Shown piece after piece: positions 1 through 64,000 of a stretch of 64,000 bases of DNA. A model generated the notes under the pieces. It saw only the letters and a list, made by a program, of their open reading frames with translations, had not been told where the DNA came from and did not search any database. The position numbers and the translations under genes were made by a program. The stretch is from Candidatus Gastranaerophilales bacterium (GTDB taxonomy: Bacteria > Cyanobacteriota > Vampirovibrionia > Gastranaerophilales > JANQFW01). The number at the start of each line of letters is the position of its first letter. Positions within the stretch are counted from its first letter, which is position 1. The DNA is taken from positions 12,725 through 76,724 of the forward strand of contig JANQLL010000205.1 of the NCBI GenBank assembly GCA_028280605.1, written 5' to 3'.

Positions 1-306
1 ACTTGCAATATGAAGACAAATGTCTTTTACAAGCTGCTCAAAGTCTTCTGTTTTTGCAACGAAGTCAGTTTCGCAGTTAAGTTCAAGAAGAACACCGATT
101 TTACCATTATGAATGTATGAGCCGACTCTACCTTCAGCAGCAGTTCTACTCATTTTCTTTTCTGCTGATGCCATACCTTTTTGTCTTAAGAATTCAGCAG
201 CTTTTTCTATGTCACCGCCAACTTCTACTAATGCTTTTTTAGCATCCATAAAGCCAGCACCAGTTTTATCTCTTAATTCTTTTACTTGTGTTGCACTAAT
301 TGACAT
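1..306 (-). CDS. tsf: Elongation factor Ts, N-terminal part (gene runs off the window start)
   Basis: Manual reverse translation from the ATG at 306..304 gives [44 protein letters not shown], the EF-Ts N-terminus. GGGAGG lies about 10 nt upstream. It sits directly downstream of rpsB, as in the conserved rpsB-tsf operon. Confidence 0.9.
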
Positions 307-325
307 TTTTATACTACCTCCCAAT

Positions 326-1180
326 TTATTCGCCCTGATTTTCGATATTTTCTGAAGATACTGCTACTTCTACAGTTTGTTCTTGAATTTCAACTTCTGT
401 AATTTCGACTGTTAGCTCTTCAGAAGAAACGCCTGCATCTTCAGGTCTGATTTCTTCTAATTTTTCAGGCAAGTTAGCAGATTTTCCTTCACTTTCTTTT
501 CTGGATTTACCTTCAAGAATAGCATCAGATATTTTGCTTGTTAAAAGCTTAATAGATCTGATAGCATCATCGTTACCCGGAATTACATAATCTATGTTTT
601 CAGGATTACAATTGGTATCAACAATTGCCACAATTGGAATACCAAGTTTGTTAGCTTCTTTTATTGCATTTAACTCACGTTTCTGATCTATTACAAATAA
701 TAAATCAGGCATTCCTCTCATTTCTTTGATACCGCCGAGAGACTTTGTTAATTTGTTTAACTGTCTTGTTAACGATGCGACTTCTTTTTTCGGCAAACGG
801 TCCATTGTACCGCTTTCTTTAAGATCTTCAAGCTCTCTTAGTTTATTAATACTTGTTCTAATCGTATCAAAATTTGTAAGAGTACCACCTAACCATCTTC
901 TGTTAACGTAAAAAGCTCCACATCGTTTTGCTTCTTCTGCAACAATATCACTGGCTTGTTTTTTAGTGCCGACAAATACGATGTTTTTGCCTTTGGCGGC
1001 ATAGTCTCTAACTAATTCATAAGCATCATCAAGAAGCTCGGTTGTTTTTTGTAAGTTAATGATATAGATACCATTTCTTTCACAAAAAATAAAAGGACCC
1101 ATTTTTGGATTCCAACGACCTGTTCGATGACCAAAATGAACTCCAGCTTCTAGTAATTCAATCATTGAAGCAACTGGCAT
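326..1180 (-). CDS. rpsB: 30S ribosomal protein S2 (uS2) with acidic C-terminal extension
   Basis: 284-aa ORF with [15 protein letters not shown] and IVDTNCNP motifs typical of S2. Confidence 0.95.
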
Positions 1181-1349
1181 AATTTTACTTTACTCCTTTA
1201 ATTTGTTTAATAATTAATTAACCAAGTTTATTACTATTTAAATTTAGCACAAAAATAAATAGAAACAAGCACATTAGGATAGTTTAATCTTTTTTTCAAG
1301 CTCATTAAAGAAAAAATTAAACTATAAATATGAAATTCATTCATTAACA

Positions 1350-1376
1350 TTAAGTTTTATAAAATATTTCCGATAT
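1350..1376 (+). promoter_or_regulatory. Sigma-28 (FliA)-type promoter candidate
   Basis: tTAAGTTT-N11-tCCGATAt, compared with the enterobacterial sigma-28 consensus TAAAGTTT-N11-GCCGATAA. It lies about 225 nt upstream of ORF 1600..1833. Confidence 0.5.
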
Positions 1377-1458
1377 AATTAATACAAAGCTTAAACAATC
1401 TTAACATTGTTTTAATTAAAACATGCCTTATCAGAGAAAATTATTAAAATTATTTATT

Positions 1459-1527
1459 ATACTGCTCATCAGTTAAGTTTCAGATTACTCTTAGGTATAA
1501 GCCTATAAATTATTTTGAGTAAGTATA
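1459..1527 (+). repeat. Dispersed TTTCAGATTA hairpin element, degenerate copy a
   Basis: tatactgctcatcagttaagtttcagattactctt matches the left end of the best copies (48412.., 63811..). The right half is decayed. It lies inside the putative 5' UTR of ORF 1600. Confidence 0.6.
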
Positions 1528-1599
1528 AATACCCCTCATAAACAAGGATGGGAAGAATATTAAACTAGGTTTCAGATATAAAATAAGGGGGTTTATGAA

Positions 1600-1833
1600 A
1601 TGCAATTAGTAAATATGGTAAATAGCTTTATAAAATCAGCTAATGTTAAACATTCTGCACCCAAACAAGATGTTTCTTCTACCGGCAATAATCCATTTGC
1701 CGACCCGCTAATCAAGTCTCAAAACAGTCCTCAATATTATGCACAAAACAGACCTGTAACAGGTGGATTTTTTGCAGGCTATCATAATGGTCAAGCAAAT
1801 TATGTTGGAAGAAAACTTTTTATAGAAGTTTAA
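1600..1833 (+). CDS. Hypothetical small protein (77 aa)
   Basis: AAGGGGG SD 8 nt upstream of the ATG, with a sigma-28-like promoter upstream. I recognise no family. Confidence 0.5.
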   Translation: MQLVNMVNSFIKSANVKHSAPKQDVSSTGNNPFADPLIKSQNSPQYYAQNRPVTGGFFAGYHNGQANYVGRKLFIEV

Positions 1834-3191
1834 AGCTCAGCTAAGAAGTCATCTACCCATTTAAATATATTATTTACTTTGACCTGATCTCTAAGCTTTT
1901 CCATGATTTTTTCTTTTTCTTCATCATTATTATTAAAAGCTCTATATATAGCTTCTGAAATAGACCGTACGTCATAAGGATTGACACTATAACCTGTGTC
2001 AAGCTCTTCAGCCGCACCGGCAAATTCACTTAAAATAAGCATTCCATCATTATTTACTCGAGAAGCGACATATTCTTTCGCTACCAGGTTTAAGCCGTCT
2101 CGCAAGGCAGAAATCAACATAAAATCAGAGCAATAATAATAAGCTACCAAATCTTTTATATTAACAGAATTATATATGTAAGAAATAGGATTCCAGCCGT
2201 CTCGTGCAAATTTGCCGTTAATTCGTCCTACAGTCTCATCAAGCTCTTTTTTCATCTTTTTATATTCTAAAATATTAGTCCTAGTTGGAACTGCTATTTG
2301 TATAAAGCTAAATTCACCTATATATTCGGGATTATTATCCAAGAAAAACTCAATACCTTCGAGTTTTTCAACAATACCTTTTGTATAATCAAGCCGATCA
2401 ACTCCAAGACCGATAACCTTTGTATTTATAGTATTTCTTAGCTCAAAAGCTTTTTCTATAACTTTGCTGGACCTTGCTGTCTTGTCAAACATATTAAAAT
2501 CAATACTAATAGGTAAGCTTATAGCTTTTACTTTTGTATTTTTATATTCTATTGTACTTTGATCATCAATATTAGCATCACTTAGGTAGTGTTCTACGCA
2601 TTCCAAAAAATGTTTTTTATAACTTTCAGTATGGAAACCTACTAAATCACAATGCATTAAACCTTCCAAGATTTCTTTTCTTCTCGGAATAACTCTGAAA
2701 TTTTCTATATTAGGAAACGGTATATGCAAGAAAAATCCTATTTTATTTTTAACACCAAGTTCTCTCAACATTTGAGGAACTAGCATTAAATGATAATCTT
2801 GGATCCAAATTTTATCGTCTTTTTTAACTATCTCTGCTATTTGATTCGCAAATTTCTGATTAACCTGTTTGTAAAATTCCCAATCTCGCTCTTCCAGCTT
2901 GTATTTAGCAAGGAAGTAATGAAATAATGGCCAAATTTGTCTATTGCAGAAGCCTTCATAGTAGTGAGTATTTTCTTTTGGGGTTAATTTTATTTGTTCT
3001 ATATCATATGGAGTTTCTAATCCATGTTTTTCAAATTGCAATGTCCCTGAGCATACCCAAATACCCTTTGTTTTTTTCATTACAGGATCAAGTGCTGTTA
3101 CCAATCCCCCGGGAGATCTTTCTACTTTTGCTTGTCCATCTCGTTTTCTTATATGATATGGAGCTCGATTTGCTGCTATTATTAATCTCAT
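1830..3191 (-). CDS. otsA: Trehalose-6-phosphate synthase (GT20)
   Basis: RLIIAANRAPY, GGLVTAL, WIQDYHLMLVP and GFFLHIPFP motifs characteristic of OtsA. Confidence 0.9.
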   Translation of the reverse strand: MRLIIAANRAPYHIRKRDGQAKVERSPGGLVTALDPVMKKTKGIWVCSGTLQFEKHGLETPYDIEQIKLTPKENTHYYEGFCNRQIWPLFHYFLAKYKLEERDWEFYKQVNQKFANQIAEIVKKDDKIWIQDYHLMLVPQMLRELGVKNKIGFFLHIPFPNIENFRVIPRRKEILEGLMHCDLVGFHTESYKKHFLECVEHYLSDANIDDQSTIEYKNTKVKAISLPISIDFNMFDKTARSSKVIEKAFELRNTINTKVIGLGVDRLDYTKGIVEKLEGIEFFLDNNPEYIGEFSFIQIAVPTRTNILEYKKMKKELDETVGRINGKFARDGWNPISYIYNSVNIKDLVAYYYCSDFMLISALRDGLNLVAKEYVASRVNNDGMLILSEFAGAAEELDTGYSVNPYDVRSISEAIYRAFNNNDEEKEKIMEKLRDQVKVNNIFKWVDDFLAEL

Positions 3192-3534
3192 AACGTATTC
3201 TTTTCCTTATATCTATATGAAGATAGCACAAATTTTAAGAAATATCAAACATGACATATATAAAATATCTTATTTTTATCTATTTTAAACATATTGAAAA
3301 AATAAGAAAATATATTGTATTCTCGTCCTATAAAAGGCTAAATAGACATATTAATTTTTATTAAACCTCCTGCATTAATATATAAATAATAAAATTTCTA
3401 TTTCTATAATCATATCTACCCCTTTATACTTAAATTTATTTTTCTATCTAAATAATAAATTTAATAAATTAATATTGTATATTATGTATTTTAGAGTTAA
3501 AATAATAAAAAAAAGCTTTTTTTAAGGATAGGTA

Positions 3535-4164
3535 ATGGAAAAAATTAAACAACAAATTGTAGAAACAGGAAAACAACTCGCTGATAAGGGTTATTCACCG
3601 GGATACTCTGGAAATATTAGTATTAAACGCAATGATAAAATTTTTATGACACCTTCAGGGTTTCCTCTTGGAGAAATGAAAGCAGAAGATATTGTTGTTA
3701 TAAATAATGCTTTTGAAGTTATAGACGGCAAGCATAAGCCTTCTTCCGAGACAAAAATGCATTTGAATATTTATAATTTAAGAACAGATATTAATTCAAT
3801 CATACACTGTCATGCCCCTAAAAGTTCAGCTTTTGCAGTGGCAGGCATACCATTATCAGCTCCGATATTAGCGGAAAATATTTTTAGCCTAGGTGAAATA
3901 CCTATTGCAAAATATTATCTACCCTCTACAAGTGAGCTTGCAGACGAAGTTTCAAATTATTTTAAAAATCATGATGTTGTGCTAATGGCAAATCATGGAG
4001 TGGTTTTGGGCGCACATGATATAAAAAGTGCTTTTTATAAAATGGATACTGTCGAGTATTTTGCTGAAGTTTATTTAAATGCAAAACTACTAGGCAAAAT
4101 GAATGAATTATCTAGTGAGCAAGTTGAAGAAATAATCGAATTAAGAAAAAACTTTTCTAAATAA
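3535..4164 (+). CDS. Class II aldolase/adducin family protein (fuculose-phosphate aldolase / MtnB-like)
   Basis: 209 aa with GNISIK, HCHAP and ANHGVV motifs of the class II aldolase fold. AAGGA SD upstream. Confidence 0.75.
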   Translation: MEKIKQQIVETGKQLADKGYSPGYSGNISIKRNDKIFMTPSGFPLGEMKAEDIVVINNAFEVIDGKHKPSSETKMHLNIYNLRTDINSIIHCHAPKSSAFAVAGIPLSAPILAENIFSLGEIPIAKYYLPSTSELADEVSNYFKNHDVVLMANHGVVLGAHDIKSAFYKMDTVEYFAEVYLNAKLLGKMNELSSEQVEEIIELRKNFSK

Positions 4165-4350
4165 TTTGTTTTTTTATTGAAATCGAACAAAAAATTATTA
4201 TTATAAATAGTGAGAAGAATTTTAGTCAGATTAAGCTTAAGGACTTTTTGAAAAAGAGTACTTTTATTTTAATTTGATTATATTTTGTATGCCTAATCTA
4301 ATGAAAATATTAAAAAATATTAAAATGATTTAATCAATAGCACAAACCAT

Positions 4351-4378
4351 TAAAGAATCTTTTCAACATAACCGATAT
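4351..4378 (+). promoter_or_regulatory. Sigma-28 (FliA)-type promoter candidate
   Basis: TAAAGaaT-N12-aCCGATAt, 45 nt upstream of the ATG at 4423. Confidence 0.5.
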
Positions 4379-4422
4379 AATAAATTAAGAGGTAGAGATA
4401 TGATAACTACGGAGGCAAAGCC

Positions 4423-4800
4423 ATGGGTTTAGCTGCGAGTCAAGGACGTTTTTTGCAATTAACAGCAAGAAAAAGTGATCTTGAATTTAGCGGTCAAAAT
4501 ATTAACCAAAGAAGAATGGCACTTACATACAGAGCTGAAGCTATAAACACACAGCTTTATGAAAAGCAAATGGCTTTATATAATTCGGCTGAAATAGGCG
4601 ACTCTCCGTTCGTTGATATCACTACACCTGAAATAGAAGCTTTATTAAGCCAGATAAATATATTTCATGATATGGACAGACAATTAGAAATTGAATTAAA
4701 AAACATTGATACTCAACAACAAGCAGTACAAACAGAAATTGATGCTGTAAACAAAGTAATTGATAAAAACATTGATATGACTTTCAAAACATTCGCATAA
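4423..4800 (+). CDS. Hypothetical coiled-coil protein, paralog of 6487..6822
   Basis: 125 aa with a GGAGG SD. It has an N-terminal MGLAASQGRFLQLTARKSDLEF motif and heptad-like C-terminal half. It shares the MGL..Q.R...L architecture with ORF 6487. Confidence 0.65.
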   Translation: MGLAASQGRFLQLTARKSDLEFSGQNINQRRMALTYRAEAINTQLYEKQMALYNSAEIGDSPFVDITTPEIEALLSQINIFHDMDRQLEIELKNIDTQQQAVQTEIDAVNKVIDKNIDMTFKTFA

Positions 4801-4845
4801 ATAACAAAACTAGGGTTTAGAATTGAGAAGAGGGAATTAGGAAAA

Positions 4846-5721
4846 ATGGCATATAAATACGATCACTTGATAGTAATCGCAAATAAGTATGGATTGGCCG
4901 GTCTTAACGCTAAAGGTGAATTGTTTGAAACATACGATAAACTAAGAGATTTGACAGCTGGTGGTGCAGCAATTGCAGGATCAGGCTTTGGTGGTGCCTC
5001 TCAATTTCTAATTAATTTAGCACAAATGATGGCTCCTTCTTCTTTCATGCCGATTTTGGGAGCCAATCAAACATTAAATATTCCAGGAACCTCTTATTAT
5101 TCTCCTGCTTTAACAGGTGGTGTTTCAATGGCACCTTTAAGCAATTCTTCTTTTGGGCTATCAGAGTTATCAAAACATCCAAGCTTTCCTACTGGCAAAG
5201 CGGCTAATGTTGTTCCAATGGCAGTTGGTGCATTGGGAGGATCTCTTTTATATGGCATTGGAAGTCAATTATCAGATTTATCAAATGATGATTATACGAT
5301 TGATGGCAGTCTGACCGGTCAAGCAGCTGCTATTGTTAGTAGTGATACTTTAGCTAACATAGCAGGAATGGGAACAGGTTTAGCTACAACAAAAAAAGGT
5401 GCTCGATCTTTTTTATTACCTACAGCCGGTATTATAGCAGGTGTTGGTAGTATGATTGCATCTGTAGCACCATATTTTGGTCCGTTTGGTATAATTGGCG
5501 GACTTGCAGGTAATATGCTAAACGGCTATGGTGGTGCAACACTAAGGGCTTATCAACAGGCAACCGGCAGAATTATAAATAATGCTGATGCTATCTTAAC
5601 AGCAAAAATTAAAAATATTGAAACAACAGTTAAACAGCTTGATGTACAGGGCAATATTGTAAGAAAAATGCTTAAAGAATCTATTGATGGAGATTCCAAG
5701 GCAATGCAATCAATGTTATAA
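4846..5721 (+). CDS. Hypothetical Gly/Ala-rich protein with glycine-zipper-like hydrophobic segments
   Basis: 291 aa with a GGGAATTAGGA SD region. Segments such as AGIIAGVGSMIASVAPYFGPFGIIGGLAG resemble glycine zippers. It starts 45 nt after ORF 4423, so it is probably co-transcribed. Confidence 0.6.
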   Translation: MAYKYDHLIVIANKYGLAGLNAKGELFETYDKLRDLTAGGAAIAGSGFGGASQFLINLAQMMAPSSFMPILGANQTLNIPGTSYYSPALTGGVSMAPLSNSSFGLSELSKHPSFPTGKAANVVPMAVGALGGSLLYGIGSQLSDLSNDDYTIDGSLTGQAAAIVSSDTLANIAGMGTGLATTKKGARSFLLPTAGIIAGVGSMIASVAPYFGPFGIIGGLAGNMLNGYGGATLRAYQQATGRIINNADAILTAKIKNIETTVKQLDVQGNIVRKMLKESIDGDSKAMQSML

Positions 5722-6154
5722 TCTTATAGAGTCAATTGGAGATAATATAACATGAAGCCTAGTCTCAGACTTTATATACGTTCATTGCAAACTATTTTAT
5801 TTTTTAATAATCCTTTTATAAAAATAATTATTCTACTTTTTAAAATATGTCATGACTCTTTTTATTTTAAAAGTAAGTCATATAAAATTAGAAAAAATAT
5901 ATATGAAAATACTAAAAAAATGGAAAAGGCAAAAAAAATGCTAAATAAGCCATATAAAGATCGTAGTACGATTAATTTTTTAAGATAAAGCTCTCTATCT
6001 TGTTAAATTTTTAATTTAATCTTAAAAAAAATAATATTAAGCTTGTAAAGTTATTTATTGGTCTTTGTAAATTTCAACTATTAATTTGTTTTTATATAAT
6101 TAGAAGTAGTAATATGATTATGTGTAATCACGTTGTCGTTCAGGAGAAAAGTAA

Positions 6155-6442
6155 ATGAGTATAGCTCACGTAGTAATAGATGCAGCAAAAATGAATGTAT
6201 ACAATACTCTTTCTTTTATAACAATGACTATTAGATACTTTAAAAAGACAAGACCTTTTGAAAGTATGATATATAATATGATAATGAGCATTCAACAATT
6301 TATAAATATGAGACAAGAATCCAAAATGGCTAAGTATAGAATGAATCATTTGATGTACAGATTAAATCAAATGGAAGAAGTCATAGAGGGCAATAATCCG
6401 CATAATTTTCTGGGAGGATTTAACATCAACAGACTTCAATAA
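6155..6442 (+). CDS. Hypothetical protein (95 aa)
   Basis: AGGAGA SD 8 nt upstream, and it immediately precedes ORF 6487. An AT-rich antisense ORF overlaps it, so coding status is uncertain. Confidence 0.35.
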   Translation: MSIAHVVIDAAKMNVYNTLSFITMTIRYFKKTRPFESMIYNMIMSIQQFINMRQESKMAKYRMNHLMYRLNQMEEVIEGNNPHNFLGGFNINRLQ

Positions 6443-6486
6443 ATAAATTAAAAATATAAAATATTTTTTAATAAGGGGAGGATAAA

Positions 6487-6822
6487 ATGGGATTATTAAC
6501 AGGTCAGGATCGGCTAATATATTTAAAGCTGTACAAGAATCAACTGGAATATAAAATTCAGCTAATTACGCAGACTCAATTACAGTTATCTCAAAACGTA
6601 ATGGAGTTTGAGACTTTGGTTGGTAGTGAACTGGAAGTTGATTCGCCAGAGGTAAAACTATTGATGGCAAAACAACAGAAGTTAAAACAAATTGAGAAGA
6701 AGCTAGATGTCGCAGTAACAAGATATCAAAACTCATTGAAAGCTGTAAATCAAGAGATCGAATCAGCTCAACGACTTGTAGATCACGAAATAAAACAGTC
6801 GTTTAGCTATCAAGTAGGCTAA
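6487..6822 (+). CDS. Hypothetical coiled-coil protein, paralog of 4423..4800
   Basis: 111 aa with a GGGGAGG SD. It has an N-terminal MGLLTGQDRLIYLKLYKNQLEY motif and a coiled-coil-like remainder. Confidence 0.6.
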   Translation: MGLLTGQDRLIYLKLYKNQLEYKIQLITQTQLQLSQNVMEFETLVGSELEVDSPEVKLLMAKQQKLKQIEKKLDVAVTRYQNSLKAVNQEIESAQRLVDHEIKQSFSYQVG

Positions 6823-7001
6823 TAAATAATTAAATTAATTTGTAATAATCCTGTTTGTTAATAAAATTTGACAATCCTTATTTTGCTGAAAATTATTAAT
6901 GAAAACACTTTCATTATAAGTAACAAAGAGAAAATATTTACGTCTAAAATATTAAGTTAGTAAAAATTGGGTATTTTATTATGAGAGGCATAAAATTATA
7001 A

Positions 7002-7617
7002 GAATATGAAGAAATAACCATAGTTGCACTGCGTAAATATCATCCTATAGCTAAAGTTAGAGAAAGAGCCCACGCAATAGAACTTTTAAATATGGGAATA
7101 AAAAGAATAGAAGTAGCTAAAACTTTGAAAAGAAGGAAAGATACAATATCTAAATGGACAGTAAGCTATAATGAATATGGAATAGCAGGACTTTTTGATG
7201 AAAAAAGATCTGGCAGACCAAGAGAGGTTACGGATGAAATAAAGGATAAAATTGTAGAAATAGCTGAATCAAAAGAAACTTGTACCAAAAATTCAATCAA
7301 AACAGCTATAGAAGAAGAATTTCGTGTTAAGTTTCATATTGATACCGTCAGGTATCATTTAAAAAAAAAGAAGGTTATGTCTACAAAAGAACCCGAAAAA
7401 GCCTAAAATATAAAAGAAATGAAACTCTTTTTAATAAAGCGAAAGAAGAAGGTATATTTTTATATTTTATACCACCTTATAGTCCTGAATTAAATCTTAT
7501 AAGAGAATAAATGGCATACATTAAAATATCACTCTATGCCCAAAAGGAATTTTGACAATTTAAATGACTTAGAATCAGCTATAAACCAAGGTATCACATA
7601 CTTGAATCATAAGACGT
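7002..7617 (+). pseudogene. Decayed IS630-family transposase (HTH part intact, catalytic core deleted, C-terminal fragments in other frames)
   Basis: The frame opens after a stop at 6999 with no in-frame ATG until 7092. The sequence LFDEKRSGRPRE is typical of the IS630 N-terminal HTH. Downstream frames carry a broken FIPPYSPELNLI block, matching the IS630 LPPYSPELNPIE motif. Confidence 0.75.
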
Positions 7618-7644
7618 AAAAAATTTTTCTCATAGACTTAATAA

Positions 7645-8118
7645 ATGTCAATTCAAGATAACAACATTGAATTAGGAGCGCATATGAATAATAATTTAGG
7701 ATGGTTTAAATTATTTTTATTTTTGGCATTTATCTTTACAACAACTATGTTTAATATACGCTTTGCCAAGCAAAAAGTTTATTATAGATCAAATAATCGA
7801 ATACATGGAACAGCATTTGTTAAAAAAATCATAACTGGTAATATTATTAGGATTTATCGGATAGGTTCAAGACGCTTTTTAAATAATACTACAAGAACTT
7901 ATAATTATTTAAAAAAAAATATTTGTTTTGTTGTTAAAGAAGAAGATAATAAGCATCATATCTATCACGATAAATTCAAAGCAGCAGAAGAATATGCTAA
8001 AGATAACAAACTTGGTATTTGGGGGAAAATAGCTAGCAATAAAAACCATTCTTCTCCAAGATATTGTCAAAACTTTTATGAATTTATAAAAATTAAAACA
8101 AGCAACAAGCAAGACTAG
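7645..8118 (+). pseudogene. Possible degraded thermonuclease (SNase-like) gene
   Basis: Only the C-terminal AEEYAKDNKLGIWG resembles the SNase ...A...AK..K.GLW end. The rest is low complexity and no catalytic residues are recognisable. Confidence 0.25.
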
Positions 8119-8359
8119 TCATCTTTTTGTTTGTTAATAAATTTTAACAATACTATTTTTTATTAAAAGCCAATCATAACAAGCTTTTTTATTAAAAACT
8201 TTTTAAAAATTAAGGGTCTAATCCAACCGGATGATGCTTCTGTCATTAAAATAAATAAAAATACTTATACAAGGTTAGTTAACTCGGCATTTAAATTTAG
8301 TTTATTAGGTTATGTACTAGCTCAGTTGATGAGCAGTATAAAATATTAAGGGGTTGGAT

Positions 8360-8518
8360 ATGAAGAAAATGACTGATACAAATTTAGACACAGAAATGTC
8401 TATGTTGGATGAAATCTTAAGTATATGTAAGAATCAGCATCCTGTTATGATCTGGTGGTTTGCTGCAGTTTCTTTAAGTATGTTTTCTATTTACTATCTT
8501 TTATTAACAAAATTATAA
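8360..8518 (+). CDS. Small tail-anchored membrane protein candidate (52 aa, below the ORF-track cutoff)
   Basis: AAGGGG SD 7 nt upstream of the ATG at 8360. Translation is MKKMTDTNLDTEMSMLDEILSICKNQHPVMIWWFAAVSLSMFSIYYLLLTKL, with one C-terminal TM helix. Confidence 0.35.
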   Translation: MKKMTDTNLDTEMSMLDEILSICKNQHPVMIWWFAAVSLSMFSIYYLLLTKL

Positions 8519-8527
8519 TTATACGAA

Positions 8528-8616
8528 CTCAAAAATACTTTTTAGATTATTCAAGCGTGTCAAAGGTAATAAAATAGTCTAGACTCTGAAAAGAGTAATA
8601 TTAAATTTAATTTTGA
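8528..8616 (-). repeat. Dispersed TTTCAGATTA hairpin element, copy b (reverse orientation)
   Basis: ctcaaaaatactttttagattattc...ctctgaaaagagtaatattaaatttaatt aligns with copies c, d and g. Confidence 0.75.
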
Positions 8617-8801
8617 ACCAGAATAAAAATAAAGCTTTATTATTTAAATAATAAGGCTTTTTAGCTCTAATTCTATAAAATAGGGGAATTTAAAATTTTA
8701 TAATTTTATATAAACTATCCTGTATACTCCCTCTAAAATATTTTTCAGGTTATTAAATCGATATTTATTTTAGGGTCGGTATAAGAATGCAGGAGTTTTT
8801 T

Positions 8802-9866
8802 ATGCTTAAATATATAAATTTAATATTTGTATTCATAAAAAAATATAAAAAAGTAATCTTAATGATCCCTGTTGCTTTTTTAGGGCTAATGATTATTTTA
8901 TATATTTTCAAATATGTACTAAAGCCTACAATTATTCTAGAATTCAAAGACTCTCAAATTGTCCCGAAAGGCACAATTGTGGAGTTTAAAGGACATAAAA
9001 TCAGTAAAATATTTAAAATAAAACTTAGCGATGATCTAAAAAAGACGTATGCTTATTTTAGGCTAAAATCTATGTTTATGAAGTTGCCGAGAAATATTAT
9101 AGCAATATTAAAAATCAACAAAAACACAGGTAAAGAGTTTATTCAGTTAAGTCTGCCAGAAAAACCATCTAAAAAAAAGTTAAGGCATAATATTGTAATT
9201 CAAGCAGAAGCCGCACCGAGCCTTGAAGCTTTTATAGAAGAACAATTGGAAAAAGGCACACTCGACACGGTTAGTGGTGACTTTACAGAGACTATGACAA
9301 ATATTAATAAAACTACCAGAAAAGTTGAACAGGCTGTAGATCAGATAAATTCTATAATCAAAGAAAATCGTAAGAATATAAATATAACAATAAGTGCTTT
9401 AACCAGGACTGCTCAAAATATAGAAAAAGTATCTAAAAATATTGATTCTATTACTAAAGATAAAAAGCTCAAAGACAATATAATAGATATCACTACAAAT
9501 GTTGAGTCATTTACTGAGAATATTGATCAAATAACTATGAATGTCGATAAACTAACCGCCTCTAAAGAATTGGCTATGACTATGAAAAACTTAGATGATA
9601 CTATGGAAAGCTTAAAATACACGTCTATTAATTTAAGAAATATAACCAGGAATGTTGATTGTGCCACCAAAAATTTGCATGTTACTTTTGGCAAGGTAAA
9701 TACCCTGCTAGATAACGCAAATATAACTACTAAAAATCTGTATTGCCTGAGTAATGGAGCTCAAATTATGCTAAGCAAGCGTTTTATACTAATGAGAATG
9801 TTATTTGGCAAGCCTGGTAGAGTATTTGAGGAGCAAAGACAGCATTGTATTTGTCCACCATACTAA
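8802..9866 (+). CDS. MlaD/Mce-domain-like membrane protein with C-terminal coiled-coil repeats
   Basis: AGGAG SD favours the ATG at 8802. An N-terminal TM helix is followed by a beta-rich segment (PTIILEFKDSQIVPKGTIVEFKG) and repeated helical NI..I motifs, as seen in MlaD-family proteins. Confidence 0.5.
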   Translation: MLKYINLIFVFIKKYKKVILMIPVAFLGLMIILYIFKYVLKPTIILEFKDSQIVPKGTIVEFKGHKISKIFKIKLSDDLKKTYAYFRLKSMFMKLPRNIIAILKINKNTGKEFIQLSLPEKPSKKKLRHNIVIQAEAAPSLEAFIEEQLEKGTLDTVSGDFTETMTNINKTTRKVEQAVDQINSIIKENRKNINITISALTRTAQNIEKVSKNIDSITKDKKLKDNIIDITTNVESFTENIDQITMNVDKLTASKELAMTMKNLDDTMESLKYTSINLRNITRNVDCATKNLHVTFGKVNTLLDNANITTKNLYCLSNGAQIMLSKRFILMRMLFGKPGRVFEEQRQHCICPPY

Positions 9867-9915
9867 AGCTAAAATTCTGAAGGCTAGCGAGTCGATAAAG
9901 CCAGTCTTACTTTAT

Positions 9916-10626
9916 TCAGATCAAATATTGCTTTATTTGAGACTTTATAGAGTTAATTTTAACGCCTATATCCTTGGTAAAATATGCCTCATCGTGCTTA
10001 ACGGATTTAATATCCGCAATAGATAATAATTCTAATAAATCCAGATTAATCGGAGCTTTAAAAGTAACTGCCAGAGTTTTATAATCAAGTTCAAGCTTAC
10101 CTATTGCCATAAAGCCGAATATTTGATGATGTCTGATTAGTAAATAAACTGTATTTATAAAATTTTCATCAAAATTTAACCTGTATAAAACAGAACATGC
10201 CTTATCTGCGCCGTTTGTCGGATGTTCAGGATCAACTTCTTTTTCTCTTTTTGCTATATCGTGCAATAGTGCGGTATATAGAATTATTAATTTATTATAA
10301 TTATTTAATAGTTTATATTCTTGAGATTTTTTTATTTTATTTATTACTGATAGTGTATGATTTGCCAAGCAATAGTCATGTACATTATGCTGTTGGCAAT
10401 TTATCAGCCGTCGCCACTCAGGGATTACATTTATAGTGGTATTAATCAGCTCGACTTGAGAGTCTGTAAAGGAATTATTTTTTACAAAAAGTTCGCCTGT
10501 AAAGCTGGAGTTGTTAAAATCCACATCTTGCCAGTCTACTTGAAGAAGCAGATTATTTAGTGCGCAGGTTTCTTTGTTTTGATTGCTTACTAGCTCTTCG
10601 TAATCATATTTATTAATTTTTGGCAT
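9916..10626 (-). CDS. HD-domain phosphohydrolase family protein
   Basis: LLHDIAKRE and LIRHHQ motifs (H...HD...H...D pattern). Confidence 0.6.
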   Translation of the reverse strand: MPKINKYDYEELVSNQNKETCALNNLLLQVDWQDVDFNNSSFTGELFVKNNSFTDSQVELINTTINVIPEWRRLINCQQHNVHDYCLANHTLSVINKIKKSQEYKLLNNYNKLIILYTALLHDIAKREKEVDPEHPTNGADKACSVLYRLNFDENFINTVYLLIRHHQIFGFMAIGKLELDYKTLAVTFKAPINLDLLELLSIADIKSVKHDEAYFTKDIGVKINSIKSQIKQYLI

Positions 10627-10721
10627 TTTTATTATCTCTGTAGCCTACTATAAAAATTATAAAGCTATCCATTATATTTGTCTATTATGAGTGTTTGCAG
10701 TAGCCTTGTATATAAATTATT

Positions 10722-12248
10722 TTATTGATTTTTAGTGGGGGCTTCATGTTTTTTTTCAGTTGTACTTTGAGCTTGTGATATTACGTTTATAGAGCCTGGT
10801 CTGTTTTTTAATACAGTGTCATAGTAGATGTCCTGGGCTGCATAAGCTTCTTTTTCTAGGGGGTTACTTTTATATATGTCAATAAGCTTATTATTAAAAA
10901 CTTTAGGAAAGTCTTTAGAATCCAATTTTTTATTTTTTACTTCTTGGATTAAATCTTTTTGTAATTTTTCTAATTTTCTTCCATCTTCTAGCTTATTAGC
11001 TAACCCCTCCAAGTATTCATGAGCTCGTTTAGCCTGCGAACTACTAGAATTAATGGGCTCTGAACTATCTATAATTTTTTGATAAAATTTTGTGTTTAAA
11101 ACCTGGGGATTTGAGTTAATTTTTTGAGATAAAGAATATTCTTTTTTATAAAAATTATATTCTTTATATATAAATCTTGCTAGTATTTTTTGATTAAGAG
11201 CTTCAGCATTATTATTATTTAATGCCTCTATAGTTGGACTCAGTTCATCTATAGCAGCTTTAAGGCTGGGCATTCTTTTCTGATGATAGCTTATAAGTTG
11301 TTTTTTAAGTCCATCAATGCCAATATTTTTTGTTCTAGCAATATCTGAAAACTGCCTAAAATGCTCCAGCTCATGTCTTAAAAAACCTTCAGTTGAACTG
11401 CTTTTAACTCCAGTTTTTATACCCTTAAACTTATTGTAAATACAATCTATATTAAATAAAGTTTTGCTAATTGGATTAACATGAAATTTATTTATATATA
11501 GTTCACCTATAGCTGGTTCAAATTGACCAGCTATGTTATTTGGCATATTTTTCTTTATAACAAGCTTAGGCTTTACCTTTAATCCCATTTCGTTTGTTAT
11601 TTCTTCATATCTTAATTTTAAATTAGCTTTTGAGCTGGCATAAATATGCTTAAATGGATTCTTTGTTGATTTTAAATCGCTCCAAAATTCTTTGTTAAAA
11701 TGCATCTTAGATCCAAATTTTGCATAATCTTTCACAGCTTTTATAGCCTTTGGGACAAACGGCAAAGTAAGAGCCAAGTCAACACCATCACCCCCGATGT
11801 TTTTTAAATCATTCCGCAACTCGTTATAGTTATTGTTTTCATTATGCTTAAACGCATTAATAGAATCTTTAACTGTTTTACCCACAGCTATGGTTGCAAA
11901 GCCTAAAGCTAAAGCTGATGCTCCCGTAGCAGATGTAATGCCAATTAATGGTAATGCCCCTAAAGCCAGTGATGTAGCGCCGACAACACCAATAGTTTTT
12001 AATGGTTGCTTAAAAACTGATAATACTAAATCTTTTGTCTTATTTAAAAAGCCACTGCCTACAAGCTTTATACCTTCTTTGATACTAACGTCATCAATAT
12101 CTTCTATTTCCTTATCAGAATCATCTTTTATTTCACTGTCTATTACACTCGTTATATTTGAATTTTTTGAAAAATATATATTATACTTTTGCTGCAATCC
12201 CAGTTTCTTATTAGTAGTAATTATTTTGGGGGCTAAATTTACTAACAT
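10722..12248 (-). CDS. Hypothetical protein with glycine-zipper hydrophobic region and HExxH motif
   Basis: 508 aa. It contains IGVVGATSLALGALPLIGITSATGASALALGFATIAVG and LRHELEHFRQ, a possible zinc-metalloprotease signature. I recognise no family. Confidence 0.55.
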   Translation of the reverse strand: MLVNLAPKIITTNKKLGLQQKYNIYFSKNSNITSVIDSEIKDDSDKEIEDIDDVSIKEGIKLVGSGFLNKTKDLVLSVFKQPLKTIGVVGATSLALGALPLIGITSATGASALALGFATIAVGKTVKDSINAFKHNENNNYNELRNDLKNIGGDGVDLALTLPFVPKAIKAVKDYAKFGSKMHFNKEFWSDLKSTKNPFKHIYASSKANLKLRYEEITNEMGLKVKPKLVIKKNMPNNIAGQFEPAIGELYINKFHVNPISKTLFNIDCIYNKFKGIKTGVKSSSTEGFLRHELEHFRQFSDIARTKNIGIDGLKKQLISYHQKRMPSLKAAIDELSPTIEALNNNNAEALNQKILARFIYKEYNFYKKEYSLSQKINSNPQVLNTKFYQKIIDSSEPINSSSSQAKRAHEYLEGLANKLEDGRKLEKLQKDLIQEVKNKKLDSKDFPKVFNNKLIDIYKSNPLEKEAYAAQDIYYDTVLKNRPGSINVISQAQSTTEKKHEAPTKNQ

Positions 12249-12360
12249 TTTATAATGCTTCCTTTCAACAAATCCCTATTACTTAATACAATATATATTT
12301 AAATAAAAACACTAAATATAAAAATTGCCCCTAATAAAATAGAGCTTAGATATCTATATT

Positions 12361-13101
12361 CTAAACGACCAACATCTCTCTTAACTTCTCCAAATCCTCC
12401 TGCGTATCAACCCCAATAGGCTTGTAATCAACTACAGCAGTTTTTATTTTCATACCGTTGTACAATGCTCTTAATTGTTCCAAACACTCGGTCTTTTCGA
12501 TATCAGCCTGCACCAAAGCCGTCATATTAAGCAAGCTTTCTCTTCTATATACATACAAACCAATATGAGCATAAAAATCCATACCCACATTCTCTCTTTC
12601 ATAAGGTATACAAGACCTGGAAAAATAAAGCGCATTACCACGCACATCAGTCACAACCTTAACCAAATTAGGATTGTTTACTTCAGGCTTATCATCAATT
12701 TTTCTAATCAAAGTAGAAATATCAGCACTCTCATCGTCAATTAAACATTTTACTGCACGGTCAATACTCTCAGGTGTAATCAAAGGCTCGTCACCCTGTA
12801 CATTAACAGCAATTTCTATATCAGGATTATTTTTAACAACCTCAGCAATCCTGTCACTCCCACTTTGATGATATGGTGAGGTCTTTTCGACAAGACCGCC
12901 AAACGATTTAACGGTTTGATAAATCTCTTCATTATCTGTTGCAACAATAACTTTATTGGCATACTTTGACTGGATAGCCTTTTCCCATACCAACTGAATT
13001 ATAGACTTATCGTTTACTTTTAATAAAGGCTTACCCGGCAACCTTGTTGAAGCGAATCGAGCCGGTATTATTATAGTTATATTATTTGAATGCATAAACA
13101 A
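12361..13101 (-). CDS. kdsB: 3-deoxy-manno-octulosonate cytidylyltransferase (CMP-KDO synthetase)
   Basis: IIIPARFASTRLPGKPL, VATD and NVQGDEP motifs. Confidence 0.9.
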   Translation of the reverse strand: MFMHSNNITIIIPARFASTRLPGKPLLKVNDKSIIQLVWEKAIQSKYANKVIVATDNEEIYQTVKSFGGLVEKTSPYHQSGSDRIAEVVKNNPDIEIAVNVQGDEPLITPESIDRAVKCLIDDESADISTLIRKIDDKPEVNNPNLVKVVTDVRGNALYFSRSCIPYERENVGMDFYAHIGLYVYRRESLLNMTALVQADIEKTECLEQLRALYNGMKIKTAVVDYKPIGVDTQEDLEKLREMLVV

Positions 13102-14209
13102 CTCCCTCTTTTGTACCTATAAACACAATACTATCATTAACAACCGGCGAAGAAAACAAAGGAAAACCTGTATTAAAAGACCAAATAAGATTGCCACTTG
13201 TTGCATTAAAAGAATATAAATTCTTGTCACCAGATGCAACATAAACATGATCATCAATAACTGCCGCAGAGCCTAAGATTGCACCATTTGTTTTATACTG
13301 CCAATTTACAGTTCCATCTAGTGCATTTAACGAATAAAAATAACCCTTTCCATCACCAACAAAAACCTTACCCTTATAACATGCCGGCGTTGATGCTACT
13401 ATCCCCTGCAATTTTCTCTTCCAGAAAGGTTGTAAGGTTTTTAACGAGATTGCATAGATATGGTTGTCTGTTGAGCCAACGTAAAGGCTATTATTTGATA
13501 TAACAGGTCTGGAAACTATATGGCCTTGAGTTTTAAAAGTCCAGTTTTTTTGAGGGCTAAAAAGATTAACCCCATATAAGTTACCATCATAAGAGCCAAA
13601 ATAAAGCATATTTTTAAAAATCGTAGGTGAAGACTCTATAGGACCATAAGTTGGAAACACCCAATTTTTCCGCCCGGTATTAATGTTAATGGAATAAAGG
13701 CGTTTATCTCTAGAGCCAAAATAAATATTAGCTTTATTAACCTCTGGCGTAGAGAAAATAGAATCATTAGCTTTATATCGCCAAATTACCCTGCCGCTTA
13801 ATTTATCTAACAAAAATAAAGTACCATTATCAGCACCTATTGTAATAAAATTAGAATAAATTTCTGGTGATGACTTAGAAATAGCAGTTCCTAAAGCTGC
13901 TTTCCAATACAATGCACCGGAACGTTTATTAATAGCATAAATACATCCATTTTGCGCAGCAATATATACATTACATTTGTCAACCGCAGGTGTTGAATTT
14001 ATTTGAGCCTTGGTATCATATTCCCATAACAAGCTACCGGAAGGCACACTGCCTTTACTTATGTATTTATAACGATACTGGCTAGGCTGTTTGTTGAATA
14101 ACCCTACTTTTTTTATGTTTAAATTGCTTTCGCTACAACCTGTTATAGTTAAACAACATAAAGTAAAAATAAAAAGAGATAATAAAAATTTTTTGTAACG
14201 AGCATTCAT
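13082..14209 (-). CDS. PQQ-like beta-propeller repeat lipoprotein (BamB-like)
   Basis: Signal peptide with lipobox LTITGC. Repeated motifs of the form ...YAIN..SG...W are typical of PQQ/BamB propellers. Confidence 0.7.
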   Translation of the reverse strand: MNARYKKFLLSLFIFTLCCLTITGCSESNLNIKKVGLFNKQPSQYRYKYISKGSVPSGSLLWEYDTKAQINSTPAVDKCNVYIAAQNGCIYAINKRSGALYWKAALGTAISKSSPEIYSNFITIGADNGTLFLLDKLSGRVIWRYKANDSIFSTPEVNKANIYFGSRDKRLYSININTGRKNWVFPTYGPIESSPTIFKNMLYFGSYDGNLYGVNLFSPQKNWTFKTQGHIVSRPVISNNSLYVGSTDNHIYAISLKTLQPFWKRKLQGIVASTPACYKGKVFVGDGKGYFYSLNALDGTVNWQYKTNGAILGSAAVIDDHVYVASGDKNLYSFNATSGNLIWSFNTGFPLFSSPVVNDSIVFIGTKEGVVYAFK

Positions 14210-14213
14210 TTAT

Positions 14214-15224
14214 TTAATTTGCCTCTTTTATTTTCGCTCTAGGATGAGCTTTTACGTAAGTTTGGCGTAATCTTTCTGTGGAAACATGTGTATATATTTG
14301 AGTATTACTGATATTTGCATGTCCTAAAAGCTCTTGAACTATACGCAAGTCAGCACCTTTTTCCAAAAGCTTGGTAGCAAAACTATGCCTGAACACGTGA
14401 GGAGATAATTTTTTAGATAAATTCAACTTTTTGGACAATTCATTTAAAGTTCTGTTTATACTCCTTTGTTGAAGCCTGAAGCCCGTATTATTTATAAAAA
14501 CAGGTGATGATTGCGTAAAATAGCTATCCCCACATACTTGATGCCTCATATTTTTAATATATGACTCCAGGTATTCTTTAGCTCTGTTGCTTATTAAAAC
14601 AATCCTTTCTTTTCCGCCTTTACCAAAAACAGTTATTTCGTTACTTTCCAGGTTCAAATCTTCAAAGTTAAGACTGCAAAGCTCAGAAATTCTTATACCT
14701 GTAGCATATAAAACTTCAAAAATAGTTCTGTTTCTATAGCCTGACGGGGTAGTTATATCAATATGATCCAATATTTCATCAACTTCATCTTCCGTTAAAA
14801 AATCAGGCAGTTTTTTAGTTTTCTTAGGTGTTTTAATGTTACTGGCAGGATTTGAAGACACCAGTTTTTCTCGATATAAAAACCTGTAAAAAGTTCGCAG
14901 TGCAGCAATTTTTCTTGAAACAGTTGTTTTTGAATAATTTTGTGTTTGAATAAAAGCAAGGTATTCTTTTAAATCTTTATGAGTAAAATCCTGAGGCAAC
15001 CTATTTTGAGTCCAGGTTAAAAAGATCGTTATGTCAGCAGTATAAGCCTTTGCAGTGTGTATAGATAAATTTCTTTCCACTTCAAGGTATAACTTAAACT
15101 CATCAAGCAATTTCAGAGATTCCGGTTTTATTAACGATTTATCCAATAATCCATCTCCACATTTACAAGTTAGCCAATTGTCATATAAAATTATACAATT
15201 AAGTATACCTGATTGTAAAAGCAA
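14214..15224 (-). CDS. Tyrosine recombinase, XerC/XerD family
   Basis: ATGIRISEL, GKGGKERIV, HVFRHSFAT and LLGHANISNTQIYTHV catalytic-region motifs. The true start may lie downstream of the first ATG. Confidence 0.85.
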   Translation of the reverse strand: MLLQSGILNCIILYDNWLTCKCGDGLLDKSLIKPESLKLLDEFKLYLEVERNLSIHTAKAYTADITIFLTWTQNRLPQDFTHKDLKEYLAFIQTQNYSKTTVSRKIAALRTFYRFLYREKLVSSNPASNIKTPKKTKKLPDFLTEDEVDEILDHIDITTPSGYRNRTIFEVLYATGIRISELCSLNFEDLNLESNEITVFGKGGKERIVLISNRAKEYLESYIKNMRHQVCGDSYFTQSSPVFINNTGFRLQQRSINRTLNELSKKLNLSKKLSPHVFRHSFATKLLEKGADLRIVQELLGHANISNTQIYTHVSTERLRQTYVKAHPRAKIKEAN

Positions 15225-15306
15225 AATAGAAAATTGGCTAATAAAAATAAATTTTCAAATTAATCATGATATTTTTATTAGAAGATAGATTTTAGGGGTT
15301 TGAGAC

Positions 15307-17187
15307 ATGAGTATAAATTCAAAAAAATTATTAGCAGTACTTTTTACCACATTAGTTTTTACCGGTTGGACTTATTGCGCACCATCAGTGCAAGCAAAAA
15401 GTTACGGAAAAATTTATAATGCTAAAATTTCAAGAAACTATTCTGTTGTACAAAACTTAATAAGAAGAAAAAATTACAAAGCAGCAAAACAAAAATGTTT
15501 AGATATTTTGAAAAAAAGACCGAACGATCAACGCGCCAGGCTCTACTTAGGAGAGGTCTATTCAGAGCAATATAAGCTGGACGCAGCTAAGAGAGAATTC
15601 AAGAGAATATTATCAAGAAATCCTAATAACGCAGCTGCACTTAACGGATTAGGAGAGGTTTATTATAAAAGAACATCCTCATCAGATATGGAAGTTAGAA
15701 GAAATCTTGATAAATACTATCAAAAAGCATTTAAACACTTTAAAAAAGCTATAGAAATAGCACCCGCTTATTATACAGCATACTATAACGTTGCAAAAGT
15801 ATTTTTACAGCTAAAAAGCTATGAGGAATCAGAATATTATTTTGAAAAAGCTTTAGAGTTAGAACCGGGTAGCTCAAAGGCCTTAGATGGACTTGGACAA
15901 GTTGACATGGCTTATGGCAGAACAGATGAAGCCATAAATAAATTTAGAAGAGCAATAGCTAAGAATTCAAAGAACTCAACAGCACACTATCACCTAGGTG
16001 AAGCTTTAATCAAAAAAGATAAATACAGTGAAGCCATAAAATCCTTAAATACATCCTTATATTTGTTTAAAAACAGCGCACCTGTCCATAATATGCTAGG
16101 TCGTGCGTATGAACTGCAAGGTAATGAGATGGCAGCAATAACCCAATATAATAAAGCAGCTCTGATTAAACCCGAAGACACTGATGCGTATATGAATCTT
16201 TCTAATATATATCAAAGAAGGGGCGATGGCGAGCTTGCTATTTCCCAGTTAAAAAATTTAATAAAACTAATGCCTGACTTTACAGAAGGCAAACTAAAAG
16301 TAGCAGAATTATCATTAAAAAATAATAAATTAGATCAAGCCATTTATTATTACAATGAAGCACTGCAATCTCCCAAGTATACAGCAGTTGCACTAAACGG
16401 ATTGTCTGATGCATACTTTAAAAAAGCACAAAATGCTAAAGCTTACAATTCTCTATCAACAGATATTGATTATACAAATGTAGAAAATCTGATAAAGCGA
16501 GCTATAACTTATACCCCTGACAATTTGCAGCTTTATCTGGCATTGCTAAAAATTTCAAGGTTAAATAACAATGATACTCAGGCAGGTTCATATTTAAACA
16601 AAATCATTACAGATTCTTCTTATCAGCCGGTTTCAAATGTTATTAAGGGCGAAGCTCACTTAAGCTTTAAAAATTATAAAAAAGCTCAACAACACTTTGA
16701 TATTGCAGTTAACCAAATATCAAACACAGACGATTTGTTAAAAATTAGCGAAATTCTAATATCAAACAGAGCGTATCCTTCAGCCAGACTGGCATGCCAA
16801 AAGATACTAAATAGAGATCCTGATAATGCATTGGCTTTAAGATATCTTGATAAATTAAGAAGTAATGAACATAAAGCTACATTACAATATAACAAGGGAA
16901 AAGCTTTTTATGACGAAGGACAAAAAATAGCTTCAATAGATACACTAAGACAAAGTCTTGATTTAAACCCTTACAATCTCGATGCTCAACTGTTAATAGC
17001 AAAAGCTTATGAAAAAAAGAGATACTACTTTAATGCGCTAGAGCACTATAATGCATACTTAGACCTAAGCACTTATGGCAATTATCAACAAGATAATAAA
17101 TATGTCAGAAAAGTTAACAGGCTTAAGAAAAAAATAAAAAAAGCCCAGCAGAAAAATAAAAAGATTAAAAAGTACACTGAACTGTAA
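15307..17187 (+). CDS. Secreted TPR-repeat protein
   Basis: N-terminal signal peptide (LLAVLFTTLVFTGWTYCAPSVQA) and many TPR-like A..Y...G......A...F..AL...P repeats. Confidence 0.8.
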   Translation: MSINSKKLLAVLFTTLVFTGWTYCAPSVQAKSYGKIYNAKISRNYSVVQNLIRRKNYKAAKQKCLDILKKRPNDQRARLYLGEVYSEQYKLDAAKREFKRILSRNPNNAAALNGLGEVYYKRTSSSDMEVRRNLDKYYQKAFKHFKKAIEIAPAYYTAYYNVAKVFLQLKSYEESEYYFEKALELEPGSSKALDGLGQVDMAYGRTDEAINKFRRAIAKNSKNSTAHYHLGEALIKKDKYSEAIKSLNTSLYLFKNSAPVHNMLGRAYELQGNEMAAITQYNKAALIKPEDTDAYMNLSNIYQRRGDGELAISQLKNLIKLMPDFTEGKLKVAELSLKNNKLDQAIYYYNEALQSPKYTAVALNGLSDAYFKKAQNAKAYNSLSTDIDYTNVENLIKRAITYTPDNLQLYLALLKISRLNNNDTQAGSYLNKIITDSSYQPVSNVIKGEAHLSFKNYKKAQQHFDIAVNQISNTDDLLKISEILISNRAYPSARLACQKILNRDPDNALALRYLDKLRSNEHKATLQYNKGKAFYDEGQKIASIDTLRQSLDLNPYNLDAQLLIAKAYEKKRYYFNALEHYNAYLDLSTYGNYQQDNKYVRKVNRLKKKIKKAQQKNKKIKKYTEL

Positions 17188-17318
17188 ATGAAGAATGGAC
17201 TAATGGACTAGAAAATATCCTTATACAAGTTAAGACCTGATACAATAACTGAGAAGAGATACTGAAAATAAAATTAAATGGGTCAAGTATGAAATAAAAA
17301 GTTTTCTTTTCTTTATAT

Positions 17319-17360
17319 GCTTACTGGAACTAACATTATGTCAGTTCCAGTAAGCTTTTT
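17319..17360 (+). terminator. Intrinsic terminator candidate after the TPR gene, overlapping the 3' end of vsr on the other strand
   Basis: 13-bp perfect stem GCTTACTGGAACT / AGTTCCAGTAAGC (17319..17331 and 17343..17355) followed by TTTTT on the + strand. Confidence 0.6.
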
Positions 17361-17743
17361 ACTTTATCAATGCAAGCCTGTAAATCTTTATTAACTTCGT
17401 GTTCCCAAAGCCTTATTACTTTCCATCCTTTGGATTCTAGCTCTGCTACAATTTTTTTGTCTCTATCTATATTTTTTTGAATTTTTTTTTGCCAATATCC
17501 TTTTGGAGGTATTTTTCCTTTTACCTTCCAGTTGAACCCATGCCAAAAATCCCCATCAATAAATACAGCTAATTTTTGTTTTGGGTATACTATATCAGGT
17601 TTTCCAGGTAATTTATAATTAATCCTATAGCCCTTTAATCCCTGTTTGTATAATTCTTTTCTAAAATAAATTTCTAGCTTAGTTGTTGATTTTATTTTAG
17701 ACATTATTTTAGATCTAGCTTCTTTACTGAATTTATCTGGCAT
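17336..17743 (-). CDS. vsr: Very short patch repair endonuclease
   Basis: 135 aa. PDIVYPKQKLAVFIDGDFWHG and VIRLWEHE motifs are typical of Vsr. It is adjacent to a C5-methyltransferase. Confidence 0.9.
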   Translation of the reverse strand: MPDKFSKEARSKIMSKIKSTTKLEIYFRKELYKQGLKGYRINYKLPGKPDIVYPKQKLAVFIDGDFWHGFNWKVKGKIPPKGYWQKKIQKNIDRDKKIVAELESKGWKVIRLWEHEVNKDLQACIDKVKSLLELT

Positions 17744-17752
17744 AAAACTGAC

Positions 17753-18793
17753 TTACTTTATTGAACTAGCCAACTCTTTTGATTCATGTTGTTGGTCTAG
17801 TAAATCTAAATCTTTTTTAATCTGTTGGGCAAGTGCATAGGCTAAATTTACAGGTACAGCATTTCCTACCATTTTATACCCATCAGCAACATAATCATAT
17901 ATAAATATAAAATCATCAGGAAATGTTTGTATTCTTGCGCATTCTCGAACAGACAACCTTCTATATAAATGTTCTTTTCCTTTTGCAAAAATTCTTTTAT
18001 CTTTGTTAATAAATGTCATTTTGGGTGCTTGAGGATGAATAGGAGCATGCCGACCTCCTGCTTGAATAGTAAAAGATTGTTCATCCCAAGTCCTAACTCT
18101 ATTTCTTGACATATAGATTGTTGAATATCCACCAATAAAGTACTCATGATTTGGGATGATACAGTCATTCGCATTTGTATAATTTTTTTCCTTTGCAGGA
18201 ATAGCACTATCTTCTAAGTCTCTAATAGCATCATTTAACGTTAAACTCTTAAGGAAATTTCTAGGAAAAATAAACTTTTTTTCTAAATCTTTTCTATAAC
18301 CCACAAATATAACTCTTTTTCGATCTTGAGGAACATTATAACTTGAGGCATTTATTAACTTATAGTTTAATATATAGCCAGATTCCTGAAATAGCTTAAT
18401 AATATTATTTAAAGCTAATTCATGTCTTTTTGCAAGCATTCCAGAAACATTTTCTGCAAGAAAAAATAATGGCTTTTTATCTCTCAAAACCCTTATAAAT
18501 TCATAGAACAATTTGCCCCTCTCATCATTTATGCCTCTTAAGGCTCCTGCTTCACTCCAGCTCTGACAAGGAGGACCTCCTATAATTCCTATACATTCTG
18601 GAATGTTAACAGACAGTACAGCTCTAATACTACTTGTGTCTAAAAATGTATTAGGGAAATTGTATCTAAAAGTTTGCCAAATACTTTTATCATATTCATT
18701 TGCCCATACGGTATCAAAGCCTGCAAGCTCAAATCCTTTGTCTAATCCACCTGCACCAGAAAATAAGCTTATAATTTTATTATTCTTAAACAT
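17753..18793 (-). CDS. DNA (cytosine-5)-methyltransferase, M.HaeIII-like (predicted GGCC specificity)
   Basis: Motifs LFSGAGG, GGPPCQSWS, ENV, QDRKR and GNAVP. The variable region PNHEYFIGGYSTIYMSRNRVRTWDE...GKEHLYRRLSVRECARIQTFPDDFIF closely resembles my recollection of M.HaeIII. The start is placed at MFKNNK (ATG 18793), which overlaps the upstream stop by 8 nt. Confidence 0.9.
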   Translation of the reverse strand: MFKNNKIISLFSGAGGLDKGFELAGFDTVWANEYDKSIWQTFRYNFPNTFLDTSSIRAVLSVNIPECIGIIGGPPCQSWSEAGALRGINDERGKLFYEFIRVLRDKKPLFFLAENVSGMLAKRHELALNNIIKLFQESGYILNYKLINASSYNVPQDRKRVIFVGYRKDLEKKFIFPRNFLKSLTLNDAIRDLEDSAIPAKEKNYTNANDCIIPNHEYFIGGYSTIYMSRNRVRTWDEQSFTIQAGGRHAPIHPQAPKMTFINKDKRIFAKGKEHLYRRLSVRECARIQTFPDDFIFIYDYVADGYKMVGNAVPVNLAYALAQQIKKDLDLLDQQHESKELASSIK

Positions 18794-19628
18794 TTTTGTA
18801 CTCCATAAATTTACACTCGAGTAATTGAGCAGGATTATCAGGGTTTTTGATTTTAACATCACTTATTTTTAATGAATTTAACAGTTCAAGTGCTTTTTTA
18901 TCCTTTAATTCAAAAGAGTTAAATTTTTCAGTGCGCACTAGACAGTACAGCTTAAAACCAGAATGATATTCATCTTGTAAAAGATAGGAGAACACCTTAC
19001 TAGGGTTTTCTATGTGCCACATCCCCCTAATTCTTAAATTAGTTATACCTAAGGGATCAACTTTTTTCACCCTACCAAGCTCATTTGTTTCTGCAAATTC
19101 TACATTTTGAATACTATTTAAGCCACTTGATATTGTATTAGCAATTCTTTGGTAAATAGTTCTATTTGCTGCATAGCAATCTCCATAGACAAGCCATAAA
19201 TATTTTAATTGATTACCCTTAACAAAACCTATAGCATATATTATATCTTTTTCTCGCCAGTCTTCACATTTACGACAGTTATCAGTGATTCTTGTATCAT
19301 CAATATAAAGCTTATTTTTAGGATAAGAACTATTTAATGCTAATCCTGAAGATTTACTTTGGATTTTTTTTACTTCAATAGCATCTCCATTCTTAAGAAT
19401 GCAATCTGGGGGATTATTTTGATTGCCGATGTAAGAAAAAGCCTTTTCTATTTTTTCATTACGCTGGTATTCATTTTTTTCATTTATTGTTTCAGCGAAG
19501 GCATCTATTATATATTTTTCAAGGGCATCACCCATGTTATTTGCCCTATTTACGCCCGAATTATTGTTTTGAATTGATAATATAGGATTTTCAATAATAT
19601 TTTTTATTGCTTTTAAAAAATTGCTCAT
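18786..19628 (-). CDS. Putative type II restriction endonuclease, partner of the M.HaeIII-like methylase
   Basis: 280 aa, translationally coupled to the methylase through an 8-nt overlap. Candidate PD-(D/E)xK motif PPDCILKNGDAIEVKK. Family not verified. Confidence 0.6.
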   Translation of the reverse strand: MSNFLKAIKNIIENPILSIQNNNSGVNRANNMGDALEKYIIDAFAETINEKNEYQRNEKIEKAFSYIGNQNNPPDCILKNGDAIEVKKIQSKSSGLALNSSYPKNKLYIDDTRITDNCRKCEDWREKDIIYAIGFVKGNQLKYLWLVYGDCYAANRTIYQRIANTISSGLNSIQNVEFAETNELGRVKKVDPLGITNLRIRGMWHIENPSKVFSYLLQDEYHSGFKLYCLVRTEKFNSFELKDKKALELLNSLKISDVKIKNPDNPAQLLECKFMEYKNV

Positions 19629-19697
19629 TCTTGTTTACTAAAACTAACTATAAACTAAGATAATTTTACCATAAGCTATACAGTCTATTATAAATTT

Positions 19698-21083
19698 TTA
19701 ATTATTAATGATCTTTAATAGGTAATTAGAATTTTTTTCAATAACCTTTTGAATAGCATCTTGAGACGGTCCACCAGGCAGATTGCGATTATTCACACAT
19801 TCTTCAAGACTGATAGCCTTATAAACAGACTTATCAAACACATCTGATATGGACTTATACTCCTCCATACTAAGTTCATCAAGTGTTTTATCATGTTTTA
19901 TACAATAAAATACAAGCTTACCTAGGATTTCATGAGCATCTCTAAACGCTACCCCTTTTTTAACAAGGTAATCAGCCGCATCAGTAGCATTAGTAAACCC
20001 GCCCTGCGCAGCCTTGTACATATTGGCTTTTTTAACACTCATGGTCTTAATCATCTGTGTAAATACAGGTAAACACATTTTAACTGTATCAACAGCGTCA
20101 AATACTGCTTCTTTATCTTCTTGCATGTCCTTATTATACGCAAGTGGAAGAGATTTCATAACCGTAAGCATTGTAATCAAATCACCATATACTCGCCCGG
20201 TTTTTCCTCTTACCAGTTCGGCTATATCAGGATTTTTCTTCTGAGGCATAATACTACTACCTGTACTATAAGCATCATCCAGCTCTATAAAGCTAAACTC
20301 AGCCGAACTCCAAAAGATAATTTCCTCGCAAAATCTGCTTAAGTGCATCATCAAGATCGATAAACAACTTAATAACTCAATAATATGATCCCTGTCAGAA
20401 ACAGCATCAATACTATTCTGAGTAATAGAGGGGAAGTCAAGTTCATCAGCAACATATTCTCTATCTAAAGGATAAGTAGTAGTTGCCAACGCTCCTGAGC
20501 CAAGGGGAAGAACATTCATACGGCTATAGCAATCATCAAGCCTGGCACGATCTCGCTTAAGCATTTCAAAATAAGCCAAAACATGATGTGCAAAAGATAT
20601 AGGCTGCGCTCGTTGCAGATGAGTATACCCGGGCAAAATAGTTTCCTTATGTTGCTTGGCAGTATCATTTAATACAACCTGCAATTCCTTTATTAGGTTA
20701 GAGATATTAATAATCTCTTCTCTAAGGTAAATCTTAATATCCAATGCAACTTGATCGTTTCTGCTGCGACCTGTATGCAGTTTTTTACCCACATCACCAA
20801 TTCTGGATATAAGCTCTTTTTCAATGTTCATATGAATATCCTCAGCTTGAACATCGAATTGAACTTTGCCGACCTCAATATCTGTAAGTATTTCTTTTAA
20901 AGTCTTTTTTATACTTTCAGCATCTTGTTTTGGTATTATACCCTGCTTACCAAGCATTCCTACGTGAGCAATACTACCGAGAATGTCTTGCTTATACATT
21001 CTTTGGTCAACATCAATAGATGAATTAAAATCATCAACCATTGAAGCAGTAGATTTACTAAAGCGACCTCCCCAGAGTTTCAT
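19698..21083 (-). CDS. argH: Argininosuccinate lyase
   Basis: [10 protein letters not shown] start, plus GRSRNDQVA and [12 protein letters not shown] signatures. Confidence 0.95.
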
Positions 21084-21101
21084 AAGCATTCATCCTTTTA
21101 A

Positions 21102-22319
21102 TTACTTAATATTATCTTTGTTAGCTTGCATCATTAATGCATTGACCTTTAACGGCAGACCAAACAGATTTATAAATCCTTCTGCATCTTTATGGTTATA
21201 CAATTCACCGGTAGTAAAACTAGCCAAGCTTTCATTATATAAAGAATACTTAGACGTTGAGCCCGCAGTAATTATATTACCCTTATATAGTTTTAGTTTT
21301 ACAGTACCTGTAACAGTTCTCTGTGTTGCATCAACAAATGCAGATAAAGCTTCTCTTAATGGTGTAAACCACTCACCGCTATATGTTAACTCTGCAAATT
21401 TAATGCCAATCATTTCTTTATAAGCGATTGTCTGCTTATCCAGACACATATGCTCAAGTTCTTCATGTGCTGCATAAAGGATAGTCCCACCCGGCGTTTC
21501 ATACACACCTCTTGACTTCATTCCGACAACTCTGTTCTCTAATAAGTCAATGGTACCAATGCCATTTTTACCACCGATTTCATTTAATTTATAAACTATC
21601 TGAGCAGGGCTTAAAGCTTCGCCATTAACTTTAACAGGAACACCCTTTTCAAATTCAAGCTCTACATAAGTTGGTTCATCCGGTGCATTTTCAGGTGTAA
21701 CAGACATCTGAAGAAGCTTATTATAATTAGGCTCATTAGAAGGATCTTCTAATTCAAGCCCTTCGTGGCTAAGATGCCATAAATTTCTGTCTCTACTGTA
21801 ACTTTCGCCTTTTTTAACAGGTACTTCTATATTTCTTTTGTTACAGAAATCAATAGCGTCTTCTCTAGATTGAATACCCCATATTCTCCAAGGTGCAATA
21901 ATCTTTAAATGCGGCGCAAGTGCTTTGATAGTTAATTCAAAACGCACCTGATCGTTACCTTTTCCGGTAGCACCGTGACAAATTGCTTCTGCACCTTCTT
22001 TTAAAGCAACATCAACTAATTTCTTAGCGATTAAAGGTCGAGCAATAGACGTACCAAGCAAATATTTACCTTCATATACAGCACCAGCTTTTAACATTGA
22101 CCATACGTAGTCAGAAGTAAACTCTTCATCCACTTCTTCAAGGTAGTATTTACAAGCACCAGTTGAAAGAGCTTTTTGCTCCAAACCTTCAGTCTCTTTA
22201 CCCTGACCAACGTCAACACATACAGCGATTACCTCATAATCATAGTTTTCTTTTAACCAGGGTATAATAACTGTAGTGTCTAATCCGCCGGAATAAGCTA
22301 ATACCACTTTTTTCTTCAT
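21102..22319 (-). CDS. argG: Argininosuccinate synthase
   Basis: [10 protein letters not shown] and [13 protein letters not shown] motifs. Confidence 0.95.
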
Positions 22320-22498
22320 TTATATAATCCTTCCTTCTAGAGATTTCTTGCCATTTATATATTACAGAATACTAGCAATATAGTTTAATTATCAATAGTT
22401 TAATTTAATTTTTTCGTAAAATACACGATTTAGTTTAGATATTCACTTTATTATAAAGACTTATACCTTTATTTAAAGTTTATTAACATATTTTTATT

Positions 22499-25400
22499 TT
22501 ATTTTTTTATTTTTAATAAACTTTTATTAATATAAAAATCAATAGTTTCGTAGGTTAAATCCGAATTATCCTTTAAAGACTTAAGCGCTACAAGATAAGC
22601 ATTAATAGTATCCAATGATGTAAAGCCGGGTATCTTGTATTGCTCAGCAATTGCCCTAATTTTAAAGCCGCTGCGCTTTGGATTCTTACCTAAAGTCGGT
22701 ATATTAAGACTCATAGTAATCTCACCTGCCTTGATCTTTTGCTCTATCAACTGTGAGTCATGACGATCAATAAGCTCAACATCAAGCCCTTTTTGCTGAT
22801 AGAATTCACCAGTATGCTTTGTAGCTATTACTTTAAATCCAAGATCAATAAACTCTTTTATTGTATTTAAAGATTCTTCCCTAGCCTCAGGTTTTAAAGA
22901 TACAAGCAAGCAGCCACTTTGAGGAAATGCAAATCCTGCTCCCTTAAATGCTTTAATTAAAGCCCTATCATAAGTATTGTCAACACCAAGCACTTCACCG
23001 GTAGACTTCATTTCAGGCGTTAAAGCAACATCAACATCATTAAGTTTTTGAAATGAAAATACAGGAGCTTTAACAGCTACTAAATTACTTGAAGGCTTTA
23101 ATCCGGTACCATAGCCTAAATCTTCTAGATTTTCACCTAAAATAGCTTTAATAGCAAGATCAACCATAGGCACTTTGGTAACTTTACTAAGTATTGGCAC
23201 AGTACGAGAGGCTCTAGGATTAACCTCTATTACATAAACCTCTTCATCCTTTACAACAAACTGAATATTCATGAGGCCGATAACCTGTAAAGCCTTTGCC
23301 AGCTTAGCAGTATAGTCAACTAAGGTATCTAAAACCTTTTGAGATATTGTTTGAGTCGGATATGCACAGAAGCTATCACCAGAGTGAACACCAGTTCTTT
23401 CAATATGCTCCATAATTCCAGGTATTAAAATATCATTCCTGTCAGAAATTGCATCTACTTCAACTTCTTTACCTTCAATATACTGGTCAATAAGAATAGG
23501 ATGACCAGATGAAAGCGAAGCTGCTTCTTTTAGATAAGATTTTAATCCATTTTCATCATAAACAACCTGCATTGCTCTACCACCTATAACATAAGAAGGC
23601 CTTACCAGTACAGGGAATCCAATATTTCTGGCAGTAGCTATAGCATCTCTTAAATTATTTACAGCTGCACCTTTTGGTTGCTTAATATTTAATTCTCTTA
23701 ATAATCTTTCAAATCTTTTTCTATCTTCCGCAACATCAATAGATTCAACAGATGTACCAAGTATCTGAACACCTCTTTTTAAAAGCTTTGGCGCAAGATT
23801 AATCGCTGTTTGCCCACCAAATTGAACAATTACCCCTTGCGGCGTTTCTTTTCTTATTACATTATAAACATCTTCTATATACAAAGGCTCAAAGTATAAC
23901 TTATCTGCCGTATCAAAATCAGTACTAACAGTTTCAGGATTATTATTTATGATAATTGATTCATATCCAGCATTTTGAATACCCCAGGCTGCATGAACAG
24001 AACAATAGTCAAACTCAATCCCTTGCCCGATTCTTATTGGACCAGAGCCGATTACTATTATCTTTTTATTTTTAGTTATTTCATTTTCATCTTCTGTCTC
24101 AAAAGTTGAATAATAATAAGGAGTTGCAGACTCAAATTCAGCAGCACAGGTATCTACCATTTTATAAACAGGGTACAAATTATGCGCTCTTCTAAGGGTG
24201 TCAAGGGTTTCCATTGACTCACCCGACAAATCAACAATCTCAGGATCAGTAAAACCACTCGACTCTGCCTTATGAAGAAGCTCAACAGTTAATTCTTCTG
24301 CCTCTAAACGATTTTCTATATTTACTATATTACCGATTTTATTGATAAACCAAGGGTCTATTTTAGTAATATCAAATATTTCTTCGGTAGAAATCCCTTT
24401 TCTTAAAGCTTCGGCCACTACAAAAACTCTTTTGTCATCACAGATATGAAGCTTATCAAGAACTTCATCCTGAGAAAGCATTTCCAACTTAGGACTTCTT
24501 AACCCATTTCCTTTCCCTTCAAGAGATATTACAGCTTTTAAGAATGAACTTTCAAAAGTTCTATCAATTGCCATTACCTCGCCTGTAGCTTTCATCTGGG
24601 TTCCTAGTTTTCTATTAGCATAAGAAAACTTATCAAAAGGCCATTTAGGAATTTTTGTTACTACATAATCAAGCGCAGGCTCAAATGATGCCATTGTTTT
24701 TTTTGTTACATAGTTTGGAATTTCGTGTAAATTCATACCAATAGCTATTTTAGCAGCAATTTTAGCAATAGGATAACCAGCTGCCTTTGATGCTAACGCC
24801 GAAGACCTACTAACCCTAGGGTTAACTTCAATCACCAAATACTCCATACTTTCAGGATTAAGTGCATATTGAACATTACACCCGCCTTCGATCTCTAATG
24901 CTCTTATTATCTTAATAGCAGAAGTTCTTAACATATGGTATTCTTCATCTCTCAATGTTTGAGAAGGAGCAACAACTATACTATCTCCGGTATGAACCCC
25001 AACAGGATCAAGATTTTCCATATTACAAACAACTATACAGGTATCATTAGAGTCTCTCATTACCTCATATTCAATCTCTTTCCAGCCAGCAACGCTTTGT
25101 TCCAACAATACTTGATTAATTCGACTATGCAATAAACCTTTATGTAGTATGTCTTTTAATTCTTCATCATTATGAGCAATACCACCGCCTGTACCACCAA
25201 GAGTATAAGCTGGCCTAATAATCACAGGAAAACCTATTTCTTTAACAAAAGCCTCTCCCTCTTCTAGATTACAAACGATTTGACTTTTAGGCACAGGCTC
25301 TTTTATTTCCTTCATTAAGTCCTTAAAGCTCTCTCTATCCTCAGCTTTTTTGATAGTGTCAAGTGATGTACCTAGTAGCTTTACGTTATATTTATCTAAA

Positions 25401-25720
25401 ACTCCTGCTTCTTGAAGCTCAACAGCAATATTAAGACCGGTTTGCCCACCTAGCGTAGGTAATAATCCATCAGGACGTTCTTTATCTATAATATAAGACA
25501 AAGCCTCAATATTTAAGGGCTGTATATATACCCTATCAGCCATATTATCATCCGTCATAATAGTTGCAGGGTTACTATTTACTAGCACTACTTCTATATT
25601 TTCTTCTTTTAGTGATTTACACGCCTGAGTACCGGCATAATCAAACTCTGCAGCCTGCCCAATTATAATAGGTCCCGAGCCAACAACCAAAACCTTTTTA
25701 ACTTCTTTATTTACCGGCAT
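22499..25720 (-). CDS. carB: Carbamoyl-phosphate synthase large subunit
   Basis: 1073 aa with duplicated ATP-grasp halves and an MGS-like C-terminus. Confidence 0.95.
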   Translation of the reverse strand: MPVNKEVKKVLVVGSGPIIIGQAAEFDYAGTQACKSLKEENIEVVLVNSNPATIMTDDNMADRVYIQPLNIEALSYIIDKERPDGLLPTLGGQTGLNIAVELQEAGVLDKYNVKLLGTSLDTIKKAEDRESFKDLMKEIKEPVPKSQIVCNLEEGEAFVKEIGFPVIIRPAYTLGGTGGGIAHNDEELKDILHKGLLHSRINQVLLEQSVAGWKEIEYEVMRDSNDTCIVVCNMENLDPVGVHTGDSIVVAPSQTLRDEEYHMLRTSAIKIIRALEIEGGCNVQYALNPESMEYLVIEVNPRVSRSSALASKAAGYPIAKIAAKIAIGMNLHEIPNYVTKKTMASFEPALDYVVTKIPKWPFDKFSYANRKLGTQMKATGEVMAIDRTFESSFLKAVISLEGKGNGLRSPKLEMLSQDEVLDKLHICDDKRVFVVAEALRKGISTEEIFDITKIDPWFINKIGNIVNIENRLEAEELTVELLHKAESSGFTDPEIVDLSGESMETLDTLRRAHNLYPVYKMVDTCAAEFESATPYYYSTFETEDENEITKNKKIIVIGSGPIRIGQGIEFDYCSVHAAWGIQNAGYESIIINNNPETVSTDFDTADKLYFEPLYIEDVYNVIRKETPQGVIVQFGGQTAINLAPKLLKRGVQILGTSVESIDVAEDRKRFERLLRELNIKQPKGAAVNNLRDAIATARNIGFPVLVRPSYVIGGRAMQVVYDENGLKSYLKEAASLSSGHPILIDQYIEGKEVEVDAISDRNDILIPGIMEHIERTGVHSGDSFCAYPTQTISQKVLDTLVDYTAKLAKALQVIGLMNIQFVVKDEEVYVIEVNPRASRTVPILSKVTKVPMVDLAIKAILGENLEDLGYGTGLKPSSNLVAVKAPVFSFQKLNDVDVALTPEMKSTGEVLGVDNTYDRALIKAFKGAGFAFPQSGCLLVSLKPEAREESLNTIKEFIDLGFKVIATKHTGEFYQQKGLDVELIDRHDSQLIEQKIKAGEITMSLNIPTLGKNPKRSGFKIRAIAEQYKIPGFTSLDTINAYLVALKSLKDNSDLTYETIDFYINKSLLKIKK

Positions 25721-25721
25721 T

Positions 25722-26786
25722 TTACTTTCCCCCTCCTATTGACTCTACCCACTCTTTAAATAAATAACTTGCATCTTCAGGTCCTGGCCCAGCTTCTGGA
25801 TGAAATTGTACAGAATGAATATTTAAATCAGGACAACTATAACCCTCTATAGTATTGTCATTTACATTAACATGTGTAACTTGAATGTTATCAGGCAAAC
25901 CTTTATCAGATACCGCATAACCATGATTTTGTGATGTCATAGTTACTCTATTATTTCTTTTATCAATAACAGGGTGGTTACTACCCCTATGACCGAATTT
26001 AAGTTTATAAGTATCTGCACCAAGTGCAAGAGAAACTATCTGATGGCCTAAACAAATACAAAATATTGGCAATTTCCCGATTAAATTACCGGCAGTGGCA
26101 ACAGCTTCTTGCACATCCTTAGGATCTCCCGGACCGTTAGAGAATAAAATTGCATCCAGTTTATCATTTAATATTGCTTTAGCAGATGTATTCCACGGAT
26201 ATATATGGATTTCGCAGCCCAATTGTTTTAAATATTTAATAATATACGACTTTACACCAAAATCTAAAATACCCACCTTTTTACCGGGCGCAGGGATGAT
26301 TTCCTTTTGCTTACGCGAAACATTGGCCACAACATCAACAGGAAATTTGTATTTATCAAGCTTATCCATTAGCTCATCAGTTATTTCTTCTGTTGTAACA
26401 ATACAATTCATAGTACCTTGCTTGCGGATCTTCTTTGTTAACATTCTAGTGTCAACATCTGCAATGGCAAAAATATCATTATCTTTTAAGTAATCAGAAA
26501 GATTTCCGGTACTTTTCCAATTACTTTCCATTTCACAGTATTCTTTTACTACAAATCCGTTTACTTTTATTGATTCAGATTGTACATCATCTAGATTCAC
26601 GCCGTAATTACCAATTAACGGATAAGTCATTACAACAACCTGTCCAGCATAGGATGGATCCGTAAGAACTTCTTGATACCCAGTCATGCCAGTATTAAAT
26701 ACAATTTCGCCCATCACTGTCTTTTGCGCACCAAATGACGTGCCTTCTATTGTTGTTCCATCTTCCAATAATATATACGCTTTCAT
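25722..26786 (-). CDS. carA: Carbamoyl-phosphate synthase small (glutaminase) subunit
   Basis: GICLGHQ-type catalytic Cys (FCICLGHQ) and SQNHGY motifs. Its stop abuts the carB start. Confidence 0.95.
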   Translation of the reverse strand: MKAYILLEDGTTIEGTSFGAQKTVMGEIVFNTGMTGYQEVLTDPSYAGQVVVMTYPLIGNYGVNLDDVQSESIKVNGFVVKEYCEMESNWKSTGNLSDYLKDNDIFAIADVDTRMLTKKIRKQGTMNCIVTTEEITDELMDKLDKYKFPVDVVANVSRKQKEIIPAPGKKVGILDFGVKSYIIKYLKQLGCEIHIYPWNTSAKAILNDKLDAILFSNGPGDPKDVQEAVATAGNLIGKLPIFCICLGHQIVSLALGADTYKLKFGHRGSNHPVIDKRNNRVTMTSQNHGYAVSDKGLPDNIQVTHVNVNDNTIEGYSCPDLNIHSVQFHPEAGPGPEDASYLFKEWVESIGGGK

Positions 26787-26796
26787 GCCATATCTC

Positions 26797-27978
26797 CTAT
26801 AAAGTTTCTTTTAATATCGCAATTGCCTTATCAACTTCTTCTTTATTAATTATTAAAGGCGGTACAAACCTTATAACATTTGACCCAGCCCCTACTAATA
26901 AAAGACCATTATTTAAACATTCCAAAACAACATCAGCAGCTGGCTTATCAATCTCTATACCCTGCATAAGCCCAACACCTCTAATATCTTTTATACATTT
27001 TTTTTCTTTTTTTAGGTTTTGCAAGCATTCGCTTAAGTATTCACCTATTTCCCAGGTACTTTTTAATATATTTTTATTTAAAAGAAAATCTAATACCGTA
27101 AGCCCCGCCGAACAAGCTAAAGCATTACCGCCAAATGTACTTGCATGATCTCCTGGCTGAAAAGCCTGAGCCACATTTTCTATCGCAAGAATTGCGCCAA
27201 TTGGACAACCTCCACCTAAGCCCTTTGCTAAAGCAATAACATCAGGCGCAACATCATAATATTCATAAGCAAACAAATATCCTGTTCTGCCCATTCCGCA
27301 TTGTATCTCGTCATAAGCAAGAACTATATTGTTTTCATCACAAATTTTTCTTACTTCTTGTAAATATTCTTTTGATACAGGTCTTATACCACCTTCACCC
27401 TGTATTGGCTCTAAAATTATCACACATGTATTACCAGTTACTTGCTCTTTTAAAGATTCTATATCATTAAATTCAGCATATTTTATGCCAGGTAGAAGCG
27501 GTGTTAAACCTTCTTGGTATTTATCTTGTCCTGTTGCTGTGATAGCCCCATAGGTTCTACCGTGGAAAGATTGCTTGATAGTAATAATTTCAAAACAGTC
27601 ATCCCCTTTATATTTTTTACCGTATTTTCTACATAATTTTAAAATCCCCTCAATTGCTTCCGCTCCGCTGTTACAGAAAAATACCTTGTCAAAAATACTA
27701 TTTTCAACAAGGCACTTAGCTAATTCTATTTGAGGTTTATTCCAATATAAGTTTGAAATATGGATTAATTTCCCGATTTGGTCCGTCAGGCTTGAAATAA
27801 AATCCTTATTATTATAACCAAGTGTATTAACAGCAATACCAGATACAAAATCAAGGTATTTTTTACCATTTGTATCAGTGACATAGCAGCCATCTGCGCT
27901 TTCTATTGTAATAGGAAAGCGCTTATATGTATTCATTACGTATTTATCACCAAGTTCAAGCCAATTTTGCTCAGACAT
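26797..27978 (-). CDS. argD: Acetylornithine aminotransferase
   Basis: Class III aminotransferase motifs (SGAEA, DEIQCGMGRTG, LAKGLGGG) in arg operon context. Confidence 0.9.
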   Translation of the reverse strand: MSEQNWLELGDKYVMNTYKRFPITIESADGCYVTDTNGKKYLDFVSGIAVNTLGYNNKDFISSLTDQIGKLIHISNLYWNKPQIELAKCLVENSIFDKVFFCNSGAEAIEGILKLCRKYGKKYKGDDCFEIITIKQSFHGRTYGAITATGQDKYQEGLTPLLPGIKYAEFNDIESLKEQVTGNTCVIILEPIQGEGGIRPVSKEYLQEVRKICDENNIVLAYDEIQCGMGRTGYLFAYEYYDVAPDVIALAKGLGGGCPIGAILAIENVAQAFQPGDHASTFGGNALACSAGLTVLDFLLNKNILKSTWEIGEYLSECLQNLKKEKKCIKDIRGVGLMQGIEIDKPAADVVLECLNNGLLLVGAGSNVIRFVPPLIINKEEVDKAIAILKETL

Positions 27979-27987
27979 TTTCTACCT

Positions 27988-28869
27988 CTACTTCTCTATT
28001 TGGGTTCCAATTCCCTTATGAGTAAATATCTCTAATAACAAGCTGTGTTCAACTCTACCATCTAAGATATGAACGGTTTTTACACCAGCTTCAACACCAG
28101 AAACACAACACTCTACCTTAGGTATCATCCCACCTGATATGATTTTTTGCTCAATATAACTCGCCACTTCTTTGATAGTCATCCTTGATATTAAAGACTC
28201 GCTATCATTTACATCTTTTAAAACACCTGGAACATCTGTAAGATATACAAGCTTATTAGCATTTAAAGCACCGGCAATTGCACTTGCAGCATAATCAGCA
28301 TTTATATTATAGCCATTACCGCTACAGTCTTTACCCACAGGTGCTATTACCGGAATAAAATCATTGTCGATTAGTGCCTTTATCAAGTCAGTATTTACTT
28401 TTTCTACTTCACCTATCTGCCCTGCATCTTTACCATTGATATACTTCTTTTTTGCAGTTAAAATATTGCCGTCTTTACCGCTTACGCCTACAGCATTCAC
28501 CCCTAACACCTGCAAATTTGAAACAATATCTTTATTTACCTTGCCAGAAAGAACCATTTCAACAACTTCCATTGTTTTAGCATCAGTAATTCTTAATCCG
28601 TCAACAAATTCGGGTTCCTTACCTATTTCATGCAACATATTATTAATACTAGGACCACCCCCGTGTACAATAACAGGATATATACCAACTCTTTTTAATA
28701 ACACAATATCTTGAAAGACCTTTTGTTTTAATCGCTCATCAAGCATTGCACTGCCACCATACTTAATAACAAAAATATTTCCCGAAAATTCTTTGATATA
28801 AGGTAATGCCTCTATAAGCACATTAGCCTTTTCAATATATTTTTGCATTGTATTATTAATCACTTCCAT
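27988..28869 (-). CDS. argB: Acetylglutamate kinase
   Basis: VIKYGGSAM, VHGGGP and NINAD motifs. Confidence 0.95.
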   Translation of the reverse strand: MEVINNTMQKYIEKANVLIEALPYIKEFSGNIFVIKYGGSAMLDERLKQKVFQDIVLLKRVGIYPVIVHGGGPSINNMLHEIGKEPEFVDGLRITDAKTMEVVEMVLSGKVNKDIVSNLQVLGVNAVGVSGKDGNILTAKKKYINGKDAGQIGEVEKVNTDLIKALIDNDFIPVIAPVGKDCSGNGYNINADYAASAIAGALNANKLVYLTDVPGVLKDVNDSESLISRMTIKEVASYIEQKIISGGMIPKVECCVSGVEAGVKTVHILDGRVEHSLLLEIFTHKGIGTQIEK

Positions 28870-28881
28870 TATTTTGCTCCC

Positions 28882-30102
28882 TTATGACCTATATTCGCCA
28901 TTTATTTTTACGTATTCATAACTTAAATCACAACCCCAAGCTTTGGTCTCAGCTGTACCTTGATTTAAATCGATTTGTGCTTTTATTTCTTTTTCTTCTA
29001 ATATTTCTAAAGCTCTATCTTCATTAAATTCAATAGGCTTACCATTATCAACAAGTGTTATCTCACCGGCATTACTTTTAAATAAAACATTAATCTTATC
29101 AAAATCAAATTTAACACCAGAGTAGCCCATTGCTGCTACAATCCTGCCCCAGTTTGCATCCTCACCAAAAAACGCAGTTTTCACAAGGCTAGAGTTAATA
29201 ACAGCTTTACACATTTTCTTGGCATCTTCTTTAGAATTTGCTGAACGCACGTGTATTTCAATAAACTTAGTTGCACCCTCGCCATCTTTGATGATTTGCT
29301 TGGCTAGATACCTGTTGATTTTATCAAGTGCCTGCTTGAACATATCATACTCTGTAGAATCAGGCATAATTTCAGGAATATCAGTCTTACCGTTAGCTAA
29401 CAGTACAACCATATCATTTGTACTCGTATCCCCATCAACAGAAATCATATTATAACTGTCATCAACACTTTCTTTAAGCATTTTTTGCAATAAACTAGAG
29501 CCAATATTGGCATCTGTAAATAAAAAAGAAAGCATAGTCGCCATATTAGGATGAATCATTCCAGAACCTTTTGCTTGCCCAACTATTTTAACAGGCTTAT
29601 CAAATAGTTCAAGTTCAATAGTAATCTGTTTAGTAAATGTATCAGTAGTTAAAATACCTTCTGCTGCATCGTTAAAAGCCTCTTCTCTATTATCCAGGGC
29701 TGGTATATTATCTTGAATACCTTTAGAAATCAAGTTAATAGGTAAAACCTGACCAATAATACCCGTTGAGGCAACAAAAACTTCTTCTTTATTTAAATTA
29801 AGACAGCCTGCAAGGTCTTGTGCCATTTGCTGTGCGTGGACTTTACCTATCTCTCCGGTGCAAGCATTAGCATTGCCACTGTTAATAACTATTGCACGTA
29901 TTTTATTACCACTATCAAGGATTTTTTTATTCCACAATAAAGGTGCTGCTTTTAATGCATTTCTGGTGAATACTGCCGCTGCATTGCAATCATATTTGCT
30001 ATAATAGATAGTTAAATCTTTTCTTTTTCTCTTTATCCCTATATGGCTACCCACTGCATAAAATCCATTCGGGGCGATGACTTTTCCTTCTGTGACTTTC
30101 AT
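28882..30102 (-). CDS. argJ: Bifunctional ornithine acetyltransferase / N-acetylglutamate synthase
   Basis: 406 aa. The ATMLSFLFTD autoprocessing region and the arg operon context fit ArgJ. Confidence 0.9.
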   Translation of the reverse strand: MKVTEGKVIAPNGFYAVGSHIGIKRKRKDLTIYYSKYDCNAAAVFTRNALKAAPLLWNKKILDSGNKIRAIVINSGNANACTGEIGKVHAQQMAQDLAGCLNLNKEEVFVASTGIIGQVLPINLISKGIQDNIPALDNREEAFNDAAEGILTTDTFTKQITIELELFDKPVKIVGQAKGSGMIHPNMATMLSFLFTDANIGSSLLQKMLKESVDDSYNMISVDGDTSTNDMVVLLANGKTDIPEIMPDSTEYDMFKQALDKINRYLAKQIIKDGEGATKFIEIHVRSANSKEDAKKMCKAVINSSLVKTAFFGEDANWGRIVAAMGYSGVKFDFDKINVLFKSNAGEITLVDNGKPIEFNEDRALEILEEKEIKAQIDLNQGTAETKAWGCDLSYEYVKINGEYRS

Positions 30103-30126
30103 TATTCCCTCCTTGGTAAAACCCGA

Positions 30127-31170
30127 TCAAGCAGGAAATATTGGCACCTGCGATAAGCCCAATTTTTCGTCAAGGGCAAACATAATATTCATATTTTGTA
30201 CAGCTTGACCGGCTGCACCTTTTACCAGGTTATCAATACATCCTATAACAATAATTCTACCGGTTCGCTCATCTATAGTGAAACCAATATCAAAGAAGTT
30301 AGAACCTTTTACCCATCTTGTTTCTGGATATACTCCTTCTTTTGCTATCCTTACAAAGTATTCGTCGGCGTAGTATTTATTATAGACACCTAAGATATCA
30401 TTATAACTAAGGTTCTCGTTTAATGTAGCATAGCTGGTTGCAAGAATACCCCTGTTCATCGGTATTAGATGAGGTGTAAATATTAAACTGATATCTTCGC
30501 CAGCTGCTATAGATAATTCTTGTTCAATTTCTGGGGTGTGCCTATGCGATGCTATTTTATAAGCTTTAAATGACTCATTGCACTCTGTGTAATGGGTACT
30601 AACATTTAATGATCTGCCTGCACCACTTACCCCTGATTTAGCATCTATTATAATACTGTTTTTACACATCAAATCTTCTTTTAATAAAGGATACAAACTT
30701 AAAATACTACAGGTGGTATAGCATCCGGGATTAGCAATAAGCTGTGCATTTTTTATATCTTCTCTTTTAAGCTCACTCAGGCCATATACTGCTTGCTCTA
30801 ATAAATCAGGGCTGCAATGATCGGTTTGATACCATTGTTCATAGGTTTCTTTACAACATAACCTGTAATCTGCGCCCAGGTCTATAACTTTGACCTTATC
30901 TAATATATCTTTACTAAGCTTTTTTGATGCAAGTCCGTGCGGCAGCGCCAAAAATATTATATCAAGCTCTTTTGCCATTTTTTCAAGGTTTTCTTCTTCA
31001 CAAGCAGCATCAAATAGCCCGCTGAAGTTACTGTATATATTACTATAACTTTGTCCTGCATAACTTTTTGATGTAATAGCCTTTATTTCTACCTCAGGAT
31101 GTTGCACTAAAATCCTGGCAAGTTCTTCACCTATGTAACCTGTTACTCCTACTATTCCGGCTTTTATCAT
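30127..31170 (-). CDS. argC: N-acetyl-gamma-glutamyl-phosphate reductase
   Basis: GVTGYIGEEL NAD-binding motif and the active-site region NPGCYTT. GGAGG SD 9 nt upstream. Confidence 0.95.
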   Translation of the reverse strand: MIKAGIVGVTGYIGEELARILVQHPEVEIKAITSKSYAGQSYSNIYSNFSGLFDAACEEENLEKMAKELDIIFLALPHGLASKKLSKDILDKVKVIDLGADYRLCCKETYEQWYQTDHCSPDLLEQAVYGLSELKREDIKNAQLIANPGCYTTCSILSLYPLLKEDLMCKNSIIIDAKSGVSGAGRSLNVSTHYTECNESFKAYKIASHRHTPEIEQELSIAAGEDISLIFTPHLIPMNRGILATSYATLNENLSYNDILGVYNKYYADEYFVRIAKEGVYPETRWVKGSNFFDIGFTIDERTGRIIVIGCIDNLVKGAAGQAVQNMNIMFALDEKLGLSQVPIFPA

Positions 31171-31212
31171 CGCATTTAACCTCCAGCGTACTATTTCTAA
31201 CTCTCTTTATCC

Positions 31213-31252
31213 ATAAAAAAACCTCCTATATCACTACAGGAGGTTTTTTAAG
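31213..31252 (-). terminator. Leader terminator (attenuator hairpin) 45-80 nt upstream of the argC start
   Basis: The minus strand reads AACCUCCUGUA-GUGA-UAUAGGAGGUU followed by UUUUUAU. This is a roughly 11-bp stem (one G.U pair) with a GNRA tetraloop and a U tract. Confidence 0.75.
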
Positions 31253-31293
31253 TCTATTTATCAATTATACCAAAAGAAAACAGCATTAAACTT

Positions 31294-31359
31294 TTAACAA
31301 TCCTCCTGAAGAAGCATTGTACGGCGTCGTGACCTGTTTTCATTTCTGGTTAATTTCAT
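31294..31359 (-). CDS. Candidate arginine leader peptide MKLTRNENRSRRRTMLLQEDC (21 aa)
   Basis: ATG at 31359..31357 and TAA at 31296..31294. Five of 21 codons are Arg, including the consecutive run CGA CGC CGT. Its 3' end (CAGGAGGAUUGUUAA) can pair with the 5' arm of the terminator. Confidence 0.55.
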   Translation of the reverse strand: MKLTRNENRSRRRTMLLQEDC

Positions 31360-31399
31360 TTTAATTTTACCTAAGATTTGCTTTAACTAAATTAAGTAT

Positions 31400-31428
31400 A
31401 TTCTATGTAAGACATAATAAAATATCAA
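31400..31428 (-). promoter_or_regulatory. Sigma-70-type promoter for the arg leader/operon
   Basis: TTGATA (31428..31423), a 17-nt spacer, then TAGAAT (31405..31400) on the minus strand, about 40 nt upstream of the leader ATG. Confidence 0.6.
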
Positions 31429-31454
31429 GTGGCAGTTAAAATTTCACTAAAAAA

Positions 31455-31500
31455 ATAGCAACGATAAATTCCCCTTTGCCAAGCAAAAGTCTATCATTGC
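31455..31500 (-). terminator. Intrinsic terminator of the upstream hypothetical gene
   Basis: The minus strand reads GCAAUGAUA...(inner hairpin UUUGC-uug-GCAAA)...UAUCGUUGC followed by UAUUUUUUU. Confidence 0.6.
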
Positions 31501-31533
31501 AATCAATATTTTTAATTTTCACGTCAATCTTCA

Positions 31534-33132
31534 CTAATAATGCGGCTTTTTCTTATTTAATTCTTCTTTTTTATTGCTGTTTATATCTATTATATTAATA
31601 TTTTTTTCATTATTTTCATCATTAAAAATATCTTCTTTTATAGTGCTTTCTTTTTTATCATTTTCTAAAATATCAGTATCGCCTGCTAAAGCAGCATCGG
31701 CCACCTTCGCAACTGCGGATGTTTCTTTGTAAGACTTTGAATTCAAGAGCTTTGAGATGACTTTAACCAGTTTATACGTCCCCTGTTTAACTTTTTTCAA
31801 ATTTTTTTGCGCCTTTTCTTCCAATTTACGCTGGTGCGCTTCTTTCCTTGCCTCCTCGCAGCATTCTGCAACAAATTTATTACGCTCTACAGCCATTAGT
31901 TTGCGTGATTTGCGACGTTGGGCATTAATTACCCTTTGCTCATAGCCGCGATTTTTGTAATCTCTGTAATACTCAAAGTGCTCATTATACCTTTGCTCCT
32001 CCTGTTCAGGGGTTACCGCTTCATCTTCCCATGTTTCATAACTAAAATACTTTATTTCGTCTTCCTGGTATGGATCATAATATTTGTCTCGTGCCAAAGC
32101 AAGATAATCATCTTTATAGCAGATGTTATGCTTTACTTTATCAAGTCTAAATTGAGACTGACGCACACAGCGAATTTTATAGAGGAGTTCTTTATGTGCA
32201 TCTATTATTCTAATCAGAGGGTGATCAGAGAATCCCTCTTGATAACGAGGATAGGGCACATCATTGGATTCTGAATTTGAGCAATCTTTTGGTATTGGCA
32301 GGTGCAGGATTTCTTTTACATTGCTGTAGCTTACCTGATCAGGAACATTATCCGTAAATAAATCTTGATTAAAGTGTATTTGTTTTAATTCTGAGAGAAT
32401 TTTTTTGCTTATATTTGTCAATTTTTTGAATAAGTGAATATCTTCGGGACTTCCTTCGGATAAGTCATACTCATTGATTGACCAGGGCCTTAGCACTACA
32501 AACTCTGTTGGGAGTTCTAAATTTAAGCGTGCCATTTTTTCCATCATTAACGGCAATAATCTTGAAAATTTATGGCAATCATCGAATTTATCTCTTATTA
32601 TATCGATTTCTTCAAGTATTTTTTGGTTTAGCTGGTTCAGGCTGTTAACTGCATGAATCTGTTGTGTAGAAAATTTAGCCCTTATTTCATCGGGTATTTT
32701 TGTACTTACCAATGAATATGTTTTCTTTGCAAGGTTTATTAAGCCTTCTGAGTTTGTTTTAAAACTTGGGCTATCAGATTTTGGCTTCCTTGCATGCCAT
32801 TTCTTTGCGGCTCTTCTTTTTTCTACGCTTTCTATTATATTCATTGCAAAAGATTGAAGACCCATGTTAATAAATTCCATTTTTTGAATAAGAAATTTAC
32901 TCCAATTGCCCGTGCGCATTATGTGCATGTACTCTTTGCCAACAATGTCAAATTTCATTTCTGAAGTTTTTATAGATTCAAGTAAGCGGTCTTTATAGCC
33001 CATTAGGTCACAATTCCGGGCAAAACGGCGTAATAGGACAATTTTGTTTCTCAATCTGTAATACAGGATTGATGCGTATTTATCGTTATCCTTTCGGCAT
33101 GTGTCTTCAGTTTTTGCAACTTCTTTACTCAA
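31534..33132 (-). CDS. Hypothetical protein (532 aa, K/E-rich C-terminus)
   Basis: Long uninterrupted ORF. No motifs I recognise. Confidence 0.6.
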   Translation of the reverse strand: MSKEVAKTEDTCRKDNDKYASILYYRLRNKIVLLRRFARNCDLMGYKDRLLESIKTSEMKFDIVGKEYMHIMRTGNWSKFLIQKMEFINMGLQSFAMNIIESVEKRRAAKKWHARKPKSDSPSFKTNSEGLINLAKKTYSLVSTKIPDEIRAKFSTQQIHAVNSLNQLNQKILEEIDIIRDKFDDCHKFSRLLPLMMEKMARLNLELPTEFVVLRPWSINEYDLSEGSPEDIHLFKKLTNISKKILSELKQIHFNQDLFTDNVPDQVSYSNVKEILHLPIPKDCSNSESNDVPYPRYQEGFSDHPLIRIIDAHKELLYKIRCVRQSQFRLDKVKHNICYKDDYLALARDKYYDPYQEDEIKYFSYETWEDEAVTPEQEEQRYNEHFEYYRDYKNRGYEQRVINAQRRKSRKLMAVERNKFVAECCEEARKEAHQRKLEEKAQKNLKKVKQGTYKLVKVISKLLNSKSYKETSAVAKVADAALAGDTDILENDKKESTIKEDIFNDENNEKNINIIDINSNKKEELNKKKPHY

Positions 33133-33392
33133 TACAATATAGCCTCACAATATCTTGCCCGGAATTAAACTAAAACTTAATTAAATACATTTATTATTTA
33201 CTTAATATATATCATAACAAATTTTTGAATTATTGTCAGGCTCTTAAAACATTTTTTATTTAATTTTTAACAAAACTTTAAATAAAATTTTAAAATAATA
33301 ATTAATAAAAAAAATACAGACTAATCAACACTTAAAAAATGATAATTAGCCTGCATTAAATTAATATATTTTATAAAATTTTATTTAAATGT

Positions 33393-35390
33393 TTAACCAA
33401 CTGTTGTAACAGGATGACTTGTAGCACGAGCTACACCAGCCATAGAGCTATAGCCGGTTGCCATAACAGAAGGTTGTGCCTTTAATAACTTTTCAACGTT
33501 TTCAAAAACGGGCTTAAATGCACCATCTTTGCCTTTTGCTAACTCTTCTTCGGTAGCTGTTATTATCATCTTTTTACCTTTATTTACAAATTTTTCAGAT
33601 GTATAGTCAATGGGCTCGGAATAGACAGCCGGATGCTTTTCTTTAAGCTCTTTAAAGGAGATATCACCATCCTTTTGAGCTAGATTTAGCACATTATCAC
33701 ACCAACTTTCCCAAGTCTTACCTTCTGCCCAAATTTTTAACGGTTCTTTTATTTGTTCCTTATCATCTAATGTTTTAAGATATGCTTTTGCTATATCATT
33801 AGGATCATTTGGGTTAAATCCCGGAACTATATCTTTAAGCTCAGCAAAAACACCTGCTGATTTTGCAACAGGACCTGGAATATTTGCAATACCTTGTTCT
33901 GCAGGGATAAGGCCGTAGGGTTCTTGAGTAGAGTTTAGTCCTCCAACGGTTTTACCTTCTTCTCCTAATGCAATATGCAGACCGCCAAAGTCATCTCCAT
34001 CAGGTATAGATACAGATGTGATAACTCCATTAAGGATTTTCTCGTTCTTATTCACTATATTAGCAAGTTCCATTAAATATTTGCCGTTAGAAATTTTATT
34101 AGTATTTTTATCTTCAAGTGTAGCTATTGCAGACTCTTCTGTGATCTCTTTTTTATCAACTCTTTTTGCTAAACCCTGTGCCATTTTTAAATAGTTAATG
34201 CCATTATCTTTACCATTGATAACAAGTACAAGATTTGCTTTTTCCCTAAGATCACCAGAAGCAACAAAAGCATTAATTATACCATGGAAATTTTTCTTCT
34301 CATCTAAACGACCTGCAGTTAAAACTTTGTCTAGATTTTTACGGCTTGATGGAATATCTTTTTGGTAACTCTTATTAAAAATCTCCTTGGCATTCTTTAT
34401 ATGAGACTCTGTTGCAGGATTTCTGGAAAATCGTTTTTTATCAACTCCGGGTGGAATTACGTGAATTCTGTCAGTATCAATTTCGTTAACCCCCTCCATC
34501 TTTGTTTTATATGGATATGCATCTATTTGTTCATCTCTTTCTAGTGGCGAATTAACAACAACCTTGGTAGTAGGATCTGTAAAAGCTATTTTTTCAGCTA
34601 ATATTCTGGATGGAAATTCAAACTTATGGTCATCTAACAGCTCGTTTGTATATTTCAACACAATATCCTGTGTTATAACTTCCGGATTTTTTTCATTTGT
34701 CTGTGCAATATAATTAACCAAATTATTGTCAGCACGTTTTATAACCATATTTTTAAACTTGGGTCCGCCTGCTGAGTGTAATATCCAAACATTATGCGGC
34801 ATCTTTGTTTCGCCGTCTTGTTTTAATATTTCATTGTTATGCCTGATAGCAACATAACCGTCAATATAGCCACCTATTATGTTAGCTGCATCCATTTTGT
34901 TATCTTCCAGTACTTTATGTATTTGACCCATATATTTTTGAGTTAAATTTTTATAAAATACATTTTCTTTTCCATCTTTACCAACACCAACTTCTTCTTT
35001 GTCTATATACTTCATACCCTTTGTTAATGGTGCTCTTGCATACTTTATATCACTTTTTAAAGGTTTATTATTCTCATCTTTTACTTGTTCAGTTTCATAT
35101 TCTTTCCCAAAGGGTTGGTCTCCAAGTCCATTACCAATCAAAAATTGTTGCCCCACAAGCGCTGTTATAAAATTTTCTTTATGTGCAAAGCCTTCCGCTG
35201 CTTTTTTTACAAATGTTAGTTGTCCTCCTCCGCATGTTCCCAATTCACTAGCATGTGCTAGAGGATTGCCCTTACAAAGTCCTCCTTGAGGGTTTAGAAT
35301 CACAACACCGTTGTCATGTAAATTTGCAGTAAATGTTGGAGCTTTTTGTTGTTTATTAAGCGCTGCGTGTGGATTGAATTGTTTGATCAT
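33393..35390 (-). CDS. GT4-family glycosyltransferase with long N-terminal extension (sucrose synthase / sucrose-phosphate synthase-like)
   Basis: RIHVIPPGVDKKRF, LTAGRLDEKKNFHGIINAF and EPYGLIPAEQ resemble the GT-B/GT4 C-terminal domain. Confidence 0.6.
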   Translation of the reverse strand: MIKQFNPHAALNKQQKAPTFTANLHDNGVVILNPQGGLCKGNPLAHASELGTCGGGQLTFVKKAAEGFAHKENFITALVGQQFLIGNGLGDQPFGKEYETEQVKDENNKPLKSDIKYARAPLTKGMKYIDKEEVGVGKDGKENVFYKNLTQKYMGQIHKVLEDNKMDAANIIGGYIDGYVAIRHNNEILKQDGETKMPHNVWILHSAGGPKFKNMVIKRADNNLVNYIAQTNEKNPEVITQDIVLKYTNELLDDHKFEFPSRILAEKIAFTDPTTKVVVNSPLERDEQIDAYPYKTKMEGVNEIDTDRIHVIPPGVDKKRFSRNPATESHIKNAKEIFNKSYQKDIPSSRKNLDKVLTAGRLDEKKNFHGIINAFVASGDLREKANLVLVINGKDNGINYLKMAQGLAKRVDKKEITEESAIATLEDKNTNKISNGKYLMELANIVNKNEKILNGVITSVSIPDGDDFGGLHIALGEEGKTVGGLNSTQEPYGLIPAEQGIANIPGPVAKSAGVFAELKDIVPGFNPNDPNDIAKAYLKTLDDKEQIKEPLKIWAEGKTWESWCDNVLNLAQKDGDISFKELKEKHPAVYSEPIDYTSEKFVNKGKKMIITATEEELAKGKDGAFKPVFENVEKLLKAQPSVMATGYSSMAGVARATSHPVTTVG

Positions 35391-35922
35391 AATTAGCCTT
35401 CCTCTTTTTTTTACTCTCTTTAGTTATATCAATTTTGCAATTTGCATATTAAAAACATGGCAAAATACCGCCTCAAATAATACTAAACATTATTCAATGC
35501 AAAGATTTAAAATCTAATTTTAAAAATAAAGCAAAATTTTAAATTTCTAACACAAACTAAGGCGATTTTAATTTAGCAAAAATGCATATTTTCTGTTTCT
35601 ATACTTCTCATCAAATTACTCTTTAGAATAAACTTACAAAAAATATTTCTTAATTAATCCGGCTTTATAACAGACTCTTTAATAGTAAGTATATTTTTGA
35701 AAATCATTCTATTGTTAATTAAATTAAAGCCCTAGTTTATTAATGTTGATAGATAAATTTTTATATCTTAACAAAAGTTCAAAATTGAATTAAAAAGCAG
35801 TAATAATACAATACAATTTTTGAATGATGACTTCTAATTGCTTATGACTACAATTTAATATAGGAGGTTAGTTTTATCTTACAACCTAAAGAATTAATAA
35901 GAGATCAAGGATATCTACTTTA

Positions 35923-36756
35923 ATGTTGCAAAAGACAAACATGAAAGACTTAAAAGAAGGTAAAAAGCTTTCCGACGAAGAAGTACAAAAGCTATGGCTT
36001 GAACTTGACAAAGACAGGAATAATAAAATTGTCAGAGACAAACTGATAGTTCAATATATGTACTTGATAAAGTATGTCGTCGGCAGGTTAAGAACGAATT
36101 TACCAAGCACTATCTCTACAGACGACATATCAGGGTATGGGGTTGAAGGACTTATTAACGCAATAGAGCGTTTTAAGCCAAGTAAAGGTGTAAGATTTGA
36201 AACCTATGCCCTTTTGAGAATCAGAGGAGCCATAATAGACCGAATTAGAAGTCAGGATTGGGTTCCCAGGGGTACACAGAGACGTTTTAAAAAGATTCAA
36301 CAAACAAAAAATAAACTTCAGATTGAGCTTGGCAGAATGCCTACATCTCAAGAAATTGCGGAAGAGCTTGAAACTACTAAAGAAAAAATCGATGCTGCTA
36401 TGGCAGAAATGGAAACTAATAGTTTAGTCTCTATTTATGATAGCAGAGGCAGCTCTGATTCTTCTGACAGTATGGAAATTATTGATACTATTCAAGATAC
36501 TAAAGCCACTGATCCTTTGGCTGAACTTGAACAGGTTGATTTTAAAAAACAACTTTCTATGGCTCTTAACAAATTACCGGAACGGGAAAAATTAATCCTT
36601 GCGCTCTATTATCACCAGAATATGACTTTAAAAGAAATTGGCGAGACTATTTCTATCTCAGAATCAAGAGTTTGTCAGCTACATTCACAGGCTATAATGA
36701 AGTTAAGAAAAATTCTTAGCAACAAGGAAATTAACACAAGAAAAAGAAAAAAATGA
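35923..36756 (+). CDS. fliA: RNA polymerase sigma factor, FliA/WhiG (sigma-28) family
   Basis: GLINAIERFKPSKGVRFETYALLRIRGAIIDRIRSQDWVPR (region 2, with the DWVPR signature of sigma-28). Region 4 is LPEREKLILALYYHQNMTLKEIGETISISESRVCQLHSQAIMKLR. Confidence 0.85.
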   Translation: MLQKTNMKDLKEGKKLSDEEVQKLWLELDKDRNNKIVRDKLIVQYMYLIKYVVGRLRTNLPSTISTDDISGYGVEGLINAIERFKPSKGVRFETYALLRIRGAIIDRIRSQDWVPRGTQRRFKKIQQTKNKLQIELGRMPTSQEIAEELETTKEKIDAAMAEMETNSLVSIYDSRGSSDSSDSMEIIDTIQDTKATDPLAELEQVDFKKQLSMALNKLPEREKLILALYYHQNMTLKEIGETISISESRVCQLHSQAIMKLRKILSNKEINTRKRKK

Positions 36757-37298
36757 GCCTAGAGGATCTAAAATTTGCATATATCATAACTTCTTTGCTT
36801 TCTCAAAATACTTTTGCGGGGGCAATTTTAGTAACTGACTACAAAGGCTTTCCTCTTGAGTTTAAATATACTGATCCCGTTGTGCCGACCAAGATTCAGC
36901 AGGTGCTATACGGCAACGAGTTAGAGAACTATATTAAACTTGATGTTATTTGCGATAACCTTGTGACTGAACTATCAGACAAGGTGCATTCTATATTTGT
37001 GCAGGATGAATATCTTTTGAATTATAAATCAGATGATATCCCGGTTATTAGATTAAGCCAGACAAACACTCCAGCACTGGAGGGGCAAAAATTTAATAAA
37101 GTAAAAGATAATGAATACCTTCTTCAAATATCTTCGCTAAGCTCGCCTGTAAGGATACAATTAGCTGAAAAATATAATATTGATAACATTGATAAGCTGA
37201 TTAACCCTATTTTGCAAGCGGGCAGTTATGTAGACATTTGCGAACCGTTTAACAGAATCAACAAAACTCTTGAGCTTGTTGTTAATCAAAATGCCTAG
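36753..37298 (+). CDS. Hypothetical protein, start overlaps the fliA stop (ATGA)
   Basis: 181-aa ORF with a 4-nt overlap onto fliA, which suggests translational coupling. No recognisable motifs. Confidence 0.55.
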   Translation: MSLEDLKFAYIITSLLSQNTFAGAILVTDYKGFPLEFKYTDPVVPTKIQQVLYGNELENYIKLDVICDNLVTELSDKVHSIFVQDEYLLNYKSDDIPVIRLSQTNTPALEGQKFNKVKDNEYLLQISSLSSPVRIQLAEKYNIDNIDKLINPILQAGSYVDICEPFNRINKTLELVVNQNA

Positions 37299-38073
37299 CT
37301 TAATTAAAAATATTTATTTTTATTTTTTAAAATCATATTTAAAAATTGAACCGAGTATAAATACCTGTGTAGACCTGCTTATTTTTACGCAGTCGAACGG
37401 AGTGGATTTTGAATTTAAAGTTGATATTAATGAATTTAAAAAAACTAAAATAAATATAAATATTTTTAGCTCGCCGATCTTGACCGGTGTTAAATATGCT
37501 GACGTGCCTAAAGAAAATATAAAAATTAAAATAAATGACTTAGAATATCAAAAGCCGCCAATAAAAATTATTAATCTTAAAGATGAATTTATTTCTATAA
37601 TTAGAAAATATGAACTTAATGTATTTTCGAGCGTAAAGCAGTGTAATTTTTCTGAGTTTCCAACAATACTAAATACTGTAGAGGTTGAAAAATACCCGCA
37701 AATAATCGACGAAATAGTTATTATCTCTCCGTATATTAAAAATGTTAGTTCGCAAAAGACTTTAGATATACCAATTCAGATAAAACCGGAAGATAAAAAG
37801 AATTTTACTAAAACAGAAATAGAGCAATTAAAGCGTCAACTTGCTAATGCTAACAAAACAGCTATAAACAATGTAGAGTTATATTTAATTTATCCCGGGT
37901 TTTTACCGGAGAATTACAGGACTATACAGCAGGACGAGGAGACTAAAGTTCTTTATTGTTATTTTAACCAGGACAATGCTTGCAAAAAATGCTCGAATTA
38001 TTATTTATTAATGGGTGCTCGTATTGATTCTCTTTTGCCGTTGAGAGCATTAGCCATACTTAGGAAAAAATAA
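37270..38073 (+). CDS. Hypothetical protein
   Basis: 267-aa ORF overlapping the previous ORF by 29 nt. AT-rich, no recognisable motifs. Confidence 0.45.
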   Translation: MSLLLIKMPSLIKNIYFYFLKSYLKIEPSINTCVDLLIFTQSNGVDFEFKVDINEFKKTKININIFSSPILTGVKYADVPKENIKIKINDLEYQKPPIKIINLKDEFISIIRKYELNVFSSVKQCNFSEFPTILNTVEVEKYPQIIDEIVIISPYIKNVSSQKTLDIPIQIKPEDKKNFTKTEIEQLKRQLANANKTAINNVELYLIYPGFLPENYRTIQQDEETKVLYCYFNQDNACKKCSNYYLLMGARIDSLLPLRALAILRKK

Positions 38074-38151
38074 AAACAACCGGGTAGTCAATAGTTTTAA
38101 CAAACGTGGAATAATTAGGATACTATTACTAATTAAAGCCTGGAGTTTGAT

Positions 38152-39099
38152 GTGAAAAAATTAATTTCAAAGCTTATTGTATTTTTTATGATTATTAGCC
38201 TGCCGGTTTTTGGTTCGGGTTATACTGATTTTCTTTCTCAAGTGGAAGAAGAGCTTTTTAGCACGGAGTTTAAAAATGAACCTATAGACGCTCGTATCAA
38301 CAGGATTGAGTTAAATACCCTCGGGCAAACAACCAAAGGGTCAAATAAGGCACGAATAAAGAATTTAAGAAAAGTATTTAAATTTAATACATCAAAACCA
38401 AGCAGCCGCTCGTCAAATAGTTATTCTAGCACTGAAGCAGGCAATTTGTCCCCTGAATTTTCAGAGCAGGAATCTAATACTAATTATCCTGCAATTGATA
38501 AAATGGAATTGAGCTTATTCAATAAAACGTACACAAGAGATAATATTTACAAGCGCTTAGCCAGGCTGGAGAAATCTGCATTTAAGAAGCCACAAGTCGG
38601 CAGCTTGGTTGAGAGAACTGATCGATTAAAAAATAAGTTATTTAAAAAAAATAATAATATAGTTTCTTCTTATAATTATTCTAATTATCAAAATTATTCT
38701 TTATCTAATCCCAATTTGTCCGGCTCTTCTGGTTCTTTATATGGAACGCAAGGTAAGAGGCGGTTTAGTGTAACGCGGTCCGGGAATCAAAATTATGGAT
38801 TGAATCAGCATTTTGACGAGCATCTTTTAGCAGAAGCTGAAAAATTAATGTTTGGCACAACTTATATTAATGAACCACCAGAGGTACGTTTGTCCAGGTT
38901 AGAGCAAAAGTTATTCAATCAAGCCTCACCCGGGGATAATATAAATGATCGCTTAGAACGAATTGTTGCTGTAGCGCAGGCACAGCCTTCTACCGGTACT
39001 TATGGTGATTTGGCCAGGATGAGAAAGTATCGAAAAGTTGCTACCGGGGTTACTGTGACTACGATTGTTCTTTTGATTTTGAAGAATTTGATATTTTAG
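38152..39099 (+). CDS. Secreted repeat protein with C-terminal TM anchor
   Basis: GTG start with TGGAG SD. It has a signal peptide, four repeats of the form R(I/L)..(L/I)E...F and a C-terminal hydrophobic helix (TGVTVTTIVLLILKNLIF). Confidence 0.6.
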   Translation: MKKLISKLIVFFMIISLPVFGSGYTDFLSQVEEELFSTEFKNEPIDARINRIELNTLGQTTKGSNKARIKNLRKVFKFNTSKPSSRSSNSYSSTEAGNLSPEFSEQESNTNYPAIDKMELSLFNKTYTRDNIYKRLARLEKSAFKKPQVGSLVERTDRLKNKLFKKNNNIVSSYNYSNYQNYSLSNPNLSGSSGSLYGTQGKRRFSVTRSGNQNYGLNQHFDEHLLAEAEKLMFGTTYINEPPEVRLSRLEQKLFNQASPGDNINDRLERIVAVAQAQPSTGTYGDLARMRKYRKVATGVTVTTIVLLILKNLIF

Positions 39100-39124
39100 G
39101 TGGCATTCGCCACCTCTTATTGTT
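39099..39124 (+). terminator. Intrinsic terminator candidate
   Basis: GGTGGC-attc-GCCACC hairpin followed by a T-rich stretch, immediately after the stop of ORF 38152..39099. Confidence 0.5.
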
Positions 39125-39134
39125 CACCTTCAAG

Positions 39135-39226
39135 TCATTGATTGGCTTAAGCTGTACACCTCAATTGTTGCTGCCATACAAAGACATTGATGGCATTTGA
39201 TTGGAGCTTTTTGTTCGTATAATAAG
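39135..39226 (+). repeat. Local repeat R1 (CATTGGCTTAAG..TACACCTCAATTGTT family)
   Basis: Shares cattg(att)ggctt[a/t]ag...tacacctcaattgtt...ttcgta..taag with 39489..39565. It contains the hairpin TGCCAT...ATGGCA. Confidence 0.6.
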
Positions 39227-39488
39227 TCCTATCAACTGGCTGAAAAGCGTTAAATTTATGATATAATAAAACGATACTCTGGCATCTATGCCAAAGGCAG
39301 GAAGAAAATCCGGAGTTTACATTTATATTATATCATAGTTAATAAATAAGATATTTTTGGGTAATAGAATACAATAAAACTTATATTACAAAATATTAAA
39401 CAGAGCTATTAATAAACATGATAATAGTTTTCTATGCATAAAATATTTTATTTATTAGCTTTGCTTATAAACTTTATATCTGACCAAA

Positions 39489-39565
39489 TTCATTGGCTTT
39501 AGATATACACCTCAATTGTTAATGTCAATGGAGTTGGATTATCGCTTTTCATTCGTAAGTTAAGC
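39489..39565 (+). repeat. Local repeat R2 (shorter copy of R1)
   Basis: ttcattggctttagatatacacctcaattgttaatgtcaatgg...cattcgtaagttaag aligns with R1. Confidence 0.6.
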
Positions 39566-39598
39566 ATATGATAAAAAATTTTATCCTCTAAAATTTTA

Positions 39599-39690
39599 GG
39601 GCCGAGCGAATCAGCAAAGCCGATGGAAGGCGAGGCCAAAAAAGAATACTCCCCCTTGCTAGAGGGTAAGAGGGTAGATACAAAAGAATT
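39599..39690 (+). repeat. GC-rich structured element, copy 1
   Basis: GGGCCGAGCGAATCAGCAAAGCCGATGGAAGGCGAGGCC-A6-GAATACTCCCCCTTGCTAGAGGGTAAGAGGGTAGATAC aligns along its whole length with 43954..44045. Confidence 0.7.
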
Positions 39691-39703
39691 TTTTCACATT
39701 TAA

Positions 39704-39733
39704 AAAGGAGCTATCGTAATGATAGCTCCTTTT
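39704..39733 (-). terminator. fusA terminator (bidirectional hairpin)
   Basis: GGAGCTATC-gtaat-GATAGCTCC with an A run on one side and a T run on the other. Confidence 0.8.
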
Positions 39734-39754
39734 AGTCTTATATATAGTTCCAAA

Positions 39755-41836
39755 CTAGGAAACTGAACATTTACCGATGATTTCTTCAGCAATGTTGTTA
39801 GGAACAGGTTCGTATTTGGAGAACTCCATACTGAATGTTCCACGACCTTGAGTTTTACTACGTATATCAGTAGCATAACCGAACATTTCAGAAAGAGGAA
39901 CGAGAGCGGTAACTTTTTGAATATTTGTACCTTCAATCATTTCCATACCTTCTACACGGCCTCTTCTACCAGAAAGGTCGCCTATTACATCACCGAGGTA
40001 CTCATCAGGTACTTCGATTTCTACTTTCATCATTGGCTCTAAAATTGTAGGATCAGCTTTTTTAACACCGTCTTTAATAGCCATACTTCCTGCAACTTTA
40101 AACGCCATTTCACTACTATCTACATCGTGGTAACTTCCATCGTATAGAGTAGCTTTAACATCGATAACTTCGTAACCTGCGATGATACCGCCGGCAAGAG
40201 CTTCTTCAATACCTTTTTGTACTGCAGGAATGTATTCTCTAGGAACAACACCACCAACGATTTTGTTCTCGAATACAAATCCGCCGCCCTCACCAAGAGG
40301 CTCAACTTTAAGTTTAACGTGACCGTACTGACCACGACCACCGGATTGTCTTACGAATTTACCTTCTACATCAACTTCTTTATTGATGGTTTCTCTGTAA
40401 GCAACCTGAGGTTTACCTACGTTCGCACCAACTTTAAATTCTCTTAATAATCTGTCTACAATAATTTCCAAGTGAAGTTCGCCCATACCTGAAATAATTG
40501 TTTGACCAGTTTCCTGATCAATTTTTACTTTAAAGGAAGGATCTTCATCAGCTAGCTTGCTTAGACCTACTGTTAATTTATCTTGGTCGGCTTTTGTTTT
40601 TGGCTCGATCGCTACAGATATTACAGGCTCTGGGAATTCGATAGATTCTAATATTACAGGATGAGCTTCATCTGTAAGAGAATCACCTGTTGTAGCTTCT
40701 TTTAAACCAACAATAGCAGCTAAGTCACCTGCTGAAATTTCAGGCACTTCGGTTCTGGAATCAGCTTGCATTTGAACTATACGACTGATTCTTTCCTTTT
40801 TACCGGTTGTTGCGTTTAATACATAACTACCGGCTTTTAGAACACCACTGTACACCCTGATGAAAGTTAATCTACCAACATAAGGGTCTGTCATGATTTT
40901 AAATGCTAGTGCTGCAAAAGGTTCGTCAGGTGAACTTTTTCTTTCTGCTTCAACACCGGTTTTGTCGATACCTTTAATAGCAGGAACATCAATTGGAGCC
41001 GGCATATAGTCAATTACAGCATCTAACAATAACTGTACACCTTTGTTCTTAAATGCAGAACCACAGGTTACAGGTATAACTTTATTTTGAATGGTTGCGA
41101 TTCTAATACCTTTCATGAGTTCATCTTCAGAAATTTCTTCACCTTCAAGGTATTTCATCATTAATTCATCATCAACTTCAGATACAGCTTCAACTAAAGC
41201 TTCTCTGTATTCTTTTGCCAGCTCTTTGTATTCAGCAGGAATTTCTGTTTCTTCAATATCAGTACCTATATCATTTTTATAGATATAAGCTTTTTGTCTT
41301 ACTAAATCAATAATACCGGATAACTGATCTTCTGCTCCTATTGGTAATTGAATAGGATGAGCATTACCTTGTAATCTGGTTTTGATTTGATCAACAACTC
41401 TTAAGAAGTTAGCTCCGGTTCTATCCATTTTATTAACAAATACCATTCTTGGGACTTGATATCTGTTAGACTGTCTCCATACTGTTTCAGACTGTGATTG
41501 AACACCGCCTACTGCACAGAATACAGCAACAACACCATCTAGTACACGTAAAGATCTTTCAACTTCAATAGTAAAGTCAACGTGACCCGGTGTATCGATG
41601 ATGTTTACTTGGTGATCTTTCCAGAAGCTTGTTACAGCTGCTGAAGTAATAGTAATACCGCGTTCTCTTTCTTGATCCATAAAGTCAGTTACAGAAGTGC
41701 CTTCATGTACTTCACCAATTTTATGGCTAACGCCTGTATAATATAAGATTCTTTCTGTTGTAGTCGTTTTGCCTGCGTCAATGTGTGCCGCAATGCCTAT
41801 ATTTCTAATTTTACTTAATGGAGTCTTTTTAGCCAC
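39755..41836 (-). CDS. fusA: Elongation factor G
   Basis: [27 protein letters not shown] and NKMDR motifs; 693 aa. Confidence 0.97.
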
Positions 41837-42075
41837 TGTTTATGTTCCCTTCTTTAATTATTTTCACTGTCCTCATGTTTAAGTTGTCAAAATTTTCAAA
41901 ATTGTTCCTTGTATTGAAGACTTTTTGTTTTTGTAACTAAAAATTTACAAATTCTATATATTAAAATAAATTCGCTAAAAATATTTCAACGAATTTTATT
42001 AAAATTATAATACTATTTTACTGCTATACAAAATCATAATCCTATACCTGTTAGATTTAATTTTGTACATCATTA

Positions 42076-42549
42076 TTAATACCTATAATGAGCAAAAGCT
42101 TTATTTGCATCAGCCATTCTGTGAGTATTATCACGGTTGGTTACAGCAGCGCCTACACCATTATATGCATCAATTAAAGCATTAGCTAATTTTTCTATGA
42201 AAGATTTACCTTTACCCTTAATAGCAGCTTCAATAATCCAGGTTGAACTCAACGCTATACCTCTGTCTTCTCTTACTTCAGCAGGTACTTGGTATGTTGT
42301 ACCACCAATTCTTCTTGCTTTAACTTCAATTAAAGGTGTTGCATTTTTAATAGCCTGATTAAATACTTCTAACGGCTCTTCATTATTGATTCTTTCTTTA
42401 ACTATCTCTAAAGCTTTATAGAAAATTCTTTCTGCAAGGCTTTTTTTACCTCTTCTCATTAATCTATTTATAAATTTCGCTACGTCTACACTATTATAAA
42501 TAGGATCCGCTAGCGGCACTCTTTTGGCTGGCTTGTTTCTACGTGACAT
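42076..42549 (-). CDS. rpsG: 30S ribosomal protein S7
   Basis: 157 aa with the typical S7 sequence (GKKSLAERIFY..., ...AFAHYRY terminus). Confidence 0.95.
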   Translation of the reverse strand: MSRRNKPAKRVPLADPIYNSVDVAKFINRLMRRGKKSLAERIFYKALEIVKERINNEEPLEVFNQAIKNATPLIEVKARRIGGTTYQVPAEVREDRGIALSSTWIIEAAIKGKGKSFIEKLANALIDAYNGVGAAVTNRDNTHRMADANKAFAHYRY

Positions 42550-42569
42550 ACTTTTATTTACCTCTTAAA

Positions 42570-42956
42570 TTACTTTTTTGCTTTTTCTCTTTTAGTACCA
42601 TATTTACTTCTTCCCTGGGCTCTTTCTTTTACGCCTGCAGTATCAAGTGTTCCACGGATAATGTGATATCTTACACCGGGTAAATCTTTTACCCTGCCAC
42701 CTCTAAATAATACAGCAGAGTGCTCTTGTAAGTTGTGCCCTATACCTGGAATATATACTGTAACCTCATGCCCGCTGGTTGCTTTCACTTTAACAACTTT
42801 TCTTAACGCTGAATTAGGCTTTTTAGGTGTAGTGGTATATACTCTTACGCATACACCACGTCTTTGAGGGCAACCTTTTAATGCTGGGGATTTGGTTTTC
42901 TCTTTTTGTCTTTTTCTTTCTTTTTCTTTTCGTACTAATTGACTGATAGTTGGCAC
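42570..42956 (-). CDS. rpsL: 30S ribosomal protein S12
   Basis: [10 protein letters not shown] and [11 protein letters not shown] motifs. Confidence 0.97.
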
Positions 42957-43043
42957 TTATTCCTCCTTAATTTACGAGTTTTTTTATCTGTTAATATTAT
43001 ATTACATACATTAAATAGTTTATTTCAATCAAAAATATAAATT

Positions 43044-43116
43044 TGGAGCGTACGAGATTCGAACTCGTGACCTCTTCAATGCCATTGAAGCGCGCTACCA
43101 ACTGCGCCAACGCCCC
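43044..43116 (-). tRNA. tRNA-Ala (anticodon GGC)
   Basis: Manual fold: acceptor GGGGCGU/ACGCUCC with the G3:U70 Ala identity pair, D arm GCGC/GCGC, anticodon loop AUGGCAU and T arm ACGAG-UUCGAAU-CUCGU. CCA is not encoded. Confidence 0.9.
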
Positions 43117-43223
43117 TTATACAACTTAATAAAAGTTTATCATTTTCATTTGATTAAGTTTCAATTTCAAAGTATATTAAATATGTTCGAGTGTCAATAA
43201 TAAAATAAACATGAATATAGCCA

Positions 43224-43319
43224 CTCTAAAATACTTTGTCAGATTATTCAATCGCATTCATTAAAATTAATGAAATAGTCTATACTCTGAAAAGAGTAGC
43301 CTGTAATTTAATTGATGAG
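43224..43319 (-). repeat. Dispersed TTTCAGATTA hairpin element, copy c (reverse orientation)
   Basis: ctctaaaatactttgtcagattattc...ctctgaaaagagtagcctgtaatttaattgatgag. Confidence 0.8.
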
Positions 43320-43339
43320 AAATAAAAGTTTACATAATT

Positions 43340-43942
43340 ATGAATGATAGAGTTAAAGAATTTTACAAAATACGTAACATTTTAGACAAAAAGGACGGGG
43401 TAATATCTTTCCCTACTGATACTGTCTGGGGGGTTGGATGTAGAATCAGTAATACTAGTGCTGTTGAAAAAATTTATGGCTTAAAAGGCCGTGATAAATC
43501 TAAACCCCTTATTTTATTAAGTAGTGATGTTGAAAGTTTATTGCCTTATATAAAGAATATTACGCCAAATGCAAAAAAAATTATAGTAAAATATTTTCCC
43601 GGGGCTGTTACTTTGGTTTTGGCCAAGAGTGACAAAGTGCCTGACTACATTACATCCGGTATGAATACAGTAGGAATTAGAGTGCCTGATTGTTTACCCT
43701 ATAAAGACATGGTTAACCAGTGTGTTGAAGAGAAAGTTCTTGCTACGACCAGTGCTAATTTATCAGGGCAGGTGGCTGGCATTAATTATAATGATGTTTA
43801 TAATTCTGTTGGTGAGTATGTTGATTATATTTATAATCCTGAGTATCAAAATATAAAAGAACTTGAGTCTACTGTTGTTATGGTGGATGAAGCTGATAAT
43901 GTAAAAGTTTTAAGGCAGGGAGCTGTTAAGATAGAATTATAG
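43340..43942 (+). CDS. tsaC: L-threonylcarbamoyladenylate synthase (YrdC/TsaC type)
   Basis: 200 aa with FPTDTVWGVGC, KGRDKSKPL and TSANLSG motifs. Confidence 0.85.
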   Translation: MNDRVKEFYKIRNILDKKDGVISFPTDTVWGVGCRISNTSAVEKIYGLKGRDKSKPLILLSSDVESLLPYIKNITPNAKKIIVKYFPGAVTLVLAKSDKVPDYITSGMNTVGIRVPDCLPYKDMVNQCVEEKVLATTSANLSGQVAGINYNDVYNSVGEYVDYIYNPEYQNIKELESTVVMVDEADNVKVLRQGAVKIEL

Positions 43943-43953
43943 TAAAATCTTAA

Positions 43954-44045
43954 GGGTCAAGCGAGTCGGCGAAGCCGACGGAAAGCGAGGTAAAAAAAAA
44001 TCTCCCCCTTGCTAGGGTGAAAGGGGGTAGATACAAAAAAAATTT
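43954..44045 (+). repeat. GC-rich structured element, copy 2 (immediately upstream of the rpiB SD)
   Basis: GGGTCAAGCGAGTCGGCGAAGCCGACGGAAAGCGAGGT-A9-TCTCCCCCTTGCTAGGGTGAAAGGGGGTAGATAC. It forms two hairpins, GTCGGC-gaa-GCCGAC and CCCCCTT...AAGGGGG. Confidence 0.7.
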
Positions 44046-44064
44046 ACATTAGTAGGAGGAGAGA

Positions 44065-44499
44065 ATGACTAAATTAAGAATAGCGATAGGTTCTGATCAT
44101 GGTGGTTATGAGATGAAGCAGAATCTTATTAAATTTTTAAAAGAAAATAATTATGAATGTAATGATGTGGGTAATTATAACGGTGAAGCTGTTGACTATC
44201 CACTCATTGCACAAAAACTTGCAAAAGAAGTCACCTTAGGAAAATTTGACAGGGGAATTTTGCTTTGCGGATCAGGACTGGGGATGGCTATTGCGGCAAA
44301 TAAAATAAAAAATATTAAAGCAGTCACCTGTCATGACACTTACTCGGCTAAGATGAGCAGGGCTCACAACAATGCAAATGTTTTAACCCTTGGGGCTAGG
44401 GTAATTGGCATTGAATTAGCCAAAGATGTTGTTAAAATATGGTTAGAATCAGAATTTGAAGGCGGACGTCATCAACGGAGGGTAGATTTGATTGAATGA
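44065..44499 (+). CDS. rpiB: Ribose-5-phosphate isomerase B
   Basis: IAIGSDHGG, LCGSGLGM and GARVIG motifs; 144 aa. Confidence 0.9.
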   Translation: MTKLRIAIGSDHGGYEMKQNLIKFLKENNYECNDVGNYNGEAVDYPLIAQKLAKEVTLGKFDRGILLCGSGLGMAIAANKIKNIKAVTCHDTYSAKMSRAHNNANVLTLGARVIGIELAKDVVKIWLESEFEGGRHQRRVDLIE

Positions 44500-45379
44500 T
44501 AAAAAAGTAAATAAAAATAATAAAAATACTATTTGGATTGATATTTGCACTAAATCAGTAGGTTTGCTTTTAGTTTTGCTTGCGGCTGCAGTTTTAATCT
44601 TAAATGTTTTTCAAATAGAAAAACTGGTTATGTATAAGCCCACAGATGACTATAAGGCTCCGCCTATTGAAATGAAGGATAAGCTTGAATTGTCTGAGTT
44701 TTTAAACAACAAGCAGCAACACTTGAAAATGTTTCATATAAAAGGTAATAAAAAAGTGCCTGTGATTCTTTTTGCTCATGGGAACTCGTGGAATGCTACT
44801 CATTTTTTTAAAAAAGTTAATTTTTTAGCTGAAAAAGATTATAATGTATACTTATTTGATTATAGAGGATTTGGTAAAAGTGAAGGCAAGCCTAATGAAA
44901 AAGGTTTGTATAAGGATTTGGAAGCTGCTGTAAAAAATTTGGAAGATTTAGGAATAACAAAAAATAATATTATTCTTTGGGGACATTCTTTAGGTGGGGC
45001 TATTGTTGCTGATATTGCTTCCAGGTCCAACTTTAAGGGGGTTATCCTTGAGGGGACTTTTACTTCTATGGATGATATGAGAAAATTTGTTACTTCGCAG
45101 CCTATTAACGGAAAAGGTTTTTTAGTTTTTAGAAATATTGCTTATAATTTAATGATTTTAACCCAGAGGTATGACACTAAATCTAAAATAGGCAAGATCA
45201 CTTCTCCTTTATTAATCGTGCATTCTGAAGAAGATGAGACAGTGCCTTGCTTTATGGCTAAAGAGCTTAGAAAATTAAACCCTAAGGCAAAAGTCTTTAT
45301 ATCTAAAAATGGTAAGCATAGCGAAGTTGGCTGGCAAAATGATGAGATTTTTATATTTATAAAGAATTTATCTAAATAG
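44492..45379 (+). CDS. Alpha/beta hydrolase (membrane-anchored)
   Basis: N-terminal TM helix, GHSLGG nucleophile elbow, and Asp/His regions (HSEEDETVP, GKHSE). Confidence 0.8.
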   Translation: MNDKKVNKNNKNTIWIDICTKSVGLLLVLLAAAVLILNVFQIEKLVMYKPTDDYKAPPIEMKDKLELSEFLNNKQQHLKMFHIKGNKKVPVILFAHGNSWNATHFFKKVNFLAEKDYNVYLFDYRGFGKSEGKPNEKGLYKDLEAAVKNLEDLGITKNNIILWGHSLGGAIVADIASRSNFKGVILEGTFTSMDDMRKFVTSQPINGKGFLVFRNIAYNLMILTQRYDTKSKIGKITSPLLIVHSEEDETVPCFMAKELRKLNPKAKVFISKNGKHSEVGWQNDEIFIFIKNLSK

Positions 45380-45452
45380 AATTTTTATATTTAATTATAT
45401 AGTGGTTTTTTTTAATTGATAAATTTTAATAAATAAAAAAGAGGTAACAACA

Positions 45453-45965
45453 ATGAACTTCATAATATACATGGCTACAAGTTTAGACGGATATATTGCA
45501 GATGAGGAAGGCAGCGTAGATTGGCTCTCAAAATATGATGAAATTAACTATGGTTATAATGATTTTATAAAAAAAATTGACTGTATTGTTATGGGGGGAA
45601 CTACATATAGACAAATTCTTACTTTTGGCGACTGGTCTTATACCTCTCAAGCCTCTTACGTGCTATCAAGTGAAAAATCAGAAAATGCAAACGTTCAAGG
45701 CTTTTATAATAATATAGATAATCTTTTAGACGAGCTTAGAGCTAAGAAATATAAAAATATATGGATTATGGGTGGAGCAAAAACCTGCCAAAGTTTTATA
45801 AATAGAGGATTGGTCAACAGTTTCGATTTATTTTTAATTCCTGACGTTTTGGGTGGTGGAATAAAACTTTTTGAAAACATTAATGATGAATTAAATTTAT
45901 CGCTTAAATCAACTAAAAATTGCGGTAATAAAATTGCCAGGTTAACTTATACAATAGGCAAGTAG
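45453..45965 (+). CDS. Dihydrofolate reductase-like (RibD C-terminal domain) family protein
   Basis: 170 aa with the pattern MATSLDGYIAD..G...W, VMGGTTY and WIMGGAK. Confidence 0.7.
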   Translation: MNFIIYMATSLDGYIADEEGSVDWLSKYDEINYGYNDFIKKIDCIVMGGTTYRQILTFGDWSYTSQASYVLSSEKSENANVQGFYNNIDNLLDELRAKKYKNIWIMGGAKTCQSFINRGLVNSFDLFLIPDVLGGGIKLFENINDELNLSLKSTKNCGNKIARLTYTIGK

Positions 45966-46048
45966 GTTCAAACTTTAAAAAAACGTACCATATACAGTAT
46001 TATGTTTTTTGGTAAAATATATCTATATAAGTAGATAAGAAGATTTTT

Positions 46049-47209
46049 ATGATGAGTAATTTAAGATCAGGATTTGTGCACACACGAAGAGATGCATGGG
46101 TAGAAATAAATCTATCTTGTATTGAACATAATATTAGGATTTTGAAAAGCTTAATAAGTGAGCAAGATAAGTTTTTAGCAGTTATTAAAGCTGACGCATA
46201 CGGACACGGTGCAACTATGCTGGCTCCTACACTTGAAGCGAGCGGAGTAGACATGTTTGGGGTAGCTTCAGTAGATGAGGGCATACAACTGCGAAATTCC
46301 GGTATTAAAAAACCTATACTGGTTCTGGGTGCTGTACCTATCTGGTCAGTTGAAGCAGCTGTACAAAATTGCATACAAATTTCTGTGTTTAGCAAAGAGC
46401 ATATTGATGCTTGTCGCAATGCTTATAAAAAATTAAAAATAAAACCTCAAATACATATAAAAGTAGACACCGGCATGCATAGAATCGGTATACCTTGCGA
46501 TATTGCAATTAACTTTATAAAGAGCGTGGCAGAGTTAGATTTTATTTTATTGGAGGGCGTTTTTACTCATTTGCCTTGTGCTGAAGATAAAAATATATCT
46601 TATGAGCAAAACAAAAAATGGCTTAATATTATTGATAATTTGCCTGATAATAAAAATTTATTGATACATATATTAAATACAGCAGGCTTGATAAGTTACA
46701 AAGATTTTAAATGTAATATGGTTAGAGCCGGTATTGGTATTTATGGCTTGGCTCCGGCCTTGGATAATGATGTAAAATTTGACAGCAATATTAAACAGGT
46801 TATGAGCGTAAAGGGCAGAATTGTCCATATTCAAGAGCTGACAGCCGGAGAAGGTGTAAGTTATGGATATAAATATATTACTGATAAAAAAACAACAAAA
46901 ATTGCAACTATCCCTATTGGTTACGCAGATGGAGTTTCCAGGAGATTATCCAACAAAATTTATGGATTGATTAATGGTGTTAAAGTTCCTCAGATTGGTA
47001 ATATTACTATGGATCAGATGATGTTTGATATTACTGATATAAATCAAGCCAATGTTGGGGATGTTATTACTATTTTAGGCAAAGACGAAGATGAAATGAT
47101 TACTATTGATTCCTGGGCAGAAAAATTAAATACCATAAATTACGAAATCCCTTGCAGACTCCGTGTTAGATTGCCTAGAGTGTATACAAGAGATTTCCCC
47201 GTGAAATAA
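46049..47209 (+). CDS. alr: Alanine racemase
   Basis: AVIKADAYGHGA (PLP-binding Lys), plus VSYG and PIGYADG motifs. Confidence 0.93.
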   Translation: MMSNLRSGFVHTRRDAWVEINLSCIEHNIRILKSLISEQDKFLAVIKADAYGHGATMLAPTLEASGVDMFGVASVDEGIQLRNSGIKKPILVLGAVPIWSVEAAVQNCIQISVFSKEHIDACRNAYKKLKIKPQIHIKVDTGMHRIGIPCDIAINFIKSVAELDFILLEGVFTHLPCAEDKNISYEQNKKWLNIIDNLPDNKNLLIHILNTAGLISYKDFKCNMVRAGIGIYGLAPALDNDVKFDSNIKQVMSVKGRIVHIQELTAGEGVSYGYKYITDKKTTKIATIPIGYADGVSRRLSNKIYGLINGVKVPQIGNITMDQMMFDITDINQANVGDVITILGKDEDEMITIDSWAEKLNTINYEIPCRLRVRLPRVYTRDFPVK

Positions 47210-47253
47210 AAATCACATTCTATCATATATGTATGTTTTTTTAACTTTTATAA

Positions 47254-47502
47254 CTAATACTTTATTTCTACTTGTGGGATTGTGTCAAAAACATCTTTAA
47301 TTGTGTCTTTGAATGCAGGTGTATTCACATAGCCTTCCGCTTTTTGAGCAATTGATTTATCTTTAAATAATATAACTATTTTTTCTGAGGATATCTCTAT
47401 TGGTTTTGTAACACTTTTTAGTATCATTTTTACTGCGATATTATTTATCTTGCTTAAAAGTAATTCCCAGTCATGATTTAGATTGCCTGTTATTTTAGAC
47501 AT
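47254..47502 (-). CDS. Hypothetical small protein (82 aa)
   Basis: AAGGAGG SD directly upstream of the ATG. No family recognised. Confidence 0.5.
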   Translation of the reverse strand: MSKITGNLNHDWELLLSKINNIAVKMILKSVTKPIEISSEKIVILFKDKSIAQKAEGYVNTPAFKDTIKDVFDTIPQVEIKY

Positions 47503-47540
47503 TTTTACCTCCTTTGATTCTTAAATATTAACTATGTTAA

Positions 47541-47637
47541 CTAAAAAATACTTTTCAGATTATTTAATTGTTTAAAAGTTAATAAAGTAAACTATTTTCT
47601 GAAAAGAGTAATCCAGAATTTAATTGAGTACCTGTAT
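47541..47637 (-). repeat. Dispersed TTTCAGATTA hairpin element, copy d (reverse orientation)
   Basis: ctaaaaaatacttttcagattatttaattg...ttctgaaaagagtaatccagaatttaattgagtacctgtat. Confidence 0.85.
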
Positions 47638-48037
47638 AAAAAGTTTTATTTTAAACTTAACTTCAATAACAATTTAAAAATTCAATTATTTTGCTTGGAT
47701 AATACATAGTATAAAACATAGCTTCTAGAATTAAATTTGCTACCTGTATAATAGTTTAGATGTACAGGTAAAATTTTTTAGTACCTGCTTATATTATTGT
47801 ACTTGAAAAGAAAAAAAAGCGATGTTATACAGAAACTAAAAACTTTTAAATTATTGTATAGGCTAAATAAGTCATCGTAGCTTATATAAAAAAAATACTC
47901 TCTAAGTTACCTATAAATTATGTAGATTAAAAAAAAATTTTTATTAAAATTAATTCGATAGCTGGAGTTGCAATTTTAAAACTATAAGTTATAATATAAA
48001 ACGTGTTATGAAGTTAATTCTGAAAGGTAAGACTTAA

Positions 48038-48316
48038 ATGAATAAGGAAGAATTAGTACAAGAGATAGCTAAAAAAGCTAAGTACACTCAAAAAGAAGTT
48101 GCTGAAATATTAAAAGTAACATTAGAAGTTGTAGAAAAAACTGTTGCTAAAGGTAAAAAAGTTACTTTAGTTGGATTTGGTACATTCCAAGCTAAAAAAA
48201 GAGCTGCAAGAACTGGCAGAAATCCACAAACTGGCGCTGAAATTGAAATACCTGAAAAAACAGTTCCTACTTTCTCTCCTGGTAAAGCATTTAAAGAGAG
48301 AGTTAATAAAAAGTAG
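48038..48316 (+). CDS. hup: DNA-binding protein HU
   Basis: MNKEELV...GFGTFQAKKRAARTGRNPQTGAEIEIP is a canonical HU sequence. Confidence 0.95.
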   Translation: MNKEELVQEIAKKAKYTQKEVAEILKVTLEVVEKTVAKGKKVTLVGFGTFQAKKRAARTGRNPQTGAEIEIPEKTVPTFSPGKAFKERVNKK

Positions 48317-48374
48317 TCTCTTTATTGAAGCAAAATATTCATTTGAATCAAAAAATTAAAAAAATTTACGAAAA

Positions 48375-48408
48375 ACTGCCTCCTATTATTAAAGAGGCAG
48401 TTTTTTTA
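48375..48408 (+). terminator. hup intrinsic terminator
   Basis: CTGCCTC-ctattattaaa-GAGGCAG followed by TTTTTTT. Confidence 0.8.
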
Positions 48409-48411
48409 TTC

Positions 48412-48504
48412 CGGTTCCCAATTAAATTTCAGATTAATCTTTTCAGAGACTAGATTATTTTTTTACTTTTAACCAGATTGAATAATCTGAAAAGTATTTT
48501 AGTG
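48412..48504 (+). repeat. Dispersed TTTCAGATTA hairpin element, copy e (forward orientation)
   Basis: cccaattaaatttcagattaatcttttcagagactag...gattgaataatctgaaaagtattttagtg. Confidence 0.85.
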
Positions 48505-48567
48505 ACGGTATAACTGGTGTTTTATTTTATAGCATTTCCTACACTGCTCATTTTCAGAGCAATATAG

Positions 48568-49260
48568 TTAGAAAGACCTAAGCGGACTTGGACCGCCATA
48601 CATTGGACTTGAATAACCTGATTGAGAACCACCCATTGGATATCCGCCTCCTGCCGATTGTAATGATGAAAAACTCAGACCATGTTGAGGTGGTCCCCAA
48701 CTACCAGTTTCAATATAATTTCTTATTTGTGCAGCTTCTTGCATTTGGGAAGCTTGATGTATTTGTTGTTGTTGAGCGTAAGCAGCTTGCATTTGTTGCT
48801 GTTGTTGCATCATTGCAGTCTGTTGTTCTGCATATGACTTGCCAAAAATCGCCTGCCCCATCTTATTACCTAGCCAATCGCCTCCCATGCCCAAGGTCAT
48901 ACCTGTGCCCATAGATGCAAAATTGGCTTTTGTAAAAAAGCCTCCTTTACCTCCAGGTACATATCCCATCGCAATAGAACCACCCAACGTTGCCATACCA
49001 ACTCTACAAAATGACCTGCCTAACTGAGCACCAAAATCTCCATTCTGATAGGCCTGTATTAATGCAGGAATTTCAAATGCAACAGGGAGAGCCATAGCAA
49101 ATACGGGAGTATTCATGAAACCTTGATTTACTTTGGTTAAAAAACCTCCTCCATTTGTCGCAGCCTTTGATACAGATTTAGTTGCTGCAGATCCGGCACT
49201 CTTTCCGGAGCCTTTCAATAAATCATCAATAGTTGTGGAAAATATCTTTCCTATTCCCAT
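48568..49260 (-). CDS. Hypothetical Gly-rich membrane protein with poly-Q and G/S/Y-rich C-terminus
   Basis: 230 aa. Glycine-zipper-like segments (GMATLGGSIAMGYVPGG, MGTGMTLGMGG), a MMQQQQQMQAAYAQQQQ run, and a GGGYPMGGSQSGYSSPMYGG tail. Confidence 0.6.
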   Translation of the reverse strand: MGIGKIFSTTIDDLLKGSGKSAGSAATKSVSKAATNGGGFLTKVNQGFMNTPVFAMALPVAFEIPALIQAYQNGDFGAQLGRSFCRVGMATLGGSIAMGYVPGGKGGFFTKANFASMGTGMTLGMGGDWLGNKMGQAIFGKSYAEQQTAMMQQQQQMQAAYAQQQQIHQASQMQEAAQIRNYIETGSWGPPQHGLSFSSLQSAGGGYPMGGSQSGYSSPMYGGPSPLRSF

Positions 49261-49443
49261 TTTTCACCTTCCCATCTTCCTCTTGAAGATAAAACATTCC
49301 CAATTTTATAAACACAATTCCTCCTCAATAATTGCTTATTTATTATAAAGACTTATTAAAAAACTTATTTTTTTAACCCCAAGAACAGTAATAACAAAGA
49401 AAAATATTATATAAAGATATATTAAGGTTTGACCCTTCTAAAC

Positions 49444-49470
49444 TAAAGTTTTTTATAAGGTAAACGATAA
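49444..49470 (+). promoter_or_regulatory. Sigma-28-type promoter of candidate sRNA 1
   Basis: TAAAGTTT-N11-aaCGATAA. Confidence 0.5.
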
Positions 49471-49477
49471 ATATACT

Positions 49478-49535
49478 ATAAGATACCCAAACCTCCTCCC
49501 CAAGTCTGGTAGCCGCCCAAAATAGCGGCTTTTTT
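49478..49535 (+). ncRNA. Candidate small RNA 1 (about 58 nt) with C-rich single-stranded motif and terminator
   Basis: ...ACCCAAACCUCCUCCCCAAGUCUGGUA-GCCGC-ccaaaaua-GCGGC-UUUUUU. The 5' end is inferred from the promoter spacing. Confidence 0.5.
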
Positions 49536-49567
49536 ATTTGCTTTAAAAAAAAATTTTAAAAAAAGGC

Positions 49568-49594
49568 TAAAGTTTTAAAATAATATGCCGATTA
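49568..49594 (+). promoter_or_regulatory. Sigma-28-type promoter of candidate sRNA 2
   Basis: TAAAGTTT-N11-GCCGATtA, a 15/16 match to the TAAAGTTT-N11-GCCGATAA consensus. Confidence 0.6.
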
Positions 49595-49601
49595 TAATAA
49601 T

Positions 49602-49664
49602 ATAGCCAATATACCCCAATCTCTTCCCCAAGTCTGGTAGCCGCCCAAAAAAGCGGCTTTTTTT
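49602..49664 (+). ncRNA. Candidate small RNA 2 (about 63 nt), tandem duplicate of sRNA 1
   Basis: ...CCCCAAUCUCUUCCCCAAGUCUGGUA-GCCGC-ccaaaaaa-GCGGC-UUUUUUU. The 3' 40 nt are nearly identical to sRNA 1. Confidence 0.55.
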
Positions 49665-49725
49665 ATTGGATAAAAAATTTAAAAGAACAAATTAAAAAAG
49701 ACCGTTTAAGGTCTTTATAAAAAAA

Positions 49726-49811
49726 TGCCCTGGGCCAGACTTGAACTGGCACGAGGTTTTAACCCCATTGGATTTTAAGTCCAACGCGTCTACCGGTTCC
49801 GCCACCAGGGC
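49726..49811 (-). tRNA. tRNA-Leu (anticodon UAA), class II with long variable arm
   Basis: Manual fold: acceptor GCCCUGG/CCAGGGC, anticodon loop CUUAAAA, a long variable arm and T loop GUUCAAGUC. It is followed by the hairpin AAAGACC-ttaaac-GGTCTTT-TTT at 49696..49720. Confidence 0.9.
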
Positions 49812-50369
49812 TTATAGATTATCTATTTTTAAGTAGTTAAGTTTCTTATTTCTTTTATTTTTAGTATTATTTTAATATCTTTAAATCTTTTTTAATGTCC
49901 CTTTTCGACATTTATGATAGTAGAATAAAAATTTTTGGAAGTCAAAACTTTTTTTAGTTTCTTGTATAACTTTTTTTATTTTTTTAGGTTGGTTTCTTTA
50001 TTTAAAACAATTAGTTTTATTTTATATTATTTTTCCTTGAGTTTTTTAGATAAATATTAGAATAAGTATACAAAATATAATGGTCAATCATTTGATTGAT
50101 TAGCCTTAGAAATAAATATTATTCTTAATATATATGTTTTTATGATCAATACATTAAGTTTTGTAAACCAATGCAAGGCTTAGGATAAAAGCCAAAGAAT
50201 AAATAAAATTGAGCATAAATAATGTCTTTAAGACTAATAATATTAAATATTGTTTTTACTTGAATTTTATTTTTAAGAAAAAAAATTAATACCTACTCTT
50301 GCTAAGAACTTATGTTTTATTTATAAAGTAATCATGTAAATATTAGTTATTTTGTGAGGTATGTTAAAC

Positions 50370-51398
50370 ATGGTTAAAGTTGCTATAAACGGTTTTGGCA
50401 GAATAGGTAGAAACACCTTTAGAGCTGCTGTTGCAAACGGTTCTTTTGAAAAAGTTCAATACGTGGCTATCAATGATCCTGGTTTAAAACCAGCTGATGC
50501 TGCTTATCTTTTAAAGTATGACTCAGTAATGGGTAGATTTGAAGGTGAAGTTAGCGCTACTGAAAATGGTATAATGGTTAACGGTAAAGAAGTTCTTTTA
50601 TATGCAGAAAAAGCTCCTGCTGCTTTACCTTGGAAAAAGCTTGGTGTTGAAGTTGTTATAGAATCAACCGGATTCTTTACTGATGCTAATAAAGCTAAAG
50701 CTCACATCACAGCAGGAGCTAAAAAGGTTATCATTTCAGCTCCTGCTAAAAACGAAGATATTACAATTTGTTTAGGTATAAATGAAGAGCAATATGATCC
50801 TGCTAAGCATGATGTAATTTCTATGGCTAGCTGTACAACAAACTGTTTAGCTCCAATCGCTAAAGTTCTTAATGACGAGTTTGGCATTGTTGAAGGTTTA
50901 ATGACAACAATTCACTCTTACACAGGTGATCAAAGAATCTTAGATGCTGCTCATTCTGATCCAAGAAGAGCTAGAGCTGGCGCTGTAAACATTGTTCCTA
51001 CTTCAACTGGTGCTGCTAAAGCTATTGGCTTAGTATTACCTGAGTTAAAAGGTAAATTAAACGGCTTTGCTATGAGAGTCCCAACTCCAGACGTAAGTAT
51101 TGTTGACTTAGTAGTAACAACTAAAAAGCCTGTTACTGCTGATTCTGTTAATGCAGCTATGAAAAAAGCTGCTGATTCTGACAAGTTAAATGGCATTTTA
51201 AATTATGAAGAAACTCCATTAGTAAGTTCTGACTTTATTGGAACAAGCTACAGCAGTTCTTTAGACGCTAAATTAACAATGACAATGGGCGACAACATGA
51301 TTAAATTAGTATCCTGGTATGATAATGAAATGGGATACAGCACAAGACTTTCTGAATGTGTTGAGATGGTTGCTAACAAGTTAACAAGCGCAGTATAG
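50370..51398 (+). CDS. gap: Glyceraldehyde-3-phosphate dehydrogenase
   Basis: MVKVAINGFGRIGR and SCTTNCLAP active-site motifs. The start is chosen at the ATG preceded by a GAGG SD. Confidence 0.95.
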   Translation: MVKVAINGFGRIGRNTFRAAVANGSFEKVQYVAINDPGLKPADAAYLLKYDSVMGRFEGEVSATENGIMVNGKEVLLYAEKAPAALPWKKLGVEVVIESTGFFTDANKAKAHITAGAKKVIISAPAKNEDITICLGINEEQYDPAKHDVISMASCTTNCLAPIAKVLNDEFGIVEGLMTTIHSYTGDQRILDAAHSDPRRARAGAVNIVPTSTGAAKAIGLVLPELKGKLNGFAMRVPTPDVSIVDLVVTTKKPVTADSVNAAMKKAADSDKLNGILNYEETPLVSSDFIGTSYSSSLDAKLTMTMGDNMIKLVSWYDNEMGYSTRLSECVEMVANKLTSAV

Positions 51399-51424
51399 TG
51401 ATAAAGTTTTAAACAAATAAAAAA

Positions 51425-51451
51425 GGGGCGGGGTCTTCTCACCCCTTTTTT
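51425..51451 (+). terminator. gap terminator
   Basis: GGGGT-cttctc-ACCCC followed by TTTTTT, preceded by an A run. Confidence 0.7.
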
Positions 51452-51492
51452 ACTTTTACTGAATAAAATAGTTTTATATAAATTTAGAGGAA

Positions 51493-52281
51493 TTGAAAAT
51501 GGGAAGAAAACCAATTATTGCAGGAAACTGGAAATTAAACAAATTAACAGGTGAAGCTGTTGCTATAGTTGAAGATATTAAAGCTAAACTAGATAAAGTT
51601 GATTCTGCCAGCTTACCTGAAGTTGTTGTTTGTCCGGTATTTACATCTTTACAGGCAGTATCTAGCATACTAGAGCATGGCAAAAATATCAGATTAGGTG
51701 CTCAAAATTGCTACTACAAAGATTCTGGTGCTTTTACAGGTGAAGTTTCTTTACCTATGTTAAAAGACCTTTGTGTAACTGATGTAATTATCGGTCACAG
51801 CGAAAGAAGAGAATATTTCTCAGAATCGGATAAAATGGTTAACCTAAAAGTTAAAGCTGCTCTTGCTAATGAAGTAACTCCTATTATTTGCGTTGGCGAA
51901 AGCTTAGAGCAGAGAGAAGAAGGTGTAACTGATGATCATATTGCAAGTCAGGTTAAAAAAGCTTTAGAAGGTCTTAATGCAGCAGAAGTTGGAAAAGTTG
52001 TTTTTGCTTATGAACCTATTTGGGCAATTGGTACAGGTAAAACTTGTGATTCTGTTGAAGCTAACAGAGTTATTAAAATGATCAGATCAGTTATTGCTGA
52101 TGTTTCTAACGCTGGTATTGCTGCTTCTGTAAGAATTTTATACGGCGGAAGCGTAAAGCCTTCTACTATTGAAGAGCAAATGGCTCAATCTGATATTGAC
52201 GGCGCTTTAGTTGGCGGTGCAAGCTTGGATGCTGAAAGCTTTGTTGGTATTATTACAGGTTCAATGAAAACTAAGGTTTAA
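51493..52281 (+). CDS. tpiA: Triosephosphate isomerase
   Basis: IAGNWKLN, GHSERR and AYEPIWAIGTG motifs. Confidence 0.95.
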   Translation: MKMGRKPIIAGNWKLNKLTGEAVAIVEDIKAKLDKVDSASLPEVVVCPVFTSLQAVSSILEHGKNIRLGAQNCYYKDSGAFTGEVSLPMLKDLCVTDVIIGHSERREYFSESDKMVNLKVKAALANEVTPIICVGESLEQREEGVTDDHIASQVKKALEGLNAAEVGKVVFAYEPIWAIGTGKTCDSVEANRVIKMIRSVIADVSNAGIAASVRILYGGSVKPSTIEEQMAQSDIDGALVGGASLDAESFVGIITGSMKTKV

Positions 52282-52287
52282 TTTGTT

Positions 52288-52950
52288 ATGTCTATAACAA
52301 AAATCAAATCTGTAAAAACTATAAAAGATAATGAGATTCAGTTGTTTTCGACTGAATCTCATCAATTTTTTGATAAAACTTTGCTTTATATTGGTGTTGT
52401 GCACGGGGATGAGCAAGAAGGCGAGTTTTTAGTTTATAATTTGATGGACGAAATTAAAAAAGACATTAATCTTATCAATAATAACAGAGTTTTATTTATT
52501 CCTGTTTTAAATCCTGACGGAAAAGACTTGAATACCAGAGGTAATTCTAACGGGGTTGATATTAACAGAAATTTTCCTACACAAAATTGGAAAAAATCTG
52601 AAATTATTGATAAATATTATTCAGGTCCTGCTCCTGCCAGTGAAATAGAGACACGTTTTATTATTGATATAATTGAATCTTATAAGCCTGATTTAATAAT
52701 AACATTTCATACACCTTATAAAGTTGTTAATTATGATGGTCCTGCGCAAGATATTGCAAAATTAATCTCCAGCTTGAATAATTATCCTGTACAGGAAGAT
52801 ATTGGATATCCTACGCCCGGATCATTTGGTACGTATGCCGGTATTGAAAGAAATATTCCAACTATAACATTAGAGCTGCCGGAAGATGTTGGGCAAAATA
52901 CTTTATGGACCGAAAACAAAAAAGCTCTTATTGAAGTATTAAAATATTAA
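52288..52950 (+). CDS. M14-family zinc carboxypeptidase/amidase (MpaA-like)
   Basis: HGDEQEG (zinc ligands H..E), NPDG and DINRNFP motifs. Confidence 0.7.
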   Translation: MSITKIKSVKTIKDNEIQLFSTESHQFFDKTLLYIGVVHGDEQEGEFLVYNLMDEIKKDINLINNNRVLFIPVLNPDGKDLNTRGNSNGVDINRNFPTQNWKKSEIIDKYYSGPAPASEIETRFIIDIIESYKPDLIITFHTPYKVVNYDGPAQDIAKLISSLNNYPVQEDIGYPTPGSFGTYAGIERNIPTITLELPEDVGQNTLWTENKKALIEVLKY

Positions 52951-53204
52951 AAAAGAAAAAAGGGCTGGAAATCGAGTCCCAACCCTAATTGGATTTCTAC
53001 CCCAAAAGAATTACAAGTTATCATTTTTAGGATTTAGAATGTTGTTTAGGCCTATTTATAAGCCTATCTTTCCCTTGTCTAATTTTCACAAAAAAAAATA
53101 TATATACTTATCTACATAATAGTCTCTCTTTCTATAGCTGTTAACAAGTAATACCAATAATAGCATTACTACTACTCTTTATTATTAAATAAATTCAGGG
53201 CTAC

Positions 53205-53270
53205 TATATTGCTCATCAATTAAGTTCAGGATAACTCTTCACAGAGTAAAGCCTGATTTAATCGTATAGA
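53205..53270 (+). repeat. Dispersed TTTCAGATTA hairpin element, degenerate copy f
   Basis: tatattgctcatcaattaagttcaggataactcttcacagagtaaagcctgattta. Confidence 0.55.
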
Positions 53271-53333
53271 CCATGATAAAATAATCCAATAATCTCGTTA
53301 TATCTCTTCTTTTTCTTATCTCTATTAATTATA

Positions 53334-53375
53334 GCCTACTTATATAAAAACAAAAAAACATATAAAATTGCCAAT
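53334..53375 (-). promoter_or_regulatory. Paralog-array upstream motif, orphan copy 1 (no gene downstream)
   Basis: gcctacttatataaaaacaaaaaaacatataaaattgccaa matches the motif upstream of each array gene. Confidence 0.5.
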
Positions 53376-53551
53376 TTTCTAAAAAATTAATTAAAAAAAT
53401 CAATAACCTAAAACTCCTGAAATTAATCAGGAGTTTTTAAATATACCAGGAGTAAATGTATTAGTATCACAATGGGCAATGGTCAATGAATACTAATACT
53501 TACAAATAAACTTTAGTTATATCAAAAGAAAAGAAAGGTGATGACCACCAC

Positions 53552-53986
53552 CTAAAAGTGAACAGGCTCAGAAATTTTTTCCAAAGTTTCAAATGTCTCG
53601 TGTTCTTCTTTTTCTCCAGCCTTAACAGCTATATCACCAAGAGAAATTAACCCGACTAATTCATTTTCTTGATTAACTATAGGAATTCTTCTTACCTGGT
53701 TTTTCTGCATTTTATTGATCGCACTCTCAATATCGTCATCTTCAAAACAAGTAAATACTTTTTTATTCATAAATTCTTTTAATTGAGTCGTATCAGGATC
53801 TTTTTCATTTAATACTGTATACAAAGCTATATCTCTATCAGTTACTATGCCCTGTACCTGATTACTTTCATTAACAACAGGAGTTACCCCACAGTTTTGC
53901 TCTTTCATAATTAACACAGCATCTTTTATTGTACATTCGGGTGTACAGCTTTTTATATTATGGCTCATTACTTTTTTACATTTCAT
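53552..53986 (-). CDS. CBS-domain pair protein
   Basis: 144 aa with two CBS repeats (GIVTDRDI, GLISLGDI). Confidence 0.85.
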   Translation of the reverse strand: MKCKKVMSHNIKSCTPECTIKDAVLIMKEQNCGVTPVVNESNQVQGIVTDRDIALYTVLNEKDPDTTQLKEFMNKKVFTCFEDDDIESAINKMQKNQVRRIPIVNQENELVGLISLGDIAVKAGEKEEHETFETLEKISEPVHF

Positions 53987-54152
53987 GATAACTATTCTCC
54001 TTTTTTTATTTTATTTTTTTAAAAATTTTTATTGTTTATAAAAAATTAAAAAAAATGAAATTAAAAAAAATATTATCACTTAGCTAATTTTAAAACATTA
54101 GTATTTATGTTTAATGCAAAAGAATAAAATCCGCTCCCATGAATTAATAAAA

Positions 54153-54180
54153 CAAAAAAAAAGCAGTTCTAAGAACTGCC
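54153..54180 (-). terminator. Terminator of array gene P1
   Basis: GCAGTTC-taa-GAACTGC, with a T run on the minus strand. Confidence 0.65.
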
Positions 54181-54224
54181 CATTAAGCTTTATTTTACTT
54201 CGACTTTAATATATATAAATTAAC

Positions 54225-55535
54225 TTAAGCATTTTTGAACCAAACATCGTCAACTCTTTGTTCTTTTCCTGCGCCATCCGTATATGTTCCAACTTGTCTA
54301 TGTTGAACATCACCGGTAGCAGCTTGTTCTTTATATCCTTTTGTATTAATTGTTTTTATATCATTTCCAAGTGCTTCAGGGTTAGTAACGTTATCTTCGC
54401 TAATTAAGCCTAATTCACCTTTTCCGTCTTTTTGCAGTGCTTGGTTAAACAATTGAGCGTTAACTACTCCTTTGTCATCAATAACATCCAGCCCCGATGC
54501 TTTTTCTGCACTCTGAGCAACTTGATTTAACGCATCAAAGCCATTTGCGGCCTCAACAGGCTTGTTTGTATACGGATCAACTGTTTTATCTCCAAATACT
54601 TCTGTTCCGTCAATTTTACCGTTTTTATTTACATCGCCCATTGTAAGCATTTTGTCACCGCCAACAGCCGCACCATCAGCTTTGCCATCTCCATTTATAT
54701 CAACGCCTTGCCCCTGTTGGGCACTAACTTTACCATCTTTATTTCTATCAAGTATTAACGGTGAACCTGTATCATAATCGCCATTTACTGTTGATACACC
54801 ATAACTGTCAGTACTGACTGTGCCATCATCTACTTCTAAATTGTTATTTCCATCTTCTACTTTTACAACTGTTTTATAGTCATCATCCTTTCTATGTTTG
54901 TACAAATGATATCTGTTATCATCTTTTCCTTCTGCAATAAGATATTCAGGCGCACCATTTTTAGCATCTCCGGTTAAATCGTTGCTTAGCGCATATTCTT
55001 TTTCATCTCCGGTAAGCTTGTCTATCAACGGACTATATCCCGTGCCAGTAGTTGTAGTATCGTTAGTAGTACCACCAGTCGTTGTATCAGTACCAGTTCC
55101 TGTTGTTCCTCCGCCGGTTGTTGTATCGTTACCGGTACCTGTTGTACCTCCACCGGTTGTTGTATCATTACCGCTTATCGTACTGTTGCCACCAATTCCG
55201 CCGAATAAGGCACTTAAATCAAAATTACTACCTGAGTTTACACTTGTATTTCCTTGAACAACATTAGTTCCACCCAGATTTGTATTTGATTGATTTTGAA
55301 ATAATGAATCACCAATGCTATTATTTGCTTGAACAACATTAGCTCCGCCAAAATTTGTATTCAATTGATTTTGAAATAATGAACCTAATGAGTTTCCAAT
55401 ACTATTGTTTGCTTGAGCAACATTAGCTCCGCCAAAATTTTGATTCATTTGGTTAAGACTTTTATTTAATTGTTGAAAACTTGACTTTAGCTTATTGGAA
55501 TATAACTTAGATAAGTCCCCCATAGAAATAGTCAT
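54225..55535 (-). CDS. Array paralog P1: repeat-rich N-terminal half plus conserved C-terminal EF-hand-like Ca-binding domain
   Basis: 436 aa with no signal peptide and a GAGGAGAG SD. The C-terminus SPLILDRNKDGKVSAQQGQGVDINGDGKADG...GDVNKNGKIDGTEVFGDKTVDPYTN...VDDVWFKNA is shared with P2-P4. Confidence 0.85.
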   Translation of the reverse strand: MTISMGDLSKLYSNKLKSSFQQLNKSLNQMNQNFGGANVAQANNSIGNSLGSLFQNQLNTNFGGANVVQANNSIGDSLFQNQSNTNLGGTNVVQGNTSVNSGSNFDLSALFGGIGGNSTISGNDTTTGGGTTGTGNDTTTGGGTTGTGTDTTTGGTTNDTTTTGTGYSPLIDKLTGDEKEYALSNDLTGDAKNGAPEYLIAEGKDDNRYHLYKHRKDDDYKTVVKVEDGNNNLEVDDGTVSTDSYGVSTVNGDYDTGSPLILDRNKDGKVSAQQGQGVDINGDGKADGAAVGGDKMLTMGDVNKNGKIDGTEVFGDKTVDPYTNKPVEAANGFDALNQVAQSAEKASGLDVIDDKGVVNAQLFNQALQKDGKGELGLISEDNVTNPEALGNDIKTINTKGYKEQAATGDVQHRQVGTYTDGAGKEQRVDDVWFKNA

Positions 55536-55784
55536 TAATTCTCTCCTCTTTTCTTCTCTCTCTTAATTATGTCTCTCTTTTAAATTTATCTATCAGTAAA
55601 AATATTCACAAAAATAATCTTCTCTAAATAATTCATTATTAATGTTCTTGCTAAATTATTTGATTTAATTATTTTTTTTAAAACTTCTCTCTCTAAGGTG
55701 AAAAATCTGCATAATTATACTTTATAATAAAAGCATTCTATCTCTGGTTATACTAAACGTTCTAATATTCTCAATTTAATCTCT

Positions 55785-55825
55785 TATAAATATATAAAAA
55801 CAATAAATCATAAAAAATTGCTATA
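55785..55825 (-). promoter_or_regulatory. Paralog-array upstream motif, copy 2 (upstream of P1)
   Basis: tataaatatataaaaacaataaatcataaaaaattgctata. Confidence 0.55.
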
Positions 55826-55864
55826 TATTTTTAAATCTGGTAAATAAGTATGATTAACAAAAAA

Positions 55865-55903
55865 ACTTAGAAAGATAAGCCCTCCTCGTTTTGCGGAGGG
55901 CCT
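55865..55903 (-). terminator. Terminator of P2
   Basis: GCCCTCC-tcgttttgc-GGAGGGC hairpin, with a U-rich tail on the minus strand. Confidence 0.65.
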
Positions 55904-55926
55904 TATATATAAACTAAGCAAGAAAT

Positions 55927-57045
55927 TTAAGCATGTTTAAACCAAACATCATTAACTTTTTGCTGGTTTCCTTGAGTATCTATATATGATCCAAGTTGTC
56001 TATGTTGAATATTACCCGTAGCATTTTGCTCTTTATAGCCTTTTGTATTTATATATGCAACATCTCCAAGAGCTTCAGGCTTAGTAACGTTATTGTCACT
56101 TATTAAGCCTAAATTTCCTTTTTTGGCTTGCTTAAGAGCTTGGTCAAGCTTTTGAACATCCACTTTTCCATTTGGATCTACAATGTTCAGTCCAGTGGCT
56201 TTTGAAGCACTTAGAGCAACTTCTCTGAGTGCTTCAAAGCCGTTACGTGCATTAATAGGTTTATTAGTGAACGGATTTACAGTTTTATTTCCAAATACTT
56301 CTGTTCCATCTATCTTACCGTTGCCATTTCTGTCACCTAAGGTTAACATCTTATCTCCGCCGCTAGCTGCACCATCAGCTCTGCCATCTCCGTTTATATC
56401 AACGCCCTGTCCATGTCGAGCACTAACTTTACCATCTTTATTTGTATCAAGTATTAATGGAGAACCGGTTTTAGAGCCTTGGCCTGCTTTTGATACGCCG
56501 TGTTCATCAGTTGTGATATTTTTAGGCTTTAACTTATTACTTCCTTTTGGCAATTTGGTTACAGCCTTATACTTTCCACCATTACCTTTATATAAGTGCT
56601 GCTTACCATCTTTGCCTTTAGCTATAAGATACAGAGGCTCACCTTTGTTATTCTTAGCCGTTAAGTCAACGCTTAAAGCGATTTCTTTTTCTTTTGCGCT
56701 AAGTTGATCTATTAACGGGCTATGTCCAGGTTTAGGTTTTGCAGGCTCTGTTGGACTTGGTTTAGAACTAGGTGCCTTGTGGTTACTGCCACAAAGTAAA
56801 TTTATGATGATATTTATATTTATGTTAGTAAAATCTAATTTTGCAGGAGGTTCTTTAGCTCCTGATAAATTACCAATATTTATAGTTGGTTTAAATACAT
56901 TTGTGATTCCCGCATTTTTGTTAAAAAGTGTTTTGCCGCTACCATAGCTACTATTACTTTGATTAACATTTTTTCCCCCAATATTTTGATTTAGCTGTCT
57001 CACAATTGATGAGGGATCAGCAATATTGATCCTGGTGATACTCAT
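55927..57045 (-). CDS. Array paralog P2
   Basis: 372 aa. The family N-terminus is MSITRINIADPSSIVRQLNQNIGGKNVNQ, with the boxes FKPTINIGN and NININIIINLLC. The conserved C-terminal Ca-binding domain ends VNDVWFKHA. Confidence 0.85.
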   Translation of the reverse strand: MSITRINIADPSSIVRQLNQNIGGKNVNQSNSSYGSGKTLFNKNAGITNVFKPTINIGNLSGAKEPPAKLDFTNININIIINLLCGSNHKAPSSKPSPTEPAKPKPGHSPLIDQLSAKEKEIALSVDLTAKNNKGEPLYLIAKGKDGKQHLYKGNGGKYKAVTKLPKGSNKLKPKNITTDEHGVSKAGQGSKTGSPLILDTNKDGKVSARHGQGVDINGDGRADGAASGGDKMLTLGDRNGNGKIDGTEVFGNKTVNPFTNKPINARNGFEALREVALSASKATGLNIVDPNGKVDVQKLDQALKQAKKGNLGLISDNNVTKPEALGDVAYINTKGYKEQNATGNIQHRQLGSYIDTQGNQQKVNDVWFKHA

Positions 57046-57123
57046 TAGAACTCTCCTCTTCGTCTCTTCTTTCCCGTGCTTGGGCTTATATTTCTATATT
57101 CATTTCTCTATAATTTTTTTCAA

Positions 57124-57168
57124 CTGGCCTATTTATATAAAAACAATGTAGTATATAAAATTGCTATA
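57124..57168 (-). promoter_or_regulatory. Paralog-array upstream motif, copy 3 (upstream of P2)
   Basis: ctggcctatttatataaaaacaatgtagtatataaaattgctata. Its distal end is part of a perfect 28-bp palindrome at 57161..57188. Confidence 0.55.
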
Positions 57169-57216
57169 AAAAATATTTTTTATAGCAATAAACAAATAAA
57201 TTCTAATTAAAATCTT

Positions 57217-57249
57217 TAAAAAAAGTCCTCCCAATTAAGAGGAGGACTC
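57217..57249 (-). terminator. Terminator of P3
   Basis: AGTCCTCC-caattaaga-GGAGGACT with a flanking A/T run. Confidence 0.7.
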
Positions 57250-57281
57250 TATCTATAAATAAAGCACGTTATTGATTTTAA

Positions 57282-58550
57282 TTAAGCATTTTTGAACCAA
57301 ACATCATTAACTTTTTGTTTTTGTCCGCTGCCGTCTGTATAAGATCCAAGCTGTCTGTGTTGAACATTACCGCTAAGCGGACCGCGATCTGTATATCCTT
57401 GAGTATCTACGGACTTTACATCACCAAGAGCTTCAGGTCTTGTAGTGTTATTTCCGCTAATCATTCCTAATTTACCCTTTTTAGTAGCCTGAAGAGCCTG
57501 ATTAAGTTTTTGCATATCAACTTTACCGTTTGGATCAACTATTTGCATGCCTGTAGCTTGTTGAGCACTTTGTGCAACTTTTCTAAGCGCTTCAAATCCA
57601 TTCTTTGCATTAATAGGCTTGTTAGTGAACGGATCTACCGTTTTATCCCCAAAGACTTCTGTTCCATCAATTTTACCGTTTCCATTTCTATCGCCTAAAG
57701 TAAGCATTTTATCTCCGCCGGTAGCTGCACCATCAGCTCTGCCATCGCCATTTACATCTACGCCCATTCCATGTTGCGCACTAACTTTACCGTCTTTATT
57801 TGTATCAAGTATTAATGGTGAACTTGTTTTTGAACCTGAGCCGGCTTGCGATACACCATGTTTATCAGTTGTGATATTTTTAGGTTTTAATTTTCTGCTG
57901 CCATCAGGTGCACTTCCAACAGGTCTGTACTTTCCAGGTTCCTTTTGGTGATACAAACGATTCTTGCCATCTTTACCTTTTCCAATAAGATATTTAGGCT
58001 TTCCATCAGGTCCTTTTTCTTTTAAATTAAGACCTCTGGCAAGCTTTCTATCTTGTGGACTAAGTTTATTTAATAACGGTGAGGTTCTTCTGCGTCTTCT
58101 AATAGTTCTGGGTTTATTTGTTGTACCGGTTGGAGATCCTGTATTACCCGTATTACCCGTATTACCGGTATTGCCAGTATTACCTGTATTACCAGTTTGG
58201 TCTTTAAGACCTTTACAAAGTAAATTTATAATTAAATTTATATTTATAGTTGGGGATTTACCATCACCTGATTGATTTGGTAATCCTCCAGTATTCTTAG
58301 AAGTATCATTATTATTTGTTAATCCGCCAATATTTATAGAGGGCGAATTACCTACACCTGCTTGATTTTGCAATCCTCCAATGTTTATAGTCGGCTTAAA
58401 TACATTTTTGAATTTAGGTCCTCTATGCTTATGACCGTGAGCCTGATTATGATCAGGACCGACAATATTTTGGTTAACAGTCTTGCCCCCAGTATTTTTA
58501 TTTATCAATTTTACTAAAGGCGATTGATTAGCCGTTGAAATATTAATCAT
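57282..58550 (-). CDS. Array paralog P3
   Basis: 422 aa. It has the family N-terminus, a (GNT)x6 linker and an RRRR patch. The C-terminal domain is nearly identical to that of P4. Confidence 0.85.
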   Translation of the reverse strand: MINISTANQSPLVKLINKNTGGKTVNQNIVGPDHNQAHGHKHRGPKFKNVFKPTINIGGLQNQAGVGNSPSINIGGLTNNNDTSKNTGGLPNQSGDGKSPTININLIINLLCKGLKDQTGNTGNTGNTGNTGNTGNTGSPTGTTNKPRTIRRRRRTSPLLNKLSPQDRKLARGLNLKEKGPDGKPKYLIGKGKDGKNRLYHQKEPGKYRPVGSAPDGSRKLKPKNITTDKHGVSQAGSGSKTSSPLILDTNKDGKVSAQHGMGVDVNGDGRADGAATGGDKMLTLGDRNGNGKIDGTEVFGDKTVDPFTNKPINAKNGFEALRKVAQSAQQATGMQIVDPNGKVDMQKLNQALQATKKGKLGMISGNNTTRPEALGDVKSVDTQGYTDRGPLSGNVQHRQLGSYTDGSGQKQKVNDVWFKNA

Positions 58551-58680
58551 TAAACTCTCCTCTTCGTCTCTTATCCAGTCTTGCGCTCTAAATCTCTAGT
58601 AAATCTTATTTACTTAAGTTCTCTCTATATAATTTTGCTAATCTTATTAAATCTCTCTCTATATATATTCTCTCTAAGAA

Positions 58681-58725
58681 CTTGCCTATCTATATAAAAA
58701 CAAACAAAGGTATAAAATTGCTATA
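58681..58725 (-). promoter_or_regulatory. Paralog-array upstream motif, copy 4 (upstream of P3)
   Basis: cttgcctatctatataaaaacaaacaaaggtataaaattgctata. Confidence 0.55.
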
Positions 58726-58803
58726 TAACATATTTTTTTAATTAATAAATTAAACTAATAAAGGCATAATCTACTACCTGGTAAGATTTTAAGTGTCGTA
58801 CAT

Positions 58804-58833
58804 AAAAAAAAATCCCCCAAAAATAGGAGGATT
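58804..58833 (-). terminator. Terminator of short array gene S1
   Basis: AATCCCCC-aaaaat-AGGAGGATT (one mismatch) with a flanking A run. Confidence 0.6.
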
Positions 58834-58896
58834 ATATATTTGCAACTAAGAATATTATTATTCTGCTTGAAGAAAAGTACCTTTGAGTTTATCTGA

Positions 58897-59418
58897 TTAA
58901 GCCATTTGAGGAAATATATTTATATTTACATTGTTATCCCGGCAGGCTTTTGCAGGCAAGTTTTGTGGCTGAGAATCACTACAAAGGCAAGGGGAATTTT
59001 GAAATATATTTATATTTACATTGTTACCCTGACAGGCTTTTGAAGGGGAAGTTGGGGAATTTTGAGATTGTATATTATTATTAGTGCCAGATCCATTTTG
59101 AAATATATTTGCATTATCATTATTGTTAGTATTATTACTGCCGTTATTATTATTAATATTGATATTATTATTGTTTACATTAAAAATATTATTAATATCC
59201 TGTTTTGGAGTTGATTTGCTTGGAGTAGAAAGACCTTTAATAAGATTCTTCAATCCTGATTTTAATGGTGAATTAGCAGGCTTTTTCTTGGGTTTAAATA
59301 TATTTTTACCACTAAAAACAGGTTTCTTTCTAGTAGGCTTTTTTCGCCTTGGAGGTCTTTTTCTGCCCATAAATTTCTTAAAAATGTTTGTATTAAAAAC
59401 TTTCTTGCCACCGCACAT
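58897..59418 (-). CDS. Array short member S1: basic N-terminus, Asn-rich, repeated NIF/NINI boxes
   Basis: The start is set at MCGGKK (GAGGAGAA SD 6 nt upstream). KKPVFSGKNIFKPKKKP resembles the family FKNVFKP box. It has no C-terminal Ca-binding domain. Confidence 0.6.
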   Translation of the reverse strand: MCGGKKVFNTNIFKKFMGRKRPPRRKKPTRKKPVFSGKNIFKPKKKPANSPLKSGLKNLIKGLSTPSKSTPKQDINNIFNVNNNNININNNNGSNNTNNNDNANIFQNGSGTNNNIQSQNSPTSPSKACQGNNVNINIFQNSPCLCSDSQPQNLPAKACRDNNVNINIFPQMA

Positions 59419-59676
59419 TAATATTCTCCTCAATCTCTCTGTTTATTGCTAACGCTATTATTAATTATTATTTATGGCATGATTAATGCCAATCATATGC
59501 TAACATTGTTAATTAATATTATTTTTATAATATTGACACTAATAACATGCCAATATTAATATTGAATATGCTAAAATTATTATTAATACTCTCCTTGATA
59601 ATATTTCTATCTCTTATTAGAAGTATGCTAACATTATATTAATATTGTTTATGTAACTCTCTATATCTTTAAAATA

Positions 59677-59721
59677 CTTGCTTATTTATATAAAAACAAA
59701 CTAATCTATAAAATTGCTATA
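59677..59721 (-). promoter_or_regulatory. Paralog-array upstream motif, copy 5 (upstream of S1)
   Basis: cttgcttatttatataaaaacaaactaatctataaaattgctata. Confidence 0.55.
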
Positions 59722-59725
59722 CTAA

Positions 59726-59822
59726 CTCAAAAATACTTTTCAGATTATTCAATCGTGTTAAATCTGATAAAATAGGCTATATTCTGAAAAGAGTAATCAA
59801 AAATTTAATTGAGAACCTGTAT
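59726..59822 (-). repeat. Dispersed TTTCAGATTA hairpin element, copy g (reverse orientation)
   Basis: ctcaaaaatacttttcagattattcaatcg...ttctgaaaagagtaatcaaaaatttaattgagaacctgtat. It abuts motif copy 5. Confidence 0.85.
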
Positions 59823-59892
59823 ATATAGAATATTTTTTGAATTGATAAATTTTAATAAAAAACAGCTTTAAATAAAAAATAAAATAAAGCTC

Positions 59893-59921
59893 AAAAAAAT
59901 CCTCCCAAGAATAGGAGGATT
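59893..59921 (-). terminator. Terminator of P4
   Basis: AATCCTCC-caagaat-AGGAGGATT with a flanking A7 run. Confidence 0.75.
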
Positions 59922-59955
59922 ATATATTATAAATTAAGCACGTTATTGATTTTAA

Positions 59956-61218
59956 TTAAGCATTTTTGAACCAAACATCATTAACTTTTTGTTTTTGTCC
60001 GCTGCTGTCTGTATAAGACCCAAGCTGTCTGTGCTGAACATTACCGCTAAGCTGGCCGCGATCTGTATATCCTTGAGTATCTATGGATTTAACATCACCA
60101 AGAGCTTCAGGTCTTGTAGTGTTATTGCCACTAATCATTCCTAACTTGCCTTTTCCGGCTGATTCAAGAGCTTGATTAAGTTTTTGCACATCAACTTTAC
60201 CATTAGCATCAACTATTTGCATACCTGTTGCCTGTTGAGCGCTTTGTGCTACTTGTCTGAGCGCTTCAAATCCATTTTTTGCATTAATAGGTTGGTTTGT
60301 AAACGGATCAACAGTTTTATCTCCAAATACTTCAGTTCCATCAATTTTACCATTGCCGTTTCTATCACCCATTGTAAGCATCTTATCTCCGCCAACAGCT
60401 GCGCCATCAGCTCTGCCATCTCCGTTAACATCCACGCCCATACCATGTTGAGCACTAACTTTACCGTCTTTATTTGTATCAAGTATTAATGGAGAACTCG
60501 TTTTAGAACCTGAGCCGGCTTGCGATACACCATGTTTATCAGTTGTGATACCTTTAGGCTCTAATTCATTACTGCCGTCCGGCGCTTTGTTAATAGCTTT
60601 GTATTCACCTGGCTTTTCTTGCTGGTACAAACGAGGTTTACCATCTTTACCTTTACCAATAAGATATTTAGGCTTGCCATCAGACCCTTTTGCTTTTAAA
60701 TCAAGCCCCTTAGCTCTATTTCTATCTTCCGGACTAAGCGACTTTAATAGCGGTGAACCACTACTTACAGGTCGTCTCGTAGTTACAGGCTTTTTAGCAA
60801 TGTCACTTGTTGAGCCTGTATCACCTGCTGAGCCACTACCACTTGTTGATGATGGTTCTTTACCTTTCAGAGCCAATATTAAATTTATAATTAAATTTAT
60901 GTTTATAGTAGGTGAACCGCTTGAATCTGATTGATTTGTTGCTCCACCAGAATTTTGAGTACCATTATTATTTGTTAATCCCCCAATACTAATAGTTGGT
61001 TTAAATACATTTTTGAAAACAGGTTTTCTACCTGTATGATTAAGCTTGTGTCCGCCAATATGCTTGTACTTAGGTCCGACATGCCTATGTTTGTGACCAA
61101 CATGATTGTGATTATTCCCATTGATAGTTTGACTAATATTATTGCCCCCAGTATTTTTATTTATTTGTTTCACGTTTGAAAATGGGGCAGATGAAATCTG
61201 AATTCTAGCTGCGCTCAT
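59956..61218 (-). CDS. Array paralog P4
   Basis: 420 aa. It has the family N-terminus (MSAARIQISSAPFSNVKQINKNTGGNNISQ), an His-rich patch, the ININLIINL box and the conserved C-terminal domain. Confidence 0.85.
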   Translation of the reverse strand: MSAARIQISSAPFSNVKQINKNTGGNNISQTINGNNHNHVGHKHRHVGPKYKHIGGHKLNHTGRKPVFKNVFKPTISIGGLTNNNGTQNSGGATNQSDSSGSPTININLIINLILALKGKEPSSTSGSGSAGDTGSTSDIAKKPVTTRRPVSSGSPLLKSLSPEDRNRAKGLDLKAKGSDGKPKYLIGKGKDGKPRLYQQEKPGEYKAINKAPDGSNELEPKGITTDKHGVSQAGSGSKTSSPLILDTNKDGKVSAQHGMGVDVNGDGRADGAAVGGDKMLTMGDRNGNGKIDGTEVFGDKTVDPFTNQPINAKNGFEALRQVAQSAQQATGMQIVDANGKVDVQKLNQALESAGKGKLGMISGNNTTRPEALGDVKSIDTQGYTDRGQLSGNVQHRQLGSYTDSSGQKQKVNDVWFKNA

Positions 61219-61250
61219 TAATATTCTCTCCTCTTCAGTCTCTTTTTAAT

Positions 61251-61395
61251 ACTTCTCATCAGTAAAAATTCAGATTACTCTTTAGAATGAGCTTCTAAAA
61301 AGTAAAATTAGCCATTTCACTTTTTAACGCTCCCGCATCGCAATTCAGAGGCTAGTTTATTCGATATTGAATAATCTGAAAAATACATTAGTAAG
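61251..61395 (+). repeat. Dispersed TTTCAGATTA hairpin element, copy h, with a roughly 55-nt internal insertion, inside the P4 5' UTR region
   Basis: tacttctcatcagtaaaaattcagattactcttt...[insertion]...caattcagaggctagtttattcgatattgaataatctgaaaaatac. Confidence 0.7.
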
Positions 61396-61472
61396 TTAGT
61401 AGTATTGACCTTAATCTCTCCGGTAATATTGTAAGTTTTTCATCTCTCTTTCATATACTCTCTTTTTAAAAA

Positions 61473-61517
61473 CTCGCCTATCTATATAAAAACAATAAAG
61501 AATAAAGAATTGCCATA
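61473..61517 (-). promoter_or_regulatory. Paralog-array upstream motif, copy 6 (upstream of P4)
   Basis: ctcgcctatctatataaaaacaataaagaataaagaattgccata. Confidence 0.55.
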
Positions 61518-61555
61518 TAAAATATTTTTTAAGTCAATAAATAATAAATAAATGT

Positions 61556-61585
61556 CTAAAAAATCCTCCTATTTCTAGGAGGATT
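61556..61585 (-). terminator. Terminator of P5
   Basis: AATCCTCCTA-tttc-TAGGAGGATT with a flanking A run. Confidence 0.75.
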
Positions 61586-61626
61586 ATATATAGTAAATTA
61601 AGCACGTTAATATTTATTGATTAAAA

Positions 61627-62385
61627 TTAAGCTAACTTAAACGAAATACTATTACCGCCATCATTATTAGCGCCAAAAGTTGGCTGTGTATTTTTAGGAG
61701 TCGTCTTTACTGTTGATACTCCGTGTTGATCAGTTTGGATGTTTGGATTTTGACCTAACTGTAAACGTTGTTTTTGACCATTTGCATCTCTTGATACTGT
61801 TTTATACTTCCCCGGCTGCCTTCGACTCTGTTTAAATAAACGAGGCTTATCATCTTTACCATTTGCTATAAGGTACATAGGCTTGCCATCTTGTCCTTTA
61901 GCAGTAATATCATTATTTTCAGCAAACTTTTTGTCAGCTCCGTTTAAAAGGTTAAGCATTGGACTTTGTCCGGTTTGTTTTGTTGCGGCTTGTTTACCGG
62001 TAGTTGTAGCAGCAGGACTTGTATTAGAAGTTGCACTTGCCGGCTGTGCAGCACCTTTACCCTTCAACTTCTTACATAATAAATTTAAAATTAAATTTAT
62101 ATTTATATTAGGTGAACCACTTGAGCCTGATTTTGTTGGAGAACCTGGCTTTGCAGACGGGTCGGATTGTAAGGGTGAACCTCCCAAATTAATGGATGGC
62201 TTAAATACGTTTTTAAAAATAGGAGCACCCGACTTGGGAGCTTCTTTACCTGAAGTATTTTTGGCAAGAGTTTTGCCAGCAGGCTTTTGATTAATATCTA
62301 ATTTATTCCTATTGTCCTTTCCGCCATTTTTATTTAACTGTTTAACTAAGGGGTTAGGTAAAACACTTGTTTTTGCTGCACTCAT
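61627..62385 (-). CDS. Array paralog P5, truncated form lacking the Ca-binding C-terminal domain
   Basis: 252 aa. It shares the N-terminal boxes (PIFKNVFKPSINLGG, NININLILNLLCKKLKGKG, SPMLNLL..., DGKPMYLIANGKDDKPRLF, QTDQHGVSTV) and then ends where the other paralogs continue with SPLILD... Confidence 0.75.
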   Translation of the reverse strand: MSAAKTSVLPNPLVKQLNKNGGKDNRNKLDINQKPAGKTLAKNTSGKEAPKSGAPIFKNVFKPSINLGGSPLQSDPSAKPGSPTKSGSSGSPNININLILNLLCKKLKGKGAAQPASATSNTSPAATTTGKQAATKQTGQSPMLNLLNGADKKFAENNDITAKGQDGKPMYLIANGKDDKPRLFKQSRRQPGKYKTVSRDANGQKQRLQLGQNPNIQTDQHGVSTVKTTPKNTQPTFGANNDGGNSISFKLA

Positions 62386-62457
62386 TAATACTCTCCTCTT
62401 TATATATATTTAATAAAGACCTCAATCTCATTCTATTATTTGTTAATTAAATATTTT

Positions 62458-62685
62458 CCCTGCGCTAAACGCAAAAATTTTCTTTATTAATACTTAAAAT
62501 GCCTCTGTAGTAATTGCAGAATTTTTCTTTATTAATACTTAAAATGTCTCTATGGTAATAGCAGAATTTTTCTTTATTAAATACTGTAACTTCTTTGTGT
62601 TAATCACAAAGTTTCTCATTATTAATACTATAATTTCTATGTGGTAACAGTGGAATTATTTATTATTGGTAGATATTTTATGGGA
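62458..62685. repeat. About 5 tandem copies of a roughly 45-nt unit in the P5 5' UTR
   Basis: Each unit is a short hairpin (tgcg-ctaaa-cgca, ctat-ggta-atag, tgtg-ttaat-caca ...) followed by (g)aatttttctttattaatacttaaaatg. Confidence 0.75.
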
Positions 62686-62726
62686 TAGAATTATTATTTA
62701 TCTTTCTATTATATTTTTATTAAAAA

Positions 62727-62771
62727 CTCGCTTATTTATATAAAAACAATTAAGAATATAAAATTGCTATA
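62727..62771 (-). promoter_or_regulatory. Paralog-array upstream motif, copy 7 (upstream of P5)
   Basis: ctcgcttatttatataaaaacaattaagaatataaaattgctata. Confidence 0.55.
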
Positions 62772-62888
62772 TAAAATATTTTTTATTTATAGTTTTCGCA
62801 AAAAAAAGCCCCCTTACTTAGGAGACTTTATATAACTAATCATGTTATTTATAAATTAAGCTTACTTTTAATTTAATATCACTTGAAA

Positions 62889-63626
62889 CTAATTCACCAT
62901 TATTTTTTCACCGGTCTTAGGATCTTGTTCTACCCAGCTATTAGCTTTATTCCATGCTGGCAGATTGCCGGATGATGTATCTTTTGGTGTATTACCTGGA
63001 AGGGATGTGCTAACAATAGAGTCCTGTGGAGTATCAGATGTACCTGTAGGTGTAGCTTTTGAAGTATCACTTACGGGCTTTTTAGTGCTGGATGGATCTT
63101 GTGATGGACTGCCGCCCTTACCTTTTAATACATTAAGAATTTGTTTTAAGAGTTTAATAATAGTCATTTGACCTTTACCACTACCACAATTATTATTTCC
63201 GTTAAATATATTTTGATTGGCATTTATTGGAGAACTACCGTCACTGTTTATAACTTGACTTGCATTAACCGGTGAGCCGTCACTACCACTATTTATAACT
63301 TGATTTGCATTTATTGGTGAGCCGTCACCGCCGCTATTTATAACTTGATTTGCATTAACCGGTGAACCGTTACCACCGCTATTTATAACCTGATTTGCAT
63401 TAATCGGTGAACCGTTACTCTTAATTACTTCTGAACTTGAGCCGTTTGGTGACTGCTGTGTCTTTTTGATAAATCCTGGACCTGATTGAGTTACGGACTT
63501 GCCTGTAGGAAATATACTTTTGCTGCCTGGTGTTTTATCTGAAGAGCCTTCTGTAATTCTTTTAGTTGTTCTTTTGTGCCAATATTTTGTTTTAAACTTA
63601 AATTTAAATTCTGATTTTTTACACAT
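62889..63626 (-). CDS. Array short member S2: basic N-terminus plus 16-aa GSP(I/V)NANQVINSGG repeats
   Basis: 245 aa with a GAGGAGAG SD and an MCKK start like S1. It has 4-5 tandem 48-nt repeats. The MTIIKLLKQILNVLKGKGG box resembles the family ININLIINLLCKKLKGKG box. Confidence 0.65.
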   Translation of the reverse strand: MCKKSEFKFKFKTKYWHKRTTKRITEGSSDKTPGSKSIFPTGKSVTQSGPGFIKKTQQSPNGSSSEVIKSNGSPINANQVINSGGNGSPVNANQVINSGGDGSPINANQVINSGSDGSPVNASQVINSDGSSPINANQNIFNGNNNCGSGKGQMTIIKLLKQILNVLKGKGGSPSQDPSSTKKPVSDTSKATPTGTSDTPQDSIVSTSLPGNTPKDTSSGNLPAWNKANSWVEQDPKTGEKIMVN

Positions 63627-63810
63627 ATGACTACTCTCCTCAATGCATTTATTCTGTAATGTACTAAACGTATTGTTAAATCATTATGCTATTTACTTAA
63701 CTGGTAATATTTATTGATAATGCTATACTAAATTATGATTAATGTATGGCATTTAAACTATACAAAAACCTTTTAATAACAGGTAATAGATAAATTTAAA
63801 AAGATATATA

Positions 63811-63912
63811 TACTACTCATCAATTAAATTTCAGATTACTCTTTTCAGAGAGTAGTTTATTTTAATAACTTTAACTCGATTTAATAATCTGAAAAGTATT
63901 TTAGAGGGAGTA
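63811..63912 (+). repeat. Dispersed TTTCAGATTA hairpin element, copy i (best forward copy)
   Basis: tactactcatcaattaaatttcagattactcttttcagagagtag...cgatttaataatctgaaaagtattttagagggag. TATACTACT occurs at both edges. A further degenerate mini-copy follows at about 63925..63975. Confidence 0.85.
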
Positions 63913-64000
63913 TACTACTGATCTACTAAATTGCTCATTTAAACTTTTTAATAATCAAAAAAGTATTATAAGTGTTAGTATAAATGCTTTTTAAGTGGTA

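Follow-up and report, generated by a model that had tools for sequence, protein, structure and literature searches.

A probable ribosome-mediated arginine attenuator upstream of the argCJBD-carAB-argGH operon in a Gastranaerophilales bacterium

The argC gene in Candidatus Gastranaerophilales bacterium is preceded by a leader that is probably a transcription attenuator of the classical ribosome-mediated (leader-peptide) kind, sensing how much charged tRNA-Arg is available. This reading is drawn from sequence comparison and from a folding model. Named homologues of EF-G and ArgC place the DNA in a genome of the Melainabacteria/Gastranaerophilales type. The DNA analysed is a 64-kb stretch, referred to here as the window, in which all parts of an attenuator are present and correctly ordered before a complete arg operon. 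An attenuator at this site had been proposed in a first-pass annotation of the window, and the interpretation gains support from the recurrence of the arrangement in nine related argC loci (given below by their L numbers) and from the switch seen in a ribosome-footprint model.

The operon, argC-argJ-argB-argD-carA-carB-argG-argH, occupies positions 19698..31170 of the minus strand, and its eight genes were identified from their open reading frames with NCBIfam equivalog models (E values of 1e-81 to 0). The argC ATG is at 31170 and is preceded by the Shine-Dalgarno sequence GGAGG (31184..31180). At the other end of the intergenic region, the upstream gene (31534..33132) is followed by a terminator on the minus strand, consisting of a hairpin and U tract (31449..31500, -20.5 kcal/mol), which sets the leader apart as a transcription unit of its own. 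A sigma-70-type promoter is predicted on the minus strand at 31400..31428, with TTGATA (31428..31423), a 17-nt spacer and TAGAAT (31405..31400), and it agrees with the consensus at 10 of 12 positions. Promoter-like sites in the region were no more numerous than in shuffled sequences when scanned, so the promoter match alone is weak evidence; among the relatives, L082 has the identical TTGATA-N17-TAGAAT, and L081 has kept the -35 block. Inside the leader there is an extended -10-like sequence, TGGTATAAT (31272..31264), which is conserved in L081 and counts against the attenuator reading.

The leader open reading frame (31294..31359, minus strand) begins with an ATG at 31359..31357, 40 nt 3' of the -10 box, and ends with a TAA at 31296..31294. 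It consists of 21 codons plus the stop and would encode the peptide MKLTRNENRSRRRTMLLQEDC. A weak Shine-Dalgarno-like AGGU (31369..31372, minus strand), read from the sequence, is found 9 nt 5' of the ATG, a spacing equal to that of the argC GGAGG, and motifs of the AGG/GGA type precede the leader ATG in all nine relatives. Arginine accounts for five of the 21 codons: AGA (31347..31345), AGG (31335..31333) and the consecutive CGA CGC CGT (31329..31321), which are codons 11-13 and the proposed stall site. How unusual is such a run? In the genes of the window, whose GC content is 32.6%, arginine makes up 3.3% of codons, and 25.5% of the arginine codons are CGN. Three successive CGH codons are found at two sites on both strands of the 64 kb, with 0.32 expected; the second site (30362..30370) lies inside argC and is out of frame, and the leader has the sole in-frame triple of the window. 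At least three arginine codons in four are found in three of 2,314 small open reading frames of the window, and the leader is the only intergenic one, as the other two are within long genes. A screen of the whole window for codon-run reading frames followed by terminators was informative for arginine only, as the terminator criterion is too permissive for AT-rich DNA; by a crude screen, the window has about 500 terminator-like hairpins.

The RNA has several potential helices, all on the minus strand. The intrinsic terminator (31215..31249) has a 15-bp stem (31249..31235 / 31230..31216), a GUGA loop and a U7 tract to 31215, has a computed energy of -18.8 kcal/mol and ends 44 nt 5' of the argC ATG. 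Its 5' arm overlaps region 3, UUAAAAAACCUCCUG (31237..31251), the 3' strand of the putative antiterminator. The 5' strand, region 2, is CAGGAGGAUUGUUAA (31294..31308), the last 15 nt of the reading frame including the stop. Regions 2 and 3 form 13 of 15 possible pairs, and the duplex, at -13.3 kcal/mol, was not equalled by any of 500 shuffles (-5.2 +/- 1.9 kcal/mol). Folding also predicts hairpin 1:2, a candidate anti-antiterminator (31297..31320), in which ACAAUGCUUC (31320..31311) pairs with GGAGGAUUGU (31306..31297) across a UUCA loop. This hairpin begins immediately 3' of the last CGN codon and sequesters the antiterminator strand; it is kept, with a shift in register, in L081 and L082, and an analogous hairpin of 9-10 bp is at an equal position of the reading frame in L044 and L091. 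Lastly, an outer 20-bp stem (31355..31334 / 31283..31263, spanning 31263..31355) encloses most of the reading frame and is proposed for the untranslated leader. The folding energy of the whole leader is -55 kcal/mol (z = -4.55).

Much of this anatomy can be compared with the first-pass annotation. It had listed the downstream genes as argCJBD-carAB-argGH, all eight of which were identified, and had given the upstream gene a terminator of its own, seen here at about 31500..31449. Its TTGATA-N17-TAGAAT promoter is present, with the transcription start a prediction, as is its 21-codon reading frame with five arginine codons and CGA CGC CGT beside AGA and AGG, all at the positions it reported. The 13 of 15 antiterminator pairs it had counted between 31308..31294 and 31251..31237 are borne out base by base, and the strong terminator with a GNRA loop that it placed about 45 nt before the argC ATG corresponds to the 15-bp, GUGA-loop hairpin described above. 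Hairpin 1:2 and the outer 20-bp stem are additions.

Nine related argC loci, with ArgC identities of 54-92%, have a leader reading frame with an in-frame CGH cluster and a terminator whose 5' arm can pair with an antiterminator strand, the part of the reading frame just 3' of the cluster, and in the ten loci the unit is always directly 5' of argC and in the same orientation. The ten leaders constitute three sub-families, and the peptides outside the arginine cluster look unrelated between them. Sub-family A comprises the window, L081 and L082, and the frame, start and stop of the window's leader are kept in the latter two. Analogous reading frames are found in sub-family B, which consists of L044 (MTNLKQVNFIRRRLIRQESY) and L091 (MILNKKERTLRRRLIRLESY), and in sub-family C, which consists of L163, L164/L165 and L166 (..NNRRNR..), L171, and L172 (..NNRRTR..). 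In each of the ten leaders the arginine cluster falls within codons 11-17, and its arginine codons are exclusively CGA, CGC and CGT; the relatives have two to three CGH codons within three to four positions. In sub-family C the cluster reads CGA CGC AAC CGC in most members and CGT CGT ACC CGA in L172, and in sub-family B CGC CGA CGC can be compared with CGC CGC CGC. Arginine identity is kept while nucleotides change (synonymous CGA/CGC to CGT, and CGC to CGA).

The helices recur as well. The terminators, computed for eight of the ten leaders (the window and seven relatives), range from -15.4 to -23.6 kcal/mol. The duplex of region 2 with the terminator 5' arm is better than in shuffles in nine of the ten leaders (p <= 0.036), and the paired strands differ between sub-families (AGGAGGAUU/AACCUCCU, GGAGUCUUA/UAAGCCUCC, CAGGUGGCUUAU/AUAGGUCUCCUG and CAGGAGGCUU/AAGUCUCCUG). 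A matrix of cross-family duplexes did not tell own pairing from foreign pairing because a GGAG/CUCC core is common to all families, and the shuffle comparison was relied on instead. In A1 every position of the terminator stem is paired (100%), and of the changes there one is double-sided and three are single-sided, and the outer stem is 90% paired in the three sequences of sub-family A, with one double-sided change. Lack of conservation of the reading frame or the arginine codons in relatives had been put forward as grounds for refutation, and the comparison leans to the side of the attenuator, with some reservations. The reading frame, the in-frame arginine cluster and the alternative helices recur in the nine relatives. 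The arginine run is eroded in the two closest of them, where one of the three CGN codons has become TGC (RRC in L081, RCR in L082); this suggests either that three in a row are not required or that regulation is weakened there. Covariation in sub-family A is not significant, as 109 of 500 shuffles were as good, with only three close and near-identical sequences to compare.

How widespread is the feature? In a screen of 162 argC upstream regions, an arginine-cluster reading frame with a terminator was found only in AT-rich loci of the Melainabacteria type, bar one GC-rich match that is probably due to chance, and the feature was absent from about 150 non-Melainabacteria argC loci. No leader was found at the relatives L167, L168-170 and L177. 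These leaderless relatives may use ARG-box-like motifs instead, although such motifs were seen only in L177. L061 (Lachnospiraceae), with MARTRRRGSLISDKDRHRVHSVIK 5' of argC, and L077 (Armatimonadota) are GC-rich, with no convincing terminator/antiterminator design, and are regarded as chance matches.

Ribosome positions were modelled with constrained partition functions, with everything behind the ribosome masked. Transcripts were ended at the terminator loop because equilibrium folding of the full leader always favoured the terminator. For the window, the probability that the terminator arm is sequestered is 0.80-0.86 when the ribosome is on the CGN codons, 0.05 when it is at the stop and 0.14 without a ribosome. 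Across all ten leaders, a ribosome stalled on the CGN codons gives a probability of 0.66-0.98 for upstream pairing of the terminator 5' arm, and in nine of the ten a ribosome at the stop codon lowers this to 0.01-0.18. Masking of only 28 nt left the values for L081 and L082 flat, as the terminator arm then paired with the Shine-Dalgarno region of the leader itself; full masking resolved this. For sub-family C and L081, the model predicts a mostly antiterminated state (0.57-0.97) when the leader is not translated, unlike in the trp scheme. At equilibrium, the terminator prevails in the complete transcript in every ribosome state, and the attenuator model thus depends on kinetic, co-transcriptional folding, as does that of trp. 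The stall/stop switch expected from the geometry in the first-pass annotation does appear in the model, but a scheme of three hairpins (1:2, 2:3 and 3:4) fits better than the two alternative structures that had been drawn.

How might such a leader work? Transcription would start about 35 nt 5' of the 21-codon reading frame, and a ribosome would load and trail the RNA polymerase. When arginine is plentiful, the ribosome would pass CGA CGC CGT to the stop and cover region 2 (GGAGGAUUGU-UAA); region 3 would then be free to pair with region 4, and the 15-bp terminator would halt transcription 44 nt short of argC. Under a shortage of Arg-tRNA, the ribosome would stall at codons 11-13 and its footprint would mask region 1 (ACAAUGCUUC). 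Region 2 would thereby be released to pair with region 3 (13 of 15) once region 3 is made, the terminator would be blocked and argCJBD-carAB-argGH would be transcribed. In a leader that is not translated, hairpin 1:2, the 20-bp outer stem and the terminator would form, and the default state would be off.

Of interest is the choice of codons. One inosine-containing tRNA, tRNA-Arg(ICG), reads CGA, CGC and CGT alike. AGA, the arginine codon that the organism prefers, is unused in the cluster, and the sensor thus probably monitors this single isoacceptor, tRNA-Arg(ICG). The leuL cluster consists of rare CUA codons, and the two leaders are alike in drawing the cluster from a minority codon family. 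More tentatively, one can suggest that the leader family might be the principal, and perhaps the sole, means by which arginine biosynthesis responds to arginine in one branch of the Vampirovibrionia (Melainabacteria), where it would monitor the charging of one inosine-containing tRNA-Arg that reads CGA, CGC and CGU. As the cluster consists of CGA, CGC and CGT codons only and the genomes favour AGA, there is a natural way here to test whether attenuators choose the codons of the isoacceptor most sensitive to starvation.

Could the RNA act without the ribosome? A ligand or protein might bind a conserved CG-rich segment and control the same terminator and antiterminator, with the reading frame incidental. 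The leader is strongly structured, as its z score indicates, and the 20-bp outer stem has a conserved internal loop containing CACGACGCCGU. The CGACGC bases of sub-family C form pairs with a GCGUC further downstream as well, and their conservation could be partly structural; in sub-family A nucleotide conservation is very high, and coding and structural constraints are inseparable there. All of this would suit a switch made of RNA or dependent on a protein. However, the sub-families share only the in-frame CGH cluster within an ATG-initiated reading frame that has a Shine-Dalgarno-like motif, with no common sequence or fold. The changes at arginine positions are synonymous (L172 against the rest of sub-family C; L044 against L091), there is no match to an Rfam family, and in all ten leaders the cluster and region 1 are separated by a distance that fits a ribosome footprint. 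Such a switch is therefore unlikely.

A promoter, a reading frame and a strong terminator also make a self-contained unit, and one can ask if this is a small gene or small RNA in its own right, terminator included, or a partial terminator, constitutively active, that damps or insulates argC, with an arginine-rich peptide that has no sensing role. The terminator of L081, which is 218 nt 5' of argC, would fit this, and leader transcripts of attenuators act in trans in other bacteria, as described for rnTrpL/peTrpL (PMC7968998). Yet all ten loci have the unit directly 5' of argC and with its orientation unchanged, the peptide is unconserved between sub-families except for the arginine cluster, and the conserved complementarity between the 3' part of the reading frame and the terminator 5' arm would be purposeless in a plain terminator. 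These points leave a separate gene or plain terminator quite improbable.

The ribosome might instead respond to free arginine through its nascent peptide, as with the fungal arginine attenuator peptide, TnaC and SpeFL. High arginine would then hold the ribosome at or near the stop, on region 2, and favour the terminator, so that the sign of regulation would be right. Sub-families A and B do have similar C-termini at the stop (LQEDC*, RQESY*, LESY*), but this similarity is explained by the CAGGAG/GGAG bases that are needed for pairing. The C-termini of sub-family C are quite different (LASLFVIE*, LFPV*), and what is conserved across sub-families is a codon cluster, with no peptide motif; arrest by the peptide is thus very doubtful. 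That a short reading frame, a CG-rich patch and a terminator came together by chance in an AT-rich intergenic region is scarcely credible, for although short reading frames (2,314) and terminator-like hairpins (about 500) are very common in the window and the promoter scan gave no enrichment over shuffles, the combination recurs in nine other loci with 54-92% ArgC identity and is absent from about 150 others, the CGH triple is expected only 0.32 times per window and none of 500 shuffles is as good as the antiterminator duplex.

The proposed ribosome-mediated attenuator resembles, in parts and in logic, the classical leader-peptide attenuators of proteobacteria (trpL, hisL, leuL, thrL, pheL and ilvL/ivbL) and the leader peptides of Actinobacteria and Firmicutes. 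Shared features are a short promoter-proximal reading frame with the pathway's own codons, hairpins 1:2, 2:3 and 3:4, an intrinsic terminator just 5' of the first structural gene, and a stop codon so placed that a terminating ribosome would cover region 2. The argC leader differs in its amino acid, arginine, in its Melainabacteria/Vampirovibrionia host and in the extra 20-bp outer stem. No Rfam family, with Trp_leader, His_leader, Leu_leader, Thr_leader and Phe_leader among those covered, was found at the gathering threshold in the window or in the nine related loci; Phe_leader (21.5 bits against a gathering threshold of 55) and SpF11 (26.8 of 54 bits) were rejected, as the matches cover the terminator only. 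The first-pass annotation had placed arginine outside the known leader-peptide set, and the Rfam results agree, as does the literature, where, with partial journal coverage, no arginine leader-peptide attenuator for arg operons was found.

In Salmonella, the speF leader has orf34 with two consecutive arginine codons, and the progress of the ribosome reports arginine and selects alternative mRNA structures (Ben-Zvi et al., 2019; PMC6386406). That system is enterobacterial and unrelated in sequence, and its target is ornithine decarboxylase, not arginine synthesis; it works through protection from Rho, through an unmasked speF ribosome-binding site and through RNase G sensitivity, with no intrinsic terminator/antiterminator pair. 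Arginine is also listed as T-box regulated (Seliverstov et al., 2005; PMC1262725). Arginine T-box leaders are alike in that sensing of tRNA charging at the RNA level controls a terminator 5' of arginine genes, but a T-box binds uncharged tRNA directly and does not need translation. One relative, L084, has a T-box leader (RF00230; 89.6 bits, E = 1.8e-20) and served as a positive control; the window gave no T-box match even at E <= 10 and is without a Stem I, specifier loop or T-box sequence.

The fungal arginine attenuator peptide (the upstream reading frame of arg-2/CPA1) is similar in that an upstream reading frame makes the expression of a carbamoyl-phosphate synthetase responsive to arginine. 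There, a conserved nascent peptide stalls the ribosome on free arginine and blocks scanning, a eukaryotic translational control. It has neither an arginine-codon cluster nor a terminator, and the argC leader has both. ArgR/AhrC acting at ARG boxes controls the same genes with the same signal, arginine sufficiency being repressive, but is a DNA-binding protein at the promoter. In the 91 nt scanned 5' of the leader ATG, the best ARG-box-like site (consensus about TGMATWWWWATKCA) has 4 mismatches in 14, in a scan that discriminates poorly in AT-rich DNA; the same poorly discriminating scan gave a 1-mismatch site in L171 and 0-3 mismatches in leaderless controls. No ArgR-like protein was found among those reading frames of the 64-kb window that were scanned. 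Repression by ArgR/AhrC and attenuation in the leader could coexist.

Arginine biosynthesis is a textbook example of repressor control (ArgR/AhrC), and as far as the literature search extended, T-boxes are the only RNA-level control of this pathway that was found. If the leader functions as proposed, arginine would be added to the classical leader-peptide set, filling a gap, and amino-acid metabolism in the uncultured Melainabacteria would gain its first regulatory handle. It would also imply that ribosomes follow the RNA polymerase closely in Melainabacteria and that this lineage, sister to the Cyanobacteria, uses such coupling to control amino acids. The element, self-contained within about 215 nt, might be reusable as an arginine-responsive part.

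Ahead of the argCJBD-carAB-argGH operon, all on the minus strand, lie the elements of a candidate attenuator. The upstream gene (31534..33132) ends in its own terminator at about 31500..31449, and this is followed by a promoter predicted solely from its consensus match (TTGATA, 31428..31423; 17 nt; TAGAAT, 31405..31400; 10 of 12 positions). A weak SD-like AGGU (31372..31369) precedes a leader ORF running from ATG at 31359 to TAA at 31294 (product MKLTRNENRSRRRTMLLQEDC), which has five Arg codons: AGA (31347), AGG (31335) and the run CGA CGC CGT (31329..31321). Its final 15 nt (31308..31294) can pair at 13 of 15 positions with 31251..31237, forming the putative antiterminator 2:3. The terminator (-18.8 kcal/mol) is a 15-bp stem (31249..31235 / 31230..31216) capped by a GUGA loop, its U7 tract ending at 31215; GGAGG (31184..31180) and the argC start at 31170 follow. 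NCBIfam equivalog models identify the eight downstream ORFs as argC, argJ, argB, argD, carA, carB, argG and argH. The promoter, ORF, Arg codons, antiterminator pairing, terminators and operon had been proposed in a first-pass annotation, and each is found as described. Its account of the structures holds for the antiterminator and terminator; missed were hairpin 1:2, ACAAUGCUUC-UUCA-GGAGGAUUGU (31320..31311 / 31306..31297), and a 20-bp outer stem (31355..31334 / 31283..31263) that encloses most of the ORF. Both are present in the leader fold, whose minimum free energy is -55 kcal/mol (z = -4.55 versus shuffles), so that the element has all three hairpins of the classical attenuator plan: 1:2, 2:3 and terminator 3:4. 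Hairpin 1:2 directly follows the final CGN codon and locks up the antiterminator strand.

How widespread is such a leader? Loci were gathered by an ArgC scan of species-representative genomes and metagenomes, plus contigs encoding the closest ArgC proteins. The conservation check that the first-pass annotation had called for turns up an equivalent leader, with in-frame CGA/CGC/CGT cluster, terminator and complementary strand, at nine further argC loci; ArgC identity across leader-bearing loci is 54-92%. There are three sub-families. Sub-family A (ArgC 81-83% identical to that of the window) joins the window leader with L081 (peptide MKLTGNENRTRRCTIILQEDC, cluster CGA CGC TGC) and L082 (MILTKNENRSRCRSIVLQEDC, CGA TGC CGT). 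Sub-family B (54-60%) comprises L044, from a Gastranaerophilales MAG (MTNLKQVNFIRRRLIRQESY, CGC CGA CGC), and L091 (MILNKKERTLRRRLIRLESY, CGC CGC CGC). In sub-family C (67-69%) the cluster is CGA CGC AAC CGC in L163 (MNNISLQNQILNNRRNRYVTNQVAYELASLFVIE), L164/L165 (MNNSLLKNQILNNRRNRYMTCQVAYELASLFVIE), L166, also a Gastranaerophilales MAG (MNNILLKNQKSNNRRNRCITRQVAYELASLFVIE), and L171 (MNIFSKNNILNNRRNRYMTQQEAYWLASLFIV), and CGT CGT ACC CGA in L172 (MKKINEKLNNRRTRNILKRRLFPV). Common to all ten leaders are an ATG with an AGG/GGA motif 5' of it, a cluster at codons 11-17 built of CGA, CGC and CGT, never CGG or AGR, a terminator (eight were computed, at -15.4 to -23.6 kcal/mol) and, directly 3' of the cluster, a segment complementary to the terminator 5' arm. 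The complementary pairs vary by sub-family (AGGAGGAUU/AACCUCCU, GGAGUCUUA/UAAGCCUCC, CAGGUGGCUUAU/AUAGGUCUCCUG, CAGGAGGCUU/AAGUCUCCUG, AAGGAGGCUU/AAGUCUUCUU), and the 2:3 duplex beats shuffles in nine leaders (p <= 0.036; L081, p = 0.10). Covariation gave no significant signal within the three close sequences of sub-family A.

Synonymous changes preserve Arg in the cluster, and the remaining peptide is unconserved between sub-families; this is the pattern expected if what matters is the codons, and neither the peptide nor an invariant RNA motif. In bacteria, a single tRNA-Arg, which contains inosine, reads CGA, CGC and CGU. That the clusters use no other Arg codons, in genomes that prefer AGA, suggests this tRNA as the sensor. 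Conservation of CGACGC may be partly structural in sub-family C, as these bases additionally pair with a downstream GCGUC. L081 and L082 each show one CGY to TGC change (RRC and RCR); either three consecutive CGN codons are not essential or these two elements are decaying. The gap between terminator end and argC, 43-51 nt for the window and for L082, is 218 nt in L081 (1080..1289), the closest relative, where about 170 nt of additional sequence is inserted.

Transcription would begin near 31393, followed by ribosome loading on the leader. With ample Arg-tRNA the ribosome would reach the UAA and cover region 2, leaving region 3 free, as it is in the folding model; the terminator would then form and polymerase would halt at about 31215. 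With scarce Arg-tRNA the ribosome would stall at codons 11-13 and cover region 1, whereupon the complementary regions 2 and 3 could pair, pre-empting the terminator and allowing transcription of the operon. Without translation, hairpin 1:2 and the outer stem would form, and then the terminator. In the model each leader was folded only to the terminator loop, i.e. without region 4, a ribosome was represented by masking RNA up to 12 nt past the first nucleotide of the codon in the A site, and the readout was the summed probability of the terminator 5' arm pairing with upstream sequence. The stall and stop geometry of the first-pass annotation is reproduced: with a ribosome on the first or last CGN codon the arm is sequestered in all ten leaders (0.66-0.98; window, 0.86 and 0.80), and at the stop codon it is freed in nine (0.01-0.18; window, 0.05; the exception is L172 at 0.54). 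Without a ribosome, values are 0.14 for the window, 0.00-0.20 in sub-families A (except L081) and B, and 0.57-0.97 in sub-family C and L081. Equilibrium folding of the whole transcript favours the terminator in every state, so the decision must be kinetic, as for trp.

On this comparative and folding evidence, the leader is probably a ribosome-mediated arginine attenuator before argC. Three dissimilar leader families share only an in-frame, synonymously varying Arg-codon cluster, which lies a ribosome footprint away from the switch helices, and this argues against a switch operated by RNA or protein independently of translation, an improbable reading although the best placed of the rivals. The same observation makes an independent small gene, or a constitutive terminator, a little less plausible still, and a nascent peptide that senses free arginine decidedly unlikely. 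It leaves chance scarcely credible. In the window (GC 32.6%), Arg makes up 3.3% of codons in long ORFs, with CGN at 25.5% of Arg codons and AGA alone at 59%. CGH-CGH-CGH (H being A, C or T) occurs at two sites versus 0.32 expected in 64 kb on both strands, the second (30362..30370) being out of frame inside argC. At least three Arg in four codons are found in 3 of 2,314 small ORFs of the window, and the two besides the leader sit within long genes. The window 2:3 duplex has -13.3 kcal/mol versus -5.2 +/- 1.9 in shuffles, none of 500 being equally good.

ArgR may control the operon as well: an ARG-box scan was non-discriminating, and the analysis covered 64 kb of the genome. A palindrome, TATGTCTTACATA (31404..31416, minus strand), overlaps the promoter spacer and -10 and is probably no operator, because it is absent from L081 and L082. 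The leader itself has an extended -10-like TGGTATAAT (31272..31264, minus strand) in the 3' strand of its outer stem, kept in L081 and reading TGGTTAAAT in L082; transcripts from this site would include the terminator and lack the antiterminator strand.

The proposed element would work like trpL, hisL, leuL, thrL and pheL, whose defining sequence-level features it has, and no Rfam leader family matches it. For RNA-level control of arginine, T-box regulation is listed (Seliverstov et al., 2005; PMC1262725), and arginine is unmentioned in Naville and Gautheret (2010; PMC2965389); the new leader peptides of recent surveys are for Cys, Ala and Met, none for Arg (PMC8632094; PMC8079986). A full-text literature search, mostly outside subscription journals, found no Arg-codon leader-peptide attenuator for an arginine biosynthetic operon, and an earlier description is possible. 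Among sensors with Arg codons the closest is orf34 of Salmonella speF, which likewise has consecutive Arg codons, two there, but acts via Rho, RNase G and unmasking of the RBS (PMC6386406). The mechanism belongs to a known kind; what appears to be new is its specificity for arginine and the lineage of the host.

One screen, applied uniformly to 162 regions upstream of argC (at least three Arg in four codons, then a terminator-like hairpin), gave matches only in AT-rich Melainabacteria-type loci and at one GC-rich Armatimonadota locus, the latter probably by chance. No leader was found in most Firmicutes relatives or at Melainabacteria-type loci L167 (ACD20), L168-170 and L177. Two leaderless Melainabacteria-type loci nest with sub-family C (ArgC identity 71-76%), which points to repeated gain or loss of the element. 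Locus L084 (contig LFRM01375165.1, 454..642, plus strand) has a T-box leader (RF00230; 89.6 bits with E = 1.8e-20, the gathering score being 93) directly 5' of an argC homologue (62% identity), a different tRNA-sensing device in the same position. In L032 (Ca. Gastranaerophilales MAG BRZ_DS__bin68; 100..330, plus strand) the order is argG-argH-argC, and a promoter-like TTGACG..TATAAT before argG is followed by a near-perfect inverted repeat, 47 nt long and GC-rich (192..238, tagattttcaggcgggggcagcttcgccgcccccgcctgaaaatcta), that has no U tract; this region upstream of argG has neither an Arg-codon ORF nor an Rfam family. In L177 (GCA_031546905.1, 1146..1500; ArgC 66% to window) the intergenic region between divergent argG and argCJB has no leader ORF, and two similar motifs, TTAATATTATT[C/G][A/C]ATA, could be ARG-box-like operators.

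Judged by its EF-G and ArgC relatives, the window comes from an uncultured bacterium of the non-photosynthetic lineage that is sister to Cyanobacteria. The best named relatives of EF-G (39755..41836) are 76-83% identical and come from Candidatus Gastranaerophilales, Candidatus Melainabacteria and Vampirovibrionales MAGs; named ArgC relatives fall in the same groups and in Clostridia/Firmicutes entries of similar identity. Immediately 3' of argH are an NgoPII-type restriction endonuclease and a C5 cytosine methylase, with a tyrosine recombinase of the phage-integrase family nearby; together these (17753..19628 and 14214..15224, minus strand) may be a mobile restriction-modification island. The 532-aa ORF directly upstream of the leader (31534..33132, minus strand) has no Pfam match at 1e-05 and no NCBIfam match, and a run of six ORFs (245-436 aa; 54225..63626, minus strand) has no Pfam match at 1e-12. 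Two of these six are probably paralogues, as they share a near-identical internal stretch (..STDSLGLIQTAADKNKKLMMFGSKMLN versus ..NTDSLDLIQTAADKNKKLMMFGSKMLN, at about 60041 and 57367).

Follow-up and report, generated by a model that had tools for sequence, protein, structure and literature searches.

The question raised by positions 49444-49664 of the window (the whole stretch of DNA that was analysed, 64 kb) is whether the two tandem units found there on the plus strand are genes of small regulatory RNAs (sRNAs) and, if so, when they would be transcribed and on what they would act. The window comes from a Gastranaerophilales genome. Melainabacteria, the host lineage, are the nearest kin of cyanobacteria; they are uncultured and common in the guts of humans and animals. 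Searches of Rfam and of the literature returned no description of a regulatory RNA in Melainabacteria (Vampirovibrionia). The reading favoured here, with a probability of about 0.6 for the explanation as a whole, including both the sigma-28 promoter and the occlusion of Shine-Dalgarno (SD) sequences, is that the two units are sibling genes of small trans-acting regulatory RNAs, from a family whose conservation spans Gastranaerophilales and other Melainabacteria.

In each unit, a sigma-28-type promoter was followed by an unpaired C/U-rich stretch and then by an intrinsic terminator (Table 1). The distance between the two -35 elements was 124 nt (128 nt in the register of the repeat finder), and the 128-nt units were 83% identical, with a block of 36 nt (TCCCCAAGTCTGGTAGCCGCCCAAAA) being the same in both. 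Moreover, the 19-mer CCCCAAGTCTGGTAGCCGC occurred exactly twice in the 64-kb window and not once in 100 shuffles, with up to three mismatches allowed. Each terminator had 6 pairs, of which 5 were G-C, and on the transcribed strand a U-tract came immediately after the GC-rich hairpin, the T-run appearing on the plus strand only. A total of 7 terminator-like sites were found by the terminator search, compared with 1.2 expected in shuffles. The original prediction of tandem near-consensus sigma-28 promoters spaced by 124 nt, each with a plus-strand intrinsic terminator, was therefore borne out in these respects; however, the 3' module, which it had placed about 60 nt after the promoter, actually started ~30 nt past the -10 element and ~50 nt past the -35 element. 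As had also been claimed, the repeats held no ORF (none of at least 20 aa inside either unit in the ORF search), and the units were independent. A 29-aa minus-strand ORF overlapped the last two bases of the units only.

Table 1. Coordinates of the two tandem units and of the genes flanking them in the window.
Feature	Position	Strand	Description	Basis
Copy 1 promoter	49444..49470	+	-35 TAAAGTTT (49444-49451), N11 spacer, -10 AACGATAA (49463-49470)	Read directly
Copy 1 predicted RNA	49478..49535	+	~58 nt; putative start at the A of AUAAG, 8 nt past the -10
Copy 1 unpaired seed	49490-49501	+	AACCUCCUCCCC; linker AAGUCUGGUA at 49502-49511
Copy 1 terminator hairpin	49511-49530	+	Followed by U6
Copy 2 promoter	49568..49594	+	-35 TAAAGTTT (49568-49575), 11-nt spacer, -10 GCCGATTA (49587-49594)	Read directly
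Copy 2 predicted RNA	49602..49664	+	~63 nt; putative start at AUAG; without 5' hairpin
Copy 2 seed variant	49618-49629	+	AAUCUCUUCCCC; linker AAGUCUGGUA at 49630-49639
Copy 2 terminator hairpin	49639-49658	+	Followed by U7
tRNA-Leu(UAA), convergent	49726..49811	-	Own minus-strand terminator at 49716-49697; downstream boundary of the units
230-aa glycine-rich ORF, divergent	48568..49260	-	Upstream neighbour, without family match; same neighbour in loci L005 and L015

Since the convergent tRNA-Leu(UAA) marks their downstream boundary, the units lead into no gene, and no co-directional gene follows them. The downstream gene was also convergent in most of the 23 related loci, and the flanking genes varied among loci (an EPSP-synthase family gene, a sigma-70 family gene, a methylase and others). 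At the gathering threshold, the Rfam search of the whole window returned two tRNAs only. In loci L002, L003, L004, L006, L013, L016 and L018, the terminator abutted or overlapped the stop codon of the convergent gene, with a gap ranging from -6 to +28 nt. This proximity, together with the multicopy and tandem nature of the element, would fit units acting in cis, either as a leader or attenuator of a downstream gene or by providing the convergent gene with an antisense or terminator module, or else being repeated intergenic DNA or the relic of a mobile element. However, such an explanation is very improbable, as a co-directional downstream gene is missing from most loci, the convergent tRNA of the window has a terminator of its own, the neighbours are unrelated between loci and the U-tract follows the hairpin on the plus strand only. 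Furthermore, no match to the sRNA was obtained in a scan of 2.9 million viral contigs, which argues against an origin in mobile elements, and the compensatory changes of the 5' hairpin and the conserved promoter described below would not be expected of inert repeats. Because 9 nt are identical to the T-arm sequence of the adjacent tRNA-Leu, a tRNA-derived origin or an attachment site was considered; this was rejected, since the identity is with the opposite strand and the stretch has A rather than G in most relatives.

The search for homologues of the 3' module in related genomes gave a total of 59 distinct members from two collection scans combined, almost all of them in gut, rumen or environmental Melainabacteria. 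The genome scan, performed with the 19-mer, retrieved 18 loci, with labels of Gastranaerophilales or Melainabacteria in nearly every case, and ~45 of the 120 loci from the metagenome scan, whose pattern left the 8-12-nt linker free, were true members according to a regular expression for linker and terminator. As part of the motif was required by both scans, the conservation of the required bases is partly by construction. However, the C/U-rich segment, on whose conservation in relatives the original prediction hinged, was kept even where the search pattern left it free; likewise, the linker AAGUCU(A/G)GUA, free in the metagenome pattern, was retained, its core UCU being present in five of the six linker variants. 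The layout common to the members was a TAAAGnnn-N11-nnCGAnAn promoter, a likely start ~8 nt downstream, an unpaired (A)ACCUCCUCCCC-AAGUCU(A/G)GUA segment and the terminator, and related genomes carried 3-4 copies each.

In particular, the same tandem pair was found at the orthologous site of two further genomes (L005 and L015). In the alignment of this locus from the three genomes, the sRNAs and their promoters were conserved like the tRNA gene, in contrast to the spacers, which had large indels. For copy 1, the -10 (AACGATAA) and -35 elements were unchanged in both orthologous copies. For copy 2, the sequence from the -10 element to the terminator was 100% identical to that of the L005 and L015 copies, the loop excepted, its promoter was identical in L007, L009 and L015, and two related genomes had five more near-identical copies on other contigs. 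No matching family was present in Rfam 15 and no published description was found in the literature, while an Rfam search with E-values of up to 10, covering window positions 49250-49730 and positions 6140-6250 of L003 (a relative with the 5' hairpin), returned sub-threshold noise only (AaHKsRNA82, ctRNA and others). Judging from these comparisons, the candidate sRNA family is real and new, and of a known kind.

Regarding the structure, the fold predicted for the relatives comprised a 5' hairpin of 4-12 bp, 22-28 unpaired nucleotides and the terminator. The 5' hairpin was present in most members, its sequence differing wholly between lineages with the pairing being retained. Its four innermost pairs were paired in 92% of cases and each of the four had changed on both sides; covariation scored 0.376, compared with 0.097 in shuffles (0 out of 500 reaching 0.376) and with at most 0.066 when the partner was slid, so the sequence comparison points strongly to a covarying 5' hairpin. 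The covariance model behind these figures was built from a seed of 8 sequences and was restricted to these four innermost pairs; the MAFFT alignments left the 5' hairpin structurally unaligned. Copy 1 matched this model at 61.2 bits. In the alignment to the model, the terminator helix was one column off, and it offered no informative variation because its 5' arm belonged to both search patterns. The 5' hairpin was absent from both window copies; in copy 1, compared with its orthologues, 12 nt had been lost, removing the hairpin (GACCAAAAGGUC).

The seed, in turn, was unpaired in nearly every minimum-energy fold, with a predicted mean unpaired probability of 0.85, in agreement with the earlier claim of an unpaired C/U-rich region upstream of the terminator. 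In copy 1, the seed was unpaired in both the minimum-energy and centroid structures, and all 48 members that were folded had one motif per RNA, located in the single strand that separates the hairpins. With its conserved promoter, covariation-supported structure and fixed seed, the family is a well-defined candidate that could be tested without cultivation, by means of metatranscriptomes and heterologous reporters.

As for the time at which the units would be transcribed, TAAA-N15-GCCGATAA is the cross-phylum consensus of sigma-28/SigD promoters, whereas ECF sigma factors typically have an AAC-containing -35 element. Copy 2 fitted this consensus at 15 of the 16 positions and copy 1 at 14, with a spacer of 11 nt in both. 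Nearly all 59 members carried TAAAGnnn-N11-nnCGAnAn, with a mean score of 17.9 vs. 13.2 in the background, and 71% of them scored above the 99th percentile of the background windows; the score of copy 2 (20.0) equalled the highest reached by any of 3000 background windows. Only three comparable motifs were found elsewhere in ~450 kb of the same contigs. The same consensus was located upstream of a protein-coding gene family, at position 4351 of the window and, in its perfect form (TAAAGTAT-N11-GCCGATAA), in L140, L141 and L144, and therefore this promoter class appears to be in use in the lineage. Neither fliA nor flagellin nor any other flagellar gene was found in the window or the fetched loci, and a tblastn search of both with B. 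subtilis flagellin (an approximate query) gave no match; for this reason, we infer recognition by sigma-28 (FliA/SigD) solely from the consensus.

Alternatively, the base-pairing sRNAs may be real and their promoter read by another alternative sigma factor (of ECF type or group 3, with a CGA/CGT -10), unconnected to flagella. CGT or degenerate -35 elements were indeed observed in several members (L002, L004, L008, L014 and L084), no flagellar gene was seen near any copy and no flagellar role is known for the protein family that shares the promoter. Moreover, flagella have been reported for many, but not all, gut Melainabacteria (PMC3787301, PMC4040986), and some Gastranaerophilales lack complete flagella, while many lack the full flagellar gene set (PMC4040986). 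Nevertheless, this alternative is unlikely, as the consensus and the spacing match those of sigma-28/SigD exactly, and the AAC-containing -35 element typical of ECF factors is not seen.

Concerning the molecules on which the RNAs would act, the first half of the seed contains ACCUCCU, the anti-SD core of 16S rRNA, extended by CCCC. Under the favoured reading, transcription would end at the GC hairpin and U-tract, giving RNAs of ~58 and ~63 nt here and of 58-85 nt in the relatives, in which a segment of ~22 nt, (A)ACCUCCUCCCC-AAGUCU(A/G)GUA, would be kept single-stranded by the terminator hairpin and by the 5' hairpin, which neither window copy has retained. Its ACCUCCU and CCCC would make it pair with unusually G-rich ribosome-binding sites (GGGGAGG...), blocking the binding of the 30S subunit on a few mRNAs during the active late flagellar programme. 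While the flagellar sigma factor is active, the RNA pair would thus probably silence a small number of mRNAs by occupying their ribosome-binding sites. In the seed of copy 2, U replaces C at two positions (UCUCUUCCCC), by which pairing to G would be kept through wobble and pairing to A gained, and so the target sets of the two siblings are probably overlapping rather than identical.

SD sites of the GGGGAGG type were rare, occurring in four initiation regions in ~450 kb. The only such site in the window belongs to the ORF at 6487-6822 (SD AAGGGGAGGAU), which gave the best predicted duplex (-22.9 kcal/mol, compared with a mean of -9.9 and a standard deviation of 3.8 over 194 predicted duplexes between the start regions of ORFs of at least 70 aa and both copies). 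On the other hand, the SD sites of the paralog array (GAAGAGGAGAG), regarded originally as obvious candidates, were not distinctive, with a pairing of only 6-7 bp and an unremarkable rank among the predicted duplexes. A search for exact and wobble complements of the 22-nt segment, covering the window plus ~450 kb of related contigs, returned nothing at high stringency except the antisense strands of the sRNA genes themselves, a search of the same sequences for 10-mer complements with G:U pairs gave uninformative noise only, and no conserved target with extended complementarity was identified in the ~450 kb. AAGUCURGUA, which makes up the second half of the segment, is unlike an anti-SD sequence and is conserved beyond the needs of a generic seed, which hints at a specific partner, be it RNA or protein.

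These last results would suit RNAs that are real and mainly bind a protein or the translation machinery, for instance as a decoy of the 16S rRNA 3' end or as a sponge that takes up another sRNA or an RNA-binding protein. Specifically, ~22 nt are conserved where a seed requires 7-10 nt, the linker is maintained where the pattern was free, extended complementarity was not found in the sequences searched, ACCUCCU equals the 16S anti-SD core, and Yfr1, an architectural analogue from cyanobacteria that has cross-talk with Yfr2, has been discussed as a possible protein binder (PMC2190773, PMC6778093). However, this explanation is quite unlikely, since the C-rich-motif sRNAs studied so far, such as those of the cuckoo family, pair with SD regions (PMC4615179). 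Moreover, each RNA has a single motif, with neither GGA-type CsrA motifs nor repeated binding sites, and the CCCC extension would confer pairing specificity for the rare GGGGAGG sites.

Among the known systems, the Gram-positive sRNAs with C-rich seeds, namely RsaE/RoxS, LhrC1-5 and the mycobacterial 6C (PMC6486639), have unpaired C-rich motifs expected to occlude G-rich ribosome-binding sites, LhrC1-5 being sibling copies. All of these differ from the family in having several CCCC/UCCC motifs located in loops, in their phyla and regulators and in the absence of an Rfam match. The proposed resemblance to RsaE/RoxS, which are found in Firmicutes, thus does not extend to membership, given the lack of a match with E-values of up to 10, the single motif outside a loop and the melainabacterial host.

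The likeness to Yfr1, also put forward originally, held for the architecture of most relatives and for the sister host lineage, but not for the motif or the covariance model. Yfr1 is 54-69 nt long and has an ultraconserved unpaired undecamer, 5'-ACUCCUCACAC-3' (PMC2190773), in a segment of 16-20 unpaired nucleotides between a 5' hairpin of 6-10 bp and a GC-rich terminator. Most relatives share with Yfr1 the 5' stem-loop, the C/U-rich motif left unpaired and the GC-rich terminator with its U-tail, while the window copies fit in terminator and size class and lack the 5' hairpin. The motifs share A-C..UCCUC (ACUCCUCACAC in Yfr1, ACCUCCUCCCC here), and Melainabacteria are the sister class of the Yfr1-bearing cyanobacteria. 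However, the undecamer was absent from the window with up to one mismatch and, as an exact match, from 139 loci, the motif here being ACCUCCUCCCC or AAUCUCUUCCCC, and the Rfam model of Yfr1 found no match with E-values of up to 10 in window positions 49250-49730 or L003 positions 6140-6250. Furthermore, the unpaired segment of the family is longer (22-28 nt), and its genes are multicopy or tandem under a sigma-28-type promoter, whereas Yfr1 is usually single-copy. The shared layout with its A-C-(C)-UCCUC-rich motif, the size class and the sister host lineage suggest that the family might descend from an ancestral RNA that also gave rise to Yfr1, and, more broadly, its several copies per genome and 16S-like ACCUCCU core suggest that the RNAs could be an anti-SD mimic re-tuning the translation of strong-SD mRNAs globally at the late flagellar stage; taken jointly, these readings by analogy are improbable. 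If common descent were true, the Yfr1-type riboregulator would be older than the split between photosynthetic and non-photosynthetic Cyanobacteriota, and would have been duplicated in the flagellated branch and rewired to the flagellar sigma factor. The family provides a concrete handle on the age of Yfr1-type RNAs relative to oxygenic photosynthesis.

The alpha-proteobacterial cuckoo family (CcsR1-4/RSs0680, alpha-r14 and NfeR1) has the anti-SD-like motif CCUCCUCCC in each loop of 2-4 adjacent hairpins (PMC4615179). This motif was contained in copy 1 (CCUCCUCCCC, 49492-49501) and in most relatives, and in copy 2 as the variant UCUCUUCCCC. Both families also show compensatory stem changes around a fixed motif and copies that are often multiple or adjacent. 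In contrast to the cuckoo RNAs, a single motif per RNA appears here between the hairpins and not in loops, the phylum, promoter and genomic context are different and no Rfam match was obtained; cuckoo genes often lie beside a DUF1127 gene, whereas the ten flanking proteins examined here had other domains or none. The identity of the motif is thus most likely a convergence on the same seed, showing that the CCUCCUCCC anti-SD seed can arise outside alpha-proteobacteria.

Finally, sRNAs with FliA-type promoters that act post-transcriptionally in or around the flagellar programme include CjNC1/CjNC4 and CJnc170 of Campylobacter jejuni, and MotR, FliX, FlgO and UhpU of E. coli (PMC4626219, PMC11187230, PMC10578931), their dependence on sigma-28 being experimental and that of the family here inferred. 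After Enterobacteria and Campylobacter, the family would be the third independent case of sRNAs in the sigma-28 flagellar tier. It has no sequence or structure similarity to any of them and consists of free-standing genes, unlike the UTR-derived examples of E. coli, while CjNC1 and CjNC4 resemble the present pair in being near-identical paralogues (37/44 nt), and have sigma-28 promoters.

Two tandem units, each with promoter, seed and terminator, were confirmed at 49444-49664 (+) by reading the sequence and by a pattern scan. The promoter spacer was 11 nt in both copies, which had 83% identity when aligned as 128-nt units, and a repeat finder returned a 70-nt pair (86% identity) across them. 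The terminator scan called seven sites against 1.2 expected, both unit terminators among them, and the 19-mer common to the two copies had two occurrences in the window and none in shuffled sequences. The repeats had been claimed to hold no ORF with a Shine-Dalgarno site, and no ORF of ≥20 aa was found inside either unit in the window ORF scan. Two related MAGs (L005 and L015) have this tandem pair too, flanked by the same neighbours, a glycine-rich gene and tRNA-Leu. When the three loci were aligned, the promoters and transcribed parts were almost invariant, as was the tRNA; indels of up to ~300 nt occurred in the inter-copy spacer and in the pre-tRNA stretch, and between its -10 and the end of its terminator copy 2 differed only in the loop. 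Judged by sequence, the tandem feature is real and conserved. An isolated CCCCAAG at 49377-49383 (+), ~60 nt upstream of the copy 1 promoter, could be the relic of a third copy; it was not kept in L005 or L015.

Features of the tandem units, their neighbours and the related protein-coding genes (window coordinates)
Feature	Position	Strand	Basis or remark
Copy 1 -35, TAAAGTTT	49444-49451	+	read in sequence
Copy 1 -10, AACGATAA	49463-49470	+	read in sequence
Copy 1 seed-linker, AACCTCCTCCCC-AAGTCTGGTA	49490-49511	+	read in sequence
Copy 1 terminator hairpin, then T6	49511-49530	+	pattern scan
Copy 2 -35, TAAAGTTT	49568-49575	+	read in sequence
Copy 2 -10, GCCGATTA	49587-49594	+	read in sequence
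Copy 2 seed-linker, AATCTCTTCCCC-AAGTCTGGTA	49618-49639	+	read in sequence
Copy 2 terminator hairpin, then T7	49639-49658	+	pattern scan
230-aa ORF	48568-49260	-	divergent upstream neighbour, without family match
tRNA-Leu(UAA)	49726-49811	-	convergent, own terminator
Near-consensus sigma-28-type promoter, TAAAGAAT-N12-ACCGATAT	4351	+	~45 nt upstream of ORF 4423-4800
ORF of 125 aa, MGLAASQGRFLQLTARKSDLEF...	4423-4800	+	
Two-gene cassette	4351-5721	+	ORF 4423-4800, then a 291-aa glycine-rich ORF
ORF of 111 aa, Shine-Dalgarno site AAGGGGAGGAUAAAAUG	6487-6822	+	MGLAASQ family paralogue

In a scan of one genome per species, 18 loci matched the 19-mer exactly. Their label was in nearly every case Candidatus Gastranaerophilales, Melainabacteria or 'Cyanobacteria bacterium' (gut or rumen MAGs); the host of the window is a melainabacterium. 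One locus, L011 (contig CAVCIU010000005.1), was labelled Methanobacteriaceae archaeon, and its sRNA copy and flanks were near-identical to those at L019, L037 and L113, which are melainabacterial; the contig was probably mis-binned into its MAG. Conservation of the C-rich segment in relatives, which mattered to the original prediction, was borne out, since all 18 loci had the C/U-rich extension and a TAAAG...CGA promoter upstream of the 19-mer, both outside the query sequence. A profile search of the window and the retrieved contigs found more tandem copies in L005 and L015, where the 19-mer differs by G to A. Furthermore, metagenomes were scanned with the pattern TCYTCCCC-N8-12-GCCGC-N3-10-CGGCTTTTT, the linker being left free to lower ascertainment bias. 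Of the 120 loci obtained, ~45 were true members (AT-rich setting, promoter present) and the remainder were GC-rich chance matches. The linker is conserved but not invariant, as six variants were recovered, AAGUCUAGUA (the commonest), AAGUCUGGUA, AAGUCUGACA, GAGUCUAGUU, AUAUCUAGUA and AAGUCAAGUA, five of them with a UCU core. Both scans together gave 59 distinct members; the L005 and L015 genomes had three and four copies on separate contigs, and the related locus L086 also had a tandem pair. The family was absent from Rfam 15 (window scan; locus and one relative at E up to 10), and a literature search on sRNAs of Melainabacteria/Gastranaerophilales found nothing relevant.

Promoters were scored as the weighted match to TAAAGTTT-N11-GCCGATAA, sought in each 100-nt upstream region. 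The mean score of the members was 17.9, compared to 13.2 (sd 1.4) in windows drawn at random from the same contigs, and 71% of members exceeded the 99th percentile of the background. Elsewhere in ~450 kb of these contigs, just three motifs reached ≥18.5, all without the CGA core. Moreover, a conserved (A/G)U(A/G)AG ~8 nt past the -10 across members likely marks the transcription start, at ~49478 and ~49602 in the window, where the original prediction had placed it. The promoter would be read by FliA, as it matches exactly, in sequence and spacing, the sigma-28 consensus, which holds across phyla. This reading fits the flagellar genes reported in most gut Melainabacteria (PMC3787301), and some Gastranaerophilales are reported to be without such genes (PMC4040986). 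A tblastn search of the window and the retrieved loci with a B. subtilis flagellin sequence gave no match.

The same promoter class was found upstream of a protein-coding gene, ORF 4423-4800. Its homologues in the distant Melainabacteria contigs L140, L141 and L144 (51-56% identity) were preceded by a perfect TAAAGTAT-N11-GCCGATAA, the two-gene cassette being conserved (~5900-7260 in L140/L141, ~300-1130 in L144) and the perfect promoter present in three lineages. At least 590 homologues were found, none with a Pfam or NCBIfam match; the few with a source name had hypothetical or generic automatic names, and the organism labels shown were Melainabacteria/Cyanobacteriota. The motif shared with this protein family is independent evidence that this type of promoter works in the lineage, and the cassette may belong, so far unrecognised, to the flagellar or late regulon.

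When 48 distinct members were folded singly, the predictions pointed to a common layout, in which a single-stranded motif segment lies between a 5′ hairpin and the terminator hairpin. Sequences of the 5′ hairpins were unrelated (e.g. AAAACC-GAAA-GGUUUU, CAGGGG-GAAA-CCCCUG, GGAUAAGGA-UUCG-UCCUUAUC and GUAAAAG-GAAA-CUUUUAC). A covariance model seeded with eight members and restricted to the four innermost pairs of this hairpin aligned 66 matches (50 distinct), with 92% of these pairs formed and both-side changes in each; one pair position had GC 13, CG 12, UA 10 and AU 6 times. The covariation score was 0.376 vs. 0.097 in shuffles (0/500 reaching the observed value), in an alignment whose fitting to the model favours pairing. 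Despite this, the signal can be argued to be real from the diversity of pair types and from the controls with the partner slid, which gave ≤0.066. The seed had a predicted mean unpaired probability of 0.85, and the linker is probably single-stranded as well, since its predicted 3-bp mini-helix (CCA/UGG) is disrupted by a common G-to-A variant. In the window, copy 1 has a 12-nt loss at 49478-49490 (ACCAAAAGGTC plus one more) that corresponds to the 5′ hairpin kept by its orthologues in L005 (5986-6095, -) and L015 (2119-2228, -). The hairpin is thus dispensable in this genus, because copy 1 has lost it and copy-2-type genes never have it.

In its first half, ACCUCCUCCCC, the unpaired segment holds ACCUCCU, the core of the 16S anti-Shine-Dalgarno sequence, followed by CCCC. 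The most economical reading is that this segment would occlude G-rich ribosome-binding sites. Only four initiation regions in ~450 kb of related contigs had GGGGAGG or GGGGAAGA near the start codon. ORF 6487-6822 carries the sole GGGGAGG Shine-Dalgarno site of the 64-kb window and gave, with copy 1, the best predicted duplex (-22.9 kcal/mol), the background being -9.9 kcal/mol on average (sd 3.8) over 194 predicted duplexes of each ORF start region (ORFs ≥70 aa) with both copies. It is suggestive that this candidate target is a paralogue (E 2e-9) of ORF 4423-4800, itself with a sigma-28-type promoter. In copy 2, two C-to-U changes would keep pairing to G by wobble and gain pairing to A, so that the sibling RNAs may differ in target range. 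The second conserved half, AAGUCURGUA, may lengthen the duplex with a specific target, or bind a protein or RNase.

Among known systems, Yfr1, from the sister lineage, is the nearest in layout and size (PMC2190773), but its defining 11-mer and Rfam model are both unmatched. The seed motif of the alpha-proteobacterial cuckoo RNAs, CCUCCUCCC, regarded as an anti-Shine-Dalgarno element, is exactly present in the first half, whereas cuckoo RNAs have 2-4 hairpins and carry it in their loops (PMC4615179). The closest functional analogues, unrelated in sequence, are the sigma-28-dependent sRNAs known from E. coli (PMC10578931) and Campylobacter (PMC11187230), which include the near-identical paralogues CjNC1 and CjNC4 (PMC4626219). 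Given these likenesses and mismatches, the units are filed as a new sRNA family of an already known, apparently conventional kind of regulator. The proposed sigma-28-promoted, anti-Shine-Dalgarno-like sRNAs are supported as far as sequence analysis reaches, and they provide a first clean and testable sRNA candidate for an uncultured lineage of medical and evolutionary interest.

A leader-RNA reading was rejected: there is no downstream gene for the units to lead into in the window, and the downstream gene was convergent at the majority of the 23 loci examined first, with unrelated neighbours (among relatives, an EPSP-synthase family, a sigma-70 family, a methylase and a pilin-like gene, and several without family). 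A phage-borne origin was likewise discarded, with zero matches among viral contigs. In seven related loci (L002, L003, L004, L006, L013, L016 and L018), a convergent protein gene has its stop codon next to or within the sRNA terminator, at a distance of -6 to +28 nt; read-through of that gene would give its transcript a 3′ end perfectly complementary to the sRNA, which could be a built-in sponge or a source of transcriptional interference. The linker at 49502-49510 (+) and the T-arm of the adjacent tRNA-Leu(UAA) have, as RNA, 9 nt in common (CAAGUCUGG), probably by chance, since the second-last G is replaced by A in most family members. Finally, a four-ORF array (372-436 aa) lies at 54225-61218 (-). 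Three of its ORFs had EF-hand matches only, weak and sub-threshold, the 436-aa ORF (54225-55535) had no Pfam match, and the Shine-Dalgarno regions of all four were purine-rich and very similar (GAAGAGGAGAG, with slight variation).

What the first reader, a model, noticed from the sequence alone, without database searches (positions are those of the whole stretch)
53334..62771. Conserved roughly 45-nt bipartite motif upstream of every array gene (7 copies)
In gene orientation the motif is TATAGCAATTTTATA-N6-10-TTGTTTTTATATA(A/G)ATA(A/G)GC(A/G)AG. Copies lie at 53334, 55785, 57124, 58681, 59677, 61473 and 62727. The flanking UTR sequence is much more divergent than the motif, which suggests selection on the motif itself. 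It does not read as a standard -35/-10 pair at normal spacing, and it is not sigma-28- or sigma-54-like. It may therefore be a binding site for a dedicated regulator or alternative sigma factor that coordinates, or selects among, the paralogs. A weaker look-alike (atttgtttttatataattag, 6094..6113) sits about 45 nt upstream of ORF 6155.
Basis: seen in the sequence. Interest (0 to 1): 0.62.

Follow-up and report, generated by a model that had tools for sequence, protein, structure and literature searches.

The report
Lineage-wide specialised promoter in gut Melainabacteria
The repeated 40-base motif is real. It is most likely a special promoter, with two fixed boxes a fixed distance apart, that non-photosynthetic relatives of cyanobacteria (Melainabacteria) place in front of many fast-evolving genes of unknown function, so it is not a private switch for this one gene array.

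Summary
All seven copies are at the stated coordinates on the minus strand. They are far beyond chance (6 matches found against 0.01 expected), and the flanks are much less conserved than the motif. Three details need correcting. The gap is always exactly 7 nt, not N6-10. Six copies precede array genes, and the seventh (53331-53375) precedes an ORF-less unit that ends at a terminator. Array ORF 62889-63626 has no copy inside the window.

The consensus is R-GCAATTTTwTA-N7-TTGTTTTTATATA-wATAnR. An exact-pattern scan of 185,579 species genomes found 106 stretches in about 66 assemblies. Eighty-five are labelled Gastranaerophilales, Melainabacteria or Cyanobacteria, and none came from viral contigs.

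The copies are intergenic (119 of 122) and point at a downstream gene (83 of 95). They sit typically 28-33 nt, and as little as 16 nt, from the start codon, so RNA polymerase must sit on the motif itself. The motif has no TAnnnT -10 element. Canonical sigma-70 and sigma-28 promoters exist separately in the same genomes.

My best reading is a promoter class read by a dedicated alternative sigma factor, which is not identified. One speculative candidate is a divergent FliA-like sigma encoded next to flhB. The genes it drives are mostly orphan Q/N/G/S-rich proteins without signal peptides. This is a new variant of a known kind and is of moderate interest.

The parts
62729..62768 (-). Motif copy 1 (AGCAATTTTATA-N7-TTGTTTTTATATA-aataagcg). 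It follows terminator 62829-62805 and drives ORF 61627-62385 through a leader of about 345 nt.
   Evidence: PWM 43.9 bits; alignment; terminator; distance to start codon.
61475..61514 (-). Motif copy 2 (GGCAATTCTTTA-N7-TTGTTTTTATATA). It drives ORF 59956-61218.
   Evidence: PWM 41.6 bits.
59679..59718 (-). Motif copy 3. It drives ORF 58897-59433.
   Evidence: PWM 41.7 bits.
58683..58722 (-). Motif copy 4. It follows terminator 58833-58811 and drives ORF 57282-58550.
   Evidence: PWM 40.3 bits.
57126..57165 (-). Motif copy 5. It follows terminator 57243-57226 and drives ORF 55927-57045 through an 88-nt leader.
   Evidence: PWM 38.6 bits.
55783..55822 (-). Motif copy 6. It drives ORF 54225-55535.
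   Evidence: PWM 43.1 bits.
53333..53372 (-). Motif copy 7. It is followed by no ORF.
   Evidence: PWM 41.6 bits; no ORF of 30 aa or more downstream.
52961..53332 (-). ORF-less transcription unit downstream of copy 7. It contains one half of the MITE-like element and ends at intrinsic terminator 52986-52961. It is either a candidate non-coding RNA or a promoter left over from a lost gene.
49297..49336 (-). Weak variant copy (AGCAATTATTGA-N7-TTGTGTTTATAAA), about 45 nt upstream of ORF 48568-49260, which encodes a G/Q/S-rich protein of 230 aa.
   Evidence: PWM 18.6 bits, above every shuffle; translation.
6067..6106 (+). Half copy. The TTGTTTTTATATA block is exact (6086-6098), but the upstream block is TAAATTTCAAC and has no GCAA. 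It lies upstream of ORFs 6155-6442 and 6487-6822. The latter is a coiled-coil protein that, by eye, resembles proteins found downstream of full copies in other species.
54225..62385 (-). Six single-gene transcription units of the paralog array, each built as motif, leader, ORF and terminator. Four of the six ORFs end in a calcium-binding domain with the fold of the FrpC self-processing module.
   Evidence: ORFs; terminators; structure prediction and fold search.

Best explanation
The element is a complete promoter of a specialised class, not an operator placed next to an ordinary promoter. It has two rigidly spaced boxes. RGCAATTTTwTA lies roughly at -38 to -27, and TTGTTTTTATATAwATA roughly at -19 to -3. 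Transcription is predicted to start at the conserved purine 6-8 nt after TATATA. RNA polymerase is most likely directed to this promoter by a dedicated alternative sigma-70-family factor. Its region 4 would read the GCAATT box, and its regions 2 and 3 would read the long T-rich/TATATA box. The promoter defines a regulon conserved across Melainabacteria (class Vampirovibrionia). In this window it gives each paralog of the array its own transcription unit, so the paralogs are co-regulated.

Shown:
- The motif, its fixed geometry and its clade-wide distribution.
- Its intergenic position, its orientation and its closeness to start codons.
- Its difference from the sigma-70 and sigma-28 promoters of the same genomes.

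Inferred:
- That it is read by an alternative sigma factor.
- The transcription start position.
- The identity of the factor. The only named candidate is a highly conserved, divergent FliA-like sigma encoded directly after flhB, and this rests on elimination, not on a direct link.
For: 1. The motif is real and has sharp edges. A logo of 123 non-redundant copies shows information only at positions 0-11 and 19-39. The N7 gap and both flanks are at background.

2. The spacing is strict. In the fetched loci there are 124 copies at the canonical gap and 1 copy one base shorter. An unbiased metagenome scan with GCAATT-N{6,18}-TTGTTTTTATATA gave 34 hits at gap 12 and 4-12 hits at each other gap.

3. 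The two boxes are obligately coupled. Of 95 exact GCAATTTTWTA sites, 89 carry the second box with at most 1 mismatch.

4. The motif is lineage-wide. There are 106 exact stretches in about 66 species-level assemblies. Eighty-five are labelled Gastranaerophilales, Melainabacteria, Cyanobacteria, Vampirovibrio or Caenarcanum. Most of the oddly labelled loci share proteins with the labelled ones.

5. The placement is that of a promoter. 119 of 122 copies lie outside ORFs of 150 aa or more, although 73% of bases lie inside such ORFs. 83 of 95 copies have a co-oriented gene start within 450 nt, against 27 of 95 with a divergent one. The commonest distance to the ATG is 28-33 nt and the minimum is about 16 nt, which leaves no room for a separate promoter.

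6. In the window each copy sits 35-75 nt after the terminator of the preceding gene.

7. It is not the housekeeping promoter class. The conserved block has no TAnnnT. The sigma-70 scan is not enriched (59 sites against 51 +/- 7) and never calls the motif. By eye, upstream of a tRNA gene and ORF 31534-33132 lie near-consensus TTGACA/TGACA and TATACT/TATGAT hexamers, the tRNA pair only about 15 bp apart.

8. It is not sigma-28. A canonical FliA/WhiG gene is in the window. TAAAGTTT-N11-GCCGATAA sites occur separately, 9 against 0-2 in shuffles.

9. Motif-driven genes form a coherent class. They are enriched in Q, N, G and S, have a median length of 177 aa, and only 4% have an N-terminal hydrophobic stretch against 17% of controls.
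Against: - There is no transcription start data, so promoter activity and the start site are inferred.
- No trans-acting factor has been linked to the motif. The candidate sigma is not in the window, and its own locus carries only a degenerate copy nearby.
- The invariance of the two boxes across genomes is partly imposed by my exact-match search. The unbiased evidence is smaller: the 7 window copies, about 17 extra copies in the loci, and the 34 metagenome hits.
- A sigma-A promoter with an unusual -10 element plus an obligatory activator would produce the same sequence pattern.
Confidence: 0.7

Rival explanations
1. The element is a housekeeping (sigma-A) promoter with an atypical -10 region. 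It depends on a dedicated class-II activator that binds the GCAATT box, and possibly the TTG as well, at a fixed distance. The regulon would then be defined by a transcription factor rather than by a sigma factor.
For: - The downstream box contains TATATA, which is close to TATAAT.
- Fixed spacing between an activator site and the -10 element is typical of class-II activation.
- CAA-N14-TTG is a weak inverted repeat.
- A subset of copies carries extra palindromes (AAAGTATATA..TATATACTTT) overlapping one or the other box. This shows that further regulators act on these promoters.
Against: - There is no T at the sixth position of any candidate hexamer (no TAnnnT), although that base is a key sigma-A contact (established knowledge).
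- Thirteen contiguous bases are invariant, including TTGTT at about -19 to -15. This is more than sigma-A plus an activator at -35 would explain.
- The two boxes almost never occur apart.
Confidence: 0.2
2. The element is a protein-binding site (repressor operator or nucleoid-protein site) with no promoter function of its own, and the real promoters lie elsewhere.
For: The sites are AT-rich and bipartite with fixed spacing. By eye, TAGCAATTTTTTA is one mismatch away from the IHF consensus WATCAANNNNTTR (consensus from memory).
Against: - The distance from the motif end to the ATG peaks at 28-33 nt and can be as short as 16 nt, so no separate promoter fits downstream.
- Upstream, the flanks are unconserved, and in the window they begin only 35-75 nt after a terminator.
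- The motif is strictly oriented toward the downstream gene.
Confidence: 0.05
3. The element acts at the RNA level, as a conserved 5'-UTR element such as a binding site for a translational regulator or a processing site, or it is a recombination or mobile-element site that spreads among paralogs.
For: - The window leaders are long (88-351 nt) and carry repeats.
- The array copies are direct repeats that could in principle recombine.
Against: - There is no general secondary structure. The N7 gap and flanks show no covariation beyond a small subset with palindromes (7% against 2% in controls).
- There is no Rfam match.
- There is too little unconserved sequence between the upstream terminator and the motif to hold another promoter.
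- Single copies occur in front of unrelated single-copy genes in about 66 genomes, with no terminal repeats, no target-site duplications and no recombinase.
- There are no hits in viral contigs.
Confidence: 0.04

Closest known systems
Sigma-28 (FliA/WhiG) promoters, TAAAGTTT-N11-GCCGATAA
   Same: - Both are bipartite alternative-sigma promoters with rigid spacing and a long (8 nt or more) downstream element.
- The start-to-start distance between the two boxes is 18 nt here and 19 nt in sigma-28 promoters.
- The upstream box GCAATTTT shares the pattern xxAAxTTT with TAAAGTTT.
- Both drive a dedicated regulon that includes proteins without signal peptides.
   Different: - The downstream box is unrelated (TTGTTTTTATATA against GCCGATAA).
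- Canonical sigma-28 sites coexist as a separate class in the same genomes, and a canonical FliA gene is present.
Housekeeping sigma-70/SigA promoters, including extended -10 variants
   Same: Both have an AT-rich TATA-like element about 7 nt upstream of the presumed start and a second box about 20-25 bp further upstream.
   Different: - There is no TTGACA-like hexamer, since GCAATT does not resemble it.
- The spacer to TATATA is 19 bp.
- There is no TAnnnT.
- The TG lies 4 nt from TATATA rather than 1 nt.
- The whole 13-nt box is near-invariant.
Phage T4 late promoters (TATAAATA, read by gp55); comparison from memory
   Same: About 40% of copies contain TATAAATA, because the box continues as TATATA-(A/T)-ATA. 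Both are long AT-rich -10-type elements.
   Different: T4 late promoters have no upstream box and need phage proteins. This motif needs GCAATT at a fixed distance, and no viral contig carries it.
TcdR/BotR/TetR/UviA (group 5) sigma promoters of clostridial toxin genes; comparison from memory
   Same: A small divergent sigma factor in an AT-rich genome is dedicated to genes for exported proteins, and the promoter consensus is unlike that of the housekeeping sigma.
   Different: As I recall them, the consensus sequences differ (-35 TTTACA, -10 GTTATA).

Membership tests
Sigma-70 (housekeeping) promoter | -35 hexamer resembling TTGACA | tested here: not met
   The upstream box is RGCAATT. At the canonical 17-bp distance from TATATA the sequence is AATTTT.
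Sigma-70 (housekeeping) promoter | -10 hexamer of the form TAnnnT, 16-18 bp from the -35 hexamer | tested here: not met
   No TAnnnT fits anywhere in the conserved block TTTTTATATAwATA. The consensus scan, which requires A at position 2 and T at position 6, never calls the motif on the minus strand. The spacer from GCAATT to TATATA is 19 bp.
Sigma-28 (FliA) promoter | TAAA(GTTT)-N15(N11)-GCCGATAA | tested here: not met
   The sigma-28 pattern searches gave no hit at any motif copy. True sigma-28-like sites are at 49444 and 49568 and in other loci.
Sigma-54 promoter | GG at -24 and GC at -12, exactly 10 bp apart (TGGCAC-N5-TTGCW) | tested here: not met
   Only 2 of 7 window copies have GG before CAA. 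About 10 nt upstream of the TTG lie only the T/A-rich positions 8-11, with no conserved GG.
ECF sigma promoter | -35 element containing AAC and -10 element containing CGT, 16-17 bp apart | tested here: not met
   The logo has no AAC or CGT. The downstream box contains only A and T after the TTG.
Alternative-sigma bipartite promoter (generic kind) | Two conserved boxes at fixed spacing, intergenic, oriented toward a gene, and close enough to the start codon that RNA polymerase must cover them | tested here: met
Alternative-sigma bipartite promoter (generic kind) | A cognate sigma factor, and a transcription start that depends on it | not testable with these tools
   There is no transcript data. 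A candidate divergent FliA-like sigma was found, but it is linked to the motif only by elimination.
Known structured RNA (Rfam) | Match to a covariance model, or conserved base pairing | tested here: not met
   There is no Rfam hit at gathering threshold, nor at E of 1 or less apart from two chance-level hits. There is no general inverted-repeat signal.
MITE or IS end, or recombination site | Terminal inverted repeats, conserved element body, target-site duplication | tested here: not met
   Conservation stops sharply at the edges of the motif, and the copies have unrelated flanks.

The most novel reading that the evidence does not exclude
The motif is the promoter of a Melainabacteria-specific sigma factor, namely the highly conserved, divergent FliA paralog encoded in an operon with the export-gate gene flhB. 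That sigma would couple a flagellar-type (type III) export apparatus to expression of a large, fast-evolving set of exported proteins without signal peptides: calcium-dependent proteins with the fold of the FrpC self-processing module, peptidoglycan hydrolases and Q/N-rich orphan proteins. This would amount to an effector-like secretome regulon in uncultured gut relatives of cyanobacteria.
Probability: 0.12. Interest if true: 0.8.

Novelty: new variant of a known kind. Interest (0 to 1): 0.55.

Why it matters
Gut and environmental Melainabacteria are almost entirely uncultured, and I found no description of their gene regulation. A 40-nt near-invariant promoter signature with fixed geometry offers three things:
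- It is a purely computational handle on a whole regulon in any MAG of the class.
- It flags dozens of orphan genes per genome as co-regulated and probably exported.
- It poses a well-defined biochemical question, namely which sigma factor or activator reads a -10 region without TAnnnT.

It also supplies a candidate strong and specific promoter part for future genetics in this lineage. For this window specifically, it shows that the array paralogs are independent, similarly driven transcription units rather than a choose-one system.

Tried and rejected
- **Variable spacing (N6-10).** Rejected. The alignment is ungapped and the gap is strict.
- **Hairpin or cruciform involving the N7 gap.** Several striking palindromes prompted this idea. 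A partner-swap control shows only a small excess (arms of 9 nt or more: 7.2% against 1.9%, and 3.6% against 0.8%). The excess is confined to a recurring AAAGTATATA/TATATACTTT palindrome, which is probably the operator of a second regulator. It is not a general feature.
- **Phage origin.** No viral contig carries the motif.
- **Known RNA family.** None matches.
- **Flagellar regulon.** Searches of the 815 kb around motif copies with FlgE, FlgK, FlgM, FlhA and FliS queries written from memory found nothing. A FliN query hit two proteins with a FliN C-terminal domain (L036 and L083), whose predicted start in L036 is 427 nt downstream of a copy. A flagellin lies 5 kb from a copy. The link is therefore weak.
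Rejected, because separate canonical sigma-28 sites exist.
- **Source contig.** The array proteins and P0001 are not on record by exact look-up. Only EF-G was found, in a Logan assembly of SRR20820735.
- **Motif at the candidate sigma locus.** L228 has no copy with 3 or fewer mismatches, only a degenerate one (TCAATT-N12-TTGTTTTTTAAATA).
- **Literature.** Searches for the sequence and for Melainabacteria promoters or sigma factors found nothing relevant.


Full report
**Observation.** The window is AT-rich (about 32% G+C). Between 54.2 and 63.6 kb it carries seven minus-strand ORFs. The core TTGTTTTTATATA is exact at all seven stated places and once more at 6086-6098. An alignment of the seven upstream regions (A1) needs no gap inside the motif. 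The structure is T(A/G)GCAATTyTwTA, then exactly 7 unconserved bases, then TTGTTTTTATATA.

Pairwise identity among the seven copies is 0.90 for the first box and 0.85 for the second. It is 0.44 in the N7 gap, about 0.45 in the neighbouring 40 nt and 0.27 beyond that. Selection is on the motif, not on a duplicated segment.

A PWM scan of the whole window gives the seven copies at 38.6-43.9 bits. It also gives a weak copy at 49297-49336 (minus strand, 18.6 bits) upstream of ORF 48568-49260, and a half copy at 6067-6106 (17.2 bits). Shuffles reach 8.8 bits at most.

Six copies precede array ORFs. The copy at 53331-53375 is followed by no ORF and by a terminator at 52986-52961. ORF 62889-63626 has no copy before the window ends.

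**Where else the motif occurs.** I scanned one genome for each of 185,579 species for GCAATTNTNTA-N7-TTGTTTTTATATA. This returned 106 stretches in about 66 assemblies. Eighty-five are labelled Candidatus Gastranaerophilales or Gastranaerophilaceae, Melainabacteria, Cyanobacteria or Cyanobacteriota, Vampirovibrio, Caenarcanum, Adamsella or Limenecus. Of the other 21, with uninformative or doubtful labels, 16 share proteins with labelled loci or the window, mostly at 30-77% identity. My rough estimate of the chance expectation for this pattern in the AT-rich part of that collection is below one hit.

The window itself belongs to this lineage. Its array proteins have their closest relatives on contigs whose lengths match those of Gastranaerophilales MAG contigs JANQHM010000235.1 (PL23b_bin.96) and JANQFW010000074.1 (PL23b_bin.2). 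No viral contig carries the motif. The element is therefore not a local by-product of tandem duplication. It is conserved across a class-level lineage.

**Anatomy.** A logo from 123 non-redundant copies shows information only at position 0 (R), positions 1-11 (GCAATTtTtTA) and positions 19-31 (TTGTTTTTATATA). It also shows information at positions that my search did not force: 33-35 (A-T-A) and 37-39 (R-a-g). The 39 nt upstream of position 0, the N7 gap and everything beyond position 41 are at background.

The spacing is rigid. In the fetched loci there are 124 copies at the canonical gap and 1 copy one base shorter. A metagenome scan that allowed gaps of 6 to 18 gave 34 hits at gap 12 and 4-12 hits at every other gap. 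The two boxes almost always come together: 89 of 95 exact GCAATTTTWTA sites have the second box, and only about five exact second boxes lack GCAAT. Positions 7-11 tolerate change, so the core is GCAATT-N12-TTGTTTTTATATA.

**Placement.** 119 of 122 copies lie outside ORFs of 150 aa or more, although 73% of the sequence is inside such ORFs. 83 of 95 copies have a co-oriented gene start with a Shine-Dalgarno sequence within 450 nt downstream. Only 27 of 95 have a divergent start upstream. The distance from the end of TATATA to the start codon clusters at 28-33 nt and goes down to about 16 nt. In the shortest cases the Shine-Dalgarno sequence begins 4-6 nt after the box. No independent promoter can fit downstream of the motif.

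In the window the motif begins only 35-75 nt after the intrinsic terminator of the preceding gene, and that stretch is unconserved. RNA polymerase must therefore bind on the motif. The most likely start is the conserved purine 6-8 nt after TATATA.

**Not one of the known promoter classes.** Because the conserved block alternates T and A, no TAnnnT hexamer fits anywhere in it. The distance from GCAATT to TATATA is 19 bp. The tool's sigma-70 scan finds no more sites in the array region than in shuffles (59 against 51 +/- 7) and never calls the motif. Ordinary promoters in the same window look near-canonical by eye: TTGACA then TATACT (only about 15 bp apart) before tRNA 43044-43116, and TGACA-N17-TATGAT before ORF 31534-33132.

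The window also encodes a canonical FliA/WhiG sigma at 35923-36756 (TIGR02479, 253 bits against a cutoff of 190). Near-perfect sigma-28 promoters TAAAGTTT-N11-GCCGATTA lie at 49568 and 49444. Across the Melainabacteria loci there are 9 such sites, against 0-2 in shuffles. The housekeeping and sigma-28 classes are thus already accounted for, and the motif is a third class. There is no GG-N10-GC (sigma-54) and no AAC/CGT (ECF) pattern.

**Hairpins.** Some copies show striking palindromes that pair the N7 region with the upstream or downstream flank. A control that swaps partners between copies shows only a small excess of arms of 9 nt or more: 7.2% against 1.9% around the first box, and 3.6% against 0.8% around the second. 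The excess is due mainly to a recurring AAAGTATATA/TATATACTTT palindrome, including in front of small ribbon-helix-helix genes. I read this as the operator of a second regulator on a subset of promoters, not as a property of the motif.

**What the motif drives.** I extracted 77 distinct proteins of 60 aa or more downstream of copies in other genomes. Most have no Pfam domain. The few hits are EF-hand, CopG-type ribbon-helix-helix, SLT, LysM, CHAP, NlpC/P60, glucosaminidase and the FliN C-terminal domain. Compared with other long ORFs in the same loci, these proteins are enriched in Q (1.8-fold), N, G and S. They are shorter (median 177 aa against 333 aa). They rarely have an N-terminal hydrophobic stretch (4% against 17%).

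Orthologous genes in different species keep the motif while their flanks diverge. Examples are the MGYALFAQRK family in L004, L021, L043, L044 and L090, and the ribbon-helix-helix genes in L015, L054 and L082. Related arrays in PL23b_bin.96 and PL23b_bin.2 also carry one copy per paralog.

**The array proteins.** The conserved C-terminal 188 residues fold with high confidence (pLDDT 96.4, pTM 0.92). Their only significant PDB match is the calcium-dependent self-processing module of Neisseria FrpC (6sjx and 6sjw; E about 8e-8; TM 0.56-0.61; 27-30% identity). The residue before the invariant proline, which is the scissile Asp in FrpC, is Ser in 37 of 42 family members and Asp in 4. Self-cleavage is therefore doubtful. 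A calcium-dependent fold does suggest an extracellular destination, by inference.

**Who reads the motif.** This is not resolved. In the sequence sampled I found four kinds of sigma gene:
- RpoD-like (L048).
- Group-2-like (L101).
- Canonical FliA (window, L104).
- A divergent 217-aa protein in L033, whose regions 3-4 resemble FliA/WhiG (TIGR02479, 81 bits, below the cutoff). Pfam does not recognise its region 2.

The last gene lies directly after a lone flhB, in the order maf, phosphoribosyltransferase, flhB, sigma, both in L033 and in three further contigs. More than 120 sequence clusters are 84-100% identical to it, and all those that carry a name are Gastranaerophilales.

By elimination, and because an atypical region 2 fits a -10 box without TAnnnT, this is the best candidate. 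The first box (GCAATTTT) also shares xxAAxTTT with the sigma-28 -35 element. There is no direct link, however, and near the gene itself I found only a degenerate motif.

**Verdict.**
- The idea that it selects among the paralogs is not supported. The motif is a lineage-wide promoter class, and the array is one set of its many targets.
- I found no description of it in the literature.
- It is a new variant of a known kind, the alternative-sigma-type bipartite promoter. What makes it notable is its extreme conservation and the orphan, probably exported, proteins it controls.

Noticed in passing
window 49444-49540 and 49568-49665 (+): Two tandem small units, each with a near-consensus sigma-28 promoter (TAAAGTTT-N11-AACGATAA and TAAAGTTT-N11-GCCGATTA). 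Each is followed by about 60 nt containing a C/U-rich stretch (CCUCCUCCCC or CUCUUCCCC), unpaired in one of the two predicted folds, and an intrinsic terminator. They are candidate FliA-dependent small RNAs with an anti-Shine-Dalgarno sequence. There is no Rfam match.
   Followed up: partly
window 63805-63915 (-); partial copies at 1465, 8528, 8731, 43301, 47541, 48481, 53212, 59726, 61255: A palindromic repeat of about 105 nt with inverted ends (GTATACTCCCTC ... GATGAGTAGTATAC) and an inner TTTCAGATTA/TAATCTGAAA stem. It folds into one long hairpin (-23.3 kcal/mol, z = -3.75). It looks like a MITE. Several copies sit inside the leaders of motif-driven genes. The same element occurs in Gastranaerophilales MAG PL23b_bin.96 (L011, L022, L069, L070).
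   Followed up: partly
window 54228-54800, 55930-56490, 57285-57848, 59959-60516 (-): The C-terminal domain of four array proteins has the fold of the calcium-dependent self-processing ('clip-and-link') module of Neisseria FrpC (Foldseek E about 8e-8; model pLDDT 96). The scissile Asp-Pro is Ser-Pro in 37 of 42 relatives. Homologues carry the precomputed label PF26745 and occur fused to RHS and RTX repeats in other phyla.
   Followed up: partly
window 35923-36756 (+) and ORFs 36753-39099: A canonical FliA/WhiG sigma-28 gene followed by three ORFs (181, 267 and 315 aa) with no Pfam match; the first two also have no NCBIfam match. No other flagellar genes were recognised among the window ORFs I scanned.
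   Followed up: partly
L033 3968-5719 (-); L228-L230 8902-10660 (+): A lone flhB (FlhB/YscU family) gene is followed within 18-25 nt by a 217-219-aa divergent FliA-like sigma gene, in the conserved order maf, phosphoribosyltransferase, flhB, sigma. The sigma is 84-100% identical across more than 120 sequence clusters from Gastranaerophilales.
   Followed up: partly
window 62471-62585 (-): A 45-nt unit repeated 2.5 times in tandem (90% matches) inside the leader of about 345 nt between motif copy 1 and ORF 61627-62385. The window's array leaders (88-351 nt) are much longer than the 28-33 nt typical of this promoter class elsewhere.
   Followed up: no
L003, L015, L049, L074, L107 (around the GCAATT box); L031, L064, L068 (around the TATATA box); L052 carries a variant around GCAATT: A recurring palindrome, (AC)AAAAGTATATA ... 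TATATACTTTT(GT), brackets one or the other box of the motif in several species, including in front of small CopG-type ribbon-helix-helix genes. It is probably the operator of an autoregulated repressor acting on a subset of these promoters.
   Followed up: partly
window 4340-4422 (+): A sigma-28-like site, TAAAG-N15/16-ACCGATAT, about 40 nt upstream of ORF 4423-4800 (125 aa, no Pfam match). I saw it by eye in the upstream sequence and did not test it statistically.
   Followed up: no

Follow-up and report, generated by a model that had tools for sequence, protein, structure and literature searches.

An abundant, probably TA-duplicating MITE family in gut Gastranaerophilales

Positions 63811-63912 of the DNA analysed here, a stretch of 64,000 nucleotides that we call the window, raise the question of what kind of entity recurs between genes in so many similar, hairpin-forming copies. 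A sequence-only reading had described an intergenic element of roughly 95 nt, and had considered a MITE- or REP-like mobile element as well as a family of structured RNAs or protein-binding insulators. We conclude, with a probability of about 0.85, that the family is a MITE that duplicates TA on insertion. Bacterial MITEs are defined by terminal inverted repeats (TIRs), TA at the termini and a duplicated target, and their mobility is tested by comparing empty with filled sites (PMC5896051, PMC3184786). The element has every structural feature of this class: it is small (well under a limit of about 400 bp) and non-coding, it has TIRs and a target duplication, and its copies are dispersed and polymorphic.

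The repeat family is real. In the window, the arm motifs TTTCAGATTACTCTTTTCAGAG and AATAATCTGAAAAGTATTTTAGAG have five and six matches, respectively, with up to three mismatches, far above the expectation of 0.00 from 100 dinucleotide-preserving shuffles. An nhmmer profile made from six copies recovered six full copies, and partial ones at the places first named. The six full copies had E-values of 1e-24 to 1e-29 (plus strand, 63807-63918 and 48405-48516; minus strand, 59714-59825, 8517-8627, 43212-43326 and 47530-47640), and partial matches were placed at 53205, 8722, 61249/61344, 1457 and 63940. Copies are dispersed in both orientations, as had been noted, and the family is indeed multi-copy, although the total is 14 copies or remnants rather than 11, or about one per 4.6 kb (Table 1). 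Six are full length, five of them exactly 106 nt and one 111 nt. One further copy is a 158-nt long form, and the others are internal-deletion derivatives or fragments.

Table 1. Copies of the element in the window, the parts of copy i, and a neighbouring set of tandem paralogues
Feature	Position	Strand	Remark
Full short-form copy i	63809..63914	+	TA + 102-nt element + TA
Copy i, left TIR	63809-63841		
Copy i, box B1 TTACTCTTTTCAGAG	63836-63850		
Copy i, box B2 GATTTAATAATCTGAAAAGTATTTT	63878-63902		
Copy i, right TIR	63882-63914		
Internal-deletion derivative, 72 nt, both termini	63911..63982	+	tandem with copy i, TATA common to both
Long-form copy, 158 nt	61247..61404	+	with 62-nt hairpin module
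Full short-form copy, 106 nt	59718..59823	-	between two co-directional genes
Degenerate internally deleted copy	53205..53268	+	left TIR recognisable, right end reduced
Remnant, 27 nt (TACACTGCTCATTTTCAGAGCAATATA), both termini	48540..48566	+	
Full short-form copy	48407..48512	+	directly after hup terminator
Old solo left-TIR remnant	47722..47750	-	approximate bounds
Full short-form copy	47533..47638	-	27 nt upstream of start of small ORF 47254-47502 (-)
Full copy, 111 nt	43216..43326	-	small internal insertions, degenerate left terminus
Left-part fragment of long form	35600..35649	+	right end absent
Internal-deletion derivative, 61 nt, both termini	8723..8783	-	
Full short-form copy, 106 nt	8520..8625	-	
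Deletion derivative of long form, 70 nt, both termini	1458..1527	+	
Tandem paralogue ORFs	54225-55535, 55927-57045, 57282-58550, 59956-61218, 61627-62385	-	

Several copies prove to be something other than they had seemed. The extra sequence in the copy at 61247, described as an insertion of about 55 nt, is genuine but represents a regular long-form subfamily with a conserved 62-nt hairpin module. The supposed fragments at 1459 and 8722 keep both termini, and are therefore internal-deletion derivatives rather than truncations; the copy at 53205, whose right end is degenerate, may likewise be such a derivative. The occurrence of TATACTACT at both edges of copy i, offered as a possible 9-bp target duplication, is simply the start of the tandem deleted copy. 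The intergenic position of the copies is borne out, with overlap of a predicted ORF in just two of 75 element matches across the window and related loci. The start codon of ORF 59956-61218 (-) lies about 30 nt downstream of the left end of the long-form copy, the derivative at 8723 has its left terminus 3 nt from the predicted ATG of ORF 8787-9866, and the 111-nt copy sits between tRNA-Ala and ORF 43340-43942. Rfam and ARAGORN searches of the window returned only two tRNA genes.

The boundaries of the element were drawn from an alignment of 44 full copies of the window and related genomes, each with 40 nt of flank, in which similarity begins at TATAC and ends at GTATA. The short form spans 106 nt including a flanking TA on each side of a 102-nt core, and its consensus is TA-TACTGGTTCTCAATTAAATTTCAGATTACTCTTTTCAGAGAnTAGTTTATTTTATTAGnTTTAACACGATTGAATAATCTGAAAAGTATTTTTGAGTTAGTA-TA. 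The interval 63811-63912 is thus exactly the element without its flanking TA dinucleotides, and with them the unit becomes 63809-63914. The TIRs are imperfect and about 33 bp long (TATACTGGTTCTCAATTAAATTTCAGATTACTC … GAATAATCTGAAAAGTATTTTTGAGTTAGTATA), with TA outside each. When the first 33 nt of the consensus are set against the reverse-complemented last 33 nt, 24 of 33 positions agree without gaps, among them the outermost TATAC and a core of 10 nt, TTTCAGATTA; the best-kept parts are the outermost TAC.../...GTA and the inner core TTTCAGATTA/TAATCTGAAA. Across 38 copies, 72.6% of cells pair in this register and only 35-41% do so after the partner column is shifted by 1-3, so the inverted repeat itself is real. 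TA is present on both sides in 29 of 38 aligned full copies.

The short-form consensus contains neither an ATG nor a conserved ORF, and the 12-16-codon frame in the long-form module differs in length from copy to copy. The long form measures 158-171 nt (about 165 nt) owing to its conserved internal module of 62 nt, itself a hairpin, and at least 17 copies in related genomes share it with the window copy. Many shorter copies, in the window and in relatives (L013 and L002), are internal deletions that retain both termini. The G+C content of the element is 23.5%, compared with 32.6% for the window. Whole copies have a mean identity of 77%, the same within as between genomes, against which boxes B1 and B2 are about 96% conserved, in a sample where fetching related loci by an exact 20-mer of the right TIR inflates conservation of that region in the MAG copies. 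In a set corrected for this fetching, conservation still reaches about 95% in TTACTCTTTTCAGA, in GATTGAATAATCTGAAAAGTATTTT and at the terminal bases, and the remainder is variable. Such uneven conservation is consistent with cis-sites needed in transposition, and it could also reflect use or selection by the host. One old copy, L058:5236-5400, has an extra G+C-rich stem-loop (GACCCTTGGGTC) inserted centrally, indicating that modules other than the 62-nt one can nest in the element.

Empty sites in relatives had been proposed as the check on mobility, and they were found, with a single TA at the junction. Orthologous loci were located via the HU protein (48038-48316), which is identical in both related MAGs and one Logan contig. 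The copy at 47533-47638 is absent from the orthologous hup loci of GCA_028282645.1 and GCA_028277625.1 (L066 and L067), and the copy at 48407-48512 from the orthologous loci of both MAGs and the Logan contig (L066, L067 and L068), the Logan contig being aligned at this second site only. Upstream of hup, the filled window reads ...ATATTAAC-TA-[TGTTAAC...CCTGTA]-TA-AAAAGTTTT and both empty MAGs read ...TTAAT-TA-AAAAGTTTT, the left and right flanks being alignable; the junctions are TTAAT-TA-AAAAG when empty and TTAAC-TA-[element]-TA-AAAAG when filled. Downstream of hup, the window reads ...GCAGTTTTTT-TA-[TTCCGG...GACGGTA]-TA-ACTGGTG, while L066 and L068 read ...GCAGTTTTTC-TA-ACTGGGA and L067 also lacks the element; here the junctions are TTTTTC-TA-ACTGG and TTTTTT-TA-[element]-TA-ACTGG, respectively. 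Nowhere in the three orthologous hup loci did the search return an element match.

One TA at the empty site and a TA on each side at the filled site are what a 2-bp TA target duplication predicts, a pattern that sequence alone does not separate from the insertion, beside a TA, of an element that ends in TA. The reverse case also occurs, since L028:3360-3530 holds a long-form copy where the window is empty at about 31200. This gives two clean filled/empty cases and a third that is consistent. The window and L031 differ in the spacer upstream of ORF 58897-59433, where each has its own insertion at its own place: L031 lacks a copy at the conserved downstream flank of the 59718..59823 site, and its long-form copy lies about 250 nt off, within that spacer. 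At each of the four positions preceding the left TA, T makes up 57-65% of bases; the right flank lacks a mirror preference, and such an asymmetry is unusual for a symmetric TA-targeting enzyme. Together, the TIRs, TA flanks, precise filled and empty sites, dispersed copies, deletion derivatives and assembly breaks uphold the MITE-like mobile element of the sequence-only reading.

The distribution of the family was examined by a genome scan with a 20-mer of the right arm, in one genome per species, which listed at least 65 stretches. Nearly all of the matches listed come from two Candidatus Gastranaerophilales MAGs, PL23b_bin.96 (JANQHM01) and PL23b_bin.2 (JANQFW01), bins in which contamination is possible. 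Many are no more than about 100 nt from the end of a contig, which is where a repeat that breaks assemblies should fall. Other taxa among the matches listed show bare 20-mers, the sole exception being a 1.6-kb contig of the same study, placed there in another bin. A profile census beyond the window, also proposed at the outset, found more than 100 further copies in 443 kb of MAG loci, often at contig ends; over the window and the listed loci together (507 kb), nhmmer gave at least 114 matches, 43 of them full length. Exact 20-mer searches returned no match in a viral contig collection and 20 in JGI metagenomes, all of them chance matches with no surrounding element, and blastn against plasmid and phage records found nothing similar. 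An exact-protein look-up for more orthologous loci, using a 420-aa paralogue and ribosomal protein S12, found neither on record.

Long stretches of the window share 82-86% nucleotide identity with both MAGs, which are about 80-85% identical to each other, and this divergence implies that three related species of the Cyanobacteriota/Melainabacteria carry the family. It belongs to a narrow clade of gut Melainabacteria, the order Gastranaerophilales. Some copies occupy orthologous positions in two species. The 27-nt remnant at 48540 is also at the orthologous position in L066 and L068, and the left-TIR remnant at 47722 is in the same place in all three species. Shared positions, and an identity of 77% both within and between genomes, indicate that the family predates the species splits and also moved after them. 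Its activity has therefore been long, with some insertions common to species about 80-86% identical in DNA and others lineage-specific.

Several observations concern the neighbourhood of the copies. The window region 26797-27978 corresponds to a place where two contigs of MAG bin.96 (L038:1-136 and L028:1-101) end in MITE copies on either side, and in L038 just the last 25 nt or so of the coding end of gene 26797-27978 can be recognised. The cause could be a rearrangement or deletion associated with the MITE, or a mere assembly break. Upstream of hup, about 200 nt (approximately 47840-48037) are essentially identical in the window, both MAGs and the Logan contig, which, set against 80-86% identity in coding DNA, suggests a strongly constrained leader or promoter region. 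Between 54225 and 62385 on the minus strand lie five tandem paralogues of about 250-436 aa, with MITE copies between or beside several of them. Two were scanned and gave no Pfam family, and a homologue is present in L031. Upstream of ORF 58897-59433, at 59496-59633 (-), three TGTTAGCATA-like motifs are spaced 57-71 nt apart. The motif is also repeated in the orthologous L031:300-700, its count across the window is not above chance, and the set may be an operator array. Low-complexity proteins often adjoin MITE copies, as at 48568-49260 (-), L034:5267-6666 and L054:3440-5031. Among these neighbours are Q-rich, GEEGGG-repeat and Met/Gly-rich proteins, and the window ORF 48568-49260 has no Pfam family.

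How might such an element move? The TA duplication and the analogy with the RUP elements of Streptococcus pneumoniae lead us to infer a transposase of the IS630/Tc1-mariner type, and an IS630/Tc1-type enzyme acting in trans is the likely mobiliser. Such a trans-acting transposase, in all likelihood a DDE enzyme, would bind the conserved inner boxes and cut the element at its termini, presumably by cut-and-paste chemistry. The element would then integrate at a TA dinucleotide in AT-rich intergenic DNA, duplicating the TA. Afterwards copies decay through point mutations and, very often, through internal deletions sparing both ends. Any effect of the copies on neighbouring genes is one that we infer.

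In about 640 kb examined there was no autonomous element or transposase gene with matching ends. An all-against-all blastp of 489 ORFs for multi-copy ORFs yielded no transposase, and neither did Pfam on 20 window ORFs. The ORFs lying between inverted ends, inspected by eye, included none that was transposase-like; among them are apparent RsgA, RuvB and RseP genes. Inspection of short MITE-ended contigs likewise revealed no transposase, although one of them carries an apparent recA. A tblastn search with a Mos1 mariner query found nothing.

Beyond movement, the host may have put the element to use. The reading that survives best next to the MITE itself, and does not conflict with a MITE origin, is co-option by the host: copies would serve as mobile promoters or 5'-UTR modules, and B1, B2 and the terminal TATA would stay conserved for that reason. 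Each end would form an outward CTGAAA-N16-TATAnn, its -10 box completed by the flank, like the 'Black' promoter of Correia elements. We consider this unlikely, even though both ends hold CTGAAA, then 16 nt, then the terminal TATA, and a promoter scan flags CTGAAA-16-TATACT at 63889-63916. Many ends also lie 15-55 nt from start codons in unrelated genes, and nothing but a ribosome-binding site intervenes; judged by N-terminal sequence, such genes include apparent ileS, MTA phosphorylase and dCMP deaminase genes. In an old insertion shared by L006 and L058, the right half and the flank up to the gene start are 100% identical between species whose coding DNA is about 80-85% identical.

The conserved boxes stand out against the 77% overall identity, and Correia elements are documented to form promoters in this way (PMC2649163). 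However, uneven conservation would also arise if propagation were limited to copies whose transposase-binding sites are intact. The -10 box is completed (T at position 6) at 26 of 71 ends that face gene starts and at 18 of 45 that face gene ends (p = 0.84), and promoter-like matches in AT-rich regions are no commoner than in shuffles. Nor does placement favour regulation, since the spread over spacer types tracks available intergenic length. With ORFs called simply as longest frames, spacers with both neighbours known comprise 32 co-directional, 16 divergent and 4 convergent cases, mirroring available intergenic bases of 63:28:8% in the same order; no preference for a spacer type was seen beyond this. 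Orientation is almost unconstrained. The ratio of ends facing gene starts to ends facing gene ends is 42:14 for the left end against 38:33 for the right (32:13 against 39:32 in a second count). The left end faces gene starts somewhat oftener than the right, which is suggestive only, as the ORF calls are crude and some loci are orthologous.

A combination of the two ideas would make the family an orphan TA-duplicating MITE, with no transposase of its own in the genome, whose inner boxes and TATA the host has kept as outward promoters or 5'-UTR modules before housekeeping genes. This we hold to be rather improbable. If true, it would mean that Correia-like regulatory repeats had arisen independently in non-photosynthetic gut relatives of the Cyanobacteria.

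Very improbable is the proposal that the copies are a family of structured sRNAs or cis-regulatory hairpins, whose functional unit would be the stem TACTCTTTTCAGA/TCTGAAAAGTA and the U-run after it, serving for instance as an sRNA, a terminator or a target of RNase III. Conservation within the element is highest in the two arms, and the complementarity claimed for them as a stem of 11-13 bp stands, with 94.7% of cells paired; read from the sequence, a T-run follows the 3' arm. Yet this stem is not thermodynamically unusual. No pair in it is changed on both sides, so that the proposed check for compensatory substitutions returned zero, and its paired cells equal the shuffled value (88.7 against 88.6%). 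Eight copies folded singly on both strands gave z-scores of -2.15, -3.16, -0.46, -0.96, -0.01, +0.93, -0.94 and -1.39, mostly indistinguishable from shuffles. The RNAalifold consensus of 38 copies reaches just -0.31 kcal/mol, with six invariant pairs and no covariation. In the 12 long copies the consensus fold is more stable (-8.85 kcal/mol) and contains one pair covarying from G-C to A-U, but that pair splits two subfamilies and may represent a single event.

Co-directional gene pairs hold 22 antisense and 10 sense copies, an imbalance that would suit a polar effect of copies in sense; against this, copies occur in both orientations by gene starts as well as gene ends, and a terminator scan leaves them unflagged. 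No Rfam family matched at gathering thresholds or at E up to 1, and a permissive Rfam search over 59600-64000 found nothing at the copies. Structured RNAs or insulators with a variable core are thus unsupported by Rfam, RNAalifold, pair counts and fold z-scores alike. The TIR helix behaves in the same way, with 72.6% of cells paired as observed and 72.2% once the 3' letters have been permuted among sequences, so its pairing arises from column composition and not from co-variation. Apparent compensatory changes in the inner hairpin (AGCT/AGCT and AGTT/AACT) vanished on a fixed-register count. We conclude that the copies can form hairpins merely as a consequence of having inverted repeats.

Barely credible, finally, is single-strand transposition, in which a REPIN mobilised by a RAYT, or a palindrome-associated IS200/IS605 derivative, inserts 3' of a T-rich target without duplicating it: the asymmetric flanks (left 57-65% T, right unbiased) would suit it, and sequence does not tell a duplicated TA from insertion after ...TTTTA by an element ending in TA, but the ends are inverted copies over about 33 nt including the outermost TATAC/GTATA, the T-run is merely a 57-65% preference with no fixed target of 4-5 nt, the element is AT-rich and long, unlike REP sequences, no strong subterminal hairpins appear on reading the ends, and no Y1 transposase was seen in the roughly 640 kb looked at. 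Inverted ends are the signature of DDE transposons, whereas the ends of IS200/IS605 elements are not inverted repeats.

Among known elements, the closest analogues of this MITE family are RUP and the Correia elements, RUP in size and behaviour and the Correia elements in architecture. The duplication made by RUP is reportedly TA, a result attributed to Oggioni and Claverys in 1999. Both RUP and the family described here seem to stem from old bursts and to move slowly now. RUP measures 107 bp, against 106 nt here, and both have TIRs and a target duplication (PMC3049150, PMC3184786). The TIRs of RUP resemble those of IS630-Spn1 (PMC3049150), so that a resident IS630-family element with similar TIRs is known for RUP, whereas none was found for the Gastranaerophilales family. 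The two share no sequence similarity and inhabit different phyla. RUP is also over-represented between convergent genes (PMC3049150), while the Gastranaerophilales family tracks intergenic length.

With the Correia elements (CREE) of Neisseria, the family shares TIRs that start TATA(G/C), a target duplication, and the lack of an encoded or identified transposase (PMC2649163). Length classes arise in both through an internal module (about 105 and 155 bp in CREE, 106 and about 165 nt here), and neither end is lost in the short deletion forms. Copies are frequently placed just 5' of genes, and each end offers a -35-like box with a partial terminal -10 (TATA). In contrast, promoter activity, an IHF site and RNase III processing are features of CREE (PMC2649163), and the Gastranaerophilales element failed its one indirect promoter test; the hosts are unrelated. 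The 26-bp Correia repeat TATAG[CT]GGATTAA(CAAAAA/ATTTAA)(TCAGGAC/CCGGTAC) was not recovered, and TIR homology is marginal, with a best local alignment score of 10 (p = 0.014 among eight comparisons, the others p >= 0.036).

Cyanobacterial MITEs (Nezha, the MaeMITEs and the Anabaena MITEs) belong to the same element class and the same broad lineage, the Cyanobacteriota/Melainabacteria group, and there, too, the evidence for mobility comes from comparing filled with empty sites at orthologous places between related species (PMC3184786). Nezha differs in measuring 130-170 bp and in having TIRs in common with ISNpu3 (PMC3184786), whereas no parent IS and no sequence relation to Nezha were found for the Gastranaerophilales family. 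The 'REP-like' label has to be dropped. REP and REPIN sequences are short G+C-rich palindromes, arranged as inverted pairs and associated with a RAYT gene, without a duplication, and the present element has 23.5% G+C, TIRs of 33 bp and a duplicated TA. A palindrome-associated element derived from IS200/IS605 was also rejected as a class, the ends being inverted repeats and the left T-run just 57-65% per position.

The family is real, abundant and formerly or currently mobile, and as a TA-duplicating MITE it is of a well-known type and conceptually standard. Its practical weight lies in the assembly, binning and annotation of Gastranaerophilales genomes, as it makes up about 2% of the window, stands beside many gene starts and breaks the MAG assemblies of relatives. 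Shared and private insertions also offer a marker for strain typing and for dating lineage splits. To our knowledge, no MITE family has been described in Melainabacteria, and the literature searched held none. If the parent transposase is truly absent, the family would be a second natural case of the problem posed by Correia elements, namely how such elements move. With it, the Melainabacteria join the groups that carry a high-copy TA-duplicating MITE.
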